A stretch of 64,000 nt of DNA, taken from Candidatus Latescibacterota bacterium. Its GTDB lineage: Bacteria > Latescibacterota > UBA2968 > GCA-2709665. A program made the translations under genes and the position numbers. Positions within the stretch are counted from its first letter, which is position 1. Each line of letters begins with the position of its first letter. The stretch spans positions 2,912,001 to 2,976,000 of the forward strand of contig CBDCOX010000002.1 in the NCBI GenBank assembly GCA_965219995.1, given 5' to 3'. The notes beneath the pieces are model-generated. The model was not told the origin of the DNA, ran no database searches, and saw only the letters and a program-made list of their open reading frames with translations. Shown piece after piece: positions 1-64,000 of this stretch.

Positions 1-129
1 AGGTTTGCATACCGGGGAATTCCGACACCCTGCTGTAACCTGAATGAGGTATCTTCTCCACCAGAGAGCTGCGTGCAGTGTTCTGTAGACGTATCAAGCC
101 GCTTACCACCACATCCGACGGAGGAACCA

Positions 130-3100
130 ATGTGTCATCAAATCAGGTCGCTGGGTCCGACTGTCGTCCTGTATATCTGTTTGCTTACAGCATCGGACTC
201 CGCATTCGCCCGGACCGACCTGCAGTTCAAGTTGCTGGGCGTCCATCATTCGGGGGTCTACGATGAAGGCGCTGCCGAGATTTCCGCATACGATCCGGCC
301 ACCCATCGCCTGTTCGTTGTCAATGCCAACGCGGCAACGATCGACATCGTCGATATCAGCGAGCCATCCGATCCATCCCTTGTAAATTCAATCAGGGTCT
401 CCGGTTATGGCGCCGCCGTGAACAGCGTCGCGGCCATGAACGGTATCGTGGCGGTTGCGGTGGAAGCCGAACGCGTTCAGGACCCCGGCAAGGTCGTTTT
501 CTTCGACGCCGACGGCGCCGTTCTCAATAGCGTGCATGTGGGTGTCCTGCCGGACATGCTCACATTCTCTCCGGATGGCACGCGGGTTCTGGTGGCCAAC
601 GAAGGGCAGCCCGGCCCGGACTATGCGATCGATCCGGAAGGGAGCGTGAGTATCATCGACCTGTCCGGCGGACCGGGAGCGGCCTCGGTCACCCACGTTA
701 CATTTGCCTCCTTTAATGGACAGGAGGCCCGGCTTCGCAGTCAGGGCGTGCGTATCTTCGGTCCGGGCGCAAGCGCCGCCCAGGACCTGGAACCGGAATA
801 CATCGCCCTGACTCCCGACGGTTCATCCGCGTTCGTTGCATTGCAGGAGAACAACGCCCTGGCTGTGGTGGACGTCGCCGCGGCGTCCGTATCAGCGATC
901 ATACCGCTCGGCTTCAAGGACCACGGCACGCCGGACAACGCGCTCGATGCCAGCGATAGAGATGGCGGCATCCTGATTCGAGAGTGGCCGGTGCTCGGCA
1001 TGTACCAGCCGGACGCAATCGCCGCGTTTGAATCCGGAGGTCGGACATTTGTGATTTCGGCGAACGAGGGGGACTCGCGGGACTATGACGGCTTCAGCGA
1101 AGAAGCCCGCGTTGCCGACCTCATGCTGGATCCCACGGCGTTTCCCAACGCCGCAAGCCTGCAGGATGACGCGCACCTGGGCAGGCTGAAGACGACCACG
1201 AGCCTGGGTGACGGCGACGGCGACGGCGACCACGATCGGCTGTTCGCCTACGGCGGCCGGTCTTTTTCCATCTGGGATGCCAGAGGAAATCTCGTATTCG
1301 ACAGTGGTGACGACTTCGAACGCCGTCTGGCGGATCTGATTCCCGAAGACTTCAACGCCAACAACGATGAAAACGGGTCGTTCGACAGCCGCAGCGACGA
1401 CAAGGGCCCCGAACCCGAGGCCGTGGTTACGGGAACCATCGACAACCGCGTCTACGCCTTCATCGGCCTTGAGCGGGTCGGCGGCGTCATGGTTTACGAT
1501 ATCTCCCTGCCTTCCGCGCCCACGTTCGTCACGTACGTCAACAACAGGGATTTCTCGGCCCGTTTCGACCCGGATGACGCCACCCGCGGCGACCTTGTCC
1601 GCACGGGGGACCTGGGCCCCGAAGGTCTCATCTTCATACCCGCCGCGGACGGCCCGACAGGTGAGCACCTGCTGGCCGTCTCCAACGAGGTGAGCGGATC
1701 GGTCTCCATCTTTCAAATTGTGACGCCCGCGACGCCGGCCCGCGAGTTTACACTCACCATTCTGCACAACAACGACGGCGAATCCCAATTGATAAATGCC
1801 GGCGAAGGGCTGGAGGACTTTGGCGGCGTTGACCGATTCAAGGCGCTGGTAGATCGGCTCAAAGCCGAAGCGCGGATGGACGGCGGGGTGATCATGGTCT
1901 CGTCGGGGGATAACTTCCTCGCGGGCCCGGAGTTCAACGTCAGCCTACGGCGCCCCGAATCCGCCCCCTTCTACGACGCCCTGGCGATGGACCTGATCGG
2001 GTACGATGCCGTCTGCATCGGCAACCACGACTTCGACTTCGGACCGGACGTCCTGGCCAGGTTCATTGCCGGGTACAGCCGCACCCGCCCGCCATATCTC
2101 AGTGCCAACCTCGACTTCGGGGACGAACCGGAACTGGCGGATCTCGTCGCTTCCGGCCGGATTTCCGGGAGCGCGGTCGTCAGAGTCGCCGGCCAACATA
2201 TCGGCATCGTGGGCGCCACGACCCCCGACCTGGCGTTCATCTCCAGTCCACGCAACGTGAGGGTGGACGGCCGGCTGCGGGAAGCCATCCAGGCCGAAGT
2301 GAACGGGCTGGCGCTACGCGGCGTGAACATTGTCGTTCTGATCAGCCACCTCCAGTCCATCAACAACGATCTGGAACTCGCCCGGCAATTGCGGGGCGTG
2401 GACGTCGTGATTGCGGGTGGCGGCGACGACATCCTGGCGAATCCCGGCGCCCGTCTCATTCCCGGCGACGAAGCCGGGATATCCGGACCGTACCCGATAC
2501 TCGAACAGGGCGCTGACGGGAACGACGTCCGCGTTGTCACCACCGCGGGGAATTATCGATACGTGGGCCGGTTCGTGGCCGGTTTCAATGCTGCCGGCGT
2601 CATTGCGTCTGTCGACCGGAACGCCAGCGGACCGGTGCGGGTGGCCGGCGGCGATCAGCCGGATGCCGCGGACCCCGACGCGGAAGTCCGGAAACGGGTC
2701 GTCGCCCCGGTCATCGATGCCCTTGCTTCCCTTGCTTCCAATCCGGTGGGCACGTCGAGCGTTGTGCTCGACGGCGCGAGGCGTAGAATTCGGACCCGGG
2801 AGACCAACGAAGGCAACCTGGTGGCCGACGCCCTCCGATGGCAGAGCGCACAGCTTGCCTCGTCTTTCGGCGTTCCCGTTCCACAGGTCGGCATCGTGAA
2901 CGGAGGGGGAATACGCAACGCCGGCGAAATTCCCGCAGGCGTGATATCCGAACTCACGACCTTCGATATGCTGCCATTTCCCAACTTCGTCACCGTCGTG
3001 CCCGCCGTTCCCGCGGCACAGTTCAGGGAAATCATGGAGAACGCGGTCTCGAAGGTGGAAGAAACCTCGGGGCGATTCGCCCAGATTTCGGGCTTCGCAA

Positions 3101-4065
3101 TGGTCTGGAATCCCGATGGCGTCGCCCAGGAACTGGATGAGAGCGGAAACGTCACGCGACGCGGCGGCCGGATCGTCAACATTACCCTCGACACGGGCGC
3201 AGGCATCGTCGAAAACGGAAACGTCGTATCCGGCGCGCCGGACATTCACGTGGCAACCGTTGACTTCCTCGCCAGGGGCGGTGACCAGTACCCCTATCGG
3301 GGCGCCCGCTTCACTCGTCTGGGCGTGACCTACCAGCAGGCGCTTGTCAATTTCATCAGGGAGGCCCTCGACGGCCGCATCACGGCGGCGGCGTATCCGG
3401 CAGGGGGACGTCGCCGGATTACCACCGGGCAACCGGCGCCGGCGGACGGCCCGAACGTCCGGAGTCGTTCTGTCGTACACGTCATCCTCACGGGAGACGT
3501 CGGGCCGGTACCGGACGCCCGGGTCGAGTTTTCCCGTGCCATCTCCGGCCGCGCGAAGGACTACCGGTGGACGGGAACAACCGATGCCGAAGGCCGCGCA
3601 ACGATAGAAATCCGACCTGAAAGCCGCCGAAGCGTCTCGGGGTACTACGCGGTTCGTGCAGTGGATATCACGGGCAATACGATCTCCAAATGGGAGAGCG
3701 TCCCGATCAACAGCGGGCGGGAAATCACACTCGTCCTGCCGGTGGGTGGCGTCGCCCGCGTGGAGGAGGAACAACTGCCGGCTGCGGAACCCCTGGCGCT
3801 TTACGCGAACACCCCCAACCCGTTCAACCCTTCCACCCGGATTGCCTACCGGATCCCCGAGCCCGGGCAGGTCGCCCTCACGGTTTACAACCTGCTGGGC
3901 CAGCAGGTCCGGGTTCTGGTAAGGGATCACCAGAGCCCGGGCCGGTACGAGGTCCAGTGGGACGGAAGGGACGGGGTCGGGCGTTCCGTTTCCAGCGGCG
4001 TTTATTACTACAGATTGGCGCATCCGGGCGGCACCCTCACCAATCGCATGCTCCTGGTCAAATAA
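130..4065 (+). CDS. Secreted multidomain phosphatase: choice-of-anchor I/atypical alkaline-phosphatase beta-propeller + 5'-nucleotidase (N and C domains) + unknown beta domain + FlgD-Ig (T9SS-like) C-terminal domain
   Basis: Signal peptide; ANEG, DLEPE, RSDDKGPEPE and GDLGPEG motifs of choice-of-anchor I; LHNND, SSGDNF, IGNHDFD and NGGGIR of 5'-nucleotidases; C-terminal NTPNPFNPSTRIAY..VYNLLGQQV..WDGRD..SSGVYYY..MLLVK. ATG at 130 follows GGAGG. Confidence 0.85.
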   Translation: MCHQIRSLGPTVVLYICLLTASDSAFARTDLQFKLLGVHHSGVYDEGAAEISAYDPATHRLFVVNANAATIDIVDISEPSDPSLVNSIRVSGYGAAVNSVAAMNGIVAVAVEAERVQDPGKVVFFDADGAVLNSVHVGVLPDMLTFSPDGTRVLVANEGQPGPDYAIDPEGSVSIIDLSGGPGAASVTHVTFASFNGQEARLRSQGVRIFGPGASAAQDLEPEYIALTPDGSSAFVALQENNALAVVDVAAASVSAIIPLGFKDHGTPDNALDASDRDGGILIREWPVLGMYQPDAIAAFESGGRTFVISANEGDSRDYDGFSEEARVADLMLDPTAFPNAASLQDDAHLGRLKTTTSLGDGDGDGDHDRLFAYGGRSFSIWDARGNLVFDSGDDFERRLADLIPEDFNANNDENGSFDSRSDDKGPEPEAVVTGTIDNRVYAFIGLERVGGVMVYDISLPSAPTFVTYVNNRDFSARFDPDDATRGDLVRTGDLGPEGLIFIPAADGPTGEHLLAVSNEVSGSVSIFQIVTPATPAREFTLTILHNNDGESQLINAGEGLEDFGGVDRFKALVDRLKAEARMDGGVIMVSSGDNFLAGPEFNVSLRRPESAPFYDALAMDLIGYDAVCIGNHDFDFGPDVLARFIAGYSRTRPPYLSANLDFGDEPELADLVASGRISGSAVVRVAGQHIGIVGATTPDLAFISSPRNVRVDGRLREAIQAEVNGLALRGVNIVVLISHLQSINNDLELARQLRGVDVVIAGGGDDILANPGARLIPGDEAGISGPYPILEQGADGNDVRVVTTAGNYRYVGRFVAGFNAAGVIASVDRNASGPVRVAGGDQPDAADPDAEVRKRVVAPVIDALASLASNPVGTSSVVLDGARRRIRTRETNEGNLVADALRWQSAQLASSFGVPVPQVGIVNGGGIRNAGEIPAGVISELTTFDMLPFPNFVTVVPAVPAAQFREIMENAVSKVEETSGRFAQISGFAMVWNPDGVAQELDESGNVTRRGGRIVNITLDTGAGIVENGNVVSGAPDIHVATVDFLARGGDQYPYRGARFTRLGVTYQQALVNFIREALDGRITAAAYPAGGRRRITTGQPAPADGPNVRSRSVVHVILTGDVGPVPDARVEFSRAISGRAKDYRWTGTTDAEGRATIEIRPESRRSVSGYYAVRAVDITGNTISKWESVPINSGREITLVLPVGGVARVEEEQLPAAEPLALYANTPNPFNPSTRIAYRIPEPGQVALTVYNLLGQQVRVLVRDHQSPGRYEVQWDGRDGVGRSVSSGVYYYRLAHPGGTLTNRMLLVK

Positions 4066-4092
4066 CGGTCGGCACAGACCTGGCGCACAGTC

Positions 4093-4129
4093 AAAAAAAC
4101 CGGGCGATCGACATACCGATCGCCCGGTT
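4093..4129. terminator. Rho-independent terminator-like hairpin (U-tract on the minus strand)
   Basis: Perfect 13-bp stem AACCGGGCGATCG/CGATCGCCCGGTT with a 6-nt loop, preceded by an A-run. Confidence 0.65.
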
Positions 4130-4333
4130 CAACTTGCAGAGACCGCGCCGAACGTCTCGCTACGGGCATCTCCCGGTGTGTTGTCCGCGAAATCACCTGA
4201 TTCCACGGATGGCTGCCTGGAACCCCCATCGGATTCTTCTTACGCGCCGCAATTTCCTTGGTCGGATGTGAACATCTGGCGGTCCTTGTGCGCAAGATGC
4301 AGGCCCGTCGGCTGCTTTCCGGCTTCCGTTCAC

Positions 4334-4362
4334 TTGACGAAGGCGTCCGTTTCCGGTATATT
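4334..4362 (+). promoter_or_regulatory. sigma70-type promoter for the RAPP leader/metal-uptake unit
   Basis: TTGACG-N17-TATATT, about 48 nt before ATG 4410. Confidence 0.6.
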
Positions 4363-4409
4363 TTCATGCGAATCCCGGTACGTTCTGTACTCTTCCGGAG
4401 ACGGCAGGG

Positions 4410-4688
4410 ATGTTTTTTTCCTACAAACGGATTCATCCGTTTGTTGTTTTCGCTCTGGCGATATTCGCGGCCTATCTCGCGGTATTTCTGCTTGCCGCGT
4501 ACCCCGGTCACGACCACGACCAGCAACAATGTACTGTCTGCGCCTGGTTCAATAGCCTGAGCTTCGCTTTGCCCGCATTACTGGCGGTGCAGCTCTGCTT
4601 CCTGCACTTCCGTCAATTGTTCTCCTCACGCCGCGCACTTCGCATCTCCTTCCTATTTCCCGAGGAACGCGCTCCACCCGTGTCCTGA
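4410..4688 (+). CDS. DUF2946/CruR-like leader peptide (TM segment, HDHD-QQQ-CTVC, C-terminal RAPP arrest motif)
   Basis: Hydrophobic N-terminus, GHDHDQQQCTVC, ends EERAPPVS; lies directly upstream of the lipoprotein and TonB-dependent receptor. Confidence 0.8.
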   Translation: MFFSYKRIHPFVVFALAIFAAYLAVFLLAAYPGHDHDQQQCTVCAWFNSLSFALPALLAVQLCFLHFRQLFSSRRALRISFLFPEERAPPVS

Positions 4689-4995
4689 ACCATCCTCCCG
4701 TGTCGTCAAGACGCACCCTTCGACGTTTCAACATTGATTCCAACTTAAGTGACTCCGGCTCGGGGCTTGCCCGAATCCGTACATGCGGGGATGCGGGATT
4801 ATCGTGCGTTCGAGTGGCCTTTAGTCCTTAGGGATCGGCATTGTGCCATCCCGGCTTCTTTCCGGAGGTCATCAGCCGCCCAAGGCATTGGCATGTCGAC
4901 AGATTGTCGACCGATATGAAACACGCCTTCCACTCAGGCGGATGCCCACGCGAGTTTTGCGGCAAAATGAAAAAATGGTATACAGGAGAACATTG

Positions 4996-6246
4996 ATGTT
5001 CAGCGCGCTGAAAATCCAAAGATCCCCTCTGTTAATCGCAGCGGCGGCGGTAGCGGTCATCCTGGCCGGCTGCGGAAAAGAAGACCCCATTACGCCACAG
5101 GAAGAGCATTACGAAGCCGAAGGCCTCGTCCTCCTCGACTCCGGCCAGCGATTCTTCCGGTATTTCCAGGGCAGGATCGACTCGGGCGACGGCCGGGCGG
5201 AAGCCCTGGAAGTCCATCACGGCGAAGTCACCGCCAAGTGGAACATCCGCTTCCTGGACGGGGACGGAAACGAAATGGCGCCCCCCACCGGCGAGGGATT
5301 CACTTTCACCTGGGAGATTGAGGACAGGTCAATTGTCGAAGTCGTCCAGGACGAGGGGGAAGCGGGTAAATTCGTCTTTGCCCTGCGCGGCCTGGAAGAT
5401 GGCGAAACCACCATCAGGCTTCAGATCTCGCACGAAGGCCACGTGGACTTCACCACGCTGCCGCTCCCGGTACACGTGGTCGGAGAGTTCGAGGCGGAAG
5501 GGCTTGTCATCATCGAATCCGGCGTTCGATTCTTCCGCTATTTCCAGGGCGAGATCGACTCTGACGAAGGTCGGGTGTCGGAACTCACGGCGCCGATCGG
5601 CCTGACGCCTCACTGGCGCATCGCGTTTCTGGATGAACACGGCGAAGAAATAGACCCGCCGGACGATCCCGAATTCTCGTTCGCCTGGATCATTGCCGAC
5701 TCCGACATCCTCGCAGTCCACCAGGACGAGGGCGACGAGGGCTCGTTCGACTTCCACCTGCGCGGCTTGCACGAGGGCGAGACCACCATTGTATTTGGAG
5801 TCAGACACGAGGGTCACATCGACTTCCGCACACAACCCATCCCCGTGCACGTGGAGTCGCAGGAGGGTCAGCACGAAGAACCCGTGGGCGTGCGGCTCAA
5901 GGAGGAAGACAGCGGTGAGTTGCTCACGCAGGCGCCCTTAAAGGGAGAGGGCACAGCCACCGAAACTCTGACGGTTGCCGCAGGCGACACCACCGACCAC
6001 ATCGCGACCTTCTTCTTCGACGAGCACGACGTGGAATTCCAGCCGGAAGCGCCGGACGAGACGCTGGGCATTGCGGTGGCGGACACCTCGCTGCTCGGAA
6101 TCGATCCGCCCGTAGCGCCCGAATACTGGGCATTCAGACTCATCGGCAAGAAGGCCGGCACGACGACCATTACGCTTTCCATTCTCCACGACGGTGAGGC
6201 CGAGGACGAATTCGCGCCGATTTCCGTGACGATCACCGCACCGTAG
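4996..6246 (+). CDS. Acidic/His-containing lipoprotein with three tandem ~125-aa beta-rich repeats (putative metal-binding partner of the TBDR)
   Basis: AGGAG SD at 4984-4988; lipobox ILAGC; repeats EAEGLV..RFFRYFQG..LRGL.GETTI..HEGH.DF.T.P.PVHV twice, with a degenerate third copy. Confidence 0.8.
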   Translation: MFSALKIQRSPLLIAAAAVAVILAGCGKEDPITPQEEHYEAEGLVLLDSGQRFFRYFQGRIDSGDGRAEALEVHHGEVTAKWNIRFLDGDGNEMAPPTGEGFTFTWEIEDRSIVEVVQDEGEAGKFVFALRGLEDGETTIRLQISHEGHVDFTTLPLPVHVVGEFEAEGLVIIESGVRFFRYFQGEIDSDEGRVSELTAPIGLTPHWRIAFLDEHGEEIDPPDDPEFSFAWIIADSDILAVHQDEGDEGSFDFHLRGLHEGETTIVFGVRHEGHIDFRTQPIPVHVESQEGQHEEPVGVRLKEEDSGELLTQAPLKGEGTATETLTVAAGDTTDHIATFFFDEHDVEFQPEAPDETLGIAVADTSLLGIDPPVAPEYWAFRLIGKKAGTTTITLSILHDGEAEDEFAPISVTITAP

Positions 6247-6269
6247 AATGAAACTCGGCGGGAGGACGA

Positions 6270-8588
6270 GTGCCGTCCTCCCGCCGTCTGCAACGCGGGA
6301 GCACGTCCCAGATGGCTGATGTACACCGCATGATGCGACTGCTTCAGGGCGGCGCCGCCAACCCCTGTTCCGGCAGCCGGTTGTTCGTTGTCGGAGCGGT
6401 GCTGGCGCTGCTGTCCCCGGCCTTTCTTGCGGGCATTGGTTGGACGGATCAGCCTGTGTTGATCGAAGGGTACGTCTTCGACAGCGAGTCCGGACTGCCC
6501 ATCCGGAACGTGAACGTCCAGCCCGCGGGTCCCGCCGCAGGCACGTCTACCGACGAAAAGGGCCGGTTCGTGCTCCATCTCTCAGGGGGTATATACAGGC
6601 TGTCCTTTACCCACGTCGGCTATCAGGATGCGCACTACGACCTGACCGTCTCTGGGGCAAAGCATCCCGTTGTCTATCAGGAACTGGCGCGACTGGACCT
6701 TAAGCTGGATCCCATCGACGTCGTGGCCAGGCGCACCGAAACCCGGTTTGACGAACTCCAGCAGGCCACCCGCGTGCTTTCGGGCGACGAACTCCGGAAG
6801 AAATACAGCATGACGCTGGCCGAAACCATGAAGAACGAACTCGGAGTGGCCATCCGCAGCATGGGTCCGGCGCCCGCCCGTCCGGTCATCCGCGGCCTCA
6901 GCGGCGACCGCGTCCAGATCAACGTCGACGGCATCGAGTCGCAGGACCTCTCATCCACGTCCGCGGACCACGCCGTGACGGTGGAGACGTTCAACGCGGA
7001 ACGGCTGGAAATCATCCGCGGACCCCGAACGCTGCTGCACACGTCTTCGGCCGGCGGCGGCGTTATCAACGTCGTCAAGCACAAGATTCCGGAAATCCGT
7101 CCGGAGCGCTTCTTCGGGAGCGTGGGCGCCTACGGGGAAACGGCGAACCGGGGTTATTTCTCGTCCGCCGCCCTCACCGCGCCCATTGGGCCGCTCGCGC
7201 TATATGCCGAATCCACGTACCGGGATACCCGGGACATCCAGACCCCGGTCGGCAAACTCGCCAATACGCCCATCAACACCCATACCTATACACTCGGACT
7301 GTCCTATGCGCGCGACCGGGGTTATATCGGCGCTTCTTTCGATCAGTTCGAAACGCAATACGGCATTCCAGGCGGATTCATCGGCGCGCATCCCAACGGC
7401 GCGGACCTGGATATCGTACGGCGGGTCTTCGACGGGAAGGCGGTCTACCGGTTCGACGGCGGGACAGCAGACAGGTTCGAGGCGGGCTTCACGAAGGCCT
7501 ATTACTACCACGTCGAGTACGAGTCAAGCGGCAGCATCGGATCCGAGTTCCTCTTTCATGACTACAGTGGAGAACTCAAACTCTACCTGAACACGGGAAA
7601 CCAGGAGCAAAACACCGTTCTCTCTTCCGGTTTTCAACACCGGAACCTGAAACTGGGCGCTTTTGTCTTCACGCCGCCCACGCGAAAGCAGGACCTCAAC
7701 GTCGGGTTGTATCACGAGACGACCTACCGCAATATCGAACTTCAGGCCGCCGCCCGGTACAACTATGCCACCTTCGACCCGCGCCTCCAGACGATCACCA
7801 ACAAGAGCCTGGACATAGACCGCACCTTCCATACATGGTCCGCGGCCTTCAGTCCGCTCGTGCCGGTCACCGACCAGCTGACAGCAGGCGTGAGCCTCAG
7901 CCGTTCCCAGCGCGCCCCCACCATCGAGGAACTCTACAACGAGGGACCGCACCTGGCTGCTTACACCTTTGAGATTGGCAATGTCGAACTCAATGCCGAG
8001 CGCAGTTTCGGCCTGGAGGCCTTCCTCCACTTTCTGCAACCGGGCTTCGATCTGGTCTTCACCGGATTCTGGAACGAGTTCGGCAATTACATCGCGCCTC
8101 GAAACACCGGAGAAATCAACTATGCGCAACTCCTCCCCATCTACGCTGCCGAAGGTATCGACGCGAGAATGACGGGCGTGGAAAGCCACATGAAGTGGCG
8201 TCCGAACGCGCGCCTCGAACTGGAAATGAACCTGAGCCACGTGCGCGGCGAAAACCGGGACGAACGGATGCCCCTTCCCGAAATGCCGCCCCTGAAGTTC
8301 GTGGGCAGCGCGACCTACCGGCACCCAATGCTGACCGGGGGAGGAACCGTGGAATGGGCCGCGGGACAGAAACGCGTGGATACGTACGAAGACCCCACCT
8401 CCGGTTATTCCGTCTTCGGCGTTTACATACAGCGCGACTTCCTCGCGAATCAGGCGCGCCACAGCGTGATCCTCTCCCTTGAGAATCTCTTCGACACGGA
8501 ATACCGGAATCACCTGTCGCGCATCCGCTCGGTGATGCCCGAAACGGGCCGGAGCCTGAAGTTGAACTACAGGATGTATTTCTTCTAG
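6270..8588 (+). CDS. TonB-dependent receptor, ZnuD-like, with N-terminal carboxypeptidase-regulatory-like domain
   Basis: GPAPARPVIRGLSGDRV, SADHAV, IEIIRGP-like plug motif, RAPTIEELYNEGPH, NLFD..Y.NHLS, terminal Phe. Start uncertain (GTG 6270, ATG 6312 or ATG 6330). Confidence 0.9.
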   Translation: MPSSRRLQRGSTSQMADVHRMMRLLQGGAANPCSGSRLFVVGAVLALLSPAFLAGIGWTDQPVLIEGYVFDSESGLPIRNVNVQPAGPAAGTSTDEKGRFVLHLSGGIYRLSFTHVGYQDAHYDLTVSGAKHPVVYQELARLDLKLDPIDVVARRTETRFDELQQATRVLSGDELRKKYSMTLAETMKNELGVAIRSMGPAPARPVIRGLSGDRVQINVDGIESQDLSSTSADHAVTVETFNAERLEIIRGPRTLLHTSSAGGGVINVVKHKIPEIRPERFFGSVGAYGETANRGYFSSAALTAPIGPLALYAESTYRDTRDIQTPVGKLANTPINTHTYTLGLSYARDRGYIGASFDQFETQYGIPGGFIGAHPNGADLDIVRRVFDGKAVYRFDGGTADRFEAGFTKAYYYHVEYESSGSIGSEFLFHDYSGELKLYLNTGNQEQNTVLSSGFQHRNLKLGAFVFTPPTRKQDLNVGLYHETTYRNIELQAAARYNYATFDPRLQTITNKSLDIDRTFHTWSAAFSPLVPVTDQLTAGVSLSRSQRAPTIEELYNEGPHLAAYTFEIGNVELNAERSFGLEAFLHFLQPGFDLVFTGFWNEFGNYIAPRNTGEINYAQLLPIYAAEGIDARMTGVESHMKWRPNARLELEMNLSHVRGENRDERMPLPEMPPLKFVGSATYRHPMLTGGGTVEWAAGQKRVDTYEDPTSGYSVFGVYIQRDFLANQARHSVILSLENLFDTEYRNHLSRIRSVMPETGRSLKLNYRMYFF

Positions 8589-8694
8589 TTTCGAGCAGGC
8601 AACTGCAGCGATTGCGCACGCCACTCCCTCCGATCATGGCAGAGTGATATTCCCCTGAAACGCAGAGCCCCGGACCCAAACGCCGATCCGGGGC

Positions 8695-8754
8695 TTGCAC
8701 TTTTTGATGCCACGCTTTATCTTTTGGAGACCGGAAATCGTGACAATTACGATT
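8695..8754 (+). promoter_or_regulatory. vapBC promoter and candidate antitoxin operator
   Basis: TTGCAC-N17-TATCTT (8695-8723); imperfect palindrome AATCGTGA-CAA-TTACGATT (8736-8754). Confidence 0.5.
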
Positions 8755-8797
8755 CAGTATGCACTCACCATTCCATCGAAAACACTCGAGGTACTCT

Positions 8798-9040
8798 ATG
8801 GCTGAATCAATGATTGATAAGGATGGCCACCTCAGGTTGCCCAAGGAAGTCCGGGAGCACCTGCATTTGAATCCAGGAGATCGACTCAATCTTGTCATTC
8901 AGGACAATGGAGACGTGGTCATAAAACCAAATATGCGAGACGTTCGAGATCTGAAGGGAATTCTGACTCCGGCTTCGCAGTCAGTCACCATTGAGGATAT
9001 GAATCGGGCTATTCGGCAACGAGGCAGCCATACACAATGA
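8798..9040 (+). CDS. vapB: AbrB/MazE/SpoVT-family antitoxin
   Basis: IDKDGHLRLPKEVREHLHLNPGDRL is an AbrB-fold signature; ATGA overlap with the PIN gene. Confidence 0.85.
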   Translation: MAESMIDKDGHLRLPKEVREHLHLNPGDRLNLVIQDNGDVVIKPNMRDVRDLKGILTPASQSVTIEDMNRAIRQRGSHTQ

Positions 9041-9423
9041 TTGGGCTGGATACAAACGTACTGGTTCGTTATCTAACACAAGATGACCCGGAACAGTCGA
9101 GAATTGCAACACGAGAAATCGAAACGAGTGACGAGTCTTTTTTCATCACAACGACTGGATTGTGCGAGCTCGTTTGGGTCTTGGAAACGGCCTATGGATT
9201 TAACCGATCGGCAATTTCGCACACACTGAGCGTAATACTTCAAACACGTCAATTCGTATTTGACGACAAATTACCTCTGGAAAACGCGCTGGACGAATAC
9301 CAACATGAAAAGGGTGATTTTTCGGATTACGTACTTGGCCACAAGAGCAAACTGGCTGGATGCGACAAGACACTCACGTTTGACCGTGCCTTGAAAAATC
9401 ACGCGCTTTTTGAATTATTGTGA
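9037..9423 (+). CDS. vapC: PIN-domain toxin (VapC)
   Basis: MIGLDTNVLVRYL, ELVWVL, DFSD and TFD acidic PIN motifs. Confidence 0.9.
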   Translation: MIGLDTNVLVRYLTQDDPEQSRIATREIETSDESFFITTTGLCELVWVLETAYGFNRSAISHTLSVILQTRQFVFDDKLPLENALDEYQHEKGDFSDYVLGHKSKLAGCDKTLTFDRALKNHALFELL

Positions 9424-9557
9424 AGTTGGCATCCTGCTGCCTTTCATTCAAGTCCACGTCAAACTCAGCTTCGCCATCTAAAATGACGCGACGGATCAAC
9501 CTGAACTATAGCGAAACCCTGATTCCTCGATAACGCGTGTCTGAGCTCAGCCAGCCT

Positions 9558-10316
9558 CTAATCCCACCTTTCGGTTCCGTCCAACATCGCACGCCGCATG
9601 ATCGCCTCCGCGGGTCGCGGACACCACTTCCCCAGAAAGGCTGCCGCGCGATTCTTGAAACCCGGAATGACGCGGCGTTTTTTCTTCGTGATCCCATCGA
9701 GAATCTTCTCCGCCAATTCTTCGGGCGGCATGCGTTTTTCTTCCCTTGAACTGTCCGGGCTGTACCTGCGGGCATGGTCGGTGCGCGTTGGGCCGGGAAA
9801 CACCGTCAGGACGTGTATGCCGCACGCCGCGAGCGCGACCGAGAGACTTCGCGCGTAAGACGCCAGCCCGCTCTTGCTCGCCGCGTACGCCGCGGCCCCC
9901 GGATAGCTTACGTAGTGAGAGAGCGAGGAGACGAATACAAGGGAACCGCCGTGCACAATGCGATCGGCAGTCAACAACATCGCCGTCAACACCATGGGCG
10001 CCTGAAAGTTGACCGCGACAACCTTCTCCTGATCCGCCAATCCGACGCTGGGAAATCTCCCGACGGCGCTGATGCCTGCGTTGTGGACCAACACGTCGAT
10101 CGGGTCCATCGCGCCCAGTAGATCGTGGACGCGCGCGATACCTTGATCGGTACTCAGATCGGCCACGATAAAACGAGCTCCCAGCTCCCTTTCCAGAATG
10201 GCCGCGCCTTTCGCATCCACGTCCACGCCGGTGACGGAATACCCCGCGCGAACAAGCCGTCGGGCAAGCGCCTCCCCGATGCCATTCGCCGCACCTGTAA
10301 TGACCGCGTGTTTCAT
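9558..10316 (-). CDS. SDR family oxidoreductase
   Basis: TGAANGIG, HNAG, YAASK; ATGA-coupled to the upstream SDR. Confidence 0.88.
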   Translation of the reverse strand: MKHAVITGAANGIGEALARRLVRAGYSVTGVDVDAKGAAILERELGARFIVADLSTDQGIARVHDLLGAMDPIDVLVHNAGISAVGRFPSVGLADQEKVVAVNFQAPMVLTAMLLTADRIVHGGSLVFVSSLSHYVSYPGAAAYAASKSGLASYARSLSVALAACGIHVLTVFPGPTRTDHARRYSPDSSREEKRMPPEELAEKILDGITKKKRRVIPGFKNRAAAFLGKWCPRPAEAIMRRAMLDGTERWD

Positions 10317-11041
10317 CGCGCCTGCCATCGCATCATGGATTCGATCGCGCCGTCGCAATAACGCCCCAGGAACCGCAACGATCTGTTCCTCAAGCCAATA
10401 GTCACCACAGATCGACGTCCGTCTATCGCACGGGCGATCCGCGTGGCGACCCGCTTTGCCGGCGGAAACACTCTCGAATGCCCGTTCCGCCATCCTGACT
10501 TCCAATGGATGCCCGTCTGTGTCGCCCCCGGGTGTATGACCTGGACGTTCACGTCGCCCTCGACGCGCAGATTTCGCCCCAGTACGTCGAGCGCCTCTTT
10601 ACCGGCCGCATACACGGCAAATTCCGGACAGGGGAACGCGTGAGCGATGGAGCCAATGAGTACATGCTTGCCATTCGCGTTCTTCACATGCGGGTCCAAG
10701 GCGTGTGTCAGGCGTAACGGCGCCAGAAGATTGACGGAGACGATCTCTCGAATGCTGGCGCCGCTCTGATCCGCGATGCAACCGTAATATCCCGTTGCCG
10801 CGTTCTGAATGGCCAGATCCAATGTATCTATCTCCCGCTCACTCAGAAAGAGACCTACTCTGTCCGCGCAATCGGGCTCTGACAGATCCGCCTCGCAATA
10901 GGTCTCATCGCTGAAGAGTCCGCCTTCGAGCGAATCCAGCGCACGCCTCCCCACCAGCACCAGCCGATCACCACGCGCACGATAGATTCCCGCAAGCGCC
11001 CGGCCGATCCCGTCCGTCGCCCCGGTAATCAGAACCGTCAT
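10313..11041 (-). CDS. SDR family oxidoreductase
   Basis: TGATDGIG, QNAA, YAAGK, HPG. Confidence 0.85.
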   Translation of the reverse strand: MTVLITGATDGIGRALAGIYRARGDRLVLVGRRALDSLEGGLFSDETYCEADLSEPDCADRVGLFLSEREIDTLDLAIQNAATGYYGCIADQSGASIREIVSVNLLAPLRLTHALDPHVKNANGKHVLIGSIAHAFPCPEFAVYAAGKEALDVLGRNLRVEGDVNVQVIHPGATQTGIHWKSGWRNGHSRVFPPAKRVATRIARAIDGRRSVVTIGLRNRSLRFLGRYCDGAIESMMRWQAR

Positions 11042-11366
11042 TCTCGTACTCAATTTAAAGTCGCCATCCTTCCGGGGCCGCAACCCTCGCGCCCCATCGG
11101 CTGTCGCATCCAGGGCTTGCTCTTCAATGGGTGAAGCCCTATCTTCTGTTGGGCTCCGCCAACAATGGGCGTAAAGCACGTCCGACGCGACAAACCGTTC
11201 AGCCAGTGGACGTCGCCGACGTCGCTCTGTTCCACGCTGGTGACAGGGCGTCCATCGTGTCTCACGTATACGTCAGGTGATGATCGCGTGATGCTGGATA
11301 TAGTGTGCCCGTGGGGATAGCGAGTAAAGGGAAGACGAACAGGACACGACAAGGAAGGTTTCTCAG

Positions 11367-12305
11367 ATGTTGTCACACGAAGTTTCTCGCGAGCGGGCAT
11401 GGCGGACGGACAGTATCGACGATTCCGCAGCCTGGTACTACACGCTGTCCGAGGATTGTCTTTCCAACCTCAGGCGCATTATCCGGCACGCGCGGAGGCA
11501 TACCGGACCGATCACGGAGATTTCCCTGCCGGACGAATCGTCCAATGGCTGCCGAGAATGCCTTCAGCCGGCGCTCGATGCTCTGAGTTCGGGACGGGGT
11601 TTTGCGATCGTCGAACGGGCGCCCTGTGAAGTTGAGGATGCGACCGCGATGTACTGGACGGTCGGAAACTTCCTTGGAAGCCCCATGGCGCAGAATATCG
11701 AAGGAACGCTGCTGTACGACGTGCGGGACACGGGCATGGATGTGGCGCAGGGAGCCAGATTTTCAGTGACCAACGCAGAGAGCACGTTCCATAATGACAA
11801 CGCCTTCGGCAGACCACTGCCCGACGTCGTGGGACTGCTCTGCCTGCGCACGGCTGTTTCCGGCGGACAGAGCCAACTGATAAGCGGCTACGCCCTCCAC
11901 AGCGAGCTGCTGGAAAATCACGCCGACGTCCTTGAAATCCTCTATCGACAGTTCCATTTCGATCGTCGAGGACAGTTCGAAGCCGGCGAATCACCAACGT
12001 CGGAGTTCCCCGTTTTCCAATGGCGCGGAGGGGAATTGACGCTCCGATATTTGTACTACTACATCCAGGTGGGTCACGAGCGCGCGGGCAAATCGCTGAC
12101 CGCGGATCAAAGGAGAGCGCTGGACGCTGTGGAAGCGTTGCTGCGCCGCGAGGACTTCAGGGTGGAGTTCAATCTGCAACCCGGTCAGATGCTGTTCACG
12201 AACAACCGCTGGATCCTGCACAATCGCACCGCATTCGAGGACGATCCCGATCCGGAACGCCGCCGGCATTATGTGCGGCTCTGGCTGCGCCGCCGCGGCC
12301 TGTAG
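11367..12305 (+). CDS. TauD/TfdA (clavaminate synthase-like) Fe(II)/2-oxoglutarate dioxygenase
   Basis: FHND (HxD), SGGQS, NNRWILHNR, RHYVRLWL. Confidence 0.88.
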   Translation: MLSHEVSRERAWRTDSIDDSAAWYYTLSEDCLSNLRRIIRHARRHTGPITEISLPDESSNGCRECLQPALDALSSGRGFAIVERAPCEVEDATAMYWTVGNFLGSPMAQNIEGTLLYDVRDTGMDVAQGARFSVTNAESTFHNDNAFGRPLPDVVGLLCLRTAVSGGQSQLISGYALHSELLENHADVLEILYRQFHFDRRGQFEAGESPTSEFPVFQWRGGELTLRYLYYYIQVGHERAGKSLTADQRRALDAVEALLRREDFRVEFNLQPGQMLFTNNRWILHNRTAFEDDPDPERRRHYVRLWLRRRGL

Positions 12306-12332
12306 TTGTTCCCATTTGCATGAACCCCGCGC

Positions 12333-12791
12333 CTACCCGTCCACAATCTCATAGACGCCCGAATTGTTCAAATTCTCCCGGGTCTCCACCCGGAATACCC
12401 AGCAACGTCCATCGGTCTTATCGCGGATCATCCGGTCGGCATAGTCAAACGCAAATTTCGAGGATGCCTCCATCCCCACGTTCGGCATCACGCGCAGATC
12501 CACAATCCCCCTCCGGTGCATTTCCTCGAACAGCTTCCGCTCCGGATCGTCTTCGTTGATCAGCATCGTGTGGTCGAACATGTGCTCCAGCCAGGCCTTC
12601 AGATCCTTGAGTTTGCCGAAATCCACCACAAATTGATTCTCGTCCAGCTCGTTGCACGTAAAGTGGAATGTGATGACGCGGTTGTAGCCGTGGATGAACC
12701 GACAGTGACCGTCGTGATGCGCCTGTCGGTGTGAACACGGCAGGTTGTGAAATGTCTTGGTGGACGAATACCGTCCTTCCGCTCCGGCCAT
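12333..12791 (-). CDS. queD: 6-carboxytetrahydropterin synthase
   Basis: SHRQ..GHCRFIHGY, VDFG, FDHT, GME, C-terminal E..NS. Confidence 0.88.
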   Translation of the reverse strand: MAGAEGRYSSTKTFHNLPCSHRQAHHDGHCRFIHGYNRVITFHFTCNELDENQFVVDFGKLKDLKAWLEHMFDHTMLINEDDPERKLFEEMHRRGIVDLRVMPNVGMEASSKFAFDYADRMIRDKTDGRCWVFRVETRENLNNSGVYEIVDG

Positions 12792-12886
12792 AACCCCCTT
12801 CTCTCTTTCCGGTCAATCACTTGGAAGATACGCAATCCACCCTCTCTGTCAAGACTTCAGCATCGAATGACACAAGGAGCGCGCCG

Positions 12887-13729
12887 ATGATCATCGACAC
12901 CCATACCCACTTCTACGATCCCGGCCGTCCGGAAGGGGTGCCCTGGCCGCCGCGGGCCGACGCCCTGCTCTACCGCCGTGTGCTTCCTGAAGACTACAAG
13001 GCCATTGCGGTTCCGGAGGGCGTGACCGGCACCGTGGTCGTGGAGGCCAGCGAGTGGTTCGAAGACAATCGCTGGATCCTCGATCTGGCCGAAAAAGATC
13101 CCTTCATCGTAGGCTTTGTCGGCAATCTCGACCCGGACGCCGACGCCTTTCAGGACCGGCTTGCGAGCCTGGCGGGCAACCCGCTATTCCGGGGCATCCG
13201 CCTTCACAGGAATGAAGTCCGAACCGTCAGCGACCCGCTTTCCGCCAGACTCGAGCTGCTGGCGCGGCTCGACCTCTCCCTGGACCTCCTCATCGACGTC
13301 GAGCAGCTTCAATCCGCCGTCCGCATCGCCGAGCGGCTGCCGGACCTGCGCATCGTGCTCAACCACGTCATCCACGTACCCATCGACGGCAGGACGCCGG
13401 ACCCCGAGTGGATCGACGGCCTTCACAATGTCGCGCAGTTCCCGAACATCTATTGCAAGGTGTCCGGCCTGGTCGAGACCGCACGGGAAAGACCCGCGCC
13501 TCCCGAGCTGATCTATTATTCGCCGACGCTGGACCACCTCTGGGAGATTCTCGGCGTGTCCCGACTCATCTACGCCAGCAACTGGCCCGTGTGCGAACAC
13601 GGCGCGGACTACGCCACGGTACAGCGCATTCCCATGGAGTACTTCAGAGCTATTGGTGAAGAAGCGGTCGAAGGGGTATTCTGGAAGAACGCAAAAGCGG
13701 CTTACAGGTGGCCCGATCGCAGGCAATAG
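12887..13729 (+). CDS. Amidohydrolase_2 family protein (L-fuconolactonase-like)
   Basis: IIDTHTHF, VLNH, KVSG, SNWPV, NAKAAY; AAGGAG SD. Confidence 0.85.
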   Translation: MIIDTHTHFYDPGRPEGVPWPPRADALLYRRVLPEDYKAIAVPEGVTGTVVVEASEWFEDNRWILDLAEKDPFIVGFVGNLDPDADAFQDRLASLAGNPLFRGIRLHRNEVRTVSDPLSARLELLARLDLSLDLLIDVEQLQSAVRIAERLPDLRIVLNHVIHVPIDGRTPDPEWIDGLHNVAQFPNIYCKVSGLVETARERPAPPELIYYSPTLDHLWEILGVSRLIYASNWPVCEHGADYATVQRIPMEYFRAIGEEAVEGVFWKNAKAAYRWPDRRQ

Positions 13730-13813
13730 AAAGTCCCGGCGTGATGGGAGTGCGCCGCCCCGACGGTCCCACCGGGTACCGGATATTTCGTCCTGGCAAT
13801 TCCCGTACAGACG

Positions 13814-14170
13814 TTATCGTTGCCGGGTGAGCATGGGACCGAGCGGACGTCCGCCGAGAAGATGCATATGCAGGTGGTAGACCTCCTGGCCGCCGTGGTT
13901 CCGGCAATTCACGATCAACCGGTACCCGTCATCGGAAAGCCCCTCCTCTTCCGAGAGCCGGGCCGCCACCGTAAACAACCGGCCCAGCGCAGCCTCATCC
14001 TCGGACGATACGTCGCTGACGGTGGGAATCACCTTGTTTGGTACAATCAGAATATGAGTCGGCGCTTGCGGATTGATATCTCGAAACGCCGTCACCAGTT
14101 CATCCTGGTACGTGATTTCAGAAGGTATCTCCTTCCGGATGATCTTGCTGAAGATCGTCTCTTCGGCCAT
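13814..14170 (-). CDS. hinT: HIT family purine nucleoside phosphoramidase
   Basis: [31 protein letters not shown]. Confidence 0.93.
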
Positions 14171-14322
14171 GGATTCTCCTTTCGATATGAACCTCTAATT
14201 GCTATCTTCTGCGGCCAGCGCTGAACAAAAAAACATCCTGCAAATCACAAATCAAGGCAATCTTTAACCTTAATTCGACAAGAGCAGCATCGCTGCTCCC
14301 GCGACAAGACCTTCCGAATTGG

Positions 14323-14462
14323 GCCGAAAAGGTCGTCGAAATGGACACTTTTTCCGTTCAGGTCCGGTGACCTGAAGTTTCATAGAAATCAGCAGTTAAA
14401 TCGCCTTTATTCAGTTGCACATATTCGAATTAACGTCCCCGAATAATTACGAATCAAGGTTA
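14323..14462 (+). repeat. Repeat A copy 1 (yidD upstream region)
   Basis: 140 bp, ungapped, 125/140 identical to 21232-21371 (hand count). Confidence 0.92.
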
Positions 14463-14499
14463 ACCCGAGAAGCCGTTAACCCCCAGAGAAAGCCGGAAT

Positions 14500-14763
14500 A
14501 TGCTTCCTGTCCTCGATCGACTTCTGGCCGCATCAACCATAATCCTTCTGCGGCTCTACCGGTTATTTGTCTCGCCTTTATTTCATGTCGTTTTCGGTCC
14601 CGGATGCGGGTGCCGGTTTCACCCCACGTGTTCCCGGTACGCCCGGGATTGCTTTCGGCAACATCCTGTTCCGGTCGCCCTGTTTCTGTCGGTCTCGCGA
14701 ATGCTGAGATGCCACCCCTATCACCCGGGGGGATTTGATCCCGTCCCGCCGAAAAGCCCCTGA
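14500..14763 (+). CDS. yidD: Membrane protein insertion efficiency factor
   Basis: Y...SP, CRFHPTCSRY, RMLRCHPYHPGGFDPVP. Confidence 0.92.
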   Translation: MLPVLDRLLAASTIILLRLYRLFVSPLFHVVFGPGCGCRFHPTCSRYARDCFRQHPVPVALFLSVSRMLRCHPYHPGGFDPVPPKSP

Positions 14764-14832
14764 ACCGGTCTTCCATGTTCGCAATCGCCCGGATCCATTG
14801 GAGTACCGGCCCCGGGGTTTCACGCATCGGTC
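14703..14832 (+). repeat. Repeat B copy 1 (intact yidD 3' end + decayed lgt 5' end)
   Basis: About 110/130 identical to 22486-22614; encodes MFAIARIHWSTGPGVSRIG versus Lgt MFVIAQIHWSADPEIFRIG. Confidence 0.92.
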
Positions 14833-14879
14833 GTTCAGGTCTTTTCACGGAAAATGTCCATCCTCCCACGCCTACCTCT

Positions 14880-15248
14880 ATGCAACGAGACACCCGTCAA
14901 CGCCGGGCGATCCGCGTCGTATTCATAAACGCCGGGCGCCCTCTCACGTCTGAAGAGGTCCTCGAGTACGGCCAACAGATCGTTCCGTCACTCGGTGTGG
15001 CAACCGTATACCGGAACGTGAAGATTCTCGTTGGCGAGGGGTGGCTATCGGAAGTGCAATTCAGGGGCGGCGGGCTTCGATACGAGTTGGCCGACCGTCC
15101 GCATCACCACCACTTCCTCTGCCGCTCCTGTGATCAGGCGTTCGACATCCATCGTTGCCCTGACGAAGTCGAAGCTCTGGCGCCCGACGGCTTCGAAGTC
15201 GACGGCCACGAGCTGGTTCTTTTCGGTCGCTGCGCGGCGTGTGCGTGA
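14880..15248 (+). CDS. Fur-family transcriptional regulator (Zur/Fur-like)
   Basis: TRQRRAI, LGVATVYR, HHHHFLCRSC, HELVLFGRCAAC. An in-frame ATG at 14775 comes from the lgt duplicate. Confidence 0.9.
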   Translation: MQRDTRQRRAIRVVFINAGRPLTSEEVLEYGQQIVPSLGVATVYRNVKILVGEGWLSEVQFRGGGLRYELADRPHHHHFLCRSCDQAFDIHRCPDEVEALAPDGFEVDGHELVLFGRCAACA

Positions 15249-15288
15249 CTGGCGTCCAGCACACACTACGCACCTCTCCGACACCCTC

Positions 15289-15318
15289 TTGACTTGATAG
15301 CGATAAATCATTATCATT
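15289..15318 (+). promoter_or_regulatory. sigma70 promoter overlapped by a Fur/Zur-type box
   Basis: TTGACT-N17-TATCAT, with GATAGCGATAAATCATTATC spanning the spacer and -10 (close to GATAATGATAATCATTATC). Confidence 0.65.
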
Positions 15319-15428
15319 ACTGTCGTGCCGCTTACGCCGTTGACGCCGCAGACCTGGTCCAGGTCTGCACGGCGTGGGGGTTCGACGTCCAGATTCCAAT
15401 GCTCGCACCTCTGCTCCAGGAGAACTAG

Positions 15429-16850
15429 ATGAACACGCCGCGAAAAGTACCTGTTTCCATCCTCACCGGCTTCCTCGGCTCTGGCAAGACGACGCTGCTC
15501 AACCGGATCTTGAGTGAGGAGCACGGCAAGCGCATTGCGGTGATCGAGAACGAGTACGGCGAGGTCGGCATCGATCAGGCGCTCGTCATCGACGCTGACG
15601 AAGAGATCTTCGAGATGTCGAACGGATGCATCTGCTGCACGGTGCGCGGAGACCTGATTCGCGTACTCGGCAATCTCATGAAGCGCCGCGACAAGTTCGA
15701 CTATGTGCTGGTGGAGACCACAGGGCTCGCCGATCCCGGCCCGGTCGCTCAGACCTTCTTCATGGACGATGAGATTCGTGCGGAGTTCTCGCTTGACGGG
15801 ATCGTCACGCTCGTCGATGCAGCCCACATCGAGCAGCAGCTCGGACGAAGCGACGAAAGCAAGGAGCAAATCGCATTTGCAGACGTCCTCGTGCTCAACA
15901 AGACGGACCTCGTCGATGGCGAGGCGCTCGACAGGCTCGAAGCTCGGCTTCGGGACATGAACCGAATGGCGCAGGTCGTACGCAGCGAGCGGGCGAACGT
16001 CTCCGTCGATACTGTACTCAATCTCGACGCCTTCGACCTGGACCAGGCGCTCGAGCGTCGCCCCACTTTTCTCGAGCCCGAGTATCCCTTCGAATGGACT
16101 GGAGTCTACTCGCTCGGTATCGGCCGCTACGAACTCAGCCTCGCCGATGGACCTGATCCGGCGATGTCGCTCGTCGTCGTGTCCGACCAGGGCACGGATG
16201 ACGCTGCCCTCCGTGAGGGTGCTGAGTGGTGTGTGCGGCGGTACGCCGAACCTGCGGCACTCATTCGCCCAGGGGAAGAACTCGCGGTCGGAAAGCATGT
16301 GAACCTCCGGCTGGATTCCCCGGGGCGCAAGTCCTTCTTCCTGGATGTCAATTCGAAGGTGCGGGTTGGCCTTTACGCCCAGCACCTCGCGGAGGAGTTC
16401 GATCTCCAACTCACGAACGCGGGTCGAGCGCCTATAGAGATAGAGGAGCGTCCGGGCTCCGAGCCTGCCTCCACAGCGGCCGGCACCCTGTCCAACAAGG
16501 GAGCAGCCGTTCCCGTCGAGGTCGAGCGAACCTGGGTCGCACAGCACGAACACGACGACGAGGTGAGTTCGATCGCGATTGAGCGGGACGGCGACGTCGA
16601 TCCAGGCAGGATCGACGCCTGGCTTGGCAAACTGCTCAGTGAGCGCGGGGTGGACATCTTCCGAATGAAGGGCTTCATCAGCCTCGCGGGCGAGTCGCGT
16701 CGCTTCGTCTTCCAGGGGGTTCACATGCTCTTTGACGGCCAGCCGGATCGTGAATGGGGCGACGCGCCACGCCGCAATCAGCTCGTCTTCATCGGCCGCA
16801 ACCTCGATGAGCAGAGCATGCGGCAGGCGTTCGAAGCATGTCTGATTTGA
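15429..16850 (+). CDS. COG0523/CobW-family G3E GTPase metallochaperone
   Basis: GFLGSGKTT, ENEYGE, GCICC, ETTG, NKTD; CobW_C motifs RMKG..QGVH..LVFIG; ~150-aa internal insertion. Confidence 0.95.
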   Translation: MNTPRKVPVSILTGFLGSGKTTLLNRILSEEHGKRIAVIENEYGEVGIDQALVIDADEEIFEMSNGCICCTVRGDLIRVLGNLMKRRDKFDYVLVETTGLADPGPVAQTFFMDDEIRAEFSLDGIVTLVDAAHIEQQLGRSDESKEQIAFADVLVLNKTDLVDGEALDRLEARLRDMNRMAQVVRSERANVSVDTVLNLDAFDLDQALERRPTFLEPEYPFEWTGVYSLGIGRYELSLADGPDPAMSLVVVSDQGTDDAALREGAEWCVRRYAEPAALIRPGEELAVGKHVNLRLDSPGRKSFFLDVNSKVRVGLYAQHLAEEFDLQLTNAGRAPIEIEERPGSEPASTAAGTLSNKGAAVPVEVERTWVAQHEHDDEVSSIAIERDGDVDPGRIDAWLGKLLSERGVDIFRMKGFISLAGESRRFVFQGVHMLFDGQPDREWGDAPRRNQLVFIGRNLDEQSMRQAFEACLI

Positions 16851-17878
16851 ATGTCGACAGACCCAGGGGCGTTCTTCGCCGGGGCTGGTCCGCGGAGGTC
16901 GGCGACTATGCCATCGCCGGGGGTTGGAGCCTGCGCGGTAAAGCGCTGATGGTCGGTGATGCCGCGGGCGGCGTCTACGCATTCGACGGCAGGTCCGGCG
17001 CGGCCGCCTGGAAGAGGCGCGGGGTTCATGAAGGTGGTGTGCTCGCTGTGGCGATCCACCCGAGCGGAAACTCGTTCGCGACGGCCGGTCAGGACAGCCG
17101 AGTCTTACTCTGGAGAGCCGCCGAAGGTCAGGTAAGCCGGGCCATCGACGTCGGAAGCGGTTGGGTAGAAAACGTGGCGTGGTCGCCGGACGGCCAATGG
17201 CTGGCGGCCTCCTGCTCCCGCCAGGTTCGTGCGTATGGAGCGGACGGCGCGGAGGTCTGGCGATCTGATGACCATCCCAGCACCGTCAGCGCGATCGCCT
17301 GGTCAAGCGCCGGGGAGCTGGCGACGGCCTGTTACGGTCGGGTGACGTTCTTCGACGCGCCCACCGGCGAGCTTCGGCAGAAGCTGGAGTGGCAGGGATC
17401 CCTGGTGTCGTTGGTACTGAGCCCGGACGGAGACGTCGTGGCCTGCGGCAGCCAGGACAACTCGGTGCACTTCTGGCATCGCTCCACGGAGCAGGACTCC
17501 ATGATGTCAGGATATCCTGCCAAGCCGTCGGCCCTGGCTTTCGATGACACCGGCACCCTCCTGGCCACCGGCGGCGGAGAGGCAGTGACGGTCTGGAGCT
17601 TCCAGGGAAGGGGTCCCGAAGGCACGCGGCCCGGCGTTCTGGAGCTTCATGTTCAACCCGTCACGACGCTTGCCTTCGCTCGCCGCGGGATGCGCCTGGC
17701 ATCGGGAGGCCGCGACGGCGCCGTGGTTGTGTGGTCGCTTCAGAGAAATGGAGAAGGCGGTTCGATAGGGGCCGCGGCTGTGGGGGGCGTAGTGGCTGAA
17801 TTGTACTGGCGGCCAGACGGCCGCGCGCTTGCCGCGCTCGACGCGCGGGGTGGCGTGACGGTTTGGCGAATAGGGTGA
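16838..17878 (+). CDS. WD40-repeat beta-propeller protein
   Basis: Repeated AWSPDG..LA / ATAGQD.V.LW / GSQDNSVHFW blades; 13-nt overlap with the COG0523 gene. Confidence 0.88.
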   Translation: MSDLNVDRPRGVLRRGWSAEVGDYAIAGGWSLRGKALMVGDAAGGVYAFDGRSGAAAWKRRGVHEGGVLAVAIHPSGNSFATAGQDSRVLLWRAAEGQVSRAIDVGSGWVENVAWSPDGQWLAASCSRQVRAYGADGAEVWRSDDHPSTVSAIAWSSAGELATACYGRVTFFDAPTGELRQKLEWQGSLVSLVLSPDGDVVACGSQDNSVHFWHRSTEQDSMMSGYPAKPSALAFDDTGTLLATGGGEAVTVWSFQGRGPEGTRPGVLELHVQPVTTLAFARRGMRLASGGRDGAVVVWSLQRNGEGGSIGAAAVGGVVAELYWRPDGRALAALDARGGVTVWRIG

Positions 17879-17984
17879 GCAAGGGCCAGAATTGCCCTGC
17901 CCAAACATCTCCACCTCGATCCTGAAGCTCAAGACGCATTCTCTGCCGACGGAACGCCTCTCCTTTGTCAACCCAAAATAGTAC

Positions 17985-18012
17985 TTGCCCATGAGAATAA
18001 GTATCACATGAT
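17985..18012 (+). promoter_or_regulatory. Candidate promoter with Fur/Zur-like box upstream of the ABC module
   Basis: TGAGAAT-A-AGTATCA (7-1-7, imperfect) between TTGCCC and CATGAT. Confidence 0.45.
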
Positions 18013-18190
18013 TTCAGGGGAAACAACCTCTAAGGATTTCTGAATCACTCACTCGCAGGGTTTGTCGGGGCATGCCTCTCGTCTGCATGTGTCCTGCTTT
18101 TGGTGGGGCATCTTCTGAATCGTCGCTTGTGCTCTTTGTGGCCAATTCAACGGTTATCCTCTTTCAAATGGAGGCTGATCGGAGACTGCG

Positions 18191-18853
18191 ATGTCACTAT
18201 TGACGGTCACGAATCTGGAAAAGGCTTACGCTTCACCTGAAGGTACACAGAGCCGCATCATTGATGTTCCCCATTTCGAGATAGACGCAGGAAGTCAAAT
18301 TGCGCTCCGAGGGAGCAGCGGTGTTGGAAAGACGACATTTCTGAATCTGATCGCCGGAATTCTACAAGCCGACAACGGAAGCATTGTGCTCGCTGACGAG
18401 GAGATGACTGCTCTTTCGGAATCGGAGCGGGACAGGTTGCGTGCCCACAACATCGGGTATATTTTCCAGACCTTCAATCTGCTTGCCGGCTACACAGCCT
18501 TAGAGAACGTTACGCTCGGAATGATGTTCGGAAAGGGAATTGACGCCGATTTTGCCCAACATCTGCTTGAACGGGTCGGACTTGGCGATCGAATGCAGTA
18601 TCGCCCTTCGCAGCTATCGGTCGGGCAGCAACAACGTGTTGCGGTTGCCCGCGCCGTTGCCAATCGACCCCGTCTCGTACTCGCCGATGAACCGACCGGC
18701 AATCTGGATTATCACCATGCCAACGAAGCGGTAACACTCATCCGTGAAGTATGCTGCGAAAACAGTGCAGCGCTGCTTATTGTCAGCCACGACTCAAGAG
18801 TTCTCGGCCAATTTGAGGAGGCAATGGATTTTGCGCAAGTAAATCGCGTATAA
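18191..18853 (+). CDS. ABC ATP-binding protein (LolD/ZrgB-like)
   Basis: GSSGVGKT, FQTFNL, LSVGQQQRV, LADEPTGNLD, SHD. Confidence 0.93.
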   Translation: MSLLTVTNLEKAYASPEGTQSRIIDVPHFEIDAGSQIALRGSSGVGKTTFLNLIAGILQADNGSIVLADEEMTALSESERDRLRAHNIGYIFQTFNLLAGYTALENVTLGMMFGKGIDADFAQHLLERVGLGDRMQYRPSQLSVGQQQRVAVARAVANRPRLVLADEPTGNLDYHHANEAVTLIREVCCENSAALLIVSHDSRVLGQFEEAMDFAQVNRV

Positions 18854-18953
18854 ACTACCACAACCCGGTTTCTGTTTCACGGATTTTCAACGTGAATTCC
18901 GCTGTTTTAAACATCAATCCAGATGTTCCCCTGTGGAAGAATGAAGGAGAAAC

Positions 18954-20234
18954 GTGTTTGAGTCGAAAATGAACAAACGGATCGGGTTGTATTTCATCGT
19001 TCAACGCAGTCTTCGACAACACGCGCTCTCGACCCTCATCACAACATGTTCAATCGCGCTCGGTACGGGGCTTGTAATGGCGGTTATCGCCATCAGAGCG
19101 CAATCCGTCTCGGCATTCACGGGCGGTCCGACTGGCTTTGATGCGGTATTGGGAGCACGCGGCAGTCCGTTGCAATTGGTGCTGAACACCGTATTTCATC
19201 TCGAAACCTCGCCGGGGAATATCCCCTGGACGATGTATCAGGCGATGAAAGACGATCCGCGTGTCGAGCTCGCCATTCCTTACGCGCTTGGAGACAATTA
19301 TTACGGTTTCCGTATCGTCGGAACGGAAATTGAGTTGTTCACGGAGTTTGAATACCGCAAAGGGGTGCGGTTTCGGACGCATGGGGATGGACGTTTTTTC
19401 GATCCCGACCGGCAGGAGGCCGTCCTTGGCAGCTATGCCGCACAGAAGTTGAACCTGAAGGCGGGGGATACGTTTCAGCCGTATCACGGCCTGGTGTTCG
19501 ATGAATCCATGCGGCATGATGAACAATATGTTGTTGTTGGTGTGCTCGAAGCGACCAATTCACCCTCCGATCGTGTCATCTGGATTCCAATCGAGGGAGT
19601 TTATCGGCTGGAGGGGCATGTGTTGCGGGGCGGCGGTGATGAATATGTTGCCAAACCCGGTCGAGAGATCCCCGACGCACATAAAGAGGTTAGCGCAGTC
19701 ATGCTGAAGTTTCGGAATCCGCAGATCGGTTTCATGATGGATGCAATGATCAACAAACAGGGGAAGGTGGCAACGTTGGCATGGCCCATCGGCGCTGTGA
19801 TGGCCGGCCTGTTTGACAAAATCGGTTGGATGAATCAAATCCTGGCACTCGTTTCCTATCTGGTTGTCCTCGTTGCGGCGGGTTCAATTCTCGCAAGCAT
19901 CTACAACTCAATCAATGAACGGCGGCGCGAATTCGCCATTCTGCGATCACTTGGCGCACGTCGCAAAACGGTGTTTGCGGTAATTGTGCTGGAAGCTGCA
20001 TCGATCGCGGCGTTAGGGGTCATCGCAGGATTTCTGGTCTATGCTGCGATTTTCACCTCAGCATCAGAAATTGTCCGCGCTCAGACTGGTATCGTCCTGG
20101 ACCTGTTGAAATTTCATCTCGCGTTTGTAGTCGTGCCCGTTTGCGTCATACTTCTGGGTGTGATGGCTGGCATTGTGCCCGCATTCAAGGCGTATCGGAC
20201 GGATGTTGCCACGAATCTAACACCCATAAGCTAA
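18954..20234 (+). CDS. ABC permease, MacB/FtsX (ZrgC-like) family
   Basis: GARGSPLQLVLNTVFH, NERRREFAILRSLGA, PAFKAYR; GTG start after AAGGAG. Confidence 0.9.
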   Translation: MFESKMNKRIGLYFIVQRSLRQHALSTLITTCSIALGTGLVMAVIAIRAQSVSAFTGGPTGFDAVLGARGSPLQLVLNTVFHLETSPGNIPWTMYQAMKDDPRVELAIPYALGDNYYGFRIVGTEIELFTEFEYRKGVRFRTHGDGRFFDPDRQEAVLGSYAAQKLNLKAGDTFQPYHGLVFDESMRHDEQYVVVGVLEATNSPSDRVIWIPIEGVYRLEGHVLRGGGDEYVAKPGREIPDAHKEVSAVMLKFRNPQIGFMMDAMINKQGKVATLAWPIGAVMAGLFDKIGWMNQILALVSYLVVLVAAGSILASIYNSINERRREFAILRSLGARRKTVFAVIVLEAASIAALGVIAGFLVYAAIFTSASEIVRAQTGIVLDLLKFHLAFVVVPVCVILLGVMAGIVPAFKAYRTDVATNLTPIS

Positions 20235-20526
20235 TGTCCTGTCGCGAAAACACTTCACCGGTCGGCCGACGATTCATCCCGTCTGCCGACGCTGCTTGCA
20301 CTGCCTGCACTGAGCTTGCCGAAGTGGCTTGTCGAACGGAAAAGCCCCATCAACTGCCACCAGGCGGGCAGAAGGTTCTCCAGGAAGGTCAATCTCACGG
20401 ATTCGTGATGGTTCCACCATGAGCCTTTTGCTGTTTGTCTTTGGTTCTGGCTGACTGCTGAGAGCTGATTGCTGATCGCTGCATTTCTCCGGCCGGATTC
20501 GGGCAACTTTTTCCGGGCCAGAACAC
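20234..20526 (-). mobile_element. MITE-like element copy 1 (TA-flanked, imperfect TIRs, CAGC heptamer array)
   Basis: Ends AATGTCCTGTCGCGAAAACACTT and revcomp AGTGTTCTGGCCCGGAAAAAGTT (16/23); GCTGANN tandem at 20450-20481; homologous to 28787-29005 and 51036-51283. Confidence 0.6.
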
Positions 20527-20584
20527 TGCAAGACGTACGATACAACAAAATCGTCAAGCCAATGGTGTAGAAGGGGACATTGTC

Positions 20585-21118
20585 ATGAGAGTCCAAAGAA
20601 AGCTCTTGATACGAGCGGCAATTCTAACGGTTATTATTGCTCACATCGGTTGCGAGAAAATGGAGGAGCATCGCCACGAACACGGGGAACCACACGAAAC
20701 CAATGCACATCATGAGCATATTGCACCTCACGGCGGGACATTGGTTGTATTTGGCGATGAGTTTGCGCACATTGAGTTTGTGCTGGACCGGACAACGGGA
20801 AAACTCACTGGCTACGTGCTTGACGGTGAAGCGGAAAAATCGGTGAGGCTCTCACAGAAGACAATCGAACTCAAGGTACATCGAGAAGATGCCGAGACCG
20901 ACTTTACTTTGCAACTTTCAGCGATTGCAAACGTCCTGACCGGAGAGACCCAAGGCGACACCTCCCAATTTGAGGCCCAATCGGACGCACTTAAGGGAGC
21001 ATCGGAATTTCATGCAGAGATTGTCTCGATTGAAGTAATGGGTCAGATGTTCACTCATATTGAATTTGAGTTTCCCGAAGGCAACGAGGCAACGGAAAAT
21101 AAGCATGGTGGACATTAG
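20585..21118 (+). CDS. His-rich exported (probable lipo)protein, putative metal-binding partner of the ABC system
   Basis: Signal ending ..IGC; EEHRHEHGEPHETNAHHEHIAPHGG; AHIEFV; C-terminal FPEGN. Confidence 0.78.
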   Translation: MRVQRKLLIRAAILTVIIAHIGCEKMEEHRHEHGEPHETNAHHEHIAPHGGTLVVFGDEFAHIEFVLDRTTGKLTGYVLDGEAEKSVRLSQKTIELKVHREDAETDFTLQLSAIANVLTGETQGDTSQFEAQSDALKGASEFHAEIVSIEVMGQMFTHIEFEFPEGNEATENKHGGH

Positions 21119-21231
21119 TCTCAATTTGAAAAAAGAAAAATTGGCCACAAAAAGCACAAAAGACACAAAAAGAATCCGTGCAAAGCGTCGTGTGTGGTAA
21201 CGCGGTGACCCTGCAGTTATTTCCTCACCGA

Positions 21232-21371
21232 GCCGAAAAGGTCGTCGGGAAGCACGTTTTTTCCGTTCACGTCCAGTGACCAGAAGGATCATAGAAATCA
21301 GCAGTTAAATCGCCTTTATTCACTTGCACATACTCGAATTAACGTACCCGAATAATGACGAATCAAGGTTA
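21232..21371 (+). repeat. Repeat A copy 2
   Basis: 125/140 identical to 14323-14462; ends 3 nt before ATG 21375. Confidence 0.92.
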
Positions 21372-21374
21372 GTC

Positions 21375-22490
21375 ATGAGACTGAGAAATTTGGGTAGCGT
21401 ATTCTCTTTATGCGGATCACGTGTTGCTTTTTGTGCAACGGTTCTTGGGTTAATCCTCGGGATATCCCGCATTGCCTCCGCTCAAGACGATCCGGCTGCG
21501 AAGTCCAGGACATTCACGCTGGACAAAGAGAGAAGTGCGTTCATGTTTGGAGGCAGTCAGTTCAGGGCAACAACCGAGCGGATCAACGGAAGCATTGTAC
21601 TCGACCCCGATGCGTTGCATGAGTCGTTCAAGGCGATCTTCCAACTTGATATGAAACGTCTGAAAATGCAGACCGGCATCGATAAGGGGGCTCAGAAGGT
21701 CTGGTGGAACGCAGATGTTTACCCGCAAGCGATCCTTCGGATTGAGCGCCTGAGTGTTGCGGAAGATGCACGACTCGTCGATGCATTACCCATCATTGCT
21801 GATGCCGACGCGACCTTTGAGTTCCACGGTGTCAAGAAGCCGGTAAAATTGAAAGAGTTACGGTTCACCTTTTTTTCAAGAAGCAGTCGGTTTGCCCAGT
21901 GGTTACCCGGCGAGGTTCTGCGGCTCGTCGGCGATTTTGAAATCCAATCCGCGGACTACAGGATCGAAGCAGAGCCGGAATTGACCGCTCCAATGCCGAT
22001 CAACTTTGTTCTGTTTGCCATTGATAGCACTGCCGCCGATGCCGCCCCTGCTGAAATGATTGGTGAGTACCTGCGCGTCCCATTCAGTTTCTTAAGTGAT
22101 TACTGGCTGGATGAGCCGGATTGGAGGCAATTGGAAGATTCGGAATACGTCGGCTCGCTCTCCTACGACACCGAGATCCCCGACAAAGTGAAGCGACTCG
22201 ATGAGAAAAAGGTCGCAATCACAGGATTTATGCTTCCGATCGACGTTGACCGGGGAAATGTGAAGCGGCTCCTGTTGCTCAAGTCAACGATGTCGTGCTG
22301 TTACGGCGTTGCACCGCGTATCAATGAGGTTATCTACGTCGAACCTTCAAAAAAGCAGAAGATTCAAATGGTGATGGATGTGCCAATCACCGTTTTTGGC
22401 AAACTCTCGGTCGGTCAGCAGTTTCGGGAGGATTTGATGCTGATGGGCGTTTATCAATTGGAGTTGGATGAGGTCAAGCGTGCACGCTGA
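21375..22490 (+). CDS. Secreted YceI-like + DUF3299 (ZrgD-like) fusion protein
   Basis: Signal peptide; YceI-like YPQA..FEFHGVKKPV..ADYRI; DUF3299-like IPDKVKRLDEKKVAITGFMLP..SCCYGVAPRINEVIYV. Confidence 0.75.
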   Translation: MRLRNLGSVFSLCGSRVAFCATVLGLILGISRIASAQDDPAAKSRTFTLDKERSAFMFGGSQFRATTERINGSIVLDPDALHESFKAIFQLDMKRLKMQTGIDKGAQKVWWNADVYPQAILRIERLSVAEDARLVDALPIIADADATFEFHGVKKPVKLKELRFTFFSRSSRFAQWLPGEVLRLVGDFEIQSADYRIEAEPELTAPMPINFVLFAIDSTAADAAPAEMIGEYLRVPFSFLSDYWLDEPDWRQLEDSEYVGSLSYDTEIPDKVKRLDEKKVAITGFMLPIDVDRGNVKRLLLLKSTMSCCYGVAPRINEVIYVEPSKKQKIQMVMDVPITVFGKLSVGQQFREDLMLMGVYQLELDEVKRAR

Positions 22491-22614
22491 AATGTCATCC
22501 CTCTCATTCGGGGGATTTGATCCCGTCCCGCCGAATAGCCCCTGAACCGGTCTTTCATGTTCGTTATCGCCCAGATCCACTGGAGTGCCGACCCCGAGAT
22601 CTTCCGCATCGGTC
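22486..22614 (+). repeat. Repeat B copy 2 (frameshifted yidD 3' remnant + intact lgt 5' end)
   Basis: About 85% identical to 14703-14832; 1-nt deletion in the G-run of the yidD part. Confidence 0.92.
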
Positions 22615-23366
22615 CGGTCGTCCTGCGCTGGTACAGCCTGTGCTTTCTGGTCACCTTCGTCCTCGGCTACTTCATCATGCGCCGGATGTTCCGGTGCGAA
22701 GGAAAACCCGCGAAGGACTTGGACAGCCTGGTCAACCATATGGTTCTCGGCACCCTCATCGGAGCGCGCCTTGGACACTGTCTGTTCTACGACCCCGCAT
22801 TCTACCTGACAAACCCGATCGAGATCTTCAAGATCTGGCGGGGCGGCCTTGCCAGCCACGGCGCAGCCATCGGCATTTTTTCCGCACTCTATCTGTACGC
22901 CCGACACCGGCCGGATCAATCCTATCTCTGGATACTTGACCGGGTCGTCGTGACGGTTGCCCTTGGCGGGTTCTTCATCCGCATCGGCAACTTCTTCAAC
23001 TCCGAAATATACGGCACCCCGGCCGAGCTGCCCTGGGCGATCGTCTTTTCCCACATCGATTCCGTCCCGAGGCATCCGGTGCAACTCTATGAATCGCTCG
23101 CCTACGGACTGATTTTCCTCCTCCTCTTCGCGGTCTATTCGAAACTGCGCGCCCGGACGCCGACCGGAATGCTTCTCGGCCTCTTCCTCGTAACCGTGTT
23201 CTCATTCCGGGTGGTCGTTGAATTCGTCAAGGTCCGCCAGGCCGCTTACGGTCACGGCTTCCCCCTCAGCGTGGGGCAGTGGCTCAGCTTCCCGCTCATC
23301 ATCCTGGGCATCGTCCTTCTCGTAAACGCACGAAAGCGGCCCGGCTCGAAAGCTCCCGCGCCGTGA
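22557..23366 (+). CDS. lgt: Prolipoprotein diacylglyceryl transferase
   Basis: LRWYS, IGARLGH, GGLASHG, RIGNFFNSEIYG, RHPVQLYE. Confidence 0.96.
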   Translation: MFVIAQIHWSADPEIFRIGPVVLRWYSLCFLVTFVLGYFIMRRMFRCEGKPAKDLDSLVNHMVLGTLIGARLGHCLFYDPAFYLTNPIEIFKIWRGGLASHGAAIGIFSALYLYARHRPDQSYLWILDRVVVTVALGGFFIRIGNFFNSEIYGTPAELPWAIVFSHIDSVPRHPVQLYESLAYGLIFLLLFAVYSKLRARTPTGMLLGLFLVTVFSFRVVVEFVKVRQAAYGHGFPLSVGQWLSFPLIILGIVLLVNARKRPGSKAPAP

Positions 23367-23419
23367 GGACCACGATATAGACGCTGCATTTCCGAATTTC
23401 TAAAGAAAGGTGGTATCCC

Positions 23420-24175
23420 ATGAACTCGTATGCGGCCGTTGCCGGCATGCTGCAGAAATCCCTCAACCTTGCCCTTCCGCCGGTTGCCGTCTGTATTTCG
23501 GACGCGGTGCCTGAAGGCGTACCGGAATACGAGGGCCGGGCGCCTGCCGGCTGTCTGTTCTGGCAGGAAGCGGAAAAAGGCCCCTTCTCCACCCGGACCA
23601 CCCACCACGAACTGTGCGCCATCGGCGTACATACACACCGGATGGCCAACCCGCCGGCCTCGTACGAAGCGGAACTGGGCGACGTTCTGAAAACAATGGC
23701 CGGGATGGATTACGTTCGCGAGGAGGACGTTATGGAGATCCCGGTGCTGGAGAACGAAACCAGGCACGTCATCTACGCCCCTCTGGACAAAACACCGCTC
23801 GATCCGTCCGTGGTCCTTCTCTTCGCCCATTCACGTCAGAGCCTCATTATTACCGAAGCCGTCCAGCAGGTCGAACCGGCCGTCCCGCCTGCAATGGGCC
23901 GTCCCGCCTGCGCAGTGGTTCCCCATGCCGTCAAAACCGGGAGGGCCGCGCTCAGTCTGGGCTGCTGCGGCGCCAGGGCATACCTGGATGCCCTCACGGA
24001 CGACGTCGCCATATGGGCGCTGCCTGGCGACACGGTACATCTGTACGCAGCCCGCATCGACACTTTCGCCACGGCCAACAACGTCCTTGGTGAATTCCAT
24101 TCCATGCGTCGAAAAGACGTGGAAGCCGGCCTTGAACCCACGGTTGCCGAGTCACTTTCGAGGCTGGAGAACTGA
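23420..24175 (+). CDS. DUF169 domain protein
   Basis: PPVAV, GCLFW, CAIG, YAPL...DPSVV, RPAC, SLGCCGAR. Confidence 0.75.
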   Translation: MNSYAAVAGMLQKSLNLALPPVAVCISDAVPEGVPEYEGRAPAGCLFWQEAEKGPFSTRTTHHELCAIGVHTHRMANPPASYEAELGDVLKTMAGMDYVREEDVMEIPVLENETRHVIYAPLDKTPLDPSVVLLFAHSRQSLIITEAVQQVEPAVPPAMGRPACAVVPHAVKTGRAALSLGCCGARAYLDALTDDVAIWALPGDTVHLYAARIDTFATANNVLGEFHSMRRKDVEAGLEPTVAESLSRLEN

Positions 24176-24293
24176 CCCGAGACACGAACTTCATGGCGCG
24201 GGTTTCTTTCGCTTGAAACGGCACGGATGCATGGTATATTGAGAGAAAATCCCTGCATCCGCAGACTCCCCTTCTCGTCATACGGAATCCTCG

Positions 24294-25016
24294 ATGCGTT
24301 CCACGTCGAAAGAACAGACTCTGGACCTGCGCGAAAAAGGCAAACCCATCAACGGACAGGTGCAGGCCAGCAACCGGCGGCTCTATATGCAGCTGCACGT
24401 GTTCGGAAACTGCGGGTGCACGCACACACTTGCCGACGGGCTCCGCGAATCCGGCGTCGACGCCGTCCTGTACGCGGACCTGAACGACCCGACCGGTGTT
24501 GGCATTCTCACGGTATCCGAGTCTCCGGGAGCCTTTACGGGGGAAATCCGCGCATTGTTGAGTTCCGGTCCCTTCGCCGAGCTACAACGACATCCCGACC
24601 TTACCATGTTCGGAAGGACCTACGCACACGGGTACGAGCCCGATCTTGACGAGACGCTGTTGAGAAAGCCGCGCCGCAAGGTCCTGAACCCGGACTGGCC
24701 CTGGGCCGTATGGTATCCGCTGCGACGCAAGCCCGAATTCGGACTGCTGCCGGGTGAGGACCTGCGCGGGATTCTGGGTGAACACGCCAGAATCGGACGG
24801 ACCTACGCCGAGGCCGGTTTTGCCCAGGACATCCGCCTTGCCTGCTATGGCCTTGACCGCAACGACAATGACTTCGTCATCGGCCTCCTGGGTCCCGAAT
24901 TGCATCCGCTCTCGCACGTTGTCCAGGAAATGCGGAAGACCCGGCAGACTGCGCAATACGTGCAATCTCTGGGACCGTTTTTCGTTGGTAAAGCTGTCTG
25001 GCAAACTCCTTTATGA
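24294..25016 (+). CDS. Chlorite dismutase/HemQ (coproheme decarboxylase) family heme protein
   Basis: WYPLRRKPEF, EHARIG, DIRLACYGLD.NDNDFVIG, GPFFVG; upstream TTGAAA-N16-(TGn)TATATT at 24213-24240. Confidence 0.82.
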   Translation: MRSTSKEQTLDLREKGKPINGQVQASNRRLYMQLHVFGNCGCTHTLADGLRESGVDAVLYADLNDPTGVGILTVSESPGAFTGEIRALLSSGPFAELQRHPDLTMFGRTYAHGYEPDLDETLLRKPRRKVLNPDWPWAVWYPLRRKPEFGLLPGEDLRGILGEHARIGRTYAEAGFAQDIRLACYGLDRNDNDFVIGLLGPELHPLSHVVQEMRKTRQTAQYVQSLGPFFVGKAVWQTPL

Positions 25017-25064
25017 CACTGGTGAAGAGACACATAGAGGAATCCTGACCCACGGCAGGCCGAA

Positions 25065-26318
25065 ATGATTCGCAAGATCGAAGTCCTCCGTTACGGCTGC
25101 CTGCGTTTCATCAGCCGACCACTGGATGCATTCCACATTCTGGTTGGGCCCAATGCCAGCGGGAAAACCACCTTGCTGGACGCCATCGCTTTCCTCGGCG
25201 ATCTCGTTTCCGACGGGCTGGAGGAGGCCGTTGAAGGACGCGCGGCCGACCTGCGCGACCTGGTCTGGCGCCGTACCTTCGATCCGTTCGAACTGGCCAT
25301 CGACCTGAGCATACCGGAACAGAAAACCGACCTTTTCGACAACCGGCAATACGATCGTTGCCGGTACGAAATCACCATCGGGCCGTCAGCCGAAACGGGT
25401 GAGACCGCCATTCTGGCCGAACGCGTTCTGCTTCTCCCCGAGGATTCCCAGGAAGAGCCCGAGTGCGAACAGCAGACGCTTTTCCCGGTCGATCGTCCGA
25501 TGCCGGACACGCTGGCCCTGCCCCGCGTCAGAGGCGCCAGGACCATCGTGCACAAGGTTCACGGGAGCAATGACAACTTCTACTACGAAACCGGTACAGG
25601 ATGGGACCACTCTTTCAAGCTGGGTCCGCGGCGGTCCGCTCTGGCCAATCTGCCGGAAGACGAAACCCGATATCCCGTAGCGACGTGGTTGAAGGGCATC
25701 CTCAACAACGGAATCCAGCGTCTGGTGCTGAACAGCGCGAGTATGCGTCGTCCCAGCCCGCCCGGCCGCACCTCCGGGTTTCAGCCCGATGGCTCCAACC
25801 TGCCCTGGGTTATCGCTGCCCTGCATGCCAGCGCGCCCGACAGGTTCGCGGCGTGGATCGGTTGCCTGCAGTCCGTTCTTCCGGACCTGCGTTCCATCCG
25901 CACAATTGAACGTCCCGAGGACAGGCACTGTTATCTGGTCTTCCAGGACCGAAACGGACTGGAGGCGCCCTCCTGGGCAATTTCCGACGGCACACTTCGC
26001 CTTCTGGCCCTTACACTTCCGGCATTCCTGCCGGATTTCTGCGGCGTCCACCTGGTAGAAGAGCCCGAAAACGGGATCCATCCCCGGGCCGTCGAAACGG
26101 TTTTTCGAGCGCTCTCTTCCATAGAAAACGTCCAGATCCTCTTAACCACGCACTCGCCCGTCATTGTGGGTCTGGCGGAAGGCAGTCAGGTCATCTGTTT
26201 TTCCAGAACGGAATCCGGCGCCGCCGACCTGGTTCTCAGCACCGAAAATCCGGCGCTTCGGGAATGGCAGGGCGAAACCGATCTGGGTTCCCTGTTTGCA
26301 GACGGTGTGCTGGGATAG
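25065..26318 (+). CDS. AAA_21/ABC-like ATPase of defence-associated type (MAD3-like)
   Basis: VGPNASGKTT, ISDGTLRLLAL, VEEPENGIHP, TTHSP. Confidence 0.8.
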   Translation: MIRKIEVLRYGCLRFISRPLDAFHILVGPNASGKTTLLDAIAFLGDLVSDGLEEAVEGRAADLRDLVWRRTFDPFELAIDLSIPEQKTDLFDNRQYDRCRYEITIGPSAETGETAILAERVLLLPEDSQEEPECEQQTLFPVDRPMPDTLALPRVRGARTIVHKVHGSNDNFYYETGTGWDHSFKLGPRRSALANLPEDETRYPVATWLKGILNNGIQRLVLNSASMRRPSPPGRTSGFQPDGSNLPWVIAALHASAPDRFAAWIGCLQSVLPDLRSIRTIERPEDRHCYLVFQDRNGLEAPSWAISDGTLRLLALTLPAFLPDFCGVHLVEEPENGIHPRAVETVFRALSSIENVQILLTTHSPVIVGLAEGSQVICFSRTESGAADLVLSTENPALREWQGETDLGSLFADGVLG

Positions 26319-26456
26319 AACCGTGTGCGCAGCAGGAACGACAGCGGGAGGACACACCGACGACGCGACCGCCCGGGCGGTTATTCTCCATCGCCCGGGC
26401 GGTTGTATTCCGGGCACGTCAGTGTGAAACAGCGAATGCATTCGAGGACACACCCC

Positions 26457-27626
26457 ATGGATGAACTCACACTGAAATACGGTTGCAACCCGCACCAGAA
26501 ACCCGCGAGAATTTTCAACGAACGCGGCCCGCTGCCCTTCCGTGTCCTGAACGGCACGGCAGGCTATATAAACCTGCTCGACGCGCTCAATTCCTGGCAG
26601 CTTGTAAAGGAACTCCGGGAGACCCTGGGCACGCCCGCCGCGGCATCCTTCAAACACCTCAGCCCCACCGGCGCCGCCGTGGCGGTGCCTCTGAGCGAAG
26701 ACGTGAGGAAAGCCCTGTTTGTGGAAGACCTGGACCTTTCGCCACCGGCCGTGGCGTACGCCCGCGCCCGGGGCGCCGACCGGCTTTCTTCGTATGGGGA
26801 TTGGGCGGCCCTTAGCGACACGGTTGACGTTGCCACCGCCCGGCTTCTTCGCCGGGAGGTTTCCGACGGCGTGATTGCGCCCGGATATCATCCGGAAGCC
26901 CTGGAGATATTGAAGCGGAAAAAAGGCGGCGCCTACCCGGTCCTTCAAATCGATCCGGATTACAAGCCCCGGGAGACCGAGCGACGAGAGGTATTCGGGC
27001 TCACATTCGAGCAGCAGTCCAACACCCGGTCTATCGGCCCTGAGATATTGAAGAACGTCGTTACCCGTAAGCAGGAAATCCCCCCGGAAAAAGCCCGCGA
27101 TATGCTTGTGGCCACGATAACGCTCAAATTCACCCAGTCCAACTCCATCTGCTTCGCGCTGCAAGGCCAGGCCATCGGCGTGGGCGCGGGCCAGCAGAAC
27201 CGCCTTGCGTGCACGGATATCGCCGCCAGGAAAGCCGAAGCATGGTTTCTGCGCCAGCACCCCGCGGTACTCGATCTGAGATTCAGACGCGGCGCCAGGC
27301 GGCCCGAGAAGATAAACGCCATCGAACTCTATCTGAAGGGGGACATGACTCCCGAAGAACAGTGCGTCTGGCGCGCTTCATTCCGAAAAGCGCCGCGGCC
27401 CCTCGGGGAATCGTCCAGGCGGGAATGGCTGCATCGCCTCAAGGGTGTCAGCCTGGGCTCCGACGCGTATATTCCCTTTCGCGACAACATCGACCGCGCC
27501 GCCAGAACGGGCGTGGAATACGTGATCCAGACGGGCGGTTCAGTACAGGACGATGCCGTGACCGCCGCCGCCGATGAATATGGCATGGTCATGGTCAACA
27601 GCGGAATCAGGCTCTTTCATCACTAG
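26457..27626 (+). CDS. purH: AICAR transformylase (PurH C-terminal-only form lacking the IMP cyclohydrolase domain)
   Basis: LKYGCNPHQ, GYINLLDA, SFKHLSP, KFTQSNS, GAGQQNR, SDAYIPFRDN, RLFHH. Confidence 0.9.
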   Translation: MDELTLKYGCNPHQKPARIFNERGPLPFRVLNGTAGYINLLDALNSWQLVKELRETLGTPAAASFKHLSPTGAAVAVPLSEDVRKALFVEDLDLSPPAVAYARARGADRLSSYGDWAALSDTVDVATARLLRREVSDGVIAPGYHPEALEILKRKKGGAYPVLQIDPDYKPRETERREVFGLTFEQQSNTRSIGPEILKNVVTRKQEIPPEKARDMLVATITLKFTQSNSICFALQGQAIGVGAGQQNRLACTDIAARKAEAWFLRQHPAVLDLRFRRGARRPEKINAIELYLKGDMTPEEQCVWRASFRKAPRPLGESSRREWLHRLKGVSLGSDAYIPFRDNIDRAARTGVEYVIQTGGSVQDDAVTAAADEYGMVMVNSGIRLFHH

Positions 27627-28783
27627 TACTTAATTGGCTAAATTAGAGTATTTTTCTTCAAGGGCTTTGGGTCGGACTTTTGTGGCTTTCCACTCGAAGG
27701 GATGTGCGTTCTCGTTGTAGGCGTCAATGAAGTGATTGATGGCGGTGCGTAAGTCTCGAATCGAGGTGAAGGAGCCGCCTTTGAGCGCGCTTCTCCACAG
27801 GATGCTGAACCAGATTTCGATCTGGTTCAGCCAGGATGCGTGGGTAGGGGTGTAGTAGAAGTGGACATTTGGATGGCGTGGCAGCCAGCGGTCGTTCTTG
27901 GGCTTGTGGGTGTTCAGGTTGTCGAGGATGATGTGGAGTTCCTGATCGGGGTATTCGGCGACAAGTTCGTTCATAAAGCTCAAGAATTGGCGTCGTTTGC
28001 GCCTTTTGTAATGCCCGGCCTTGACGAGGCCGGTGGCGACGTTCAATGCGGCGAATAACGTGGTGGTGCCGTTTCTCTTGTATTCGTGGTTAAAGCCGGT
28101 CACGGCCTTGCCGTTGGGCAGCTTGAGCCATCCCTGTACCCTTTCCAACGCCTGGATCGCGGGCTTTTCGTCGACGCACAAGACAATCGCATTTTTGGGA
28201 GGTTCCAGATACAACCCCACAATGGCTGCGGCCTTGGCGGCAAATTCGGGATCGGTGCTGATACACCAGCTGCGCCTTCTGGCCAGTGAGATGCCGTGGT
28301 TGCGCAATACTTGCCAGACATAGTGGACAGAAATCCCCAGCTTGTCGGCCAACAACGGACCGGTCCAGTTTCCATAGCCCTTGGGCGGGGCGTCGTCCAA
28401 GGACTCCAAAATTCGCCTTTCGCTTGAAAGATCGTACTTGGCAGGCTTACCCGACCTCGCCTTGTCCTGCAACCCGGAAAGACCCGACTCGTGAAAGCGC
28501 CGGCGCCACTTGCACACCGTGGCCTCGCGCGTTCCCAGGTCCCTGGCGATGTCACGGTTCGCAATGCCCTGCGATGCTGAAAGAACAATCCGGGCGCGTA
28601 GCACATAACGGTGTTGCGTCTTGCCTGAACGGCTCCAACTCAACAGCGTCTCTTTTTCCTCGTCACTCAACGTGATCAACACGGCGGGGCGGCTCATAGG
28701 CGGTCTCCTCTCCACAATTGAATTGAGATCGATTCCCTATGAGCCCAAGATATATTATTTCGCTTTCTTTGTCAAGTAAGTAC
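27626..28783 (-). mobile_element. IS630-family insertion sequence
   Basis: TIRs GTACTTAATTGGCTAA / revcomp GTACTTACTTGACAAA; TA at 27624-25 and 28784-85 (CTAG on both sides). Confidence 0.92.
27630..28697 (-). CDS. IS630 transposase (intact)
   Basis: HTH RARIVL..KWRRRF..GL.D..RSGKP; DDE residues in VDEK, LDNL, WLNQIE. Confidence 0.95.
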   Translation of the reverse strand: MSRPAVLITLSDEEKETLLSWSRSGKTQHRYVLRARIVLSASQGIANRDIARDLGTREATVCKWRRRFHESGLSGLQDKARSGKPAKYDLSSERRILESLDDAPPKGYGNWTGPLLADKLGISVHYVWQVLRNHGISLARRRSWCISTDPEFAAKAAAIVGLYLEPPKNAIVLCVDEKPAIQALERVQGWLKLPNGKAVTGFNHEYKRNGTTTLFAALNVATGLVKAGHYKRRKRRQFLSFMNELVAEYPDQELHIILDNLNTHKPKNDRWLPRHPNVHFYYTPTHASWLNQIEIWFSILWRSALKGGSFTSIRDLRTAINHFIDAYNENAHPFEWKATKVRPKALEEKYSNLAN

Positions 28784-28786
28784 TAG

Positions 28787-29005
28787 GTCGGTGAAACGCA
28801 GCAAAGACAGCTATCAGCTTTCAGCCGTCAGCTTGAATCAAAAACGAAAGACAAACGGCGAAGAGCGGCCGGCGAAACCACCGCGAATCCGTCGAATTGA
28901 TCTCACTGAGATTCCATTCGCCCGCTCGGGTTGCAGGACGACGGCTTACGTGCTTGCGACGGAGGGGATTCGTGGAAGACTGTATCAATTTCCTGGCGCC
29001 GGACG
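28787..29005 (+). repeat. MITE-like element copy 2 (5'-truncated)
   Basis: CAGCTATCAGCTTTCAGCCGTCAGC heptamers; 83-nt ungapped core 55/83 identical to the revcomp of copy 1. Confidence 0.6.
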
Positions 29006-29074
29006 GAAACCAGTCTATTCGAAGGCGACTTCATCGTACAACTTCAATGTGTCGCAAAATGCGACGATTTTTCA

Positions 29075-29103
29075 TTGACCACAGCGCGAACCCGCGTTAT
29101 ATT
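29075..29103 (+). promoter_or_regulatory. sigma70 promoter of the sigma-factor gene
   Basis: TTGACC-N17-TATATT; palindrome GTCGCA-AAA-TGCGAC just upstream (29051-29065). Confidence 0.55.
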
Positions 29104-29246
29104 AACCGCGCGACACGGTTGTTTCTTCGGTGGTAATAATGGAGACCGATTCGTGGTCTCCTGCCGTCTAAAACCATCGACAGGCTTCCTGGTGAAAGAA
29201 TGGGTGTACCTGAGGCATACACCATCGATAATGGAGATTGTCGGAC

Positions 29247-30083
29247 ATGAACGCCAGATCTTCGGACGGCAACGCGGACATCTATCTGCGCGACATCCGA
29301 AAATTCACGCCGTTGAGCAAAGAAGACGAAGCGGACGTGATTGCTGACGCCCAGAAGGGCAACCGCAGAGCCCTCGACCGTCTCATCACCGCCAATCTGC
29401 GATTTGTCGTCCGAATCGCCCGGGAATACAGCGGACGGGGACTTCCCCTGTCGGACCTGATCGCCGAGGGAAACCTGGGTCTGATCCGAGCCACACGGAC
29501 ATTCGATCTGGCGCGCGGGCATAAATTCATCACCTATGCGGTCTGGTGGATTCGTCAGGCTATCCTGTCGGCGCTCAACAAATATTCCCATCCGGTTGTG
29601 TTTCCGGTGAATCAGATCGACGACCTCGACGTTATCAACAGGACAAAGAACGCCCTCTCGCAATCGTTGGGCCGGATTCCCGATCTGGGCGAGCTTGTCG
29701 AGAAGACCGGAATGCCGCTCCGAAGGCTGCGCCGCGCCCTCGAGGCCAACCGCTCCACAGTATCGCTGGACAGCCCCACGCACGAAGGGTCTTCCGGCGT
29801 ATACGCGGACACGCTTCCAGCCCAGGACTCCCGCCCTGACGAACAGTTCGAGGATGCCCGGATCAAGAAGCTGCTGAAGGAATGCCTGAATCGGTTGCCG
29901 CGACGGGAAGCGCGGATACTGAGTCTTTACTTCGGTCTGGATTCCGATAAACCCGAGCCCCTCGAACGGATTGGCAAACGCCTGCAGATCAGCAGGGAAC
30001 GCGTCCGGCAACTGAAAGACAGGGCGCTCAACAGGCTCCGACTCAACTTTGTGCAGGAAAACATGATCTCGCAGACAGAATGA
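29247..30083 (+). CDS. RpoD/SigA-family sigma70 factor lacking region 1.1
   Basis: YLRDIRK.PL, ANLRFVV, DLIAEGNLGLIRA, KFITYAVWWIRQAI, SRERVRQL. Confidence 0.92.
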   Translation: MNARSSDGNADIYLRDIRKFTPLSKEDEADVIADAQKGNRRALDRLITANLRFVVRIAREYSGRGLPLSDLIAEGNLGLIRATRTFDLARGHKFITYAVWWIRQAILSALNKYSHPVVFPVNQIDDLDVINRTKNALSQSLGRIPDLGELVEKTGMPLRRLRRALEANRSTVSLDSPTHEGSSGVYADTLPAQDSRPDEQFEDARIKKLLKECLNRLPRREARILSLYFGLDSDKPEPLERIGKRLQISRERVRQLKDRALNRLRLNFVQENMISQTE

Positions 30084-30086
30084 GAC

Positions 30087-30143
30087 AACAGATGAATAAA
30101 AAAAGGGCGGCCGCTCAGGCCGCCCTTTTTTTGTTCATCTGTT
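30087..30143. terminator. Bidirectional Rho-independent terminator
   Basis: 26-bp stem with GC core GGGCGGCC/GGCCGCCC and A/T tracts on both sides, between convergent genes. Confidence 0.9.
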
Positions 30144-30149
30144 ACCCGC

Positions 30150-31349
30150 TTACTGCCCCGAAAAACCAGCCGGTTTCTTGATCATCTGCTGTTTCAACAA
30201 CTGCATTTCCCGTTGTAGCCGAAGAAATTCGCGATACAACGCCTGGTTGCCCTGCTGAAACGACAATTGCGAAGTTCCCGAATACGGTTCAAAGCCAACC
30301 GGCGGAAAATCTGCTGACTCGGTCGAGAGTTCACCCACCTCGACACGGGGCGTGTCCGGTTGTTCCCCTCGTTTGATTTTCATCCGCACTTCGGTTCCCG
30401 GAGTGGTGGACAGAACCAGGCTTTGCAGATGCTCGGCGCTTTCCACCTGCTGCTCCTGGAACGACATAATCAGGTCCCCCCGAACGATCCCTCGTCTCGC
30501 CGCAGGGCCGTCCGGCGCAATGTTGACCACGCGCACGCCCTGAAATTCGGGGTCGTATTCCCCGGTTACGCCCAGCCATCCGTATACTGTCTGTGAACCA
30601 CTCAGAAGGCGCTGGGCGATACGAATCGCACGGTTGATCGGCACCACGAATACCGTAGTTGGAATCTCCTGTGCCATTCGGACATCTGTAGCCCCTTCGG
30701 GAAGAATACCGGACCACGGATCGGGCGGTAACGCCCAAACCAGGCCCAGAATCTCCCCTGAACTGCAGAAAACCGGCGCGCCGCCAAAACTGAGCCGCAC
30801 CGGCGCCGCAACATGAATCAGGTCCTGCGAGCGGTCGACATTGTGAACGTAACCGAACGATGGTGTCAGACTCCCGAAACTATTGCCCAGAATGAACGCG
30901 TAGTGGCCAATGCGAACCCAGTCGGAATTCCCGACGGCAATCGGCTGCAGTCCTTCCGCTTCAACCCGGATAACAGCAACCTCCGAAACCGGATCCGATG
31001 CCACGAAACGGGCCCGAAGACGACGCCCGGTACTCAGGGTTACCCAGATTTCCTCGGCGTCTTTCACAGCACGATGGACCGTTATGATGTTGCCCCTGGA
31101 ATCCAGAATGAATCCGGTGCCATGCATGAATCCCTTGCCGTACTGCAGCCCTTCCACCACCCCCATCTGGGTATAGCTGGTGTGTATGCGCACGACCCCC
31201 GCCCGGTTCTTATCCAGAATCTCGGCTCTCTCTTCTTCAATTCCCTTGAGCACGCTGCCGGCGCCGCTGGCCGTTGATCCCGGCCCGGCCAAAAGGAACC
31301 CCGCCATAATGGGTACCACCCACAGGGGTCTGCGCAGATTCGTTTTCAT
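30150..31349 (-). CDS. HtrA/DegP-like trypsin-fold + PDZ protein, catalytic triad apparently lost
   Basis: GTGFILD, GNSDWVRIG..ILGNSFG, GWLGV..GPAARRGI..GDLI (PDZ); TNxH->TVHR, D->E, GNSGG->SFGGA. Confidence 0.82.
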   Translation of the reverse strand: MKTNLRRPLWVVPIMAGFLLAGPGSTASGAGSVLKGIEEERAEILDKNRAGVVRIHTSYTQMGVVEGLQYGKGFMHGTGFILDSRGNIITVHRAVKDAEEIWVTLSTGRRLRARFVASDPVSEVAVIRVEAEGLQPIAVGNSDWVRIGHYAFILGNSFGSLTPSFGYVHNVDRSQDLIHVAAPVRLSFGGAPVFCSSGEILGLVWALPPDPWSGILPEGATDVRMAQEIPTTVFVVPINRAIRIAQRLLSGSQTVYGWLGVTGEYDPEFQGVRVVNIAPDGPAARRGIVRGDLIMSFQEQQVESAEHLQSLVLSTTPGTEVRMKIKRGEQPDTPRVEVGELSTESADFPPVGFEPYSGTSQLSFQQGNQALYREFLRLQREMQLLKQQMIKKPAGFSGQ

Positions 31350-31381
31350 TGTCCGTATCGACTTTCTCTCCCTGAGATTCA

Positions 31382-31984
31382 CTAAAAGGACACCCGGCGT
31401 ACATTTGCCAGGTGCCGACCCGGCCGCGGGCGCACCAATGACGCGGCCTTTACGGAATCGGACCGGCCGGCCCGGTAAACCTGCCCCGAAGCCGGAACGG
31501 ATGTTTTCTGAGGAAGCATTTTCAGGGCGCCACGCCTGTCTTCTACGGGAAACGGCGAAAAGGCGGGCGCGACGAGCGTCATCTGATGGACACGATCCGC
31601 GTTGGCGCCGCGTGTTTCCGGAGCCTCGTCGAGCGCCGTGGTCATTCCCAGCGCCATCAGCACAACGGCCGCGGCCGATGCAAGCGCCCTTGGTATGGTC
31701 GGAAAGAATACGTCGGGCAGTCTGTTCCAGAACGAAGGCTTTTGTGCCGCCTCCATCATCAGACGGCTCCGAAGCGCAAAATCGAAGCCTGCGGAAGGCC
31801 TTTCACGCGACATCCGGGCCAGCCGCCGGGTCAGGTTCCTGACACCTTCCAGCGAATTTGCGCAGGCAGCGCACGCTTGCGCATGGCTTTCCATCTGCGC
31901 CCGCTTTGTACCTGCGACCTCGTTTTCGAGATAATCCGATAATCGGGCCGCAAACTCGCCGCAAGTGATGTGACCCTCACCCAT
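31382..31984 (-). CDS. Zinc-binding (zf-HC2) anti-sigma factor
   Basis: C..F..RLSDYL..HAQACAAC followed by a TM helix. Confidence 0.85.
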   Translation of the reverse strand: MGEGHITCGEFAARLSDYLENEVAGTKRAQMESHAQACAACANSLEGVRNLTRRLARMSRERPSAGFDFALRSRLMMEAAQKPSFWNRLPDVFFPTIPRALASAAAVVLMALGMTTALDEAPETRGANADRVHQMTLVAPAFSPFPVEDRRGALKMLPQKTSVPASGQVYRAGRSDSVKAASLVRPRPGRHLANVRRVSF

Positions 31985-32050
31985 GTTCTTCCTCCAATAT
32001 TTCTATTCGATGACCAGTGTCCGTGCGGTTCGGCAGACGGGATCAGGCTG

Positions 32051-32656
32051 TCAGACCACCAACCCGACGTCCCTTCCTTCATTTTTCAGCTTTTGCTGCA
32101 GTTTCAGACGAGCCCGGTTCACGCGGGACTTGACCGTACCCACCGGACACCGGCTGATTTTCGCAATCTCCTGGTATGACAGCCCCTCGACGTCTCGAAG
32201 CAGGATGACCTGCCGGTAGTTTTCCGACAGCGACATGATGGCCTGATGAATCTGTACATCCGCGATTGAAGATTCGGTGATCCGGTCCGGCCGGTACGAC
32301 TCATCGGGCAGTTCCATCCCTGTCTCGTTCTCGTCGTCCCGGTGAAGCGGAAACAGCCGCCAACGTTTTCGGCGTCTCAACTCGCTCTTGGCCAGGTTGC
32401 CGGCAATTGTAAACAACCAGGTGGAGAAATTCGCGATTGCCCGATATTCGTTCCGTTTTCGATACGCCCTGAGGAAGGCCTCCTGAACAATGTCCTCGGC
32501 TGTCTCCCGGTCGCCGACGAATCGAAAGACAAAGTTGTATAACCGTCCTCTGTAACGATTTACAATCTTTCCATAGGCTTCAATATCGCCATTCGCAACA
32601 TCCGTCAGAATATCAACATCCGAAACCGTGCCGTTCTCCGTGCTTGCCATAAGCAT
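32051..32656 (-). CDS. ECF sigma factor (RpoE/SigW-like)
   Basis: AEDIVQEAF, FSTWLFTIA, LSYQEIA..GTVKSRVNRAR. Confidence 0.93.
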   Translation of the reverse strand: MLMASTENGTVSDVDILTDVANGDIEAYGKIVNRYRGRLYNFVFRFVGDRETAEDIVQEAFLRAYRKRNEYRAIANFSTWLFTIAGNLAKSELRRRKRWRLFPLHRDDENETGMELPDESYRPDRITESSIADVQIHQAIMSLSENYRQVILLRDVEGLSYQEIAKISRCPVGTVKSRVNRARLKLQQKLKNEGRDVGLVV

Positions 32657-32949
32657 TGACTTCCCCCCTTTCGCCTACTACGTCCTTCGGAACGGGGTCT
32701 GCAGAACCCTCAATCCAGACGATTGCCAAACAGCTTTTAAACCCTCTGGTTTGAGAAAAGTTCCCGAAAAGCTAACTTTGATCCGTCATTTTCAGGAGAA
32801 TCTCCACGCTGTCGATGCGGTTTCTCCGCTTGACATCCGGCATTGTTGTGGGTTAATTATAGCCGTTCCAGGAAGGAATTGCAAGACACTCCTTTACCGA
32901 CGTCGAATCTGCCATTTCAACCGTTCAAAACCGAATGAGAGGGTTTTCA

Positions 32950-34953
32950 ATGGCGGCAAATCCAGACCGGACTCTAGAACAAGGCGGGCGATATTTCCCG
33001 CCTCAGGACCTCAGTGATCAGGCGCATGTCAGTGGTTTCGAAGCGTACGAGCGGCAGTATCAGGAATCCATCGGGGACGTCGAGGCATTCTGGGCCGACG
33101 TGGCGGGAGACTTTCACTGGTTCAGAAAATGGGATAACGTACGCGCATATAACTACAACCTTAATGAGGGGCCCATCTCCATCAGGTGGTTTGAAGGCGC
33201 GAAAACCAGCATCGCCTACAATTGCCTCGACCGCCACCTGCAGACACGCGGCGACCAGATTGCGATCATCTGGGAAGGCAACGAACCGGGTGAAGACGGA
33301 AAGCTGACCTACCGGGAACTTCACGAGCAGGTCTGCAAATTCGCCAACGTGCTGAAGTCTCGCGGCGTGAACAAAGGCGACCGGGTTTCCATATATATGC
33401 CAATGATCCCCGAACTGGCCGTCGCGATGCTCGCATGCGCCAGGATCGGCGCCGTACACTCCATCGTATTCGGCGGCTTTTCCGCCGATGCGCTTGCCGA
33501 CCGAATTGTCGATTCCACCTGCCAGGTTGTCATTACCACCGACGGCATGTTTCGAGGCGACAGGCCCATGGAACGCAAGGCTTTCGCCGATCACGCCATG
33601 GCCAATGCCGACGCTCGCATGGGCGGAAAATCCGTAGAAACCTGCATAGTCGTCCGACGCGTGGGCGAACACAAGGGTATTTCATGCCCCATGCAGGACG
33701 GCAGAGACATCTGGTGGCACGACGCCATGGCAACCGCCAGCCCGGATTGTCCCTGCGAAGAGATGGACGCCGAAGACCCGCTTTACATCCTTTATACCTC
33801 CGGGTCCACCGGCAAACCCAAGGGCGTGCAGCACAATGTAGGCGGATATATGGTATACACCGCCTATACCCACAAGAACATCTTCGACTATCATGATGGC
33901 GACATTTATTTCTGCGCCGCCGACATCGGGTGGGTCACCGGACACTCATACATCATCTACGGTCCACTGGCGAACGGCGCAACCTCCGTTATGTTCGAAA
34001 GCACACCGGTTTATCCCGATCCGGGGCGGTACTGGCAGGTAATCGACAAATACAAGGTCAATCAGTTCTATACGGCGCCAACGGCGATCCGGGCTGTTGC
34101 GAAAGAGGGAGAAGCCTGGCCGGCCAAATACGACCTCTCATCGCTGAAGCTTCTGGGGACCGTTGGCGAGCCCATCAATCCGGAAGCCTGGATGTGGTAC
34201 CACAACAACGTCGGGCGGGGCCGGTGTCCCATTGTCGACACCTGGTGGCAGACCGAAACCGGCGGTATTCTCATCACCCCGCTTCCGGGCGCAACCGCCA
34301 CGAAGCCCGGCTCCGCGACCTTTCCCTTCTTCGGTATCAGACCGGTCGTACTCGACCCGGAGACCGGAAAGGAACTGGAGGGTAACGGCGTCCAGGGCGT
34401 TCTGGCGATCGCTGAACCCTGGCCCGGCCAGATGCGCACCGTGTACGGCGACCACAAACGATTTGAGGAAACCTACTTCCAGCAATATAAGGGTTATTAT
34501 TTCACCGGGGACGGTTGTCGCAGGGACGAAGACGGCTATTACTGGATCACCGGTCGGGTGGATGACGTCATCAACATTTCCGGGCACCGCATGGGCACGG
34601 CTGAGGTGGAGTCCGCCCTGGTCTCCCACGAGGGCGTGGCGGAAGCGGCGGTGGTGGGTTTCCCGCACGACATCAAGGGCCAGGGAATCTATGCCTACGT
34701 AACCCTGAACGTGGGCGTGGAATACGTAGACGCATTGAAGGATGAACTGAAGGCATGGGTACGGAAGGAGATCGGTCCCATCGCCACACCCGACGTGATC
34801 CATTGGGCGCCGGGTCTGCCCAAAACCCGATCAGGCAAGATTATGCGCCGTATCCTGCGCAAGATAGCCGCCGACGACACCGGCGATCTCGGTGACACGT
34901 CAACGCTTGCGGAACCGGCGGTTGTGGATCAACTCCTGGAAAATCGGCAGTGA
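32950..34953 (+). CDS. acs: Acetyl-CoA synthetase
   Basis: [37 protein letters not shown]. Confidence 0.97.
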
Positions 34954-34972
34954 AGTGTCCAACTCGATTTCG

Positions 34973-35012
34973 CAACGTCAAGAGGGAGCCGGATGGCTCC
35001 CTCTTGACGTTG
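34973..35012 (+). terminator. Perfect 18-bp hairpin after acs
   Basis: CAACGTCAAGAGGGAGCC-GGAT-GGCTCCCTCTTGACGTTG; weak U tail. Confidence 0.65.
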
Positions 35013-35035
35013 TATATGTGACGCATCGTACCTGC

Positions 35036-35743
35036 ATGAACCCGTCATCCCGTAAATCTCTTCTCCTGCTCTCCGGCGGCATGGATTCCACCACCCTGCT
35101 ATGGTGGATGCGTGACCGCGGCATCTCCGAAATCCACACCGTTTCGGTCGACTATGGCCAGCGCCACGCGGTGGAACTCGAATCCAGCGCGGCGCTCTCC
35201 CGGATGGCTGGCGCGGCGTCCCACCGCTGTCTGAAACTCGACCTTCGGCAGATTGGGGGGAATCCGCTCACGGACACAGGGCATGCGGTTCCCGCAGCGA
35301 ATCAGGGTAGGCAGACGCTAACCGTCGTCCCCTTCCGCAACATGCTGTTCGTGACACTGGCCGCCGCATGGGCAGAGCTGAAGGGTTGCGGGAATCTCTA
35401 TCTCTCGCCGGTCCGGAATGACTTTGAGATTTACCGGGACTGCCGTCGCGGATTTTACGATATGCTTGAAAAAACTCTGTGCCTGGGCGCCACGCGGAAG
35501 ACCGACTACCGGATCCACACCCCGTTTTTGGAGAAATGGAAAGACGAGGTCGTGAGCCTGGGTCTCGACCTGGGCGTGCCCTACGTCGAGACCCACACGT
35601 GCTACGAAGGCAGACGCCCCGCCTGCGGCCGTTGCGACGCCTGCGTGGAACGCATCGCCGCATTTCGCGCCAATCGCACCGTGGATCCGCTGCCCTACGA
35701 AATCGAAATCGACTGGACGCGACCCTCGACACCCCGTCAATAG
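35036..35743 (+). CDS. queC: 7-cyano-7-deazaguanine synthase
   Basis: SGGMDST, DYGQRH, VPFRN, YRDCR, TCY..CGRCDAC. Confidence 0.94.
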   Translation: MNPSSRKSLLLLSGGMDSTTLLWWMRDRGISEIHTVSVDYGQRHAVELESSAALSRMAGAASHRCLKLDLRQIGGNPLTDTGHAVPAANQGRQTLTVVPFRNMLFVTLAAAWAELKGCGNLYLSPVRNDFEIYRDCRRGFYDMLEKTLCLGATRKTDYRIHTPFLEKWKDEVVSLGLDLGVPYVETHTCYEGRRPACGRCDACVERIAAFRANRTVDPLPYEIEIDWTRPSTPRQ

Positions 35744-35773
35744 GCGGCCTCGCGCACCGTATCTCCTACCGGA

Positions 35774-36820
35774 CTATGCATTTTTCAGTGCCGTCACTGT
35801 TTCGATCAGACGACGGTCCGCGTTGTATCGAAGCTGCAGAATCTCATCGAGTTGCCCGGGGCTGGCGTTTCCGGACGACAGCCGATAGACCTCGAGTCTG
35901 TCCGCCAGCGCGTTCATGACCATATCGAGAAGGATGAGATCCGACGCGTCGTCCTCGACCATGCACTCATCCGCAAGCACGCGGCGAACCACTTTCAGGC
36001 GATCCCGCAATGCTTCCTCGTCTATCTGCTCGACTTTGGTCCGACTGACCAGCGGGGTGGAAAGCGTCGCCAGAAATCCTTCGCTCAGATATTTGCGGGC
36101 TTTCTCTTCGGTCCAGTTGTCCGCCAGGATTTCCACAACGGACTGCGGGACCCGCTCGGCCCGCTCCCGGTTCTCAGCAGACCCGCCGCCTTCGTTCTGC
36201 CGGCGCGGCTGCCGGCGCCGTCTGTTTCGGCGATGCTCCTGTGCGCCTCTGGCCTGCGGTTCCTGCGTCCTTTCGGCCGGGGCTTCGGACGGCGCGTCCG
36301 CTGCCGGTTCGGGAGGCGGCGTCTCCGCAGACTTTGTGGTTTCCGGCACAGGCTCGGCAACGGCTTCCCCAGCCTTCGCCGGCTCTGGGGATGCCGTTTC
36401 TGTTGTCGCGGCTTCCGGCGGCGCCGCGGCTTTGTCAGCTTCTTTCTCGGATTGAGTCTGCTGCTTGTCCTCCGCTTTCGCCCGTGTCGTGCGCTTCGTG
36501 GAGGTTGTCGATTTCCGGGGCCGTTTCGCGGGCCGCCGCGAAATCACGCGCTTCTCGGAAACATCCGCCGGTTTCTCGGCTGGCTGACCTGAATCTTCCT
36601 GGGGATCGCCTTCGGTCTTGTTGCCCTGTTCCTCCGCCGGAGCGGTCCGGCTTCGGGTTGTTCTCTTCGGTTTCTTGCTGCCGCTCCGGGTACGCTTGGC
36701 GGGCCGCCGCGAGACCACGCGCCTTTCAGAATCCGTGGGGTCTTCCTTCTTTTCCGTACCAGGGGCTTCCGATCCGGGTTGATCATTCTCCTCGGAAGGA
36801 GAATCCTGAATAACGTCCAT
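35774..36820 (-). CDS. Hypothetical protein: long disordered N-terminus with basic repeats + helical C-terminal domain
   Basis: GGAGGT SD before ATG 36820; low-complexity E/P/A/K/R region; ~125-aa helical tail. Confidence 0.75.
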   Translation of the reverse strand: MDVIQDSPSEENDQPGSEAPGTEKKEDPTDSERRVVSRRPAKRTRSGSKKPKRTTRSRTAPAEEQGNKTEGDPQEDSGQPAEKPADVSEKRVISRRPAKRPRKSTTSTKRTTRAKAEDKQQTQSEKEADKAAAPPEAATTETASPEPAKAGEAVAEPVPETTKSAETPPPEPAADAPSEAPAERTQEPQARGAQEHRRNRRRRQPRRQNEGGGSAENRERAERVPQSVVEILADNWTEEKARKYLSEGFLATLSTPLVSRTKVEQIDEEALRDRLKVVRRVLADECMVEDDASDLILLDMVMNALADRLEVYRLSSGNASPGQLDEILQLRYNADRRLIETVTALKNA

Positions 36821-36951
36821 ATACCTCCCTTCGAGCCGTAGACGTCGCATCACCCGCGAATTCGTCTACAACCGTCCACAATATTGAGCCTGCCCGAAAA
36901 CATCGATCTAATTCGACAATATAAGCAAATGTGATCCTCGTTTACCAGATG

Positions 36952-36981
36952 AAAAAGGGCCGGCCAGTATCGGCCGCCCCT
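36952..36981 (-). terminator. Probable groEL terminator
   Basis: Bulged GC stem followed by a U-run on the minus strand. Confidence 0.5.
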
Positions 36982-37011
36982 TGAATTTCCGCGCGATGAT
37001 GCATGCACGGA

Positions 37012-38640
37012 TTAGTGATGTTCGTGGCCGTGGCCGTGACCCGGTGGCTCCTTTTCCTCTTCCGGGACTTCCGTGACAAGCGTCTCCGTTGTCAACAGCA
37101 GCCCGGCGATGCTGGCCGCGTTCTCAACTGCAGAACGCACGACCTTGGTGGGATCGGCCACGCCCGATTCAATCAGGTCTTCGTAGGTTTCGGTGAGCGC
37201 GTTGAACCCGAAAGCGCCTTCACCCTCCATGACTCGATGCACAACCAGACTGCCCTCGTGGCCCGCGTTATCGGCAATCTTCCTCAGTGGCGCCTCCAAC
37301 GCCTTGGCCAGCAGGTCCACGCCCGTTTTCCGGTCGCCGCGAACCCGGCTGCGAACCTTATCCAGCGAAGGAATGCACCTCACGAGGGCCACACCGCCGC
37401 CGGGCACGATTCCCTCCTCGACAGCCGCACGGGTCGCGTGCAGGGCATCTTCCACTCTCGCCTTTTTCTCCTTCATTTCGGTTTCGGTCGCGGCGCCGAC
37501 GTTTACCACTGCCACACCGCCGGCCAGCTTGGCGAGTCGCTCCTGGAGTTTCTCCCGGTCGTAGTCCGAGGTGGTCTCCTCAATCTGCATGCGTATCTGG
37601 CTGACGCGTCCCTGGATGTCGTCGGTGGCTCCGGCGCCCTCCACGATCGTCGTATTGTCCTTATCGATGACAATTCGCTTGGCCTGCCCCAGATCGTCAA
37701 GTTGTATATTTTCCAGCTTGATTCCCAGATCTTCGGAAATCACCCGGCCGCCGGTGAGAATCGCGATATCCGCAAGCATTTCCTTCCGACGGTCGCCGTA
37801 ACCGGGCGCTTTTACCGCTGCCGCCTTGATGGTCCCCCGGACCTTGTTCACGACAAACGTCGCCAGCGCTTCACCCTCCACGTCTTCGGCGATTACCAGG
37901 AGTGCCTTGCCGGCTTGCGCGGTTTTCTCCAGCAAGGGAAGGAGATCTTTCATATTGGAAAGCTTTTTTTCGTAGATCAGCAGATACGCATCTTCCAGAA
38001 TCGCTTCCATGTCGTCCTGGTCGGTCACAAAATACGGCGAAATGTATCCCCGATCGAACTGCATGCCCTCCACCACGTCCAGCGTCGTTTCGATCGACTT
38101 GGCTTCCTCGACGGTTATCGTGCCGTCTTTGCCAACCTTCTCCATCGAATCGGCGATAATTTCTCCTATGCTGCTGTCGTTATTGGCAGAGACCGTGGCC
38201 ACCTGCGCGATTTCCTTACGGCCCGTGACCTCCTGGGACTGTGCCCGCAGCGCCTCAGTCACTTCGCTGACACCCTCGTCGATTCCACGCTTGATGTCCA
38301 TGGGGTTGGCGCCGGCCGTCACATTCTTGAGCCCATCGCGATAGATGGCTTCCGCAAGGACTGTGGCCGTGGTGGTGCCGTCGCCCGCAACGTCGGACGT
38401 TTTGGAAGCGACCTCTTTCACCATCTGGGCGCCCATGTTCTCATAGGGATCGGGCAACTCGATCTCTTTGGCCACCGTCACACCGTCTTTGGTTACCGTT
38501 GGTGACCCCCATTTTTTGCCGAGAACGACGTTCCGGCCACGCGGGCCCAGCGTCGCTTTAACGGCTTTGCTCAGGATGTCCACGCCGTCGAGAACCTTTG
38601 ACCGGGCGTCTATCCCGTAGCTCAGTTGCTTGGCTGGCAT
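37012..38640 (-). CDS. groEL: Chaperonin GroEL with His-rich C-terminal tail
   Basis: [36 protein letters not shown]; ends [11 protein letters not shown]. Confidence 0.98.
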
Positions 38641-38679
38641 CATGTCCCTCCTGTTTTCGGTTGTGTTCGCGGCGCATCG

Positions 38680-38970
38680 CTATTCCAGGATTCCCAGAAT
38701 ATCTTCTTCGGATGCAATGACAAGCTCTTCTCCGCCCACCTCCACCTCGGTCCCTGCAAATTGCCCGATCAGTACGCGGTTGCCCACGCTGACCGAAACC
38801 GGTACCGGATCGCCGGACTTGTCATTGACTTTGCCCGGCCCCACCGCGACGACCTCGGCTTCGAGTGGTTTTTCCTTGGCTGTATCGGGAATAATGATGC
38901 CGCCCTGGACCTGTTCATCGGCTTCAATCCGCCGGAGAAGTACCCGGTCGGCCAGAGGCTTCACTGTCAT
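38680..38970 (-). CDS. groES: Co-chaperonin GroES
   Basis: KPLADRV, GGIIIPDTAKEKP, VAVGPG, EDILG. Confidence 0.96.
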   Translation of the reverse strand: MTVKPLADRVLLRRIEADEQVQGGIIIPDTAKEKPLEAEVVAVGPGKVNDKSGDPVPVSVSVGNRVLIGQFAGTEVEVGGEELVIASEEDILGILE

Positions 38971-39036
38971 CAGGCCCTCCTTCACAAGTATGCCGTTTAC
39001 GTTAACCCATTTATTAATATATGCTTCTTCAGACTA

Positions 39037-39063
39037 TTGGCACTCAACGGGACAGAGTGCCAA
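39037..39063. promoter_or_regulatory. CIRCE element (HrcA operator)
   Basis: TTGGCACTC-N9-GAGTGCCAA upstream of groES; minus-strand promoter TTGCGT-N17-TATATT at 39099-39071. Confidence 0.93.
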
Positions 39064-39118
39064 TAGACCAAATATACATGCTTTGATTTTGTGACGCAAG
39101 GACAAATTCCCTGAAAGC

Positions 39119-39149
39119 ACAAAAAAGCGCATTACGTATGGTAATGCGC
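39119..39149 (-). terminator. Terminator of the rib-nusB-secA-rhodanese unit
   Basis: GCGCATTAC-N5-GTAATGCGC, with a U-run on the minus strand. Confidence 0.7.
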
Positions 39150-39198
39150 CCGGGCCCGATTTCCTGTTGCGGCCTGTTAGCCGTCCGCGGCATTCCCT

Positions 39199-39675
39199 CT
39201 ACGTTATCGAACGACCCAGCAGCTCTTTCTTCCGGGCAATCCGTTCCTGAAGGTGTTCTATTTCGGCTTCCAGCAGTTCAGGACGGTCCACATCGCCGGT
39301 CTCTTCCGGCGGGGGCGGCTGTTCCGACGGAAGGGATGCATCCGCCCAGTCGTCGTACCCGCCCTCCATTGAGATCACCCGCTCGTAGCCCAGTTCCTTC
39401 AGAGATTCCGCGGCCAGCAGAGAACGTACGCCTCCGGCGCAATACACCACCACTTCCCGGGATTTATCGGGAATCCTGGATTCGGCCTCGGCTTCAAGGC
39501 GTCCTCTGGGAATATGGACGGCCCCGCGCAGATGTCCGGACTCCCACTCGTCGAGGGCGCGCACATCCAGCAGAACGGGGGATTCGCCGCTGTTCAGATG
39601 ATGATGCACCTCCCGAACGCTCATTTCCGGAATCTGCCTGCGGGCCTCACTCAACAGGTCATCTCGGGATTTCAT
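39199..39675 (-). CDS. Rhodanese-like sulfurtransferase
   Basis: LDVR..EW..GHL.GA, YCAGGVRS, GGY..W. Confidence 0.88.
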   Translation of the reverse strand: MKSRDDLLSEARRQIPEMSVREVHHHLNSGESPVLLDVRALDEWESGHLRGAVHIPRGRLEAEAESRIPDKSREVVVYCAGGVRSLLAAESLKELGYERVISMEGGYDDWADASLPSEQPPPPEETGDVDRPELLEAEIEHLQERIARKKELLGRSIT

Positions 39676-39747
39676 CGCCTCTGAGCTCCTTTACTCGTTC
39701 CCGCAGGATTTCGTACCGGACTGCAACGGTTCTGCCGCCGCGGTTCC

Positions 39748-42700
39748 TCAGGCGGGTACCCGACCCGGCTGACCGTGACACTTCTTGTATTTCTTGCCGC
39801 TTCCGCACGGACATGGGCTGTTCCTGCCTACCTTCTGCACCCGTACCGGACGCTGTCTGGGCGGACCGCCTTCCGACGCGCTGGTGGAAGTATCGGCAAT
39901 CGGCGACGCCTCGCCGCCAATGTCAAAACCCATGCCGGTGGCATCCTGATGCACGAGCGAGACCTGCTGTGGCCGGCGGCCTCCGGGTCTTGTCATTTCC
40001 TCTTCGACCGGGATTCGAAACAGCGTTTTCAGCGTTTCCCTGTTGATCTCGTCCAGGAGATCGACGAACATCTGAAACCCTTCACGCTTGTATTCGATCA
40101 GCGGGTCCTTCTGCCCGTATCCGCGGAGACCGATGCCCTCCTTGAGGTCGTCCATTTCCCTGAGGTGGTCCTTCCACTTTTCGTCGGTAACCCCCAGGTA
40201 GACCATCCGCTCGATTTCCCGCATCCTTGCAGCACCGATCAGGCTTTCGCGTCGCCGATATGCCGACCTGATCCCATCGAACAACCTTTCCCGGAATCCA
40301 TCCTCTTTGAGCTCGGGCAACGTCTCCGGAGGCACTTCGGGGACCTGAAGGAATATCTGGCGCAGGTCGCGATAGAGTCCGTCAAGGTCCCAGTCGTCCT
40401 GGGTGCCTTCGTCCGGAAGGTGGCTCCCGAAGGAGGCGTTCACCACGTCCTCCATCTCTTCTTCGATCTGCTCGTAGATATTGTGTTGTTCCAGCGCATG
40501 GCGTCGCCGGTCGTATACGACCTCCCGCTGCTGGTTCATCACGTCGTCGTATTCGAGCAGATGTTTGCGCACCTCGAAGTTCCGCGCTTCCACGCGTTTC
40601 TGCGCCCGCTCGATGGATCGGGTGACCATCCGGTGTTCGATCACCTCGCCCTCTTCGGCTCCCAGCCGGTCCATGATCCGGGCAATCCGTTCTGATCCGA
40701 AGAGCCGCATCAGATCGTCTTCCAGTGAAATGAAGAACCGGGAATTTCCAGGGTCGCCCTGTCGACCGGCACGCCCCCTGAGCTGCCGGTCTATTCGCCG
40801 CGCCTCGTGTCGCTCGGTGCCGATAATGTGCAATCCGCAGGGTATTTCCTCCCGGCAACGGTATTCTTCCAGGTGCGGGCACAGCCTCCCCTCGCCATTC
40901 GCGCCGGGTATCAGCGCGCAATGATGGTCTTCAGGCGCCTTGACCACGCCGTCACCCAGCGTGATGTCCGTTCCGCGACCCGCCATGTTGGTCGCAATGG
41001 TCACCGCTCCCGGCTGTCCGGCCATTGCAACGATCTGGGCTTCCTGCTGGTTGTGGCGGGCGTTGAGCACAGAGTGTCTGATGCCCTTGCGTTTCAACAT
41101 GCGCGACAGCAGCTCGGAGACTTCGACGCTGATCGTGCCGACCAATACGGGCAGGTTCATGTGGTTCAACCGCTCGATCTCATCCACGATGGCGCTGTAT
41201 TTCTCACGTTTGGTCCTGAAGATCAGGTCCTCCGAATCGATCCGCCGCACGGGTTCGTTCGTGGGCAACACCACAACGTCGAGCTTGTAGATCTGAAACA
41301 GTTCCGCCGCCTCGGTCTCGGCGGTTCCGGTCATCCCCGCCAGCTTGTAGTACAGTCGAAAGTAGTTCTGCAAGGTGATCGTGGCAATCGTCTGGGTGTC
41401 CCGTTCCACCTTGACCCGCTCTTTCGCCTCCAGAGCCTGGTGCAGCCCGTCCGCGAATCGTCGACCCGGCTGGGGGCGTCCGGTGAATTCGTCCACGATA
41501 ATCACCTGGCCGCCGTCCACGATATACCTTACATCCTTTTCGTACAGCGTATGGGCGACCAGAAGCTGCTGCACACTGTGAATCGCCTCGCTCTTTCGGG
41601 CGTAGTCCTGGTACGCGTCGTCCTGGGCTCTGGCCTTTTCGTCCGGCGGCTTCGAATCGTCAGCTTCGATTTCGTGAAGAACTTCATCCAGGTCCGGCAG
41701 CACGAAGTCGTCCGGCTTTCTGCTGATTTCGACGCGACCCTTATCGGTCAGGTCGATCACATGGCTCTTCTCGTCAACGCTGAAGTACAGGTCCTCGTCG
41801 ATCTCGGCCATTCGCTTGTCGCGAAGGTAGTCCGCCTCAACCCGGCCGATCAGGCGTTTGGTCCCCTCTTCCTGCAACAGCTTCATGAACCGGCGGTTCT
41901 TTGGCATGCCCCGCTGGACCTGCAGCAACCGGATCCCGGCCTCGTATTCCTCCTCGTCGAGGCGTTCCTCCGCTTCGTTCAACGTCCCTGTCACCACGCG
42001 CGTCTGCGCCCTGACCAGCCGCTCCACAAGCGGCCGCATCTCATCGTACCGCTGGTTGTCGGCCTCCGCCACCGCACCGGAGATGATCAGCGGCGTCCTG
42101 GCTTCGTCGATCAGTATGCTGTCCGCTTCGTCGATAATCGCGAAGTAGTGTTCGCGCTGCATCAGGTCATCGGGGCGAACCGCCATATTGTCATAGAGAT
42201 AATCGAACCCGAACTGGTCCTTCGTGCCATAGATGATATCGGCCCGATAGGCCTCCTGATGATCGCATTCCCGCAGCCGGTACCCGCCCTGCCCATCCTC
42301 CTCCATGCGATAGGCCTCCGCCTCCATGGAGCGGTCCTGAATGATGCCCACGCTCATCCCGAGAAAGAGATAGACGGGCCCAAGCCACATGGCGTCTCGC
42401 TTTGCCAGATAGGAGTTCACCGTTACGAGATGGGCGCCGCGTCCCGTCAATCCGTTCAGATAAAGCGGCATGCCCGCCACCAGCGTCTTGCCCTCGCCAG
42501 TGGCCATTTCGGCAATTTTTCCCTGGTGCAGCACGATTCCGCCGAGCATCTGCACGTCGTAAGGCACCATATCCCAGACGATGGCTTCCCCTGCGCGCTC
42601 CCACTGCTTTCCCTCCGCCTTGAAACGGCGGCACGTCTCTTTATAGACCGCATAGGCTTCAGGTAAAACTTCCTCCAGTGTCTCCGCCTCGACTTCCCTG

Positions 42701-42978
42701 GCTTCCTCCTCCAGTTCCGAGATTTCGTCCAGCAGCGAGGAACGGTCCATTTCGTCCTCGCTCCTCAACTCCCCGCGCAGACGATCCAACTGTTCCGTAT
42801 ATTCGGCTGTCTCATCCGCCAACCTTCGCTTGAACTCCGCCGTCTTATCGCGGAGATCCGCGTCCGAAAGCGTGGACAGAGACTCGCAATGCCCGTTTAT
42901 ACCTTCGACCGTCGGCCAGAGCTTCTTCAGGTCTCGATCGTACTTGGTTCCGAATACTTTCTTGATCACACCCATCAT
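39748..42978 (-). CDS. secA: Preprotein translocase ATPase SecA
   Basis: MATGEGKT, DEADSILIDEA, TNMAGRGTDI, QLRGRAGRQGDPG, SEC-C CPCGSGKKYKKCH. Confidence 0.98.
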   Translation of the reverse strand: MMGVIKKVFGTKYDRDLKKLWPTVEGINGHCESLSTLSDADLRDKTAEFKRRLADETAEYTEQLDRLRGELRSEDEMDRSSLLDEISELEEEAREVEAETLEEVLPEAYAVYKETCRRFKAEGKQWERAGEAIVWDMVPYDVQMLGGIVLHQGKIAEMATGEGKTLVAGMPLYLNGLTGRGAHLVTVNSYLAKRDAMWLGPVYLFLGMSVGIIQDRSMEAEAYRMEEDGQGGYRLRECDHQEAYRADIIYGTKDQFGFDYLYDNMAVRPDDLMQREHYFAIIDEADSILIDEARTPLIISGAVAEADNQRYDEMRPLVERLVRAQTRVVTGTLNEAEERLDEEEYEAGIRLLQVQRGMPKNRRFMKLLQEEGTKRLIGRVEADYLRDKRMAEIDEDLYFSVDEKSHVIDLTDKGRVEISRKPDDFVLPDLDEVLHEIEADDSKPPDEKARAQDDAYQDYARKSEAIHSVQQLLVAHTLYEKDVRYIVDGGQVIIVDEFTGRPQPGRRFADGLHQALEAKERVKVERDTQTIATITLQNYFRLYYKLAGMTGTAETEAAELFQIYKLDVVVLPTNEPVRRIDSEDLIFRTKREKYSAIVDEIERLNHMNLPVLVGTISVEVSELLSRMLKRKGIRHSVLNARHNQQEAQIVAMAGQPGAVTIATNMAGRGTDITLGDGVVKAPEDHHCALIPGANGEGRLCPHLEEYRCREEIPCGLHIIGTERHEARRIDRQLRGRAGRQGDPGNSRFFISLEDDLMRLFGSERIARIMDRLGAEEGEVIEHRMVTRSIERAQKRVEARNFEVRKHLLEYDDVMNQQREVVYDRRRHALEQHNIYEQIEEEMEDVVNASFGSHLPDEGTQDDWDLDGLYRDLRQIFLQVPEVPPETLPELKEDGFRERLFDGIRSAYRRRESLIGAARMREIERMVYLGVTDEKWKDHLREMDDLKEGIGLRGYGQKDPLIEYKREGFQMFVDLLDEINRETLKTLFRIPVEEEMTRPGGRRPQQVSLVHQDATGMGFDIGGEASPIADTSTSASEGGPPRQRPVRVQKVGRNSPCPCGSGKKYKKCHGQPGRVPA

Positions 42979-43430
42979 AAGCGTTTATCCACCGTTTCGC
43001 GACAATCCACGTTCTCTGCCATGATACCCTGTTGCCTGACCAGCGCATCAAGAATGCCGTTGATAAACGTCGGCGCCTTCTCGACACTGTACCGCTTCGC
43101 GAGTTCAATGGCCTCGTTCATGGAAACCCTGAACGGGATATTGTCGAATGCCAGCATTTCGGTAAGCGCCATCCACAGCAGGATGCGATCGATCCTCGCG
43201 ATGCGTTCCAATGCCCAGTTCCTGGAAATTCCTTCGACCATTCGGTTCAGTTCTTCTCTTCGCGCCCAGGTCTCCCGACCCAGCGCCTGCGCGAATTCCG
43301 CCGCGTCGTCCGACAGTTCCGCACGAATCGCCATGGTATGAAGCGTCTGGTGCACGGGGTCCCCCGAACTCTCGCTCCAATATAGCGCCTGCAGCGCAAC
43401 TTCACGGGCTTTTCGGCGCGAACCCGTCAT
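42975..43430 (-). CDS. nusB: Transcription antitermination factor NusB
   Basis: [34 protein letters not shown]. Confidence 0.95.
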
Positions 43431-43906
43431 TTCTGGTCGTCGTCCCAGGACGCCAGCAAATTCGCCATCTCCAAAGCGCCCATGGCGGCCTCCCATCCCT
43501 TGTTACCGGCCTTGGTTCCCGCCCTCTCGATTGCCTGTTCGACAGTGTCGGTGGTCAACACGCCGAAAAGACACGGCACGCCGGATTCCATCCCTGCCGA
43601 CGCGATCCCTCCGGAGACCTCGTTGGCCACGTAATCGAAGTGGGGCGTACTCCCGCGAATCACGGCGCCCAGACAGATCACGGCATCGTAACCTCCGCTG
43701 AGCGCCATTTTCTTTGCGATCAGCGGAATCTCGAACGCACCGGGAACCCAGGCCACGTCCACGTTTTCCGGATCGCATCCATGACGCGTCAGACAATCTC
43801 GGGCGCCTTCGAGCAATTGCTTGCTGACCAGCGCATTGAAGCGACTCACAACAATGCCGAAGCGTCTGCCGCCCGCATGCAATCCACCCTCATGCACTCT
43901 CGCCAT
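43427..43906 (-). CDS. ribH: 6,7-dimethyl-8-ribityllumazine synthase
   Basis: [25 protein letters not shown]. Confidence 0.96.
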
Positions 43907-45164
43907 ACGTTTCCTCCGGGCCGCCGTCGACCAACTTCAGATCTTCTTCGCTGAACATGTGTCCCATTTTCTTCTTTTTGGTGCGCAAATACCGGATATT
44001 CCATGGCGTTGGATCGATCCTGACGGGTACCCGTTCCACAATCTCGATTCCATATGCCTCCAGGCCCACCCGCTTGGCCGGGTTGTTGGTGATCAACCGC
44101 GCCTTCCTGATGCCGAGATCCAGCAGAATCTGGGCGCCGATGCCGTAATCGCGCTCGTCCATCTTGAATCCCAACTTCAGATTCGCCTCCACGGTATCGT
44201 AACCCTGTTCCTGCAGATGGTATGCTTTGATTTTTTCGCGAAGGCCGATACCCCGGCCCTCCTGCCGCATGTAGACAACGGCGCCGCGACCATCCCGTTC
44301 AATCAATTCGATCGCCGAGTGGAGATTCGTGTTGCAGTCGCACCTGAGCGATCCGAAGGTGTCTCCTGTAAGGCACTCGGAGTGCATCCGCACCAGCACG
44401 GGATCGGCTGCCGAGAGGTCTCCCTTGGTCAGTGCCACGTGTTCCCGCTGGTCGACTTCACTCTCGTACAGGTGAAGTTCGAACTCGCCGAACTGTGTGG
44501 GGAGGCGGACGGTCTCCAGACATTCGACCAGTTTTTCCGATCGGCGGCGATATGCGATCAGATCGCGAATGGTGATAATCTTGAGGTGGAACTGCAGGGC
44601 CATTTCCATCAGTTGCGGCAGCCGGGCCATCGTCCCGTCCGGATTCAGTATCTCGCACAGTACGCCCGCGGGGTAGAGGCCGGCAAGCCTTGCCAGGTCC
44701 ACCGTCGCCTCCGTATGGCCCGCCCGGCGCAATACACCTCCGGGACGTGCAGACAGCGGGAATACGTGTCCGGGTCTGGCGAAATCGGGTGCCTGGGCGT
44801 CCGGGTCGACAAACCGCCGTATGGTAACGGCCCGGTCCTGCGCCGAAATCCCTGTGGTGGTGCCCTCAACCGCGTCGATACTCACTGTGAACGGCGTTCC
44901 ATGCAACGCGGTGTTTCTGCCCACCATCATTTCCAGTTCCAATTCCCGTAACCGCTCCGGTGTTGCCGGCAGGCAGACCAGACCGCGCCCGTGAAGGGCC
45001 ATGAAATTGATAATCTCGGGCGTGACCTTTTCCGCCGCGGCGATCAGGTCCCCTTCGTTCTCCCGGTCCTCATCGTCCACGACGATCACCAGTTTTCCCG
45101 ACCGAATATCGTCCAGCGCCTCTTCGATGGACGCAATACGGAACCCGTTGTCGATCTCAGACAT
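43890..45164 (-). CDS. ribBA: Bifunctional DHBP synthase/GTP cyclohydrolase II
   Basis: [40 protein letters not shown]. Confidence 0.97.
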
Positions 45165-45198
45165 TTAATGCCACTCCCGGCGGAAATACGTTGAGATA

Positions 45199-45870
45199 TC
45201 AAACTCTGCGACTGTCGTCAAACCCTTTTTTTTCAACACCGTACCCAATGTCCGGTACCGCGGCCAATTCGCCGTTCGCCACGTGAGTTCCTGTCAGCCT
45301 CTCCAGATACCGCGCAACCATGTCGACCTCCAGATTCACCGCGTCGCCGACCCGGCGTTCGCCGATCGTTGTCGCTTCCATGGTATGCGGAATCACCGCT
45401 ACCGTGAATTCGCCTGCGCCCACAGACACAACCGTCAGGCTGATTCCGTCCACGGCGATCGAACCCTTTCCGGCCACATAACGAGCGAGCACCGCCGGCA
45501 TCCCGATCCGGAACACGACGTTGTCCGCCCATCGCCGCCGCTCCCGCACCCGGCCCACGCCGTCCACGTGTCCGGCCACCAGATGGCCGCCAAGGCGATC
45601 CGACAGCTTCAGCGACCGTTCCAGATTCACCCTGTCACCCGCCTTCAACCTCCCCAGGGTCGTGCGCTCAAGGGTCTCCTGGATGGACTCGAACGAGAAC
45701 CCCTGCCGCCCCACGTCGACAACCGTGTGGCAGGCGCCGTCGATCGATATGCTATCGCCGATGGCGACATCCGCCGGAACGCGGCTCGCCTCCAGCGCCG
45801 TACGCTGATACCCGGCCCGTCTTCGGACGTCGCAAACCAGCCCCACTTCCTCGACAATCCCCGTAAACAT
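45199..45870 (-). CDS. ribE: Riboflavin synthase
   Basis: MFTGIVEE, GGHLVAGHVD, KGSIAVDGISLT, VNLEVD. Confidence 0.95.
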   Translation of the reverse strand: MFTGIVEEVGLVCDVRRRAGYQRTALEASRVPADVAIGDSISIDGACHTVVDVGRQGFSFESIQETLERTTLGRLKAGDRVNLERSLKLSDRLGGHLVAGHVDGVGRVRERRRWADNVVFRIGMPAVLARYVAGKGSIAVDGISLTVVSVGAGEFTVAVIPHTMEATTIGERRVGDAVNLEVDMVARYLERLTGTHVANGELAAVPDIGYGVEKKGFDDSRRV

Positions 45871-45883
45871 CAATCCCTTCCTT

Positions 45884-46987
45884 TCACGGGGCCGCGGGTT
45901 CCCGTACCGCAGCATCCTTCACCCGCGCCGTGTAGAACAGATCGGGCCCGGACCAATCCACTTCCACGTCATGCAGGAGAATCGCATCGGCCATTCCTGT
46001 TATCCCCAGATCGCCTACCGAATCAATCCCTTTACCGAGAATCGCGGGGGCGATAAATACGGCCAGCCGGTCGATCAACCGGTCGCGCATCGCGGACGCC
46101 GCCACGGAACCGCCGCCTTCGATCAATACATGCGTGATTCCTTCGCTGCCCGCGCGGGAGAGTACCTCTCGCAGCAGTGGCCTTCCATCCATGTGCGAAC
46201 AGACCCAGACGCGAGCGCCGCATTCCTCCATCGCTTCGACTTTTTTTTTCGAGACCCCTTGCGCCGCGGCAAGAATCAGCGGCGCCCCGGCGAATACCCT
46301 TGCATCCCTTGACGTCTCAAGGCGGCCATCCAGCACGATCTTTATCGGATCAGGACCGTCCAGGTGACGGACCGTCAGCATCGGGTCGTCCGCGTCGACC
46401 GTTCGCCGCCCGACCATCACCGCCGTTGCCTCGGCACGCAGCCCGTGCGCGCGGATTCGGGACACGTCGGAGGAAATCCATCGTGATTCGCCAGTAGCGG
46501 TCGCGATCCGGCCATCGAGGGTCTGCGCCAGCTTCAGGGTAACGAAAGGAAACCCCGTCGTCCGGTGTTTGATGAAAGCCTCGTTCAGTCGCCGCGCCTC
46601 GCCCTCGAGCACGCCGACTTCCACCCGAATGCCCGCCTCGCGCAAGCGGCGGATTCCCCTGCCCGATACCCGTTTATCCGGATCCACCATCCCGCACACG
46701 ACCCGCGCCACCCCCTTCCGGATCAACAGATCGACGCACGGCGGCGTTCGGCCGGTATGCGCGCACGGCTCCAGCGTCACATAGAGCGTGACGTCCGGCG
46801 TTCCGACGGCCACGTCTTCGAGCGCATAAACCTCCGCGTGCGGTTTCCCGGATTCCGGATAATGCCCTTTTCCGATAATATGCCCGTTCCTGACGGCCAC
46901 AGCGCCCACCATCGCACCGTCCCCAATCCGACCGCGTCCTTTCTCGGCCAGCGACAATGCCAGCCGCATATAATCCGCATCCGTCAT
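45884..46987 (-). CDS. ribD: Riboflavin biosynthesis deaminase/reductase
   Basis: HAE, TLEPC.H.GRTPPC, LDGRIA, IEGG. Confidence 0.95.
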   Translation of the reverse strand: MTDADYMRLALSLAEKGRGRIGDGAMVGAVAVRNGHIIGKGHYPESGKPHAEVYALEDVAVGTPDVTLYVTLEPCAHTGRTPPCVDLLIRKGVARVVCGMVDPDKRVSGRGIRRLREAGIRVEVGVLEGEARRLNEAFIKHRTTGFPFVTLKLAQTLDGRIATATGESRWISSDVSRIRAHGLRAEATAVMVGRRTVDADDPMLTVRHLDGPDPIKIVLDGRLETSRDARVFAGAPLILAAAQGVSKKKVEAMEECGARVWVCSHMDGRPLLREVLSRAGSEGITHVLIEGGGSVAASAMRDRLIDRLAVFIAPAILGKGIDSVGDLGITGMADAILLHDVEVDWSGPDLFYTARVKDAAVREPAAP

Positions 46988-47025
46988 ATTCCACCCCGTG
47001 TGCCGGGGACGTGTATCCTTCAGCC

Positions 47026-49101
47026 TTACTTCACATCCACCATCGCCTTGCCCACCCCCACGTTGCCCAGCGCATCGGTCGCGCGGACCACCACCGTATT
47101 TTCTCCCGCCGCCAACTCCCGCAGTTCGAAACGCAAGGTCTCCGTCCTGGAATCGAAGATCCGGTCAGACGGAAAAACCACCTTCCAGTCTCCCGAATTC
47201 ACCGCGTAGTCCGCCTTCCACAGCGGGCTCGCAGCGTCATCAAGCGATCCCTCGACGATAACGGCCCCTCCCGCAACGGGCTGTATCTGAAGCCGGACGG
47301 TGGGCGGCGTGTGGTCGAGATCGAACGGTTCACTGATCTCTTCGCCGGCCATTGCCAGTTCTTCGGGATTCGCCAGCCGGTCCGACGCCACCACCCGGAC
47401 CAGCATCGTACCCTCGGGGGCAGACTCGGTATGCCAGTCGTAGGCATTGGCAATCAGGTCCTCCTTCAGGAGTTTCCAGGTTTTCTCGGAGCGACCCCTG
47501 TAATACAGCGCGTACACCAGCCGGTCGTCATTTGCGTCTTCCGCCTTCCAGGAGATTCGCCAGACGCCTCTGGCGTTCCCCTGCGCCTGCCTGCCGTTCC
47601 CGGCGTCTTTCGGCGCAGCGCCCTTACCCCGGGCGTCAAGTGGAGAAACCGCGAGTGCAGTCACCCGCGGGCCCATGTTTTCCTGCAGGCCCACCAGACT
47701 CACCTCTCGAATCATCGGCGTTGTCGCGCCCGTTGCCGAACTCAACTCGGCACGATACTGCAGGAATCGGGCGGGCGGGCTGGATATCTGACCGCCCTGA
47801 CCGACTGTGGACCATCCACTCCACGTATCGTCCGGTTTCTTGCTGTTTCCCGAACGGGTCCGGAATTGAATCGACGCACCCTCGGAGATCTCAGAATTCC
47901 ACCCGATCCTGCCCCACTTCGAAACCAGATAGAAATCTCTCGCCCTGGATTCCAGGCTGCCATTGCGGGCGTATGACGTACCCAACCGGTACACTTTCCC
48001 GGCGCCCGCGGTCCCCACCCAGAACTCGCCGGTCGCGGACCTGCAGAATGCCCATGGCTGTACGTCTTTCAGTCGGGTCAGCAGCGTGGCGCGACCCGTA
48101 AGGTCCACGCGATAAATGCTTCCACTGTCTCCCGTGAGCGCGGTAATCTCTCCATCGTCTGCATGTAATGCCAGGAGCATCGGCTCCTCCACGTCCCAGA
48201 GGCGAACCGTCGCACCCGACGGTCGTATGGCGTACAGCACGGAACCCTGTTGCGAGGCAGAGGATCCCTGACCCTTGGCGGCCTGCTGCGAGCCACCCTT
48301 TCCGCCCCCCTTGGAACGCCTGGACATCGCACCCGCAAACAGGATCCCGTCAGATCCCATCGCCAGTGCATGGATTTCATCTTCCGCCGCATCGTACAAC
48401 ACTTCCACTCGTCCCTGCGCGTTGATCCGGTAGACCAGCCCGCTCTGATCCGTACCCGCATACACCCGGCCGTCGGCGTCCCGAATCAGCGAAACCACAT
48501 TGTGGTCCTGGCTCTGATAGATCTCGTCGACCTTTCCGGCCGAAGAGATACGCAGAATGCGTCCGTGTCGCCCGCCCGTGGCCGCGTACAGGCCTCCCCG
48601 TCCATCCGGCGCCAGTGCCCAGACGTGCTCGTTTCCGGTCCGACAGAACATCTCCGGCTCCTTGCCCGGTACAACACGGTACACAATACCGTCCGGGGAC
48701 GAGCCGGCATAGAGCGTCCCGTCCGTTCCCACGGCGAGAGAAAAAATGGCCACTTCGGGAGAGTCGAACAGGAGCGTTGGCGCCTCCGAGCCGTTATACG
48801 CAAAGATCTTGCCGCTGTTGCCCGTCGCGATATACAACCGACCGCCTCTCCCTTCGGCGAGCGCCCAGACGAAATCTTCGCCCGTATCCGCTGCAATCTC
48901 CACCTCGGGCGCAAGTAACACCGTGCCGTCTCTGGTTATGGAGACGCCTTCGGCTTCGCCCCGGAGAAAGGCCTTATGCGACTGTTCGCGCCAGACGATC
49001 GGCTCAACGCCGCCTGCCGCACCCGGCAGGCAGTACAGTACGAAACAGAGGCACGCCAACAGTACGCGAACCTTCGGATGTGCGTTTCCCGTGTCCAACA
49101 A
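47026..49101 (-). CDS. Secreted beta-propeller protein with C-terminal Ig/FN3-like domains
   Basis: Signal peptide; repeated VWALA..G.LY.ATG..G.I blades; TRSGN...PD..WS.WS, ARFLQYR, D.TPP. Confidence 0.75.
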   Translation of the reverse strand: MLDTGNAHPKVRVLLACLCFVLYCLPGAAGGVEPIVWREQSHKAFLRGEAEGVSITRDGTVLLAPEVEIAADTGEDFVWALAEGRGGRLYIATGNSGKIFAYNGSEAPTLLFDSPEVAIFSLAVGTDGTLYAGSSPDGIVYRVVPGKEPEMFCRTGNEHVWALAPDGRGGLYAATGGRHGRILRISSAGKVDEIYQSQDHNVVSLIRDADGRVYAGTDQSGLVYRINAQGRVEVLYDAAEDEIHALAMGSDGILFAGAMSRRSKGGGKGGSQQAAKGQGSSASQQGSVLYAIRPSGATVRLWDVEEPMLLALHADDGEITALTGDSGSIYRVDLTGRATLLTRLKDVQPWAFCRSATGEFWVGTAGAGKVYRLGTSYARNGSLESRARDFYLVSKWGRIGWNSEISEGASIQFRTRSGNSKKPDDTWSGWSTVGQGGQISSPPARFLQYRAELSSATGATTPMIREVSLVGLQENMGPRVTALAVSPLDARGKGAAPKDAGNGRQAQGNARGVWRISWKAEDANDDRLVYALYYRGRSEKTWKLLKEDLIANAYDWHTESAPEGTMLVRVVASDRLANPEELAMAGEEISEPFDLDHTPPTVRLQIQPVAGGAVIVEGSLDDAASPLWKADYAVNSGDWKVVFPSDRIFDSRTETLRFELRELAAGENTVVVRATDALGNVGVGKAMVDVK

Positions 49102-49141
49102 CCTTTCCTCCTGCTATTTGCATTCTCTGTTCGCTGCCGGA

Positions 49142-50953
49142 CTATTTCCCTTTACCGCCGGCGCCGCCGCCCTCGGCGAAAATAACGCCGTTTCGTTTTC
49201 TGTTCACGTCCAGGACAACGACCTGACTTCCCGAAAGCACGTAGTCCGTGGGAATCCGCGTCCTTTGTACAACGGTCTGCCGAACCGGTTTTACAGCATC
49301 CGACGAACGGGAAAACCTGAGCACCGAAAGTACCGAGGACGGCAGCCTTGACAGTTCGCGTCCCTCGATCGTCACACCCTGGGCGCCGGACAACAACTCG
49401 ACGACCAATTCATCGTTTCGGCGGACCTGCCCCAGCAGGCGGATGAGATGATCCAGATTTCCGGCGTTATGTTCACCCGGCGCCCGCTTGGCTTCCTGTT
49501 TGCCATGGGCCGATGCGCTGGAAACCCGAAGAATGAGCCGGCCTCCCGGCGTCTGACCGGGAATGACCAGCGCCTCCCGAATCTGCTCCAGGCCGCCCCA
49601 ATAGGGCCTCAACGAAACCGCGACGCGCACGGTATCGCCGGGCTGGTACGACGTCTTCTGCAAACCGACCGAATTGATGTGGGCGGTATGTGCCCGCTCG
49701 GCTTCAACATCCAGGTCGAAGGTGACCCTCTCGATCCGGACGGGCTCAAATGGATTCCGGATCAGTTGCGTCAGCGGCGTGGTGACCCCCGTCACCGCCT
49801 GCCCGAGGCCCAGCGGGCCGGCATAGACGTTCTCAGCCTCTATGGACGGACGTCCCTTCAGGTCAATTCTCACGCGGGATGTGACCGTCACCTCTCCCGT
49901 CAACTTCTCGGACGAAACCATCGCGCTGAATACGGCAATCCTCAAGAGCGCGGGGCTGAGGTCACGGTTTCGCAGGACCTCCATGCGGAACTGCGCCTGC
50001 TTTCCCGGGGAACGCAAATTGATCTGAGCAGGCATCATGTCCACGTCAAGACCGACGGTTCCCGCGATGCCCGGAGCGCGGTCCTGAACGATGGCGCCCA
50101 TGGTTTCACCGGCCACGCCCAGCTTGAATGACGCGTATTGGCTGGGCAACACTTCGTGAATATAGGCGGCTGTCATCGGCAACGCCGTGGCGCCGCCAAA
50201 AATCATGGAATGCCCGAAACCGACCACCCGGTCGCCGTCGCGATGGGTCAGCGTTCCAATTCCCGTAACGCTGAGATCGCCACGTACGAGTTGTACGCCA
50301 AGGGCGGCGCCGGGTTCGAACGCTCCCGCGGGCAGGCCGGTGTCCGCGCTACCGCCGCCTTGAACCGGCGTCCATCCCAACTCAGAGAATTCCCGTTGGA
50401 ATTCAGCCACCGCGCGCTGCGCGAAACCGGAGATAACGATCGGCAGGCTGATCGGCGTCAGCTCAGCTGGTTCCATCCCCGTCAGATCGAGCAGTCGTCG
50501 TGCGCCGGCTTCCGGCAACCGGGCCGCCGAACGGATGCCATCCGGCGCGGCCGGCCGATTGAACAGATCGACCATGGCCGCAATTGGCGTGATCCCGGCG
50601 ATGGGTTCCTTCGCAAAAGCGCCAACCCGATACGATACTGCGCCGATCAGCTTGCCATCGACGTAAACCGGGCTGCCGCTCATCCCCAGGATTACCCCCG
50701 TCCTGGACAACGGCCCGCCGGACAACCGGGCGAGAATCAGGTCGCTGCGAGGCCCGATCGCGTTGTGCAGTACACCCAGGATTTCTACCTGAAACGTATC
50801 GATCCGCGTACCCTGGAAGACCGTCCGTCCGAACCCCCTCATCCCCCTGCGGAGTTCTTTTACGGGAAGCGTGGCCACACTCCCCCAGGAATTGGCGACG
50901 ATTGCGCACCACAGCAGGGCGGGAAGCGTTGTTTTCAGAAGGCGCGCCACCAC
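49142..50953 (-). CDS. SpoIVB/peptidase S55 domain protein
   Basis: GMRGFGRTVFQG, GMSGSPVYVDGKLIGAV, GFGHS. Confidence 0.85.
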   Translation of the reverse strand: MVARLLKTTLPALLWCAIVANSWGSVATLPVKELRRGMRGFGRTVFQGTRIDTFQVEILGVLHNAIGPRSDLILARLSGGPLSRTGVILGMSGSPVYVDGKLIGAVSYRVGAFAKEPIAGITPIAAMVDLFNRPAAPDGIRSAARLPEAGARRLLDLTGMEPAELTPISLPIVISGFAQRAVAEFQREFSELGWTPVQGGGSADTGLPAGAFEPGAALGVQLVRGDLSVTGIGTLTHRDGDRVVGFGHSMIFGGATALPMTAAYIHEVLPSQYASFKLGVAGETMGAIVQDRAPGIAGTVGLDVDMMPAQINLRSPGKQAQFRMEVLRNRDLSPALLRIAVFSAMVSSEKLTGEVTVTSRVRIDLKGRPSIEAENVYAGPLGLGQAVTGVTTPLTQLIRNPFEPVRIERVTFDLDVEAERAHTAHINSVGLQKTSYQPGDTVRVAVSLRPYWGGLEQIREALVIPGQTPGGRLILRVSSASAHGKQEAKRAPGEHNAGNLDHLIRLLGQVRRNDELVVELLSGAQGVTIEGRELSRLPSSVLSVLRFSRSSDAVKPVRQTVVQRTRIPTDYVLSGSQVVVLDVNRKRNGVIFAEGGGAGGKGK

Positions 50954-51035
50954 TCAGACCCTTTCTCATCAAACGGTAAGGGAGCCACGAAATCTACGTT
51001 GCGCCTGCGGAAAAGTCAAGCATTGCAAGGTCCTA

Positions 51036-51283
51036 ATGTCCTGTCCGGGAATTAGATTGCCGAGATTCGGCAGGCAGGAAACAGCAGAAACAACCTTCCG
51101 TATACAGCAGTCAGCCAAACCTGGTCGCGCATATGGCAAGGCGATATCAATTCGCGGATTTCAGCGCCACAATCCGGGCAACCAGAAGGGTTGCCCCTAC
51201 AGATACCGAATCGCGGTCTACGTCTCGCCCATCCGGAGGGCTTGCAGATCAATATCGGAGACCGGGTCCAATCACGCAGATAT
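51036..51283 (+). mobile_element. MITE-like element copy 3
   Basis: CTA|ATGTCCTGTC start identical to 20231-20243; colinear similarity to the revcomp of copy 1 (TTGCC..ATTCGGC, CAGCAGTCAGCCA, GACCGG). Confidence 0.5.
51176..51200. repeat. REP-like palindrome
   Basis: GGGCAACC-AGAAG-GGTTGCCC-CTAC (GTAG-ended REP architecture on the minus strand). Confidence 0.6.
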
Positions 51284-51350
51284 TATACCCGTTTTTGGAG
51301 AGTGGAACAAGCCCCTTGTGAAAACCCGTTCTTATCCGTATCATAATCCC

Positions 51351-51821
51351 ATGCAAATCATGTTGCTGGCGGTCGGCAGATGCCGCAATCCGTACCTGAG
51401 AGAAGGCGTATCGGACTATATCGAACGCATACAGAGATACGCCAGCCTGGAACAAATCGAACTGAAAGAGGAACGGACCCCGAAGAAGGGCGCGGCGCAA
51501 GGCAGTCTTGCCGTAGAGGCCAAACGCATTCTCCGCAGCCTTCCGGAAAAGACGTATCTTGTCGCACTCGATCCCGCCGGAGACGTTTGCACTTCCGACG
51601 CCCTCGCAAGCCGGATAAGAAAAATCGGTATTGACGGCACAAGCCGAATCGCGTTTGTCATTGGCGGCCCTGCGGGCCTTTCTTCACGGGTTACCGGCCG
51701 CGCCGACTGGCGACTTTCGCTTTCTTCCTTCACCTTTCCGCACGAAATCGCCCGTCTGGTGCTTCTCGAACAAATCTACAGGGCATATACCATTATACGC
51801 GGCGAGCCGTATCACAGGTAG
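51351..51821 (+). CDS. rlmH: 23S rRNA pseudouridine1915 N3-methyltransferase
   Basis: FVIGGPAG, LSLSSFTFPHEIARLVLLEQIYRA, GEPYHR. Confidence 0.95.
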   Translation: MQIMLLAVGRCRNPYLREGVSDYIERIQRYASLEQIELKEERTPKKGAAQGSLAVEAKRILRSLPEKTYLVALDPAGDVCTSDALASRIRKIGIDGTSRIAFVIGGPAGLSSRVTGRADWRLSLSSFTFPHEIARLVLLEQIYRAYTIIRGEPYHR

Positions 51822-52230
51822 GTTCCGTCACGGTCAATCCCTCAGAAACGCGGGGGGATTTCAGACCTCGCGCGTTCGGCAGTCAGACGAGAAAAGCCCG
51901 GAAAACAGGTCCAACCGACAGCCGTGGAGAGATGATTCCGCCACCGGAATCCGGCTGCCGCGAACGTCTCCTGTTTCCGGGCTTTTTATTCAGACCGAAT
52001 TGCCTGGAACTACAGTTTCGGGGGGAACGGAAGAAATCCGGATCCGACAACCATGGTGAACGGCCGGAGGGGTATCGGCCAGAGGGATGCCGGAAGAGGG
52101 GTCGTCTCAATCGCATGCTTCCTGAAAGCAATTGAAAGATAAGCCATAGTTTTTCCCCAGTCAAGGGTAAGTTTGTCGTAATATACTGTTTTACATTATC
52201 TTGTGGTCTCCCTGCGGAGGTATACCTTAT

Positions 52231-52452
52231 ATGGATTTTCACGCGGCGAAGTCCGGCGAACCGCAGATCGGCCCGCGTTACGCGGCGGACATTTCTCAGT
52301 CGGATCAATGGCTCGACCCTTCCGCCGCGCCCGGATTCGAACGTACGTCCGCAATCCGGATTGGCGGGCCCCGTGAAAAGGACGGAAGTCCCCGCCTCTG
52401 GCGATATCACTGGACAGGTTTCGTGTCCGGCGCTATCTTCGACGTCCGGTAA
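52231..52452 (+). CDS. Small hypothetical ORF (possibly a remnant)
   Basis: GGAGGT SD 9 nt upstream; no recognisable motif. Confidence 0.3.
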   Translation: MDFHAAKSGEPQIGPRYAADISQSDQWLDPSAAPGFERTSAIRIGGPREKDGSPRLWRYHWTGFVSGAIFDVR

Positions 52453-52512
52453 CGCGAGCCGGGTCTGCACAGACCGAACGTACACGCATTCGAGTTTCGA
52501 CGCGATTCCACC

Positions 52513-53865
52513 ATGCCGCATACCCTTACCATAACCCGGGCCGCTGCGGAAATCCGGGCGGGCCGTCTTTCTCCCATGGAACTGCTGCAAGCCTGTCTTG
52601 CGCGGATCGACGCCCTCGACTGCCTCCTGCACGCCTGGGCATACGTCGACAGGAAAGGGGCCGAGCATCGCGCGCGGCGTCTTCAGGAAGAACTGGCCCG
52701 CGGCAGGTACCGCGGTCCCCTGCACGGAATTCCGGTGGGAATCAAGGACATCATCAACGTGAATGGCCTGCCGACCACCGCTGGCGCAAGAGAACTCTAT
52801 AACCGGGTACCGAAAGAAGATGCCGCGGTGGTTGAACGCCTGCGCACATCCGGCGCCGTCATCCTCGGCAAGACGGTGACCACGCCCTTTGCATGTTTCG
52901 ATCCGGCCGAAACCAGGAACCCGTGGAACCCTGACCACACGCCCGGCGGCTCCAGCAGCGGTTCCGCCGCCGCGGTTGCCGCGCGTATGTGTCCCGCCGC
53001 CCTGGGCTCCCAGACGGGCGGCTCCATCAGTCGTCCCGCCGCGTATTGCGGTCTCGTGGGTCTGAAACCCACCTTCGGCCGCATCAGCCTGCGAGGAATC
53101 CTGCCCGTCAGCTGCGAACTCGACCATCCCGGTCCCATCACACGTTCGGTTGCCGATGCGGCCCTCATCCTGGCGACCGTGGCCGGCAAGGACGCAATGG
53201 ATTCGCTCAGTGCAGACGTCCCTGCCGGAGAATACCGCATCAACCCGTTGAACAGCCCGCCCCGCATCGGCGTTGTCCGCACTTATTTCCCCGAGCACGC
53301 CGACGAAACCATGCGTGCGGCGACCGACGACGCCATACAACGACTCGACGCCGCAGGCGCCGAATTCACCGACGTGCGCATGCCGGAAACCTTTGCGGAA
53401 CTGCACGATAATCATTCCCTGCTGCTCGCGGTTGGCGCGGCGAGCGTTCACGCGAACAGATATGACGCGCACCGCGACCGGTTTCCTCCCGGCCTGTGCG
53501 AAATCATCGAACGCGGCCGCTCGGCCGGCGCCGTAGCCTACGCCGAGGCACGACGCCACCAGATCGCGTTCAAATCGGAGATCCTTGCCGCTTTCGAAGG
53601 CGTGGACCTGCTCCTCACCCCCGCAACCCCCACACCGGCGCCGTCGGGCCTGGAGTCCACCGGCAGCCCCGGCTTCAACAGCCCCTGGAGCTACGCCGGC
53701 CTGCCCACGACGGTCCTGCCCGTCACATGTACCCCCCAAGGCCTGCCCGCCGGCATTCAGCTGGTCGCCCGCCCCTTCGCCGAGTCCCGACTGCTGGCTA
53801 TCTCCTCCTGGTGCGAAACCCGCCTCGAGTGGAACCGCGTCCCGTCGATTCTCGCGGTCAATTAA
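52513..53865 (+). CDS. Amidase signature family protein (GatA-like)
   Basis: GPLHGIPVGIKD, GKT, TPGGSSSGSAAAVA, GSQTGGSISRPA. Confidence 0.92.
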   Translation: MPHTLTITRAAAEIRAGRLSPMELLQACLARIDALDCLLHAWAYVDRKGAEHRARRLQEELARGRYRGPLHGIPVGIKDIINVNGLPTTAGARELYNRVPKEDAAVVERLRTSGAVILGKTVTTPFACFDPAETRNPWNPDHTPGGSSSGSAAAVAARMCPAALGSQTGGSISRPAAYCGLVGLKPTFGRISLRGILPVSCELDHPGPITRSVADAALILATVAGKDAMDSLSADVPAGEYRINPLNSPPRIGVVRTYFPEHADETMRAATDDAIQRLDAAGAEFTDVRMPETFAELHDNHSLLLAVGAASVHANRYDAHRDRFPPGLCEIIERGRSAGAVAYAEARRHQIAFKSEILAAFEGVDLLLTPATPTPAPSGLESTGSPGFNSPWSYAGLPTTVLPVTCTPQGLPAGIQLVARPFAESRLLAISSWCETRLEWNRVPSILAVN

Positions 53866-53869
53866 ACCC

Positions 53870-55081
53870 ATGTATCGGGTCCTCAAGCGTTGTACGTGGC
53901 TGCCGCTCGTTCTGCTTTCTTCCGGCGCCTTTTCAACTTCCCGCGCGGATGTCCCCAGGCACCACGCCGTCCGCCGGGGGATTGACTATATGCTCGACGA
54001 GCGGTATGCCCTGTCCCACGCCATCTTCGATTCACTCATCTCCGTCGAGCCTGAACGCCCGGAGGGGTATCTGGGCAAGGCCCTTTCGTACTGGAACGAA
54101 AGCATGCTTGTAGCAAACGGCGAACGGTTTGTCGACTCCGTGGACCACCTGACCGGGCGCGCGATCAAACTCGCCGAACGAGCGCTCAAGCGCGACAATG
54201 ACAACGCGGAGATGGTCTTTCTTCTCGGTAAGGCCTATGGACTTCTCGCGGGCCTGGCGCTCATCCACGGCAGCCCCATCGACGGCGTCCTTCACGGCTT
54301 GAAATGCCGCGATTACCTCGAGGAAACCATCCGGCTGGATCCGGACATGGCAGACGCCTATTTCGGACTGGGTCTCGCAGAATACGTCGCCGCCCGCCAG
54401 CCGCGTTTCCTCAGGATGGTGAGCCGGCTCCTGGCGCTTCCCGAGGGCAACCGAAAACGCGGGCTTGAGCGCCTGGAACGGGTTGCCCGGGAGGGGATCT
54501 ATACGCAACGGCACGCCGTTTCGAGCCGTGCCTACATCGCCCTGTACTACGAAAAAGACTACGACGACGCCGTGCTCCGGTTCGCAGACCTGCACAGCCG
54601 CTACCCCCACAGTCTGGATTACCGTATCCGATTCCTGGACGCCCTGTTCGGGCTCACCATCCGGGGCAGACGGGATCACCGCCAGGCCCTGATCGACTCC
54701 GCACGATCGATCCGTCGCCTGGCTGAATTGCGCGGTTTGGACCTGAACCGCTGGTCGCGTACCAAGCTGGACTTTGTCGAAGGCTTTGGTCACTTTCTCT
54801 CCGGAAACGCGGCCGAAGCGCGCGAACGACTGGAAATCTACATCGCGGAAGCTTCCGGAAAGAGCTGGCTGCTGGGACCCTCGCATCTCATTCTGGGCAA
54901 ACTGGCCGACACGCGAAACGACCGGGAAACCGCGATCCGCCATTACCGTAAGGCGCGAAAATACGAAGACGTATGGGGCGTACACGACGAAGCCGAATCC
55001 TACCTCCAGCAACCCTTCACCGGCGAGGAGCCCGTCCGGCGCCCTCCGGATACGGTCCGGCGATATCCGGAGAAACCCTGA
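53870..55081 (+). CDS. Exported TPR-repeat protein
   Basis: Signal peptide; helical repeats such as LDPDMADAYFGLG. Confidence 0.75.
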   Translation: MYRVLKRCTWLPLVLLSSGAFSTSRADVPRHHAVRRGIDYMLDERYALSHAIFDSLISVEPERPEGYLGKALSYWNESMLVANGERFVDSVDHLTGRAIKLAERALKRDNDNAEMVFLLGKAYGLLAGLALIHGSPIDGVLHGLKCRDYLEETIRLDPDMADAYFGLGLAEYVAARQPRFLRMVSRLLALPEGNRKRGLERLERVAREGIYTQRHAVSSRAYIALYYEKDYDDAVLRFADLHSRYPHSLDYRIRFLDALFGLTIRGRRDHRQALIDSARSIRRLAELRGLDLNRWSRTKLDFVEGFGHFLSGNAAEARERLEIYIAEASGKSWLLGPSHLILGKLADTRNDRETAIRHYRKARKYEDVWGVHDEAESYLQQPFTGEEPVRRPPDTVRRYPEKP

Positions 55082-55258
55082 ATCACGGTTGGACCTTGAC
55101 GCCAATCCGGGAATACGCGTTATTTTCTCGAAAGGAACATGGATTGCTGTCTCGAGCAGGACGAACCACGGAAGGGTGGCCGGCGACGGGATCCATAGAA
55201 AACCCCGTCCGCATTCCGTACGCGAATGTGCCGGGGTATATTGCCTCAAGGAATCGGT

Positions 55259-56065
55259 ATGGCGTTCGCGTCCTCGAACTTCCTGCGCAACGCGAGGCTC
55301 GTTCATTTCCGGGAGCGTATCCGTTACCCGGCCCCCCCGGCGGCGCCGTGGATCCTCCCCACCGTGGTCCGTTTCAAATTCCCGGACGCGGATATCAAGC
55401 GCCGCTACACGAAAAATCTCTGCGCATCCGTCGCCCTCTCAACAATACTCCTTGCGCTTCCCTGGCTTCTCTTTCCACGATTCGAGTTTCGCAGTCATCC
55501 ATCCTACACCACGCCGGTAATTATCACGCTCGAAGACATTCCCGAAACCTATCAGGCCCGTAGCCCCGAACCCGAACCGGTAATCCTGGGTGCAGGCGAG
55601 CCGGATGGCGTGGCCGTGGTTGACACCGTGGAAGACGAGGAGTCGGAACTCGACTTTCTCGCCAGTCTTCAAATCGATGACACGCTTGGCGATATGGGCA
55701 GGACGCTGAATGAGGAAGCCGTCGATTTCTGGGCCGTTTCAAAAGAACCCGTACTCGTGCGCGAGATCCTGCCCATCTATCCCAGGGACGCCCACGACTT
55801 GGGCCTCGAAGGGGTTGTCTTCGTCAAATTCGCCGTCGGTACCGACGGACGGGTCAAGGAAGCCTCCATCCTGAAAGGCCCCCGGATCTTCCACGCGTCC
55901 TCTCTGAATGCCGTCTACCAGTTTGTCTTCAGGCCGGCCCTTCAGAACGACAAGCCCGTCGCGGTCTGGATGACACGTCCGATCCGATTTCGCATTGTGG
56001 ACAATCTGCTTGAAGCGCGACCCGCACAACAGATTGAAAAGCTGCCCGCGGCCGTGTCACAATAG
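55259..56065 (+). CDS. tonB: Energy transducer TonB family protein
   Basis: TM segment, Pro-rich linker, YPRDA..GLEGVVFVKFAV..DG.V, F.PA.Q..PV. Confidence 0.85.
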   Translation: MAFASSNFLRNARLVHFRERIRYPAPPAAPWILPTVVRFKFPDADIKRRYTKNLCASVALSTILLALPWLLFPRFEFRSHPSYTTPVIITLEDIPETYQARSPEPEPVILGAGEPDGVAVVDTVEDEESELDFLASLQIDDTLGDMGRTLNEEAVDFWAVSKEPVLVREILPIYPRDAHDLGLEGVVFVKFAVGTDGRVKEASILKGPRIFHASSLNAVYQFVFRPALQNDKPVAVWMTRPIRFRIVDNLLEARPAQQIEKLPAAVSQ

Positions 56066-56076
56066 AGGCGGCCCCG

Positions 56077-57081
56077 TCACTCCTCCCGGCCGCGACCGAC
56101 CGCCCCGCCGGAATAAATCACTTCCATCAATCGATCCCGTTCATCCAGCCGAACGCGCAGTGTGAACGCCCGCCTGCTCAGGAATTGCGGGTTATGGTCC
56201 AGCGCCATGCCCAGAACCAGCGAACCCAGCCACCCAAGGGCGTCTGCCCGGAACCCGAACCGCAAATCGTGGATCAGAAACTCCCGAGTGCTTTCGTCCG
56301 ACTCAATCACTGCCGGGAAGCGGGCGAACCAGCGATAGACCCGCCCGTCCCGCCGTTCCCACAGGCCTTCCAGACGGGGTTCTTCAAGTGCCGACGGGTA
56401 CGACCTGGGCGCACCGGCAACGCCCGAAAACAGCGATACCGGAACCTCGTACCAGTGTCCTTCGCCGGACGCGATTCCACGCCGGTGCAATGGAGAGAAA
56501 GGCACTGGAACCGCCGCCACCGCCGTAAGACCCTTCTCGGTTGCCCACCGGTCCAGATAATGGAGCGTCATGCCCGAAACGGCGACATTGAACGCCATAT
56601 AGACGGTCAACGCCGCCGCACCCAGGCGGTACCCGCCCGCTCCACGGCCCTTCCATCCGAGAACCAGTCCGCCAATTAGAATCAGATCCAGATACGGGTC
56701 GATAATGAACAGCACGTCGAACAACGCCCGGTACCTGGAAAACGGCATGAAGATCATCGTACCGTACGAGGTTACCAGATCGAAGAAAATGTGCAGCAAC
56801 AGGCCGGAAAGGGCGACGAAATACAGCTTTGCAAACGGGACCTCTTTCAGCAGGAATCGCCGGACGACCCACGCCACGACGACGGCGCCAATTGCGGCGC
56901 CGAACAGCGAATGTGTCATCCCGCGGTGCGTCTGCAGGCTGTCGAGCGCGTCGCCTGAAAAGAATACATCCAAGTCGGGCAATACACTGGTGACGGTAAC
57001 CAGGTTCACCAGTCCCCGTTCGCGCGGCCAGACCGATCGCGCGACCAGGCGGCCAACCAGGCCATGTGTGGGGGTATCCAT
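56077..57081 (-). CDS. YdjM-like membrane metal-dependent hydrolase
   Basis: MDTPTH, LPDLD, HRGMTHS, HIFFD..TSYGT, FIIDP. Confidence 0.85.
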   Translation of the reverse strand: MDTPTHGLVGRLVARSVWPRERGLVNLVTVTSVLPDLDVFFSGDALDSLQTHRGMTHSLFGAAIGAVVVAWVVRRFLLKEVPFAKLYFVALSGLLLHIFFDLVTSYGTMIFMPFSRYRALFDVLFIIDPYLDLILIGGLVLGWKGRGAGGYRLGAAALTVYMAFNVAVSGMTLHYLDRWATEKGLTAVAAVPVPFSPLHRRGIASGEGHWYEVPVSLFSGVAGAPRSYPSALEEPRLEGLWERRDGRVYRWFARFPAVIESDESTREFLIHDLRFGFRADALGWLGSLVLGMALDHNPQFLSRRAFTLRVRLDERDRLMEVIYSGGAVGRGREE

Positions 57082-57278
57082 TCCATTTGCCCCGTTTAGA
57101 GAATTGCTTTCAAATCGCTGGCCACACGGAATATACCCAATGACGCGTCTGAATCAACCCCGCGCAAACGCCGCTTGACAGCGCGCGTCGCGCCGCCATA
57201 CCATATGGACGAATTTTCCGTTCAGAACGCTGACTTCCCCTTGCTCACACGCGAAGGGCTTCCGGGAGACTGAATGCA

Positions 57279-58010
57279 ATGTCAAAACTGAAGGGAAAGG
57301 CCGCGCTGGTAACCGGCGGAAATCAGGGCATCGGAAAGGGAATCGCGCGGGCGCTGGCCAAAGAGGGCGCGAACATCGTGCTGACCGCCAGAACGGTCGG
57401 TAAGCTTGAATCGGCGGCGGCAGAGATCCGGACGGAAGGCGTGGAGGCGCTGGTCGCCCCCGCGGACGTCACGGACGAGTCCCAGGTGGAGTCCGTATTC
57501 GCGCAGACGATGGAACGTTTCGGCAGGCTGGATGTTCTGGTGAACAACGCGGCCGCCTTTGACGGGGGAAGAATCGACGAACTTTCCGCGTCGTCCTGGG
57601 ACTGGGCGATGGCGGTGAATCTTCGCGGGCCCTTCCTGTGCACCCGGGCGGCGTTTCGCATCATGAAGGAACAGGGCGGTGGTCGAATTATTAATATAGG
57701 CAGTATTTCCGCGCAGAGGGTTCGCCCGAATTCGGCGCCGTACAGCACGAGCAAGTTCGGCATCACCGGCCTGACGCATGCCACGGCGCTGGACGGCCGG
57801 GACTACGGGATCGTATGCTCCTGCCTGCACCCCGGCAACACGCTGGTGGAACGACGCGAGGAATCCGACGCGCCCACGGACGACGAACCGATGATGACGG
57901 TGGATGAACTGGCGCAGGCCGCGGTGACCATGGCAACGCTGCCGCTCCATGTCAACATGCTGGAGGCGATCGTCCTGCCCGTCGGACAGCTGTACGTTGG
58001 CAGAGGTTGA
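57279..58010 (+). CDS. SDR family oxidoreductase
   Basis: TGGNQGIG, NNAA, GRIINIGS, YSTSK. Confidence 0.9.
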   Translation: MSKLKGKAALVTGGNQGIGKGIARALAKEGANIVLTARTVGKLESAAAEIRTEGVEALVAPADVTDESQVESVFAQTMERFGRLDVLVNNAAAFDGGRIDELSASSWDWAMAVNLRGPFLCTRAAFRIMKEQGGGRIINIGSISAQRVRPNSAPYSTSKFGITGLTHATALDGRDYGIVCSCLHPGNTLVERREESDAPTDDEPMMTVDELAQAAVTMATLPLHVNMLEAIVLPVGQLYVGRG

Positions 58011-58113
58011 ATGGGCAACTTATCTCCGGGACAGAACAATGGGAGTTTCTTTCGGCTTCCGGTTCTCTTCCTGTAAATCCCGTTCATCCATTTCATCCTG
58101 ATATGGATTTAGC

Positions 58114-58142
58114 TTGACACTCTCGATATGATTGTTTAATGT
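58114..58142 (+). promoter_or_regulatory. trp operon promoter
   Basis: TTGACA-N17-TAATGT. Confidence 0.55.
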
Positions 58143-58222
58143 TAGACCGTTCCCGTTGGAAGGGCGGGTTTCCGCAACCCGGTACGCGACCCGCGGGACG
58201 CTGGATCATTGGAGGATTGAAC

Positions 58223-58330
58223 GTGACGGTTCGTGGTCGGAACAGGATTGCCTGGCGTGGATATTTTTACCGTTCCTACCGGTGGTATTACCGGGAGGCC
58301 GCGGAACGTCATGTCTGCCCACGCGAGTAA
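58223..58330 (+). CDS. trpL: Aromatic-rich attenuator leader peptide (MTVRGRNRIAWRGYFYRSYRWYYREAAERHVCPRE)
   Basis: GGAGG at 58211-58215, GTG start; 2 Trp, 5 Tyr and 1 Phe within codons 11-23; followed by attenuator structures. Confidence 0.8.
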   Translation: MTVRGRNRIAWRGYFYRSYRWYYREAAERHVCPRE

Positions 58331-58355
58331 ATCGTCAGCAAGTCTGAAAACCTGG

Positions 58356-58384
58356 CCGTGGGCATCTGCTCACGGTTTTTTTTT
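58356..58384 (+). terminator. Attenuator terminator
   Basis: CCGTGGGC-ATCT-GCTCACGG + T9; its 5' arm can instead pair with TGCCCACG (58316-58323). Confidence 0.88.
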
Positions 58385-58419
58385 GATCTGCTCGAATTCA
58401 GTCCTGCCCTTGAAGACAG

Positions 58420-59910
58420 GTGAGATTCGTGAGTACGCCCGACCTGGAAATGCTGACGACGCTGGCTGACGGCCGGGGACTGGTTCCTATTTCCCGCGAG
58501 ATCCTCGGGGATACCGAAACTCCGGTGTCCGCCTATCTCAAGCTGCAGCCCGGGAGCCCCTACAGCTTTCTCTTCGAAAGCGTGGAAGGCGGAGAAAAGA
58601 TCGGGCGCTATTCGTTCCTGGGCGTGGCGCCGTTTCTTGCGTTTCGGTCGTGGAAATCCCGGATCGAGGTGCAGGATCTGAAGCGGGGCGGGATTCGCAG
58701 ATTCGAGGGATCGCCCATTGCCGAACTCCGGCGTCTGCTGAAGAAATATCGTTCTGCGCAACTGGACGGTCTGCCCAGGTTCACCGGCGGGGCGGTGGGC
58801 TACGTGGGCTACGACGCGATCCGGCTGATCGAAGATATCCCCGACCGAACGGATGACGACCACGGTCTTCCCGACGTTGTGCTGCTGTTCTACGATACGC
58901 TTCTTTGCTTCGATAACGCACGGCAGAAGATACATCTGATTTCCAACGTGCACACGTCCGGCGATATCGAGAACAACCGGCGTGAGGCGGAGGCGAGGAT
59001 CGACTCGCTGGAAGGGGCCTTGCGCGGGACGATTCCGGCGAACGGTGTTTCCCGGGAACCGCCGCGACGCGGGGCGCGCGAGATACGGTCCAACACGGAG
59101 CGATCGGTCTTCCTGGAGAAGGTGCGGCGCTGCAGGGAGTATATCGAGGCGGGCGATATTTTTCAGGTCGTCCTTTCGCAGCGCTTCGAGACGGAGGTAA
59201 CCGCCGGATCGCTGGACATCTACCGCGCGCTTCGGACGGTAAATCCGTCGCCGTACATGTTCCATCTGGATTTGATGGATGCGCAACTCGTCGGGGCATC
59301 GCCCGAACTGCTGGTGCGTGTCGAAAACGGCGTGGTACAGGTGCGCCCGATCGCGGGTACTCGCTGGCGGGGCGCCACGGAAGAAGAGGATGCCGCCCTC
59401 GAGGCGGACTTGCTGGCCGACGAAAAGGAACGCGCGGAGCACATTATGCTCCTGGATCTTGGCCGCAACGACGTGGGGCGGGTATCCCGATACGATACGG
59501 TACGGGTAACGGAACAGATGGTGATCGAGCGATATTCTCACGTTATGCATATTGTCTCGAATGTTCAGGGGCATCTCAGAGACGGCGTGGATGCGCTGGA
59601 TGCGCTCTATGCGTGTTACCCGGCGGGCACGGTATCCGGCGCGCCCAAGATCCGCGCGATGGAGATTATCGACGAGCTGGAGCCGACTCGCAGGGGGCCG
59701 TACTCGGGGGCGGTAGGCTATATTGACTTTTCCGGCAATATGGATACGTGCATTGCCATACGAACGATGGTGCTGCAAGGACGGAAAGCGTACGTCCAGG
59801 CGGGCGGGGGCATTGTGTTCGATTCCGTACCGGAATACGAGCACCAGGAAACGGTAAACAAGGCGAAGGCGCTGTTCAAGGCGGTCGAGTTGGCGGAAGG
59901 CGCGTTGTAG
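58420..59910 (+). CDS. trpE: Anthranilate synthase component I
   Basis: [47 protein letters not shown]. Confidence 0.96.
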
Positions 59911-59959
59911 CGGCAACCGTGGATGACGCGATTCCTCAGCAGTCACATTTCGGCGACCT

Positions 59960-60523
59960 ATGATCCTCGTAATCGACAATTACGACTCGTTCACGTACAA
60001 TCTGGTTCAGTACCTGGGTGAGTTGGGCGCGCGGATGGAAGTATTCCGGAACGACCGGATTGCAATGGACCGGATTGACGCGTCCCAACCCGAGAAGGTG
60101 GTGATTTCACCGGGTCCATGTACGCCGAACGAAGCCGGAATCTCCGTGGGCCTGATCCGGCGTTTTACCGGGCGGATTCCGATGCTGGGGGTCTGTCTCG
60201 GACATCAGTGCATCGGGCAGGCCTTCGGAGGCAGGGTCGTTCGGGCTCCCGCGATTCTTCACGGCAAGGTGTCCGAGATCCATCACGACGGTCGCTCGAT
60301 TTTCAAGGGGTTGTCGCAGCCCTTCATTGCGACGCGATACCATTCGCTGATTGTCGAGCGGGAGAGCCTGCCGGACTGCCTCGAGATATCCGCACAGACA
60401 CACGACGGTATCATCATGGGACTGCGGCACAGGGAGTACCCGGTCGAGGGCGTGCAGTTTCATCCGGAGTCGATTCTAACGGCCGAAGGCAAAGTGTTGT
60501 TGAAAAATTTCCTGGATGGCTGA
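59960..60523 (+). CDS. trpG: Anthranilate synthase component II (glutamine amidotransferase)
   Basis: [32 protein letters not shown]. Confidence 0.95.
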
Positions 60524-60583
60524 GTTGGCAGTCCGGGAATCGGAAGCCGGTTCCGGTCCCCGTTTGCGAGTTGGGAGACGGCG

Positions 60584-61597
60584 ATGGCAATACAGGATGC
60601 GATTGCGGAATTGATTGAGGGACAGGACCTGACCCGTGACCGGACGATCGGGTCGATGAGCCAGATCATGTCGGGTGAGGCGACCGACGCGCAGATCGGT
60701 GCGTTCCTGGCGGCCCTCCGGGTGAAGGGCGAGACCGCCGACGAAATTGCGGGCGCCGCGGAGGTAATGAGGGAAAAGGCGACGCGCGTCGTCACGCGGC
60801 ACGCCACGGTGGTGGATACGTGCGGTACCGGAGGCGACGGGGCGGGGACGTTCAACATATCGACAGCGGCGGCTTTCGTGGTGGCCGGCGCCGGGCTGTG
60901 TGTTGCCAAACACGGAAACCGCGCGGCGAGCAGCCTGTGCGGAAGTGCCGACGTCCTGAAGGAACTGGGAGTAAACATCGAAGCGTCGCCGGAGACGATG
61001 GGGCGGTGTCTGGATGAAGTTGGCATCGGGTTTCTGTTTGCTCCTGCTCTGCACGGCGCCATGAAGTACGCGATTGGTCCCAGACGCGAAGTCGGCATCC
61101 GTACGATTTTCAACGCTCTGGGGCCGCTGACCAATCCCGCGGGCGCAACCCGGCACCTGATCGGCGTCTACAGTCGATCGCTGACCGGCAGGCTTGCCGA
61201 GGTGTTGCGCACATTGAAATCGGAACGCGCGTTTGTTGTGCACGGGTTGGACGGGCTGGATGAAATCACCACGACCGGTCCGACGCGGGTGAGCGAGCTG
61301 AACGATGGAGCCGTAACAACGTACGAGATCCGGCCTGAGGATCTTGGCATCCGAAGGTCGACGCCCGGTGATCTGGCGGGGGGCAACGCCGAAACCAATG
61401 CGTCGATCCTGCGCAGGGTGCTCAATGGTGAGCACGGTCCGCGGCGGGACATCGTCGTTTTGAACGCGGCAGCCGCCATCGTAGCCGGTGGTGCGGCAGA
61501 CGATTTGAAGGCGGGTATCGAACTGGCCGCGGAGACCGTGGATTCGGGGCGGGCAATGGACAAGCTGGAAGAACTGAAACGGGCTTCTGCGGGATGA
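60584..61597 (+). CDS. trpD: Anthranilate phosphoribosyltransferase
   Basis: DTCGTGGD, FNIST, KHGNR, GSAD, GLDE. Confidence 0.96.
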   Translation: MAIQDAIAELIEGQDLTRDRTIGSMSQIMSGEATDAQIGAFLAALRVKGETADEIAGAAEVMREKATRVVTRHATVVDTCGTGGDGAGTFNISTAAAFVVAGAGLCVAKHGNRAASSLCGSADVLKELGVNIEASPETMGRCLDEVGIGFLFAPALHGAMKYAIGPRREVGIRTIFNALGPLTNPAGATRHLIGVYSRSLTGRLAEVLRTLKSERAFVVHGLDGLDEITTTGPTRVSELNDGAVTTYEIRPEDLGIRRSTPGDLAGGNAETNASILRRVLNGEHGPRRDIVVLNAAAAIVAGGAADDLKAGIELAAETVDSGRAMDKLEELKRASAG

Positions 61598-61690
61598 AGC
61601 CGGCACCGAACGTTTACGATATCCTCGCCTTCGAGTTACGCCATGGACGGGACTGGCACCTGTTGGCGCGCGGAAACGAAGAAGGGGAAG

Positions 61691-62482
61691 ATGGCTACGA
61701 TTCTGGATGAGATCATCGCATATAAACGCCGCGTCGTGTCCGAGGCGAAGAAGCGGGTATCCCCTGAGGCGTTGCGGAAGCAGGCAAACCTGGTTCGTCG
61801 GCCGGACTCTCTGATGGACAGCCTGACTGCCGGGGAGGATATCGCGCTGATCGCGGAGATTAAAAAGGCATCTCCGTCCAAAGGGGTAATCAGGGAGAGT
61901 TTCGATCCTGTTGAAATCGGCCGATCTTACGAGAGAAACGGCGCGGCGGCCATTTCCGTGCTGACGGATGTAAAGTACTTCCGGGGCTCCGATGCCAGCC
62001 TGAGGGCGGTGAGCGAGGCCGTGGAATTGCCGGTGCTCCGGAAGGATTTCGTGGTTGATCCGTATCAGATCCACGAGGCCAGGACAATCGGCGCGTCCGC
62101 GGTTTTGCTCATTGTTTCAGCGCTTTCCCCGCGCGAATTGTCAGAGATGCTCACCGTTTGCAGGGAGTCGCAACTGGACGCGCTGGTGGAAGTGCACACT
62201 CCGGATGAAGCGAGGATGGCGCTGGATGCGGGCGCGGATCTCATGGGGGTGAATAACCGCGACCTGAAGACGTTTGCTACGGATTTGCAGACCACATTCG
62301 ATCTGCTTGAACACCTGCCGGACGATCTTGTCGTTGTGAGCGAGAGCGGCATCAGGACCAGAGACCAGGTCGTCCGGTTGAGGGATGCCGGCGTGGACGC
62401 GGTTCTGGTCGGAGAACATCTGATGCGCCAACCCGACGTGGGTCGGGAGCTTCGAGCGTTGCTGGGCATGGAAGGCGGCTGA
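61691..62482 (+). CDS. trpC: Indole-3-glycerol phosphate synthase
   Basis: IAEIKKASPSKG, SVLTD, LRKDF, GVNNRDL, SESGI. Confidence 0.96.
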   Translation: MATILDEIIAYKRRVVSEAKKRVSPEALRKQANLVRRPDSLMDSLTAGEDIALIAEIKKASPSKGVIRESFDPVEIGRSYERNGAAAISVLTDVKYFRGSDASLRAVSEAVELPVLRKDFVVDPYQIHEARTIGASAVLLIVSALSPRELSEMLTVCRESQLDALVEVHTPDEARMALDAGADLMGVNNRDLKTFATDLQTTFDLLEHLPDDLVVVSESGIRTRDQVVRLRDAGVDAVLVGEHLMRQPDVGRELRALLGMEGG

Positions 62483-62490
62483 TTCAACCT

Positions 62491-63153
62491 ATGGTTCGGG
62501 TGAAGATCTGCGGAATCACGAATCGGGAGGACGCGCTCTTTGCGGTCGCGCAGGGTGTGGACGCCCTGGGGTTCATCTTCTACGAGCGCAGCCCGCGTTA
62601 CGTGCATCCGGAACGCGTCGGCAGGATCGTGTCGGCGTTGCCGCCTTTCGTGACGCCTGTCGGGGTTTTCGTGAACACGGCCAGGGAGGAGATCCTGGCA
62701 ATAGCACGGATGACAGGGCTGCGGGCGGTCCAACTGCACGGCGACGAGACACCCGCCGAATGTCTGGGATATCCGATTCCGGTCATCCGGGCATTGCGGG
62801 TTGGCGACGGTTTCGACCCCGCTTCTCTGAGCGACTTTCCGGTCGACACGTTTCTGCTGGATACGGCCAAAAAGGGATGGTACGGCGGTACCGGAGAGAC
62901 GTTTGACTGGCGGGTCGCACGGGCGGCCGCGGCACACGGGCGGATCATTCTCTCGGGAGGAATCGATCCGTCGAACGTGGCGGACGCGGCGCGGACGGTG
63001 AATCCGTACGCGGTGGACTGCGGCAGCGGCGTCGAGGCCGCGCCGGGACGGAAGGACCACGACAGAATCGCGGAATTCTTCGAAGCGCTTCGCTCGGCAA
63101 CCCGCGACAACCGGCATTCCCGAACCCATCGTTCGAATTCATCCGGAGCCTGA
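62491..63153 (+). CDS. trpF: Phosphoribosylanthranilate isomerase
   Basis: VKICGIT, SPRYV, QLHGDE, GGTGETFDW, SGVE. Confidence 0.95.
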   Translation: MVRVKICGITNREDALFAVAQGVDALGFIFYERSPRYVHPERVGRIVSALPPFVTPVGVFVNTAREEILAIARMTGLRAVQLHGDETPAECLGYPIPVIRALRVGDGFDPASLSDFPVDTFLLDTAKKGWYGGTGETFDWRVARAAAAHGRIILSGGIDPSNVADAARTVNPYAVDCGSGVEAAPGRKDHDRIAEFFEALRSATRDNRHSRTHRSNSSGA

Positions 63154-63157
63154 ACCC

Positions 63158-64000
63158 GTGGACATCATGAAAGATCTGGAGTTTCGGGGATACGTCTTTC
63201 AGGTAACGGACCCCGGCGGCCTTAAATCGCGACTCGACCTGGGGCCGATGACGCTGTATTCGGGGTTCGACCCCACGGCAGACAGCCTGCACGTCGGCAA
63301 CCTGATCCCAATACTGGGACTGCGGCGGTTTCAATTGGCCGGGCATCATGCAATCGGGCTTATCGGGGGCGGCACGGGTTTGATTGGCGACCCGAGCGGC
63401 AGCCAGGAAGAACGCCCGTTGAACCCGCCCGAGCTGATCGCGGAATATACAGGGAAGCTCACGGAGCAACTGGCCAGATTCCTGGATTTCGAAACGGGGA
63501 CCAATCCCGCCCGCGTGGTCAGCAATCTGGGCTGGCTTTCCGAACTGAAGGCGATCGACTTCCTGAGAGACACGGGCAAGCACTTCTCCGTGGGTTATAT
63601 GCTGGCGAAAGAGTCCGTGGCTTCGCGGCTGGAGTCCGGAATTTCCTTCACGGAGTTCAGCTATATGGTCATTCAGGCCTATGACTTCATGGAGCTGTTT
63701 CGGACGCACGGGTGTGAACTCCAGATCGGCGGAAGCGATCAATGGGGAAATATAACAGCGGGAATCGAGTTGATCCGACGGCGGCTGGGCGGACAGGCCC
63801 ACGGCCTGACGTTTCCGCTGCTGCAGAAAGCCGACGGCACCAAGTTCGGTAAGACCGCCTCGGGGACGGTCTGGCTGGACGCGGAAAAGACGTCACCGTA
63901 CCAGCTGTACCAGCACATGATAAATACCGACGACCGGGACGTGGTGACGTTTCTCAAGCTGTTTACCTTTCTATCCGAGGATGAGATCGGGAACCTGGAG
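63158..64000 (+). CDS. tyrS: Tyrosyl-tRNA synthetase (runs off the window end)
   Basis: Hand-translated from GTG 63158: YSGFDPTADSLHVGN, IGDPSG, EFSY..QAYDF, QIGGSDQWGNI, KFGKT. Confidence 0.95.
   Translation, partial: MDIMKDLEFRGYVFQVTDPGGLKSRLDLGPMTLYSGFDPTADSLHVGNLIPILGLRRFQLAGHHAIGLIGGGTGLIGDPSGSQEERPLNPPELIAEYTGKLTEQLARFLDFETGTNPARVVSNLGWLSELKAIDFLRDTGKHFSVGYMLAKESVASRLESGISFTEFSYMVIQAYDFMELFRTHGCELQIGGSDQWGNITAGIELIRRRLGGQAHGLTFPLLQKADGTKFGKTASGTVWLDAEKTSPYQLYQHMINTDDRDVVTFLKLFTFLSEDEIGNLE

Follow-up and report, generated by a model that had tools for sequence, protein, structure and literature searches.

A conserved DUF2946-like leader ORF precedes lipoprotein and ZnuD-like receptor genes in a sponge-associated Gemmatimonadota and may act as a metal-responsive arrest peptide

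What does a 92-codon open reading frame that ends close to an RAPP motif do in front of genes for a lipoprotein and a TonB-dependent receptor? The locus lies within the window, which is the whole 64,000-nt stretch of DNA that was analysed. The initial annotation described a promoter, a 92-aa upstream ORF with a terminal RAPP, a 307-nt spacer and metal-uptake genes. All of these elements are in place, in the order promoter, leader ORF, spacer, lipoprotein gene and ZnuD-like TonB-dependent receptor gene (Table 1).

Table 1. Features of the leader operon and of the neighbouring island
Feature	Position	Strand	Evidence or remark
Leader promoter, sigma-70-like, TTGACG-17-TATATT	4334-4362	+	10/12 consensus matches
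Leader RBS region, GGAG ~11-14 nt 5' of ATG	4395-4409	+	
92-codon leader ORF, DUF2946-like (CruR/CutF-type) arrest-peptide candidate	4410-4688	+	dN/dS, invariant residues, hhalign
Putative metal-ligand cluster, codons for H34-D-H-D-Q-Q-Q-C41-T-V-C44	4509-4541	+	sequence
C>G bubble, candidate Rho-utilisation region, leader 3' end and spacer start	4560-4760	+	75 C vs 38 G
RAPP codons, residues 87-90, followed by V, S and stop	4668-4679	+	sequence
Predicted stall: Pro89 in P site, Pro90 in A site	4674-4676 (Pro89), 4677-4679 (Pro90)	+	analogy with CruR toeprinting and ApdA/ApdP structures, as described in PMC12992588 and PMC10951233
Tandem 17-nt repeat, copies 4673-4689 and 4693-4709, 82% identical	4673-4709	+	family D1
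Untranslated spacer, 307 nt	4689-4995	+	
Lipoprotein, three tandem Ig-like domains, conserved histidines	4996-6246	+	lipobox, conserved RBS
ZnuD-like TonB-dependent receptor	6270-8588	+	Pfam CarboxypepD_reg (N-terminal), Plug and barrel domains
Zinc-starvation-type island, context outside the operon	14775-22490	+	
Fur-family gene	14775-15248		island member
Fur/Zur-type box	15296-15315		island member
COG0523 GTPase	15429-16850		island member
WD40 protein			island member, listed between COG0523 GTPase and MacB-type ABC genes
MacB-type ABC ATPase and permease	18191-20234		island member
YceI+DUF3299 protein	21324-22490		island member

The leader ORF is confirmed to be real and conserved. In frame its dN/dS is 0.32, compared with 1.12 and 1.33 when the frame is shifted, and variable sites occur at 45, 35 and 67 of 91 first, second and third codon positions; this codon-level pattern, together with the frame comparison, marks the ORF as a translated gene. 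It is present in 14 of 14 other genomes of the genus. The single peptide as query finds a match at E<=1 in 37 of 41 genomes, and profile A1 finds matches in 49 of 168 genomes of the phylum, with 18 of 21 in family f1, 24 of 31 in f2, 6 of 76 in f4 and none among the 39 genomes of the other 11 families. Conservation of the leader extends over one order of the phylum, where a genome often carries several copies. Both promoter hexamers are invariant in 8/8 aligned orthologous loci, and a consensus scan of 4066-5100 finds this promoter as the sole promoter-like site (shuffles, mean 0.5). The CCGGAGACGG.AGGG stretch 5' of the leader start codon is kept across the genus. Conservation of the uORF upstream of orthologous operons, proposed at the outset as a check, is borne out: the order leader, lipoprotein, CarboxypepD_reg receptor recurs in 17 of 19 fetched regions with a recognised leader.

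The peptide has two hydrophobic segments, with hydropathy peaks centred on residues 16-25 and 51-58. Its key residues are H34, D35, H36, D37, C41 and C44, and 34 sequences share H34, C41, C44, W46, P84, R87, P89 and P90 without exception. Leader paralogues bear one to three H-D-H-D/E-x-x-C units, and the extra His/Asp ligands noted in the initial annotation are conserved. The spacing from CxxC to R(A/S)PP falls within 42-46 residues for 87 of 89 sequences, and is 42 in the window leader. By itself the leader matches the Pfam DUF2946 profile as far as its C-terminal end with 16.5 bits (E 0.015), under the cut-off of 23.7 bits. Among close relatives 11 of 34 match DUF2946 at E<=0.1, as do 18 of 56 in the wider set; a precomputed PF11162 label is attached to 14 of 70 profile hits, and hhalign of A1 against those 14 proteins gives 97.4% (E 1.5e-11, 81 columns). 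By profile comparison, the leader is a remote homologue of DUF2946 and belongs, as a distant member, to the CruR/CutF family of leaders known to sense copper. The CruR/CutF type first assigned to it stands, on the CxxC, the RAPP close to the stop, the fixed spacing shared with the family and the C-rich end as well as the hhalign match. It had also been called a non-proteobacterial variant; the DUF2946-like kinship holds but the variant is not new in itself, since thousands of such leaders from outside Proteobacteria already appear in the available portions of published surveys.

Downstream, the lipoprotein has no Pfam family, and the small protein of the sister family is a form of it with one domain. 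The receptor's best PDB match is ZnuD (4rdr, E 6e-37; next 4e-10), and ZnuD is likewise its best match in NCBIfam, both in agreement with the ZnuD-like target first named and with a leader that heads a metal-uptake operon. The NCBIfam ZnuD (NF038289) score of 200.5 bits is far under the cut-off of 950, so zinc stays a candidate substrate.

It is likely that an arrest leader regulates this operon, and we consider it probable, with somewhat less confidence, that the leader is a CruR/CutF-class regulatory peptide controlling the lipoprotein and receptor genes. Arrest, metal release, the sign of regulation and a Rho output are inferred by analogy with those systems. Transcription of the leader would start at its own conserved promoter; the ORF would be translated, and its first hydrophobic segment would engage the membrane-insertion machinery. 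The stalled ribosome would cover the RNA about the stop codon, which is C-rich and weakly structured; with this RNA shielded, transcription would pass the spacer and the uptake genes would be made. Since the ligand cluster lies 42 residues ahead of the arrest motif, it should sit just beyond the tunnel exit at the stall, 45-55 residues from the peptidyl-transferase centre, a distance compatible with sensing at the ribosome exit or translocon and with sensing in the periplasm alike. Metal on the H/D/H/D...CxxC cluster would cause the nascent chain to fold or be pulled, the arrest would be released, the ribosome would terminate and Rho would halt transcription in the spacer. Plentiful metal would thereby turn uptake off. 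A rho gene is present in the genome.

The RNA around the leader stop codon is consistent with such an output. GC skew over 78 nt reaches its minimum of -0.49 at 4620-4697; across the window only 0.23% of 78-mers get as low as -0.45, and the minimum lies near the leader stop in most of 34 homologues. Predicted pairing probability is lowest in 4560-4760 (0.40-0.49 vs 0.55-0.67 elsewhere), and 4620-4760 holds 36 YC dimers, a number that 3% of window segments attain. The first 60 nt of the spacer contain 21 C and 8 G, C-rich and G-poor as the initial annotation had it. Conserved Pro/Ser/Leu/Arg codons at the peptide end account for part of the C>G bias, and two small conserved hairpins mean that the region is not fully unstructured. 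The post-stop block is kept in 8/8 orthologues, and the second copy of the 17-nt repeat falls in the spacer's conserved first ~45 nt; the middle is poorly conserved and carries indels, and the last ~60 nt are conserved. The spacer has no Rfam family match, and no intrinsic terminator was found in it. At 4894-4915 there is a palindromic tandem TGTCGAC element, whose inverted-repeat character survives changes in orthologues. The nearest candidate for a spacer promoter, TTGCGG-16-TATACA, is not conserved, and its transcript start would fall inside the Shine-Dalgarno (SD) sequence.

The output could instead be translational, as in CutF and SecM, the stalled ribosome opening RNA that hides the RBS of the lipoprotein gene. 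This design is seen in the sister family, where in 11 of 12 loci the last codons of the leader, its stop and the next 1-3 nt form an unbroken helix of 11-15 bp with a segment ending 2-7 nt before the next ATG. That length is reached by at most 11% of shuffles, and one locus carries a compensatory TGA/TCA to TAA/TTA change. In the window's own family a helix of at least 11 bp beside a start codon occurs in 1 of 22 loci, and the best such pairing in the window has 5 contiguous bp (-13.1 kcal/mol, z -0.24 vs shuffles). RNAalifold on seven window orthologues does pair UCCU just past the stop with AGGA of the downstream SD, but this helix amounts to four invariant pairs over 300 nt, without covariation. 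A translational output appears rather unlikely here, although the sister family's different design weakens a simple transfer of the CruR output model. With no RBS-pairing helix and a long C-rich spacer, Rho-type attenuation is the best guess for the window's clade, with a little less than an even chance; long intergenic distances are described as typical downstream of cruR homologues, and sequence-based prediction of Rho-dependent termination is unreliable.

As to the metal, zinc is the most likely, with about an even chance of being correct. It is favoured over copper by the ZnuD match, by the modules that relatives' leaders precede, namely ZnuA+ABC-3 (L028) and ABC+FtsX+DUF3299 (L027, with a MacB-type ABC), by the zinc-starvation-type island with its Fur-family and COG0523 genes ~6 kb from the leader operon, and by a leader promoter free of a Fur/Zur-type box. 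With the genome's own box upstream of znuC as query, no copy at <=5 mismatches occurs in 4000-5100, as the initial annotation had noted for the leader promoter, and one lies in the island. The same arrest leader might sense copper, or nickel or cobalt, with the receptor importing that metal. All characterised relatives (CruR and CutF) respond to copper, CxxC is a classical Cu(I) site, the receptor also matches OprC and the TonB-copper model (56.7 bits), though more weakly, and Ozturk et al., in the part of their report available, suggest nickel or cobalt for the family's His-only clusters. However, ZnuD leads OprC by a wide margin (E 6e-37 vs 8e-9), and no PCuAC, YcnI, CopC or multicopper oxidase gene adjoins any leader examined, the place of such genes being taken by the ZnuA/ABC-3 and DUF3299 modules. 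Together with the nearby island, this makes a metal other than zinc a minority prospect.

It is improbable that the lipoprotein and receptor genes have a promoter or operator within the spacer and that the leader contributes little to their expression. The spacer's length, its palindromic element and its conserved last ~60 nt would suit such a role, but no Fur/Zur-type box is present there, leader and operon order is kept across two families, and the consensus scan finds in 4689-4995 none of the independent promoters that the initial annotation had named as refuting its reading. Least probable of all is that the RAPP is incidental and that the peptide, instead of sensing metal as a regulator, works as a stable membrane protein that binds metal or assists uptake, or as a monitor of Sec/YidC or of disulfides: two hydrophobic segments around a short acidic His/Cys loop do resemble a small membrane hairpin protein and the CxxC could be a redox pair, yet invariant R87, P89 and P90 at a fixed distance from CxxC are hard to reconcile with a mature-protein role, RAPP-like motifs are reported to be among the most avoided bacterial tetrapeptides while concentrated at the C-termini of small exported proteins, and no Sec or YidC gene lies downstream.

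The arrest-leader reading is best judged against known systems, here as described in the available portions of the cited reports. CruR (Bp2923) of Bordetella pertussis is a DUF2946/PF11162 protein (Roy et al. 2022, PMC9426467) with a functionally important CxxC-RAPP spacing of 45, and its RAPP arrest has been demonstrated in vitro (PMC12992588, PMC10951233). Like the window leader, it is encoded at the head of an operon that includes a TonB-dependent transporter, and has an N-terminal export/TM segment, a CxxC and, at fixed spacing, a C-terminal RAPP a few residues from the stop, followed by a long intergenic region with a C>G bubble across the leader 3' end. The expected uptake logic, by analogy for the window, is also the same, with metal releasing arrest and switching expression off. 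The window peptide differs in having 92 rather than 145 residues, a spacing three residues shorter, a score under the Pfam cut-off, an added H-D-H-D cluster and a second hydrophobic segment. In the window, moreover, a lipoprotein gene lies between leader and receptor, the receptor is ZnuD-like and without a PepSY_TM partner, and the host is a sponge-associated Gemmatimonadota.

CutF of Rhodobacter capsulatus shares the DUF2946-like exported leader, the Cys motif and the C-terminal Pro-rich arrest (PMC9973294; 10.1101/2022.11.11.516240; 10.1101/2025.02.05.636593). Its stalled ribosome opens a stem-loop hiding the next RBS, exactly the design of the sister-family loci, whereas the window locus has no convincing RBS-masking helix. 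CutF also has CxxxC and PPP, and in it copper induces stalling to switch on a detoxifying oxidase, whereas the window locus would control uptake genes. The RAPP/RGPP peptides ApdA, ApdP and SecM (Morici 2024, PMC10951233; Fujiwara 2025, PMC12992588) resemble the window leader as small membrane or secretory proteins that are encoded upstream of a regulated gene and carry RAPP close to the C-terminus, but they monitor Sec/YidC activity. The RSPP of the sister-family leaders is a partially permissive variant in ApdA/ApdP (PMC12992588, PMC10951233).

Published surveys, in the portions available, also include RAPP uORFs directly 5' of genes annotated as zinc-regulated TonB-dependent receptors. In the RAPP uORF survey a uORF is classed by the next gene downstream, so one that precedes an unannotated lipoprotein gene would not be filed as TonB-related, and 'Gemmatimonad' is absent from the supplement files searched (one file left out). 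Finally, compared with ZnuD of Neisseria meningitidis (PDB 4rdr), its best sequence match, the window receptor has in addition a CarboxypepD_reg domain at its N-terminus and a lipoprotein partner of its own.

The candidate regulatory locus consists of a sigma-70-like promoter, a small leader ORF, a spacer and two uptake genes, all of which lie where the initial annotation had placed them (see table). Both promoter hexamers are unchanged in all eight aligned loci. In the leader peptide, K6 and R7 precede a strongly hydrophobic segment (hydropathy peak at residues 16-25), and the 19-residue hydropathy maximum of 2.79, centred on residue 20 behind these two residues, predicts an export signal or N-in TM segment. 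This is followed by a short acidic loop that carries H34, D35, H36, D37 and C41-x-x-C44, and then by a second hydrophobic segment, a basic tail with five arginines and the RAPP motif, which occupies residues 87-90 of 92 and is separated from the stop codon by two residues. The spacer had been described as C-rich and G-poor at its start, and its 307 nt do open with 21 C vs 8 G in the first 60 nt. The leader opens a metal-homeostasis operon, and this position, the long intergenic region behind it and a C>G bubble make up a layout that characterises the CruR/CutF class of copper-responsive leader peptides. Contrary to the ApdA/ApdP class, its neighbourhood holds no downstream Sec or YidC gene; a lipoprotein and a TonB-dependent receptor are found instead. 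A terminator-like hairpin inside the leader (4423-4444) is absent from the orthologues and was taken as chance.

Coordinates of the leader operon and of the downstream island
Feature	Position	Strand	Group
Sigma-70-like promoter TTGACG-17-TATATT	4334-4362	+	leader operon
Leader ORF, 92 codons	4410-4688	+	leader operon
Lipoprotein gene	4996-6246	+	leader operon
TonB-dependent receptor gene, CarboxypepD_reg + Plug + barrel domains	6270-8588	+	leader operon
Fur-family gene	14775-15248		island
Fur/Zur-type box	15296-15315		island
COG0523 GTPase (cobW + CobW_C)	15429-16850		island
MacB-type ABC pair (ABC ATPase + FtsX/MacB permease)	18191-20234		island
YceI+DUF3299 protein	21324-22490		island
WD40 protein	within 14775-22490		island

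Upstream of the promoter, 73-4065(+) encodes a 1330-aa secreted protein with a choice-of-anchor I domain, a metallophosphatase with a 5'-nucleotidase C domain and, at the C-terminus, a FlgD_ig/T9SS-like sorting domain; the gene is followed by a strong bidirectional terminator-like hairpin (4097-4130). Directly 3' of the receptor gene, a pair made up of a MazE/AbrB-type antitoxin and a PIN-domain toxin (8759-9423(+)) marks the end of the operon.

The leader ORF is a real, conserved gene. Conservation upstream of related operons had been proposed as a check, and homologous leaders are found across the genus and the phylum. The single peptide as query gives a match at E<=1 in 37 of 41 related genomes, and within the genus all 14 other genomes match at E<1e-35, several of them with two to five copies. 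A profile built from 34 peptides matches at E<=0.001 in 49 of the 168 genomes of the phylum (18/21 in family f1, 24/31 in f2, 6/76 in f4 and 0/39 in the other eleven families). Across ten orthologues, the reading frame has a dN/dS of 0.32, the two shifted frames 1.12 and 1.33. A genome-wide scan for other short ORFs with a RAPP-like ending gave too much background, the genome being GC-rich, and the leader alone stood out, in agreement with the single match that the peptide and profile searches return in the window's own genome. A 77%-identical protein is attributed by one source to a Gemmatimonadota MAG, and the DNA of the window is almost completely covered by sponge metagenome runs; the host is apparently a bacterium that lives with sponges and is uncultured.

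Leaders are iterated inside some related loci. Locus L036 (G011:C18:98000-110000) holds a leader, a lipoprotein, a second leader, a second lipoprotein and a receptor, in that order, and L019, L020 and L021 also contain more than one leader, the two of L019 standing in tandem directly before the receptor. An arrest leader in an internal position would place the distal genes under separate control. Paralogous leaders carry one to three H-D-H-D/E-x-x-C units before the invariant CxxC (for example L020:10170-10478:- and L037:1103-1399:+), and the distance from CxxC to the arrest motif is constant despite the varying number of units, which could act as a tuner of metal affinity or stoichiometry. 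In one complete relative (L018, G002:C1:1364200-1373000) the orthologous receptor gene is broken up into three or more ORFs, of 440, 237 and 242 aa. The first of these has the CarboxypepD_reg and Plug domains only, and the gene may be a pseudogene, although the leader before it is intact.

Taken alone, the leader misses the PF11162 gathering threshold (16.5 bits, E 0.015, vs a cut-off of 23.7), with a DUF2946 match that reaches the profile's final position. A match at E<=0.1 is returned by 11 of the 34 close relatives, the best at E 1.1e-4, and by 18 of 56 wider relatives. When the profile was searched against 1.84 billion representatives, 57 proteins were found at E<=0.001, all but one outlier 85-136 residues long, and with a common plan of a TM segment, a His-rich stretch, CxxC, a hydrophobic stretch and G/S-R-A/S-P-P. 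In a second library, 14 of 70 profile hits bear a precomputed PF11162 label, and hhalign pairs the alignment of the 34 close relatives with these 14 at 97.4% probability (E 1.5e-11). The 81 aligned columns span the TM segment to RAPP, and the window's peptide was part of the profile by which the 14 had been retrieved. Of the two motifs named in the initial annotation, CxxC is invariant (C41 and C44, in 34/34 close and 56/56 wider sequences), and in the motif near the stop R87, P89 and P90 are invariant and position 88 is A or S. In 87 of 89 sequences, 42-46 residues separate CxxC from R[A/S]PP; the number is 42 in the window's leader and 46 in the PF11162-labelled set. In CruR of Bordetella pertussis it is 45, and five added residues break regulation (PMC9426467); the spacing is tightly fixed in the clade, and that of the window's leader falls three residues short of CruR's. 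On these sequence comparisons we regard the leader as a remote member of the CruR/CutF superfamily and not an analogue.

CruR shows arrest in vitro at the RAPP position, and RSPP, the motif that takes its place in the sister family of the same order, is partially permissive and strongly avoided in proteomes (PMC12992588). In the window, a stalled ribosome is predicted to cover roughly 4660-4690. At this position C44 would lie 45 residues and H34 55 residues from the peptidyl-transferase centre, and therefore the ligand loop would be just out of the tunnel with the second hydrophobic segment still inside. Given the dimensions of tunnel and translocon, the geometry is compatible with two modes, folding on metal binding at the exit port and capture inside the translocon or immediately past it. 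Sensing of metal on the extracytoplasmic side during translation, as had been suggested, is thus possible but not indicated.

Zinc is the most likely effector, judged from context only. The receptor resembles ZnuD, as had been suggested: ZnuD is its best match (PDB 4rdr, E 6e-37, vs 4e-10 for the next chain and 8e-9 for OprC), and the 200.5 bits it scores against NCBIfam NF038289 fall below the curated equivalog cut-off of 950, so that it is described as ZnuD-like only. Homologous leaders directly head a ZnuA + ABC-3 module (L028) and a module of ABC ATPase, FtsX/MacB permease and DUF3299 (L027). In the window, a zinc-starvation-type island lies 6 kb downstream, at 14775-22490, and its box has 3 mismatches in 20 to the one upstream of the genome's znuC-znuB-znuA + Fur-family operon. 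Finally, no copper-handling genes were seen beside any leader examined. At the leader itself, the reported lack of a Fur-like box at the promoter was confirmed, and the spacer has none either, even with five mismatches allowed. The Fur-family gene that follows znuC-znuB-znuA elsewhere in the genome (G000:C2:4160039-4163003) is a second one, with two near-identical boxes at 4159831 and 4163196. Several sister-family loci have a chlorite-dismutase-like (Chlor_dismutase) protein 3' of the receptor (L029 4128-4838(-), L037 8173-8901(+)).

The gene before the receptor encodes a lipoprotein, His-rich and Ig-like, that lacks annotation. It matches no Pfam family above the gathering cut-off, and its AlphaFold2 model (mean pLDDT 75.7) consists of three tandem Ig-like sandwiches, for which a fold search returned generic tandem Ig-like matches only (S-layer proteins, filamin, cadherins) and no functional lead. 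Eleven histidines are invariant, including those of an H-E-G-H-x-D motif that ends domains 1 and 2, and a protein of ~160 aa in the sister family corresponds to one copy of the Ig-like domain, at 52-60% identity. The gene is always placed between leader and receptor, the tandem leaders of L019 being without it, and this position suggests a receptor-associated metal-capture protein, perhaps at the surface. Two marine RNA runs (X19, X20) each yield three small contigs, 95-99% or 90-95% alike, which map to the lipoprotein gene at 5322-5483 and 5613-5795, to its junction with the receptor (6055-6322) and to the receptor gene (8086-8301). These contigs of a close relative cover both genes and bridge the junction, a weak hint that the two are expressed together; DNA carry-over is possible in such contigs, and the empty leader and spacer are uninformative.

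Within the order, a stall could be read out by two designs. In the sister family, where spacers measure 96-288 nt, an uninterrupted helix of 11-15 bp is present in 11 of 12 loci. The leader's last three codons, its stop codon and 1-3 nt beyond it make up the 5' half, and a segment that ends 2-7 nt before the ATG of the next gene makes up the 3' half; 0-11% of random shuffles match its length. One locus pairs a TAA stop with TTA in the RBS segment, the others TGA with TCA. A ribosome stalled at R-S-P|P would cover the 5' half and free the RBS, which is the principle of CutF (Rhodobacter capsulatus) and SecM.

The window's own family has longer spacers, mostly about 250-630 nt, and other read-outs have to be weighed. 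Expression from an independent promoter in 4689-4995 had been named as the finding that would argue against a leader switch, and a scan of 4066-5100 gave no promoter-like site beyond the one before the leader. CutF-type masking of the RBS was rejected: the leader-end/RBS helix is found in 1 of 22 loci of the family, and in the window pairing amounts to 5 contiguous bp (-13.1 kcal/mol, z -0.24). An unbiased search over 670 nt downstream of the leader gave a 10-bp helix that adjoins no start codon and is equalled in 18% of shuffles, and a 9-nt complement of 4618-4626 to the SD, seen in the single-sequence fold, is not kept in orthologues. Folding of the spacer as a whole was likewise set aside (MFE z-score -1.47, RNAalifold covariation term -0.76, compensatory changes in 4 of 66 pairs), and the spacer contains no intrinsic terminator and no match to an Rfam family.

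Our best guess, at modest confidence, is a Rho-type read-out. The features of the window match the arrangement in CruR, with a rut region in the 3' end of the leader, termination in a long intergenic region and a stalled ribosome that blocks Rho. A C>G bubble (75 C vs 38 G in 4560-4760) takes in the 3' end of the leader and ~70 nt at the start of the spacer, has the lowest predicted pairing of the stretch, and is found at the same place in most of the 34 homologues; its C bias is partly due to conserved Pro/Ser/Leu/Arg codons. A rho gene is present in the genome. The first ~45 nt past the stop are conserved and include a second copy of the stall-site sequence. This copy belongs to a repeat at 4673-4709, in which a 17-nt stretch over the Pro-Pro-Val-Ser-stop codons recurs 20 nt further on, in a different frame and with 82% identity; the second copy is kept in 8/8 aligned orthologues. 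Further along, a tandem TGTCGAC (4894-4915), each unit palindromic, lies ~80 nt before the lipoprotein start; its inverted-repeat character is preserved in orthologues through changes on both sides, and either a hairpin in the RNA or an operator for a protein is conceivable. For an uptake operon, RBS unmasking and Rho-type control predict one logic: the stall would keep the genes on, and metal binding would release it and turn them off.

The clade may represent a nascent-chain zinc sensor over an uptake module, with two expression platforms within one order, a reading we advance tentatively and with rather more doubt than confidence. Zinc would be bound by the H-D-H-D...CxxC loop, held 42-43 residues from the arrest motif, and the leader would take the part of a Zur operator in controlling zinc uptake at the outer membrane. 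One leader family would be wired to both platforms, RBS unmasking in the sister family and, in the window's family, a C-rich spacer of ~300 nt that Rho presumably reads.

DUF2946 has been described as mostly proteobacterial (Roy et al. 2022, PMC9426467), and CutF-like proteins number 5,334, with 40% (normalised) in Bacteroidota, frequent TonB-type neighbours and, as the authors suggest, not all specific for copper (Ozturk et al. 2023, 10.1101/2022.11.11.516240). The portion of the supplement of Fujiwara et al. that was covered (PMC12992588) lists at least nine RAPP uORFs directly upstream of annotated zinc-regulated TonB-dependent receptors. The main texts of these three papers do not contain the word 'zinc', and the literature searches listed no paper on a zinc-sensing arrest leader; the supplements, covered in part, could list further zinc cases or a Gemmatimonadota member. 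What is new here is a Gemmatimonadota clade below the Pfam threshold, its coherent zinc context and the clear two-platform split between sister families. Two close clades with a shared sensor and different RNA outputs offer a clean comparative system for the read-out of a stall, Rho vs RBS unmasking, and, if the proposal is true, a natural experiment on the coupling of arrest peptide and output. A zinc-responsive leader would then bring a second essential metal under nascent-chain sensing and provide a route of zinc control without Zur. Copper is the only metal shown so far to act through leaders of the CruR/CutF class and is sensed by every characterised relative of the leader, whereas zinc is favoured here from genomic context.

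Follow-up and report, generated by a model that had tools for sequence, protein, structure and literature searches.

The locus considered here raises the question of how tryptophan biosynthesis genes and a tyrosyl-tRNA synthetase gene, lying next to each other in one gene row, could be placed under common control. The window, i.e., the whole 64,000-nucleotide stretch of DNA that was analyzed, comes from a member of Candidatus Latescibacterota known solely from metagenome assemblies, and the control element is one that we know from its sequence. We consider it likely that this element controls an aromatic supraoperon by classical ribosome-mediated transcription attenuation, as trpL does for the trp operon of E. 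coli. The genes that it precedes within the window are as follows.

58420..59910, + strand: trpE, anthranilate synthase component I (TIGR00564, 595.8 bits); its true start may be the GTG at 58429
59960..60523, + strand: trpG (TIGR00566, 265.3 bits)
60584..61597, + strand: trpD (TIGR01245, 424.9 bits)
61643..62482, + strand: trpC (NF001377, 327.3 bits)
62491..63153, + strand: trpF (NF002298, 240.8 bits)
63158..64000, + strand: tyrS, first 281 codons (TIGR00234, 309.4 bits)

As an earlier note on this DNA had described, tyrS closely follows trpF (end at 63153, start at 63158). The complete tyrS gene, which extends to the window-equivalent position 64420, scored 377.2 bits against TIGR00234 and was the sole TyrRS match over the cut-off in the genome. 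The same note had taken the unit to be trpEGDCF-tyrS, but the operon was cut by the window end. The real unit comprises about 13 genes: tyrS is followed, in order, by an HMGL-like gene, trpB, trpA (trpBA lying about 1.2 kb past tyrS), and genes for chorismate mutase, DAHP synthase, tyrA, and aroA, with aroE perhaps as a further member. Since the operon runs on through trpBA and these common- and Tyr/Phe-pathway genes, it can be described as an aromatic supraoperon, and these pathway genes account for the Tyr and Phe codons of the leader presented below no less than tyrS does.

Upstream of trpE, a short ORF with its own ribosome-binding site was found where the earlier note had put it, along with its aromatic codons.

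58211..58215, + strand: Shine-Dalgarno (SD) sequence GGAGG, 7 nt 5′ of the leader start codon
58223..58330, + strand: leader ORF of 35 codons, read in the sequence from GTG (58223) to TAA (58328-58330)
58253..58291, + strand: regulatory codon block, codons 11 to 23, with 2 Trp, 5 Tyr, and 1 Phe codons

The block reads W-R-G-Y-F-Y-R-S-Y-R-W-Y-Y and thus holds eight aromatic codons. When 30,334 SD-preceded small-ORF instances (12 to 55 aa) from the entire genome were scanned, the leader ORF alone reached eight aromatic codons per 13-codon window, and six other ORFs reached seven. Leader DNA is 77 to 91% identical to that of 14/14 congeners, and the frame is open in 15/15 genomes of the genus. 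The SD site reads GGAGG, GGGG, or GAGG in 14 of the 15 (GAGCA in G007), and one genome (G003) has lost the GTG start and carries an in-frame ATG one codon later. Equivalent leader ORFs of 30 to 35 aa are present in six further genera. Among the 15 congeners, all seven kinds of change at Tyr/Phe codons are conservative (four synonymous and three Tyr to Phe), so that these codons are maintained at the level of codon meaning. At least one Trp codon is retained in every leader of the genus (15/15).

The core W-R-G-Y-F-Y-R-S-Y-R-x-Y-Y-R-E is nearly unchanged within the genus, and a W-R-x-[F/Y] motif recurs in leaders across the phylum, as might be anticipated if the nascent peptide were a TnaC-like arrest sensor of free aromatic amino acids or a functional small protein. 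We regard this as very unlikely because the peptide varies freely outside the aromatic block (14, 15, and 19 variable columns at codon positions 1, 2, and 3 of the genus alignment), its C-terminal part is conserved as nucleotides in differing frames, and the terminator/antiterminator geometry is that of a codon-sensing attenuator. This geometry, which supports an attenuator that reads codons, is made up of the following elements.

58245..58260, + strand: segment 1 (protector strand), which includes GCGTGG at 58255-58260 and pairs with 58319-58333 in the RNAalifold consensus
58275..58298, + strand: inner hairpin over codons 19 to 25 (RNAalifold consensus)
58316..58333, + strand: segment 2, spanning the stop codon; 58316-58323 pairs with segment 3 (antiterminator) and 58319-58333 with segment 1
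58354..58384, + strand: segments 3 and 4, intrinsic terminator (stem 58354-58377, loop 58364-58367, T run 58376-58384)

The terminator claimed in the earlier note was recovered by a terminator scan as a stem of 10 pairs followed by nine T (-15.6 kcal/mol), the sole strong terminator-like site on the + strand within 58100-64000. Across seven genera, 96.9% of its alignment cells are paired, two pairs show compensatory changes, and its covariation score was matched by 0/500 shuffles. The complementarity described for the antiterminator is likewise exact: TGCCCACG (58316-58323) is the reverse complement of CGTGGGCA (58357-58364) over 8 nt, and an exact complement of at least 8 nt to the terminator 5′ arm and loop, located anywhere in the 132 nt upstream, arose in 9 of 1,000 dinucleotide shuffles. 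In three genera (g5, g6, and g8), the exact complements were not significant against shuffles. By a looser measure, the energy of the antiterminator duplex is unexceptional (z from +0.3 to -2.0, with 31/300 shuffles equaling this genome), and in this genome's register the antiterminator is 86.7% paired across genera with zero compensatory changes, no better than shuffles (500/500). The pattern GT.TG.CC is invariant in segment 2 of 16 leaders from seven genera, and the segment 2 bases (UGCCCAC) lie in another reading frame in genera g2 and g4; the constraint on segment 2 therefore acts on the RNA, whereas the aromatic block is conserved as codons. When folded without the terminator 3′ arm, 15/16 leaders pair the terminator 5′ arm with the 3′ end of the ORF (G018 is the exception). 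The order of leader, protector, antiterminator, and terminator was found in 16/16 leaders of the seven genera, each with an aromatic-rich ORF whose stop lies 19 to 27 nt 5′ of the terminator.

The proposed role of GCGTGG as protector strand agrees with its pairing to CCACGC (58319-58324) in the RNAalifold consensus of the 15 congeners, where the segment 1:2 helix has 93.8% of cells paired and hardly any variation. This helix is absent from the minimum free energy fold of this genome's leader (-41.7 versus -47.6 kcal/mol), the alternative fold being better by 5.9 kcal/mol. The inner hairpin, which may be a pause hairpin, has 97.0% of cells paired and invariant stems, with the variable Trp21 codon sitting where the stem meets the loop. 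Because these helices hardly vary, they give no covariation signal within the genus. In folds with the stalled ribosome masked, the terminator-enforced structure is favored over the antiterminator-enforced one at equilibrium (-64.8 versus -62.0), so that the attenuation model needs kinetic, co-transcriptional control.

Two further elements precede the leader ORF.

58114..58142, + strand: promoter-like site read in the sequence, with -35 TTGACA (58114-58119), a 17-nt spacer, and -10 TAATGT (58137-58142)
58147..58204, + strand: genus-specific 5′ stem-loop of the leader transcript (RNAalifold consensus, 15 congeners)

The block TTGACA...TGATTGTTTAA is almost unchanged in the 15 congeners, and the TTGACA, 17 nt, TAnnnT pattern was also found in other genera; a stricter consensus promoter scan did not list the site. 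A relative's leader occurs in contigs from two of three metatranscriptome runs of one study (spanning 58189/58196-58399), which is weak evidence of transcription given possible DNA carry-over. A chance ORF next to the terminator that closes the upstream SDR gene, with no regulatory device at all, would fit the shuffle-like energy of the antiterminator duplex taken alone. We give this reading negligible weight: the SDR gene ends at 58010 with its own weak hairpin at 58040-58061 and is separated from the leader by the conserved promoter-like site, trpE keeps its leader and terminator in two families and outside them although the flanks differ, and the ORF is the genome-wide extreme of aromatic density.

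The 5′ stem-loop (10 pairs, two with compensatory changes), together with the length of the leader (about 235 nt) and a UGGU loop at 58283-58286 that superficially resembles a T-box bulge, could instead suggest translation-independent control by an RNA-binding factor, such as a T-box-like tRNA sensor, a TRAP-like protein, or a riboswitch, the ORF being incidental. Yet the leader matched no Rfam family at E values up to 10, T-box, Trp_leader, and Bacteroid-trp included; no T-box was found at the trp-tyrS leader locus, and a genome-wide T-box search returned one sub-threshold match only. The UGGU loop becomes AGGU, UUGU, or UAUU in congeners, no TRAP gene was found in the genome, and, unlike the ORF with its SD and start, which other genera retain, the 5′ stem-loop does not occur in their shorter leaders. 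Such a mechanism is thus extremely unlikely, and we retain the translated attenuator.

Which amino acids this attenuator would sense is a separate matter. It could be genuine but respond only to Trp, or to Trp and Phe; the Tyr codons would then simply reflect RNA structure or a U/A-rich spacer, and tyrS would be no more than a co-transcribed gene. Every leader in the phylum has at least one Trp codon, and leaders outside the order are Trp dominated. The conservation of Tyr19, Trp21, Tyr22, and Tyr23, half of the eight aromatic codons, could be partly structural, since all four fall in the conserved inner hairpin. Moreover, the Phe-Tyr-Phe leader of Corynebacterium glutamicum aroR is reported to respond to Phe but not Tyr (review PMC11802643). 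On the other hand, Tyr14-Phe15-Tyr16 lie outside all predicted stems and change only synonymously or to Phe; Trp21 is absent from 5/15 congeners and Trp11 from 2/15, whereas the Tyr positions are aromatic in 15/15; and Tyr codons persist in genera with a different leader RNA sequence. In addition, a separate attenuator in the same genome precedes trpS with a pure W-W-W leader free of Tyr codons, which retains WW or WWW at 9 or more of the 12 congener loci parsed. The pure trpS leader set against the mixed trp-tyrS leader indicates that leader codons track the regulated gene. We judge the reading restricted to Trp, or to Trp and Phe, to be rather unlikely.

Comparison across the phylum bears on the same point. 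One order of Candidatus Latescibacterota keeps the leader, the terminator, and the placement of tyrS between trpF and trpB, with the operon gene order conserved in two families and tyrS in the operon in all genera of the order whose operon was examined (10/11; the g7 contig is cut). The co-variation of Tyr codons with tyrS, which the earlier note had put forward as a check, was found: where the operon includes tyrS, Tyr codons outnumber Trp codons in 11/11 genera, and where it does not, they do so in 0/11, the leaders of these lineages being Trp dominated. As the genera are close kin, this provides no more than one or two independent contrasts.

Based on these features, the leader most likely switches on the aromatic genes and the only tyrS when charged aromatic tRNAs run low. 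Transcription would start near 58149, and a ribosome would load at GGAGG/GTG and translate the 35-codon leader as RNA polymerase advances. With Trp-, Tyr-, and Phe-tRNAs well charged, the ribosome would reach the stop codon and cover segment 2, segment 3 would pair with segment 4, and transcription would end at the T run. If any one of these tRNAs were poorly charged, the ribosome would stall within codons 11 to 23 and cover or split off segment 1, and the freed segment 2 would capture segment 3 while segment 4 is still to be transcribed, allowing the polymerase to read on through trpEGDCF, tyrS, the HMGL-like gene, trpBA, and the chorismate mutase, DAHP synthase, tyrA, and aroA genes. The leader would then work as an OR gate with Trp, Tyr, and Phe as inputs, its codon numbers giving Tyr the greatest weight. 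The proposal that one leader integrates Tyr and Trp charging is partly backed, by the layout and by selection on the Tyr/Phe codons, while the response to Tyr itself is one that we infer from the sequence.

Several known systems resemble this attenuator in part. E. coli trpL (Rfam Trp_leader, RF00513), which has only two tandem Trp codons and controls five trp genes, likewise combines regulatory codons in a short translated leader with protector, antiterminator, and terminator helices formed by segments 1 to 4 and a stop adjoining segment 2, and precedes trpE; the leader described here differs in its 5 Tyr, 2 Trp, and 1 Phe codons and in its set of about 13 genes, which includes tyrS, tyrA, chorismate mutase, DAHP synthase, and aroA, and it matches trpL neither in sequence nor by covariance model (E up to 10). 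Codons for several amino acids are also mixed in the multivalent E. coli ilvGMEDA, ilvBN, and thr leaders, in which shortage of any one amino acid relieves termination, but these sense branched-chain amino acids or Thr/Ile rather than aromatic ones. In Bacillus subtilis, where an aromatic supraoperon is under TRAP control and tyrS under a T-box, one long unit similarly joins trp, aro, and tyrA genes, and the expression of tyrS depends on how well its tRNA is charged; the control elements (no TRAP gene and no T-box at the locus here) and the gene order are different, and tyrS is not known to belong to the Bacillus supraoperon. The Bacteroid-trp motif (RF01692), which contains a Trp-codon ORF, is another cis-regulatory RNA before trp genes, from a phylum of the same superphylum, but its covariance model has no match to this leader (E up to 10). 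It is listed in Table 1 of PMC2864571.

Aminoacyl-tRNA synthetase genes can be governed in the same way. The E. coli pheST genes are under leader-peptide attenuation with cognate codons. The same is reported for Streptomyces trpS and leuS (PMC1262725), and trpS of the genome studied here has such a W-W-W leader. In these cases, the synthetase has its own leader, whereas the TyrRS gene described here sits within a biosynthetic supraoperon under one mixed leader. The literature searched contained no report of leader-peptide attenuation of tyrS. The closest aromatic parallel is aroR before aroF in C. glutamicum (Neshat et al. 2014), which attenuates an operon of the aromatic common pathway and also mixes aromatic codons; as described in the review PMC11802643, it differs in having three codons against eight, no Trp codon, no trp genes or synthetase downstream, and a host from another phylum. 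With this leader and the multivalent attenuators as precedents, the earlier remark that the arrangement was not known to be described needs correction. The mechanism is classical, and it is the codon mix and the gene set that are unusual.

The leader ahead of trpE (+ strand) combines an open reading frame (ORF) rich in aromatic codons with a terminator, and its parts are listed below.

Sequence features of the trpE leader
58114-19 and 58137-42, + strand: promoter-like site read from the sequence, TTGACA, a 17-nt spacer and TAATGT
58147-58204, + strand: stem-loop 5' of the leader ORF
58211-15, + strand: Shine-Dalgarno (SD) sequence GGAGG
58223-58330, + strand: leader ORF of 35 codons with a GTG start at 58223; codons 11-23 read W-R-G-Y-F-Y-R-S-Y-R-W-Y-Y
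58255-60, + strand: GCGTGG, complement of CCACGC (58319-24)
58316-23, + strand: TGCCCACG, exact complement of CGTGGGCA (58357-64)
58354-58377, + strand: intrinsic terminator, a 10-pair hairpin followed by nine T, between the leader ORF and trpE

The earlier note had described an SD sequence, a leader ORF, the two complementary stretches, a terminator and a tyrS gene starting 4 nt after trpF, and since these parts and the gene order were all found as it had placed them, its observation is correct in every detail. The 5' strand of the predicted antiterminator is an exact 8-nt complement lying 5 nt ahead of the leader stop codon. Dinucleotide shuffling of the 132 upstream nt gave exact complements of at least 8 nt to the terminator 5' arm and loop in 9 of 1,000 cases (p ~0.009), and a looser test based on duplex energy did not single out the antiterminator as exceptional, 31 of 300 shuffles being equally good. 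Among 30,334 instances of SD-preceded small ORFs genome-wide, none equals the leader ORF, in which 8 codons of a 13-codon window are aromatic; six other small ORFs of the genome reach 7.

The leader is conserved throughout the source genus, with DNA identities of 77 to 91% in all 14 congeners and an ORF that is open in 15 of 15 genomes. In the related genome G003, which lacks the leader GTG, an in-frame ATG lies one codon downstream. Within the genus, Tyr and Phe codons underwent TAT/TAC exchanges (four kinds) and changes from Tyr to Phe (three kinds), and none to a non-aromatic codon. Two of the 15 genomes lack Trp11 and five lack Trp21, but none lacks both. On either side of the aromatic block, the peptide drifts, and 14, 15 and 19 columns are variable at codon positions 1, 2 and 3, respectively. 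Toward the 3' end, the conserved block UGCCCAC is read as Cys-Pro in the source genus and as Met-Pro-Thr in two other genera (g2 and g4); as it is kept in different frames, this block is constrained as RNA and the aromatic block as codons. An attenuator would be expected to show just such a combination. The layout is shared by six other genera of this taxonomic order, with a promoter of the form TTGACA, 17 nt and TAnnnT, an SD sequence, an aromatic-rich ORF of 30 to 35 codons and a terminator whose 5' arm starts 19 to 27 nt past the leader stop. An exact-pattern scan for the antiterminator-terminator motif, using one genome per species, returned 19 records, titled by their depositors as Candidatus Latescibacterota (15), Gemmatimonadota (3) and "uncultured bacterium" (1). 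In other genera, a conserved second promoter-like block (TTGACAA..., then ...AATAGAATTCTTACAGTTA) was also observed between the leader terminator and trpE (loci L026-L028, L085, L087, L092, and L086); it is absent from the source genus and could be an attenuator bypass or an operator.

The RNAalifold consensus of the 15 congeneric sequences corresponds to the terminated state, with a 1:2 protector helix (58245-60 with 58319-33), an inner hairpin (58275-98) and the terminator. These consensus helices are 96.5% paired and almost invariant within the genus, so that no covariation is seen. The protector helix itself is 93.8% paired and almost invariant, and in the source genome it lies 5.9 kcal/mol above the minimum free energy (MFE) fold. 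Across seven genera, compensatory changes are seen at two terminator pairs, and the terminator scores above every one of 500 shuffles; the antiterminator core is 86.7% paired and lacks double changes, with 500 of 500 shuffles scoring at least as high. The antiterminator register is lineage specific (GUAU:AUAC in g3 and GUUU:AAAC in g6), and its flanking pair, judged by eye in an alignment with an indel in the terminator loop, is A:U, U:A, or C:G in four genera and mismatched in three. When the terminator 3' arm was left out of single-sequence folds, the terminator 5' arm paired with the 3' end of the ORF in 15 of 16 leaders, the exception being that of the related genome G018. Enforced folds of the source leader gave -64.8 kcal/mol for the terminator and -62.0 kcal/mol for the antiterminator, and in equilibrium folding with a masked ribosome the terminator still formed. 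Given these close energies and a terminator that wins at equilibrium, the switch must be kinetic, as is that of E. coli trpL. A long helix involving the start-codon region (58223-38 with 58297-58312), present in the source MFE fold and compensatory by eye, was only 80.9% paired in the 15 congeners and no better than shuffles, and was dropped as a conserved feature.

Logan contigs from two of three metatranscriptome runs of one study cover 58189 or 58196 to 58399 at 90 to 99% identity, a range pointing to a relative as their origin, and other RNA-library contigs cover parts of trpE. These contigs document presence in RNA libraries only, with DNA carry-over being possible; they give neither the ends nor the levels of transcripts, and the uncovered parts are uninformative.

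We also considered other classes of regulator. A UGGU loop and a leader of about 235 nt had suggested a T-box; this reading was rejected on the basis of the Rfam scans and the variability of the loop. Between 57900 and 58600, the T-box model (RF00230) had no match at E values up to 10, and neither Trp_leader (RF00513) nor Bacteroid-trp (RF01692) was among the four matches obtained at that threshold. Neither the 16-kb locus nor the loci of six relatives gave an Rfam match at the gathering score. In the whole 5.4-Mb genome, the one T-box match scored 69.8 bits against a gathering score of 93; it lies at G000:C2:107648-107943. Similarly, TRAP (PF02081) had no match in the 98.6%-complete genome, while the control query found that of B. 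subtilis.

The genes 3' of the leader are trpE, trpG, trpD, trpC, and trpF, then tyrS 4 nt further on. The earlier note had proposed a trpEGDCF-tyrS operon; those genes are present in that order, but the unit is longer, continuing beyond the window on the same strand with the remainder of tyrS, a gene of the HMGL-like aldolase family, trpB, trpA, and the genes for chorismate mutase, DAHP synthase, TyrA (prephenate dehydrogenase), AroA, and perhaps AroE, the last separated from aroA by a 290-nt gap. No strong terminator-like site was found on the + strand from the leader terminator to the window end. The transcription unit is therefore an aromatic supraoperon, whose products are Trp, Tyr, and the Phe/Tyr precursor, plus the charging of tRNA-Tyr; this content provides a rationale, beyond tyrS itself, for a leader that contains Tyr and Phe codons. 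The tyrS gene is the only tyrosyl-tRNA synthetase (TyrRS) gene of the genome, the second class I match being trpS. Alternatively, tyrS might be driven by a promoter of its own; a scan of the window for + strand promoter-like sites, other promoter types being possible, found none within or after trpF. The trpF-tyrS gap is 4 nt in the source genome whereas it is unconserved and about 100 to 330 nt long in three congeners (L063, L064, and L065); in the longer spacers of two congeners the sole + strand promoter-like match falls inside tyrS, and one locus gave no match.

Several features of the distal part were also observed. Directly after the tyrS stop lies an 8-pair hairpin whose T-rich tail is weak (L010:7423-7442, equivalent to 64422-64441 if the window were continued); it might act as a partial terminator or as a stabiliser, separating trpEGDCF-tyrS from the distal genes. 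The HMGL-like gene (PF00682; L010:7443-8495, equivalent to 64442-65494) lies between tyrS and trpB in g1 (the source genus), g6, and g10 and is the best conserved of the cluster, with 80 to 88% identity between families compared to about 69% for trpE. Mobile insertions were seen in two relatives, namely a DNA methylase and an MjaI-type restriction endonuclease between tyrS and trpB in G017 (L061:9898-11811) and a REP-associated tyrosine transposase between the chorismate mutase and DAHP synthase genes in G015 (L060:9605-10372). The pheA gene (prephenate dehydratase) is not part of the cluster but lies some 105 kb upstream (G000:C2:2864953-2865486; L123), and no leader ORF or T-run terminator was found ahead of it.

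The order trpEGDCF-tyrS-...-trpBA-CM-aroG-tyrA-aroA-aroE is kept in both families of the taxonomic order. In g2, g5, and g26, the last belonging to a neighbouring family, the tyrS slot holds a TyrRS of another type (29% identical; TIGR00234, 381.6 bits), which looks like a replacement in place (L060:5129-6346, with matching slots in L062, L098, and L103). The earlier note had proposed testing whether Tyr codons in the leader follow the presence of tyrS in the operon, and they do: Tyr codons outnumber Trp codons in 11 of the 11 genera in which trpF and trpB flank tyrS (Tyr 2 to 6, Trp 1 to 2) and in 0 of the 11 genera whose operon, over the 7 to 10 kb examined, is without it (Tyr 1 to 2, Trp 2 to 4), these counts representing one or two independent contrasts. 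Typical motifs of the latter are R-W-W-W-R-F-W and R-Y-W-W-R-F; the terminator is missing in one of these genera (g25) and distant in another (g42), and outside the order 5 of 18 genomes had no leader under the criteria used. The genera with an operon tyrS are close kin, and the contrast of g26 with g30 within one family provides a second comparison; the association is a consistent pattern rather than statistical proof.

Another leader of the source genome bears on how these codons may be read. Outside the window, a 25-codon leader containing W-W-W and followed by a terminator directly precedes trpS (G000:C2:3706281-3706358, - strand; L002:2242-2319). The trpS gene (C2:3705129-3706220) was identified by TIGR00233 (313.4 bits), and at least 9 of the 12 congener loci parsed retain WW or WWW. 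This is, as predicted from sequence, a second leader-peptide attenuator. Leaders would then match their cargo in this organism, an argument for a meaningful role of Tyr codons ahead of the supraoperon. A coarse search for small ORFs that favour one amino acid and precede a terminator gave 68 candidates, of which only these two leaders looked convincing; by the criteria used, none was found for his, leu, thr, or ilv.

Taken together, the conserved leader is probably a real, classical ribosome-mediated attenuator, with aromatic codons weighted toward Tyr, governing a trp/aro supraoperon to which the only TyrRS gene belongs. We consider evenly balanced the further proposal that leader codons evolved along with operon content, in that an ancestral Trp-weighted trpE leader of Latescibacterota became Tyr-weighted where the sole tyrS joined the supraoperon, the slot being kept despite TyrRS replacement, and that the leader would sense the charging of Trp-, Tyr-, and Phe-tRNA as three inputs. 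If so, one leader would set both aromatic amino acid synthesis and the TyrRS level, and this would be the first TyrRS under leader-peptide attenuation. If Tyr sensing holds, this would be a clear example of one multivalent leader controlling a synthetase together with three biosynthetic branches, as well as a compact sensor part for aromatic amino acid supply. The leader extends textbook attenuation to an uncultured phylum almost entirely without T-boxes, and the natural series from Trp-rich to Tyr-rich leaders, along with the W-W-W leader of trpS, allows codon choice to be read against the genes controlled.

Multivalent leaders have precedents in ilv and thr. In the literature searched on tyrS leader-peptide attenuation, tyrS/trp supraoperons, and Latescibacteria trp attenuation, the arrangement was not found described; the 2010 work of Lopatovskaya et al., reportedly a cross-phylum survey of bacterial attenuators, may mention similar leaders. 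The aromatic F-Y-F leader of Corynebacterium glutamicum aroR is reported in a review to be responsive to Phe but not Tyr (PMC11802643), and synthetase genes under attenuation include pheST and the Streptomyces trpS and leuS genes (PMC1262725). Compared with these systems, the mechanism is not new in kind; it is the codon mix and the gene set that differ, in an unstudied phylum.
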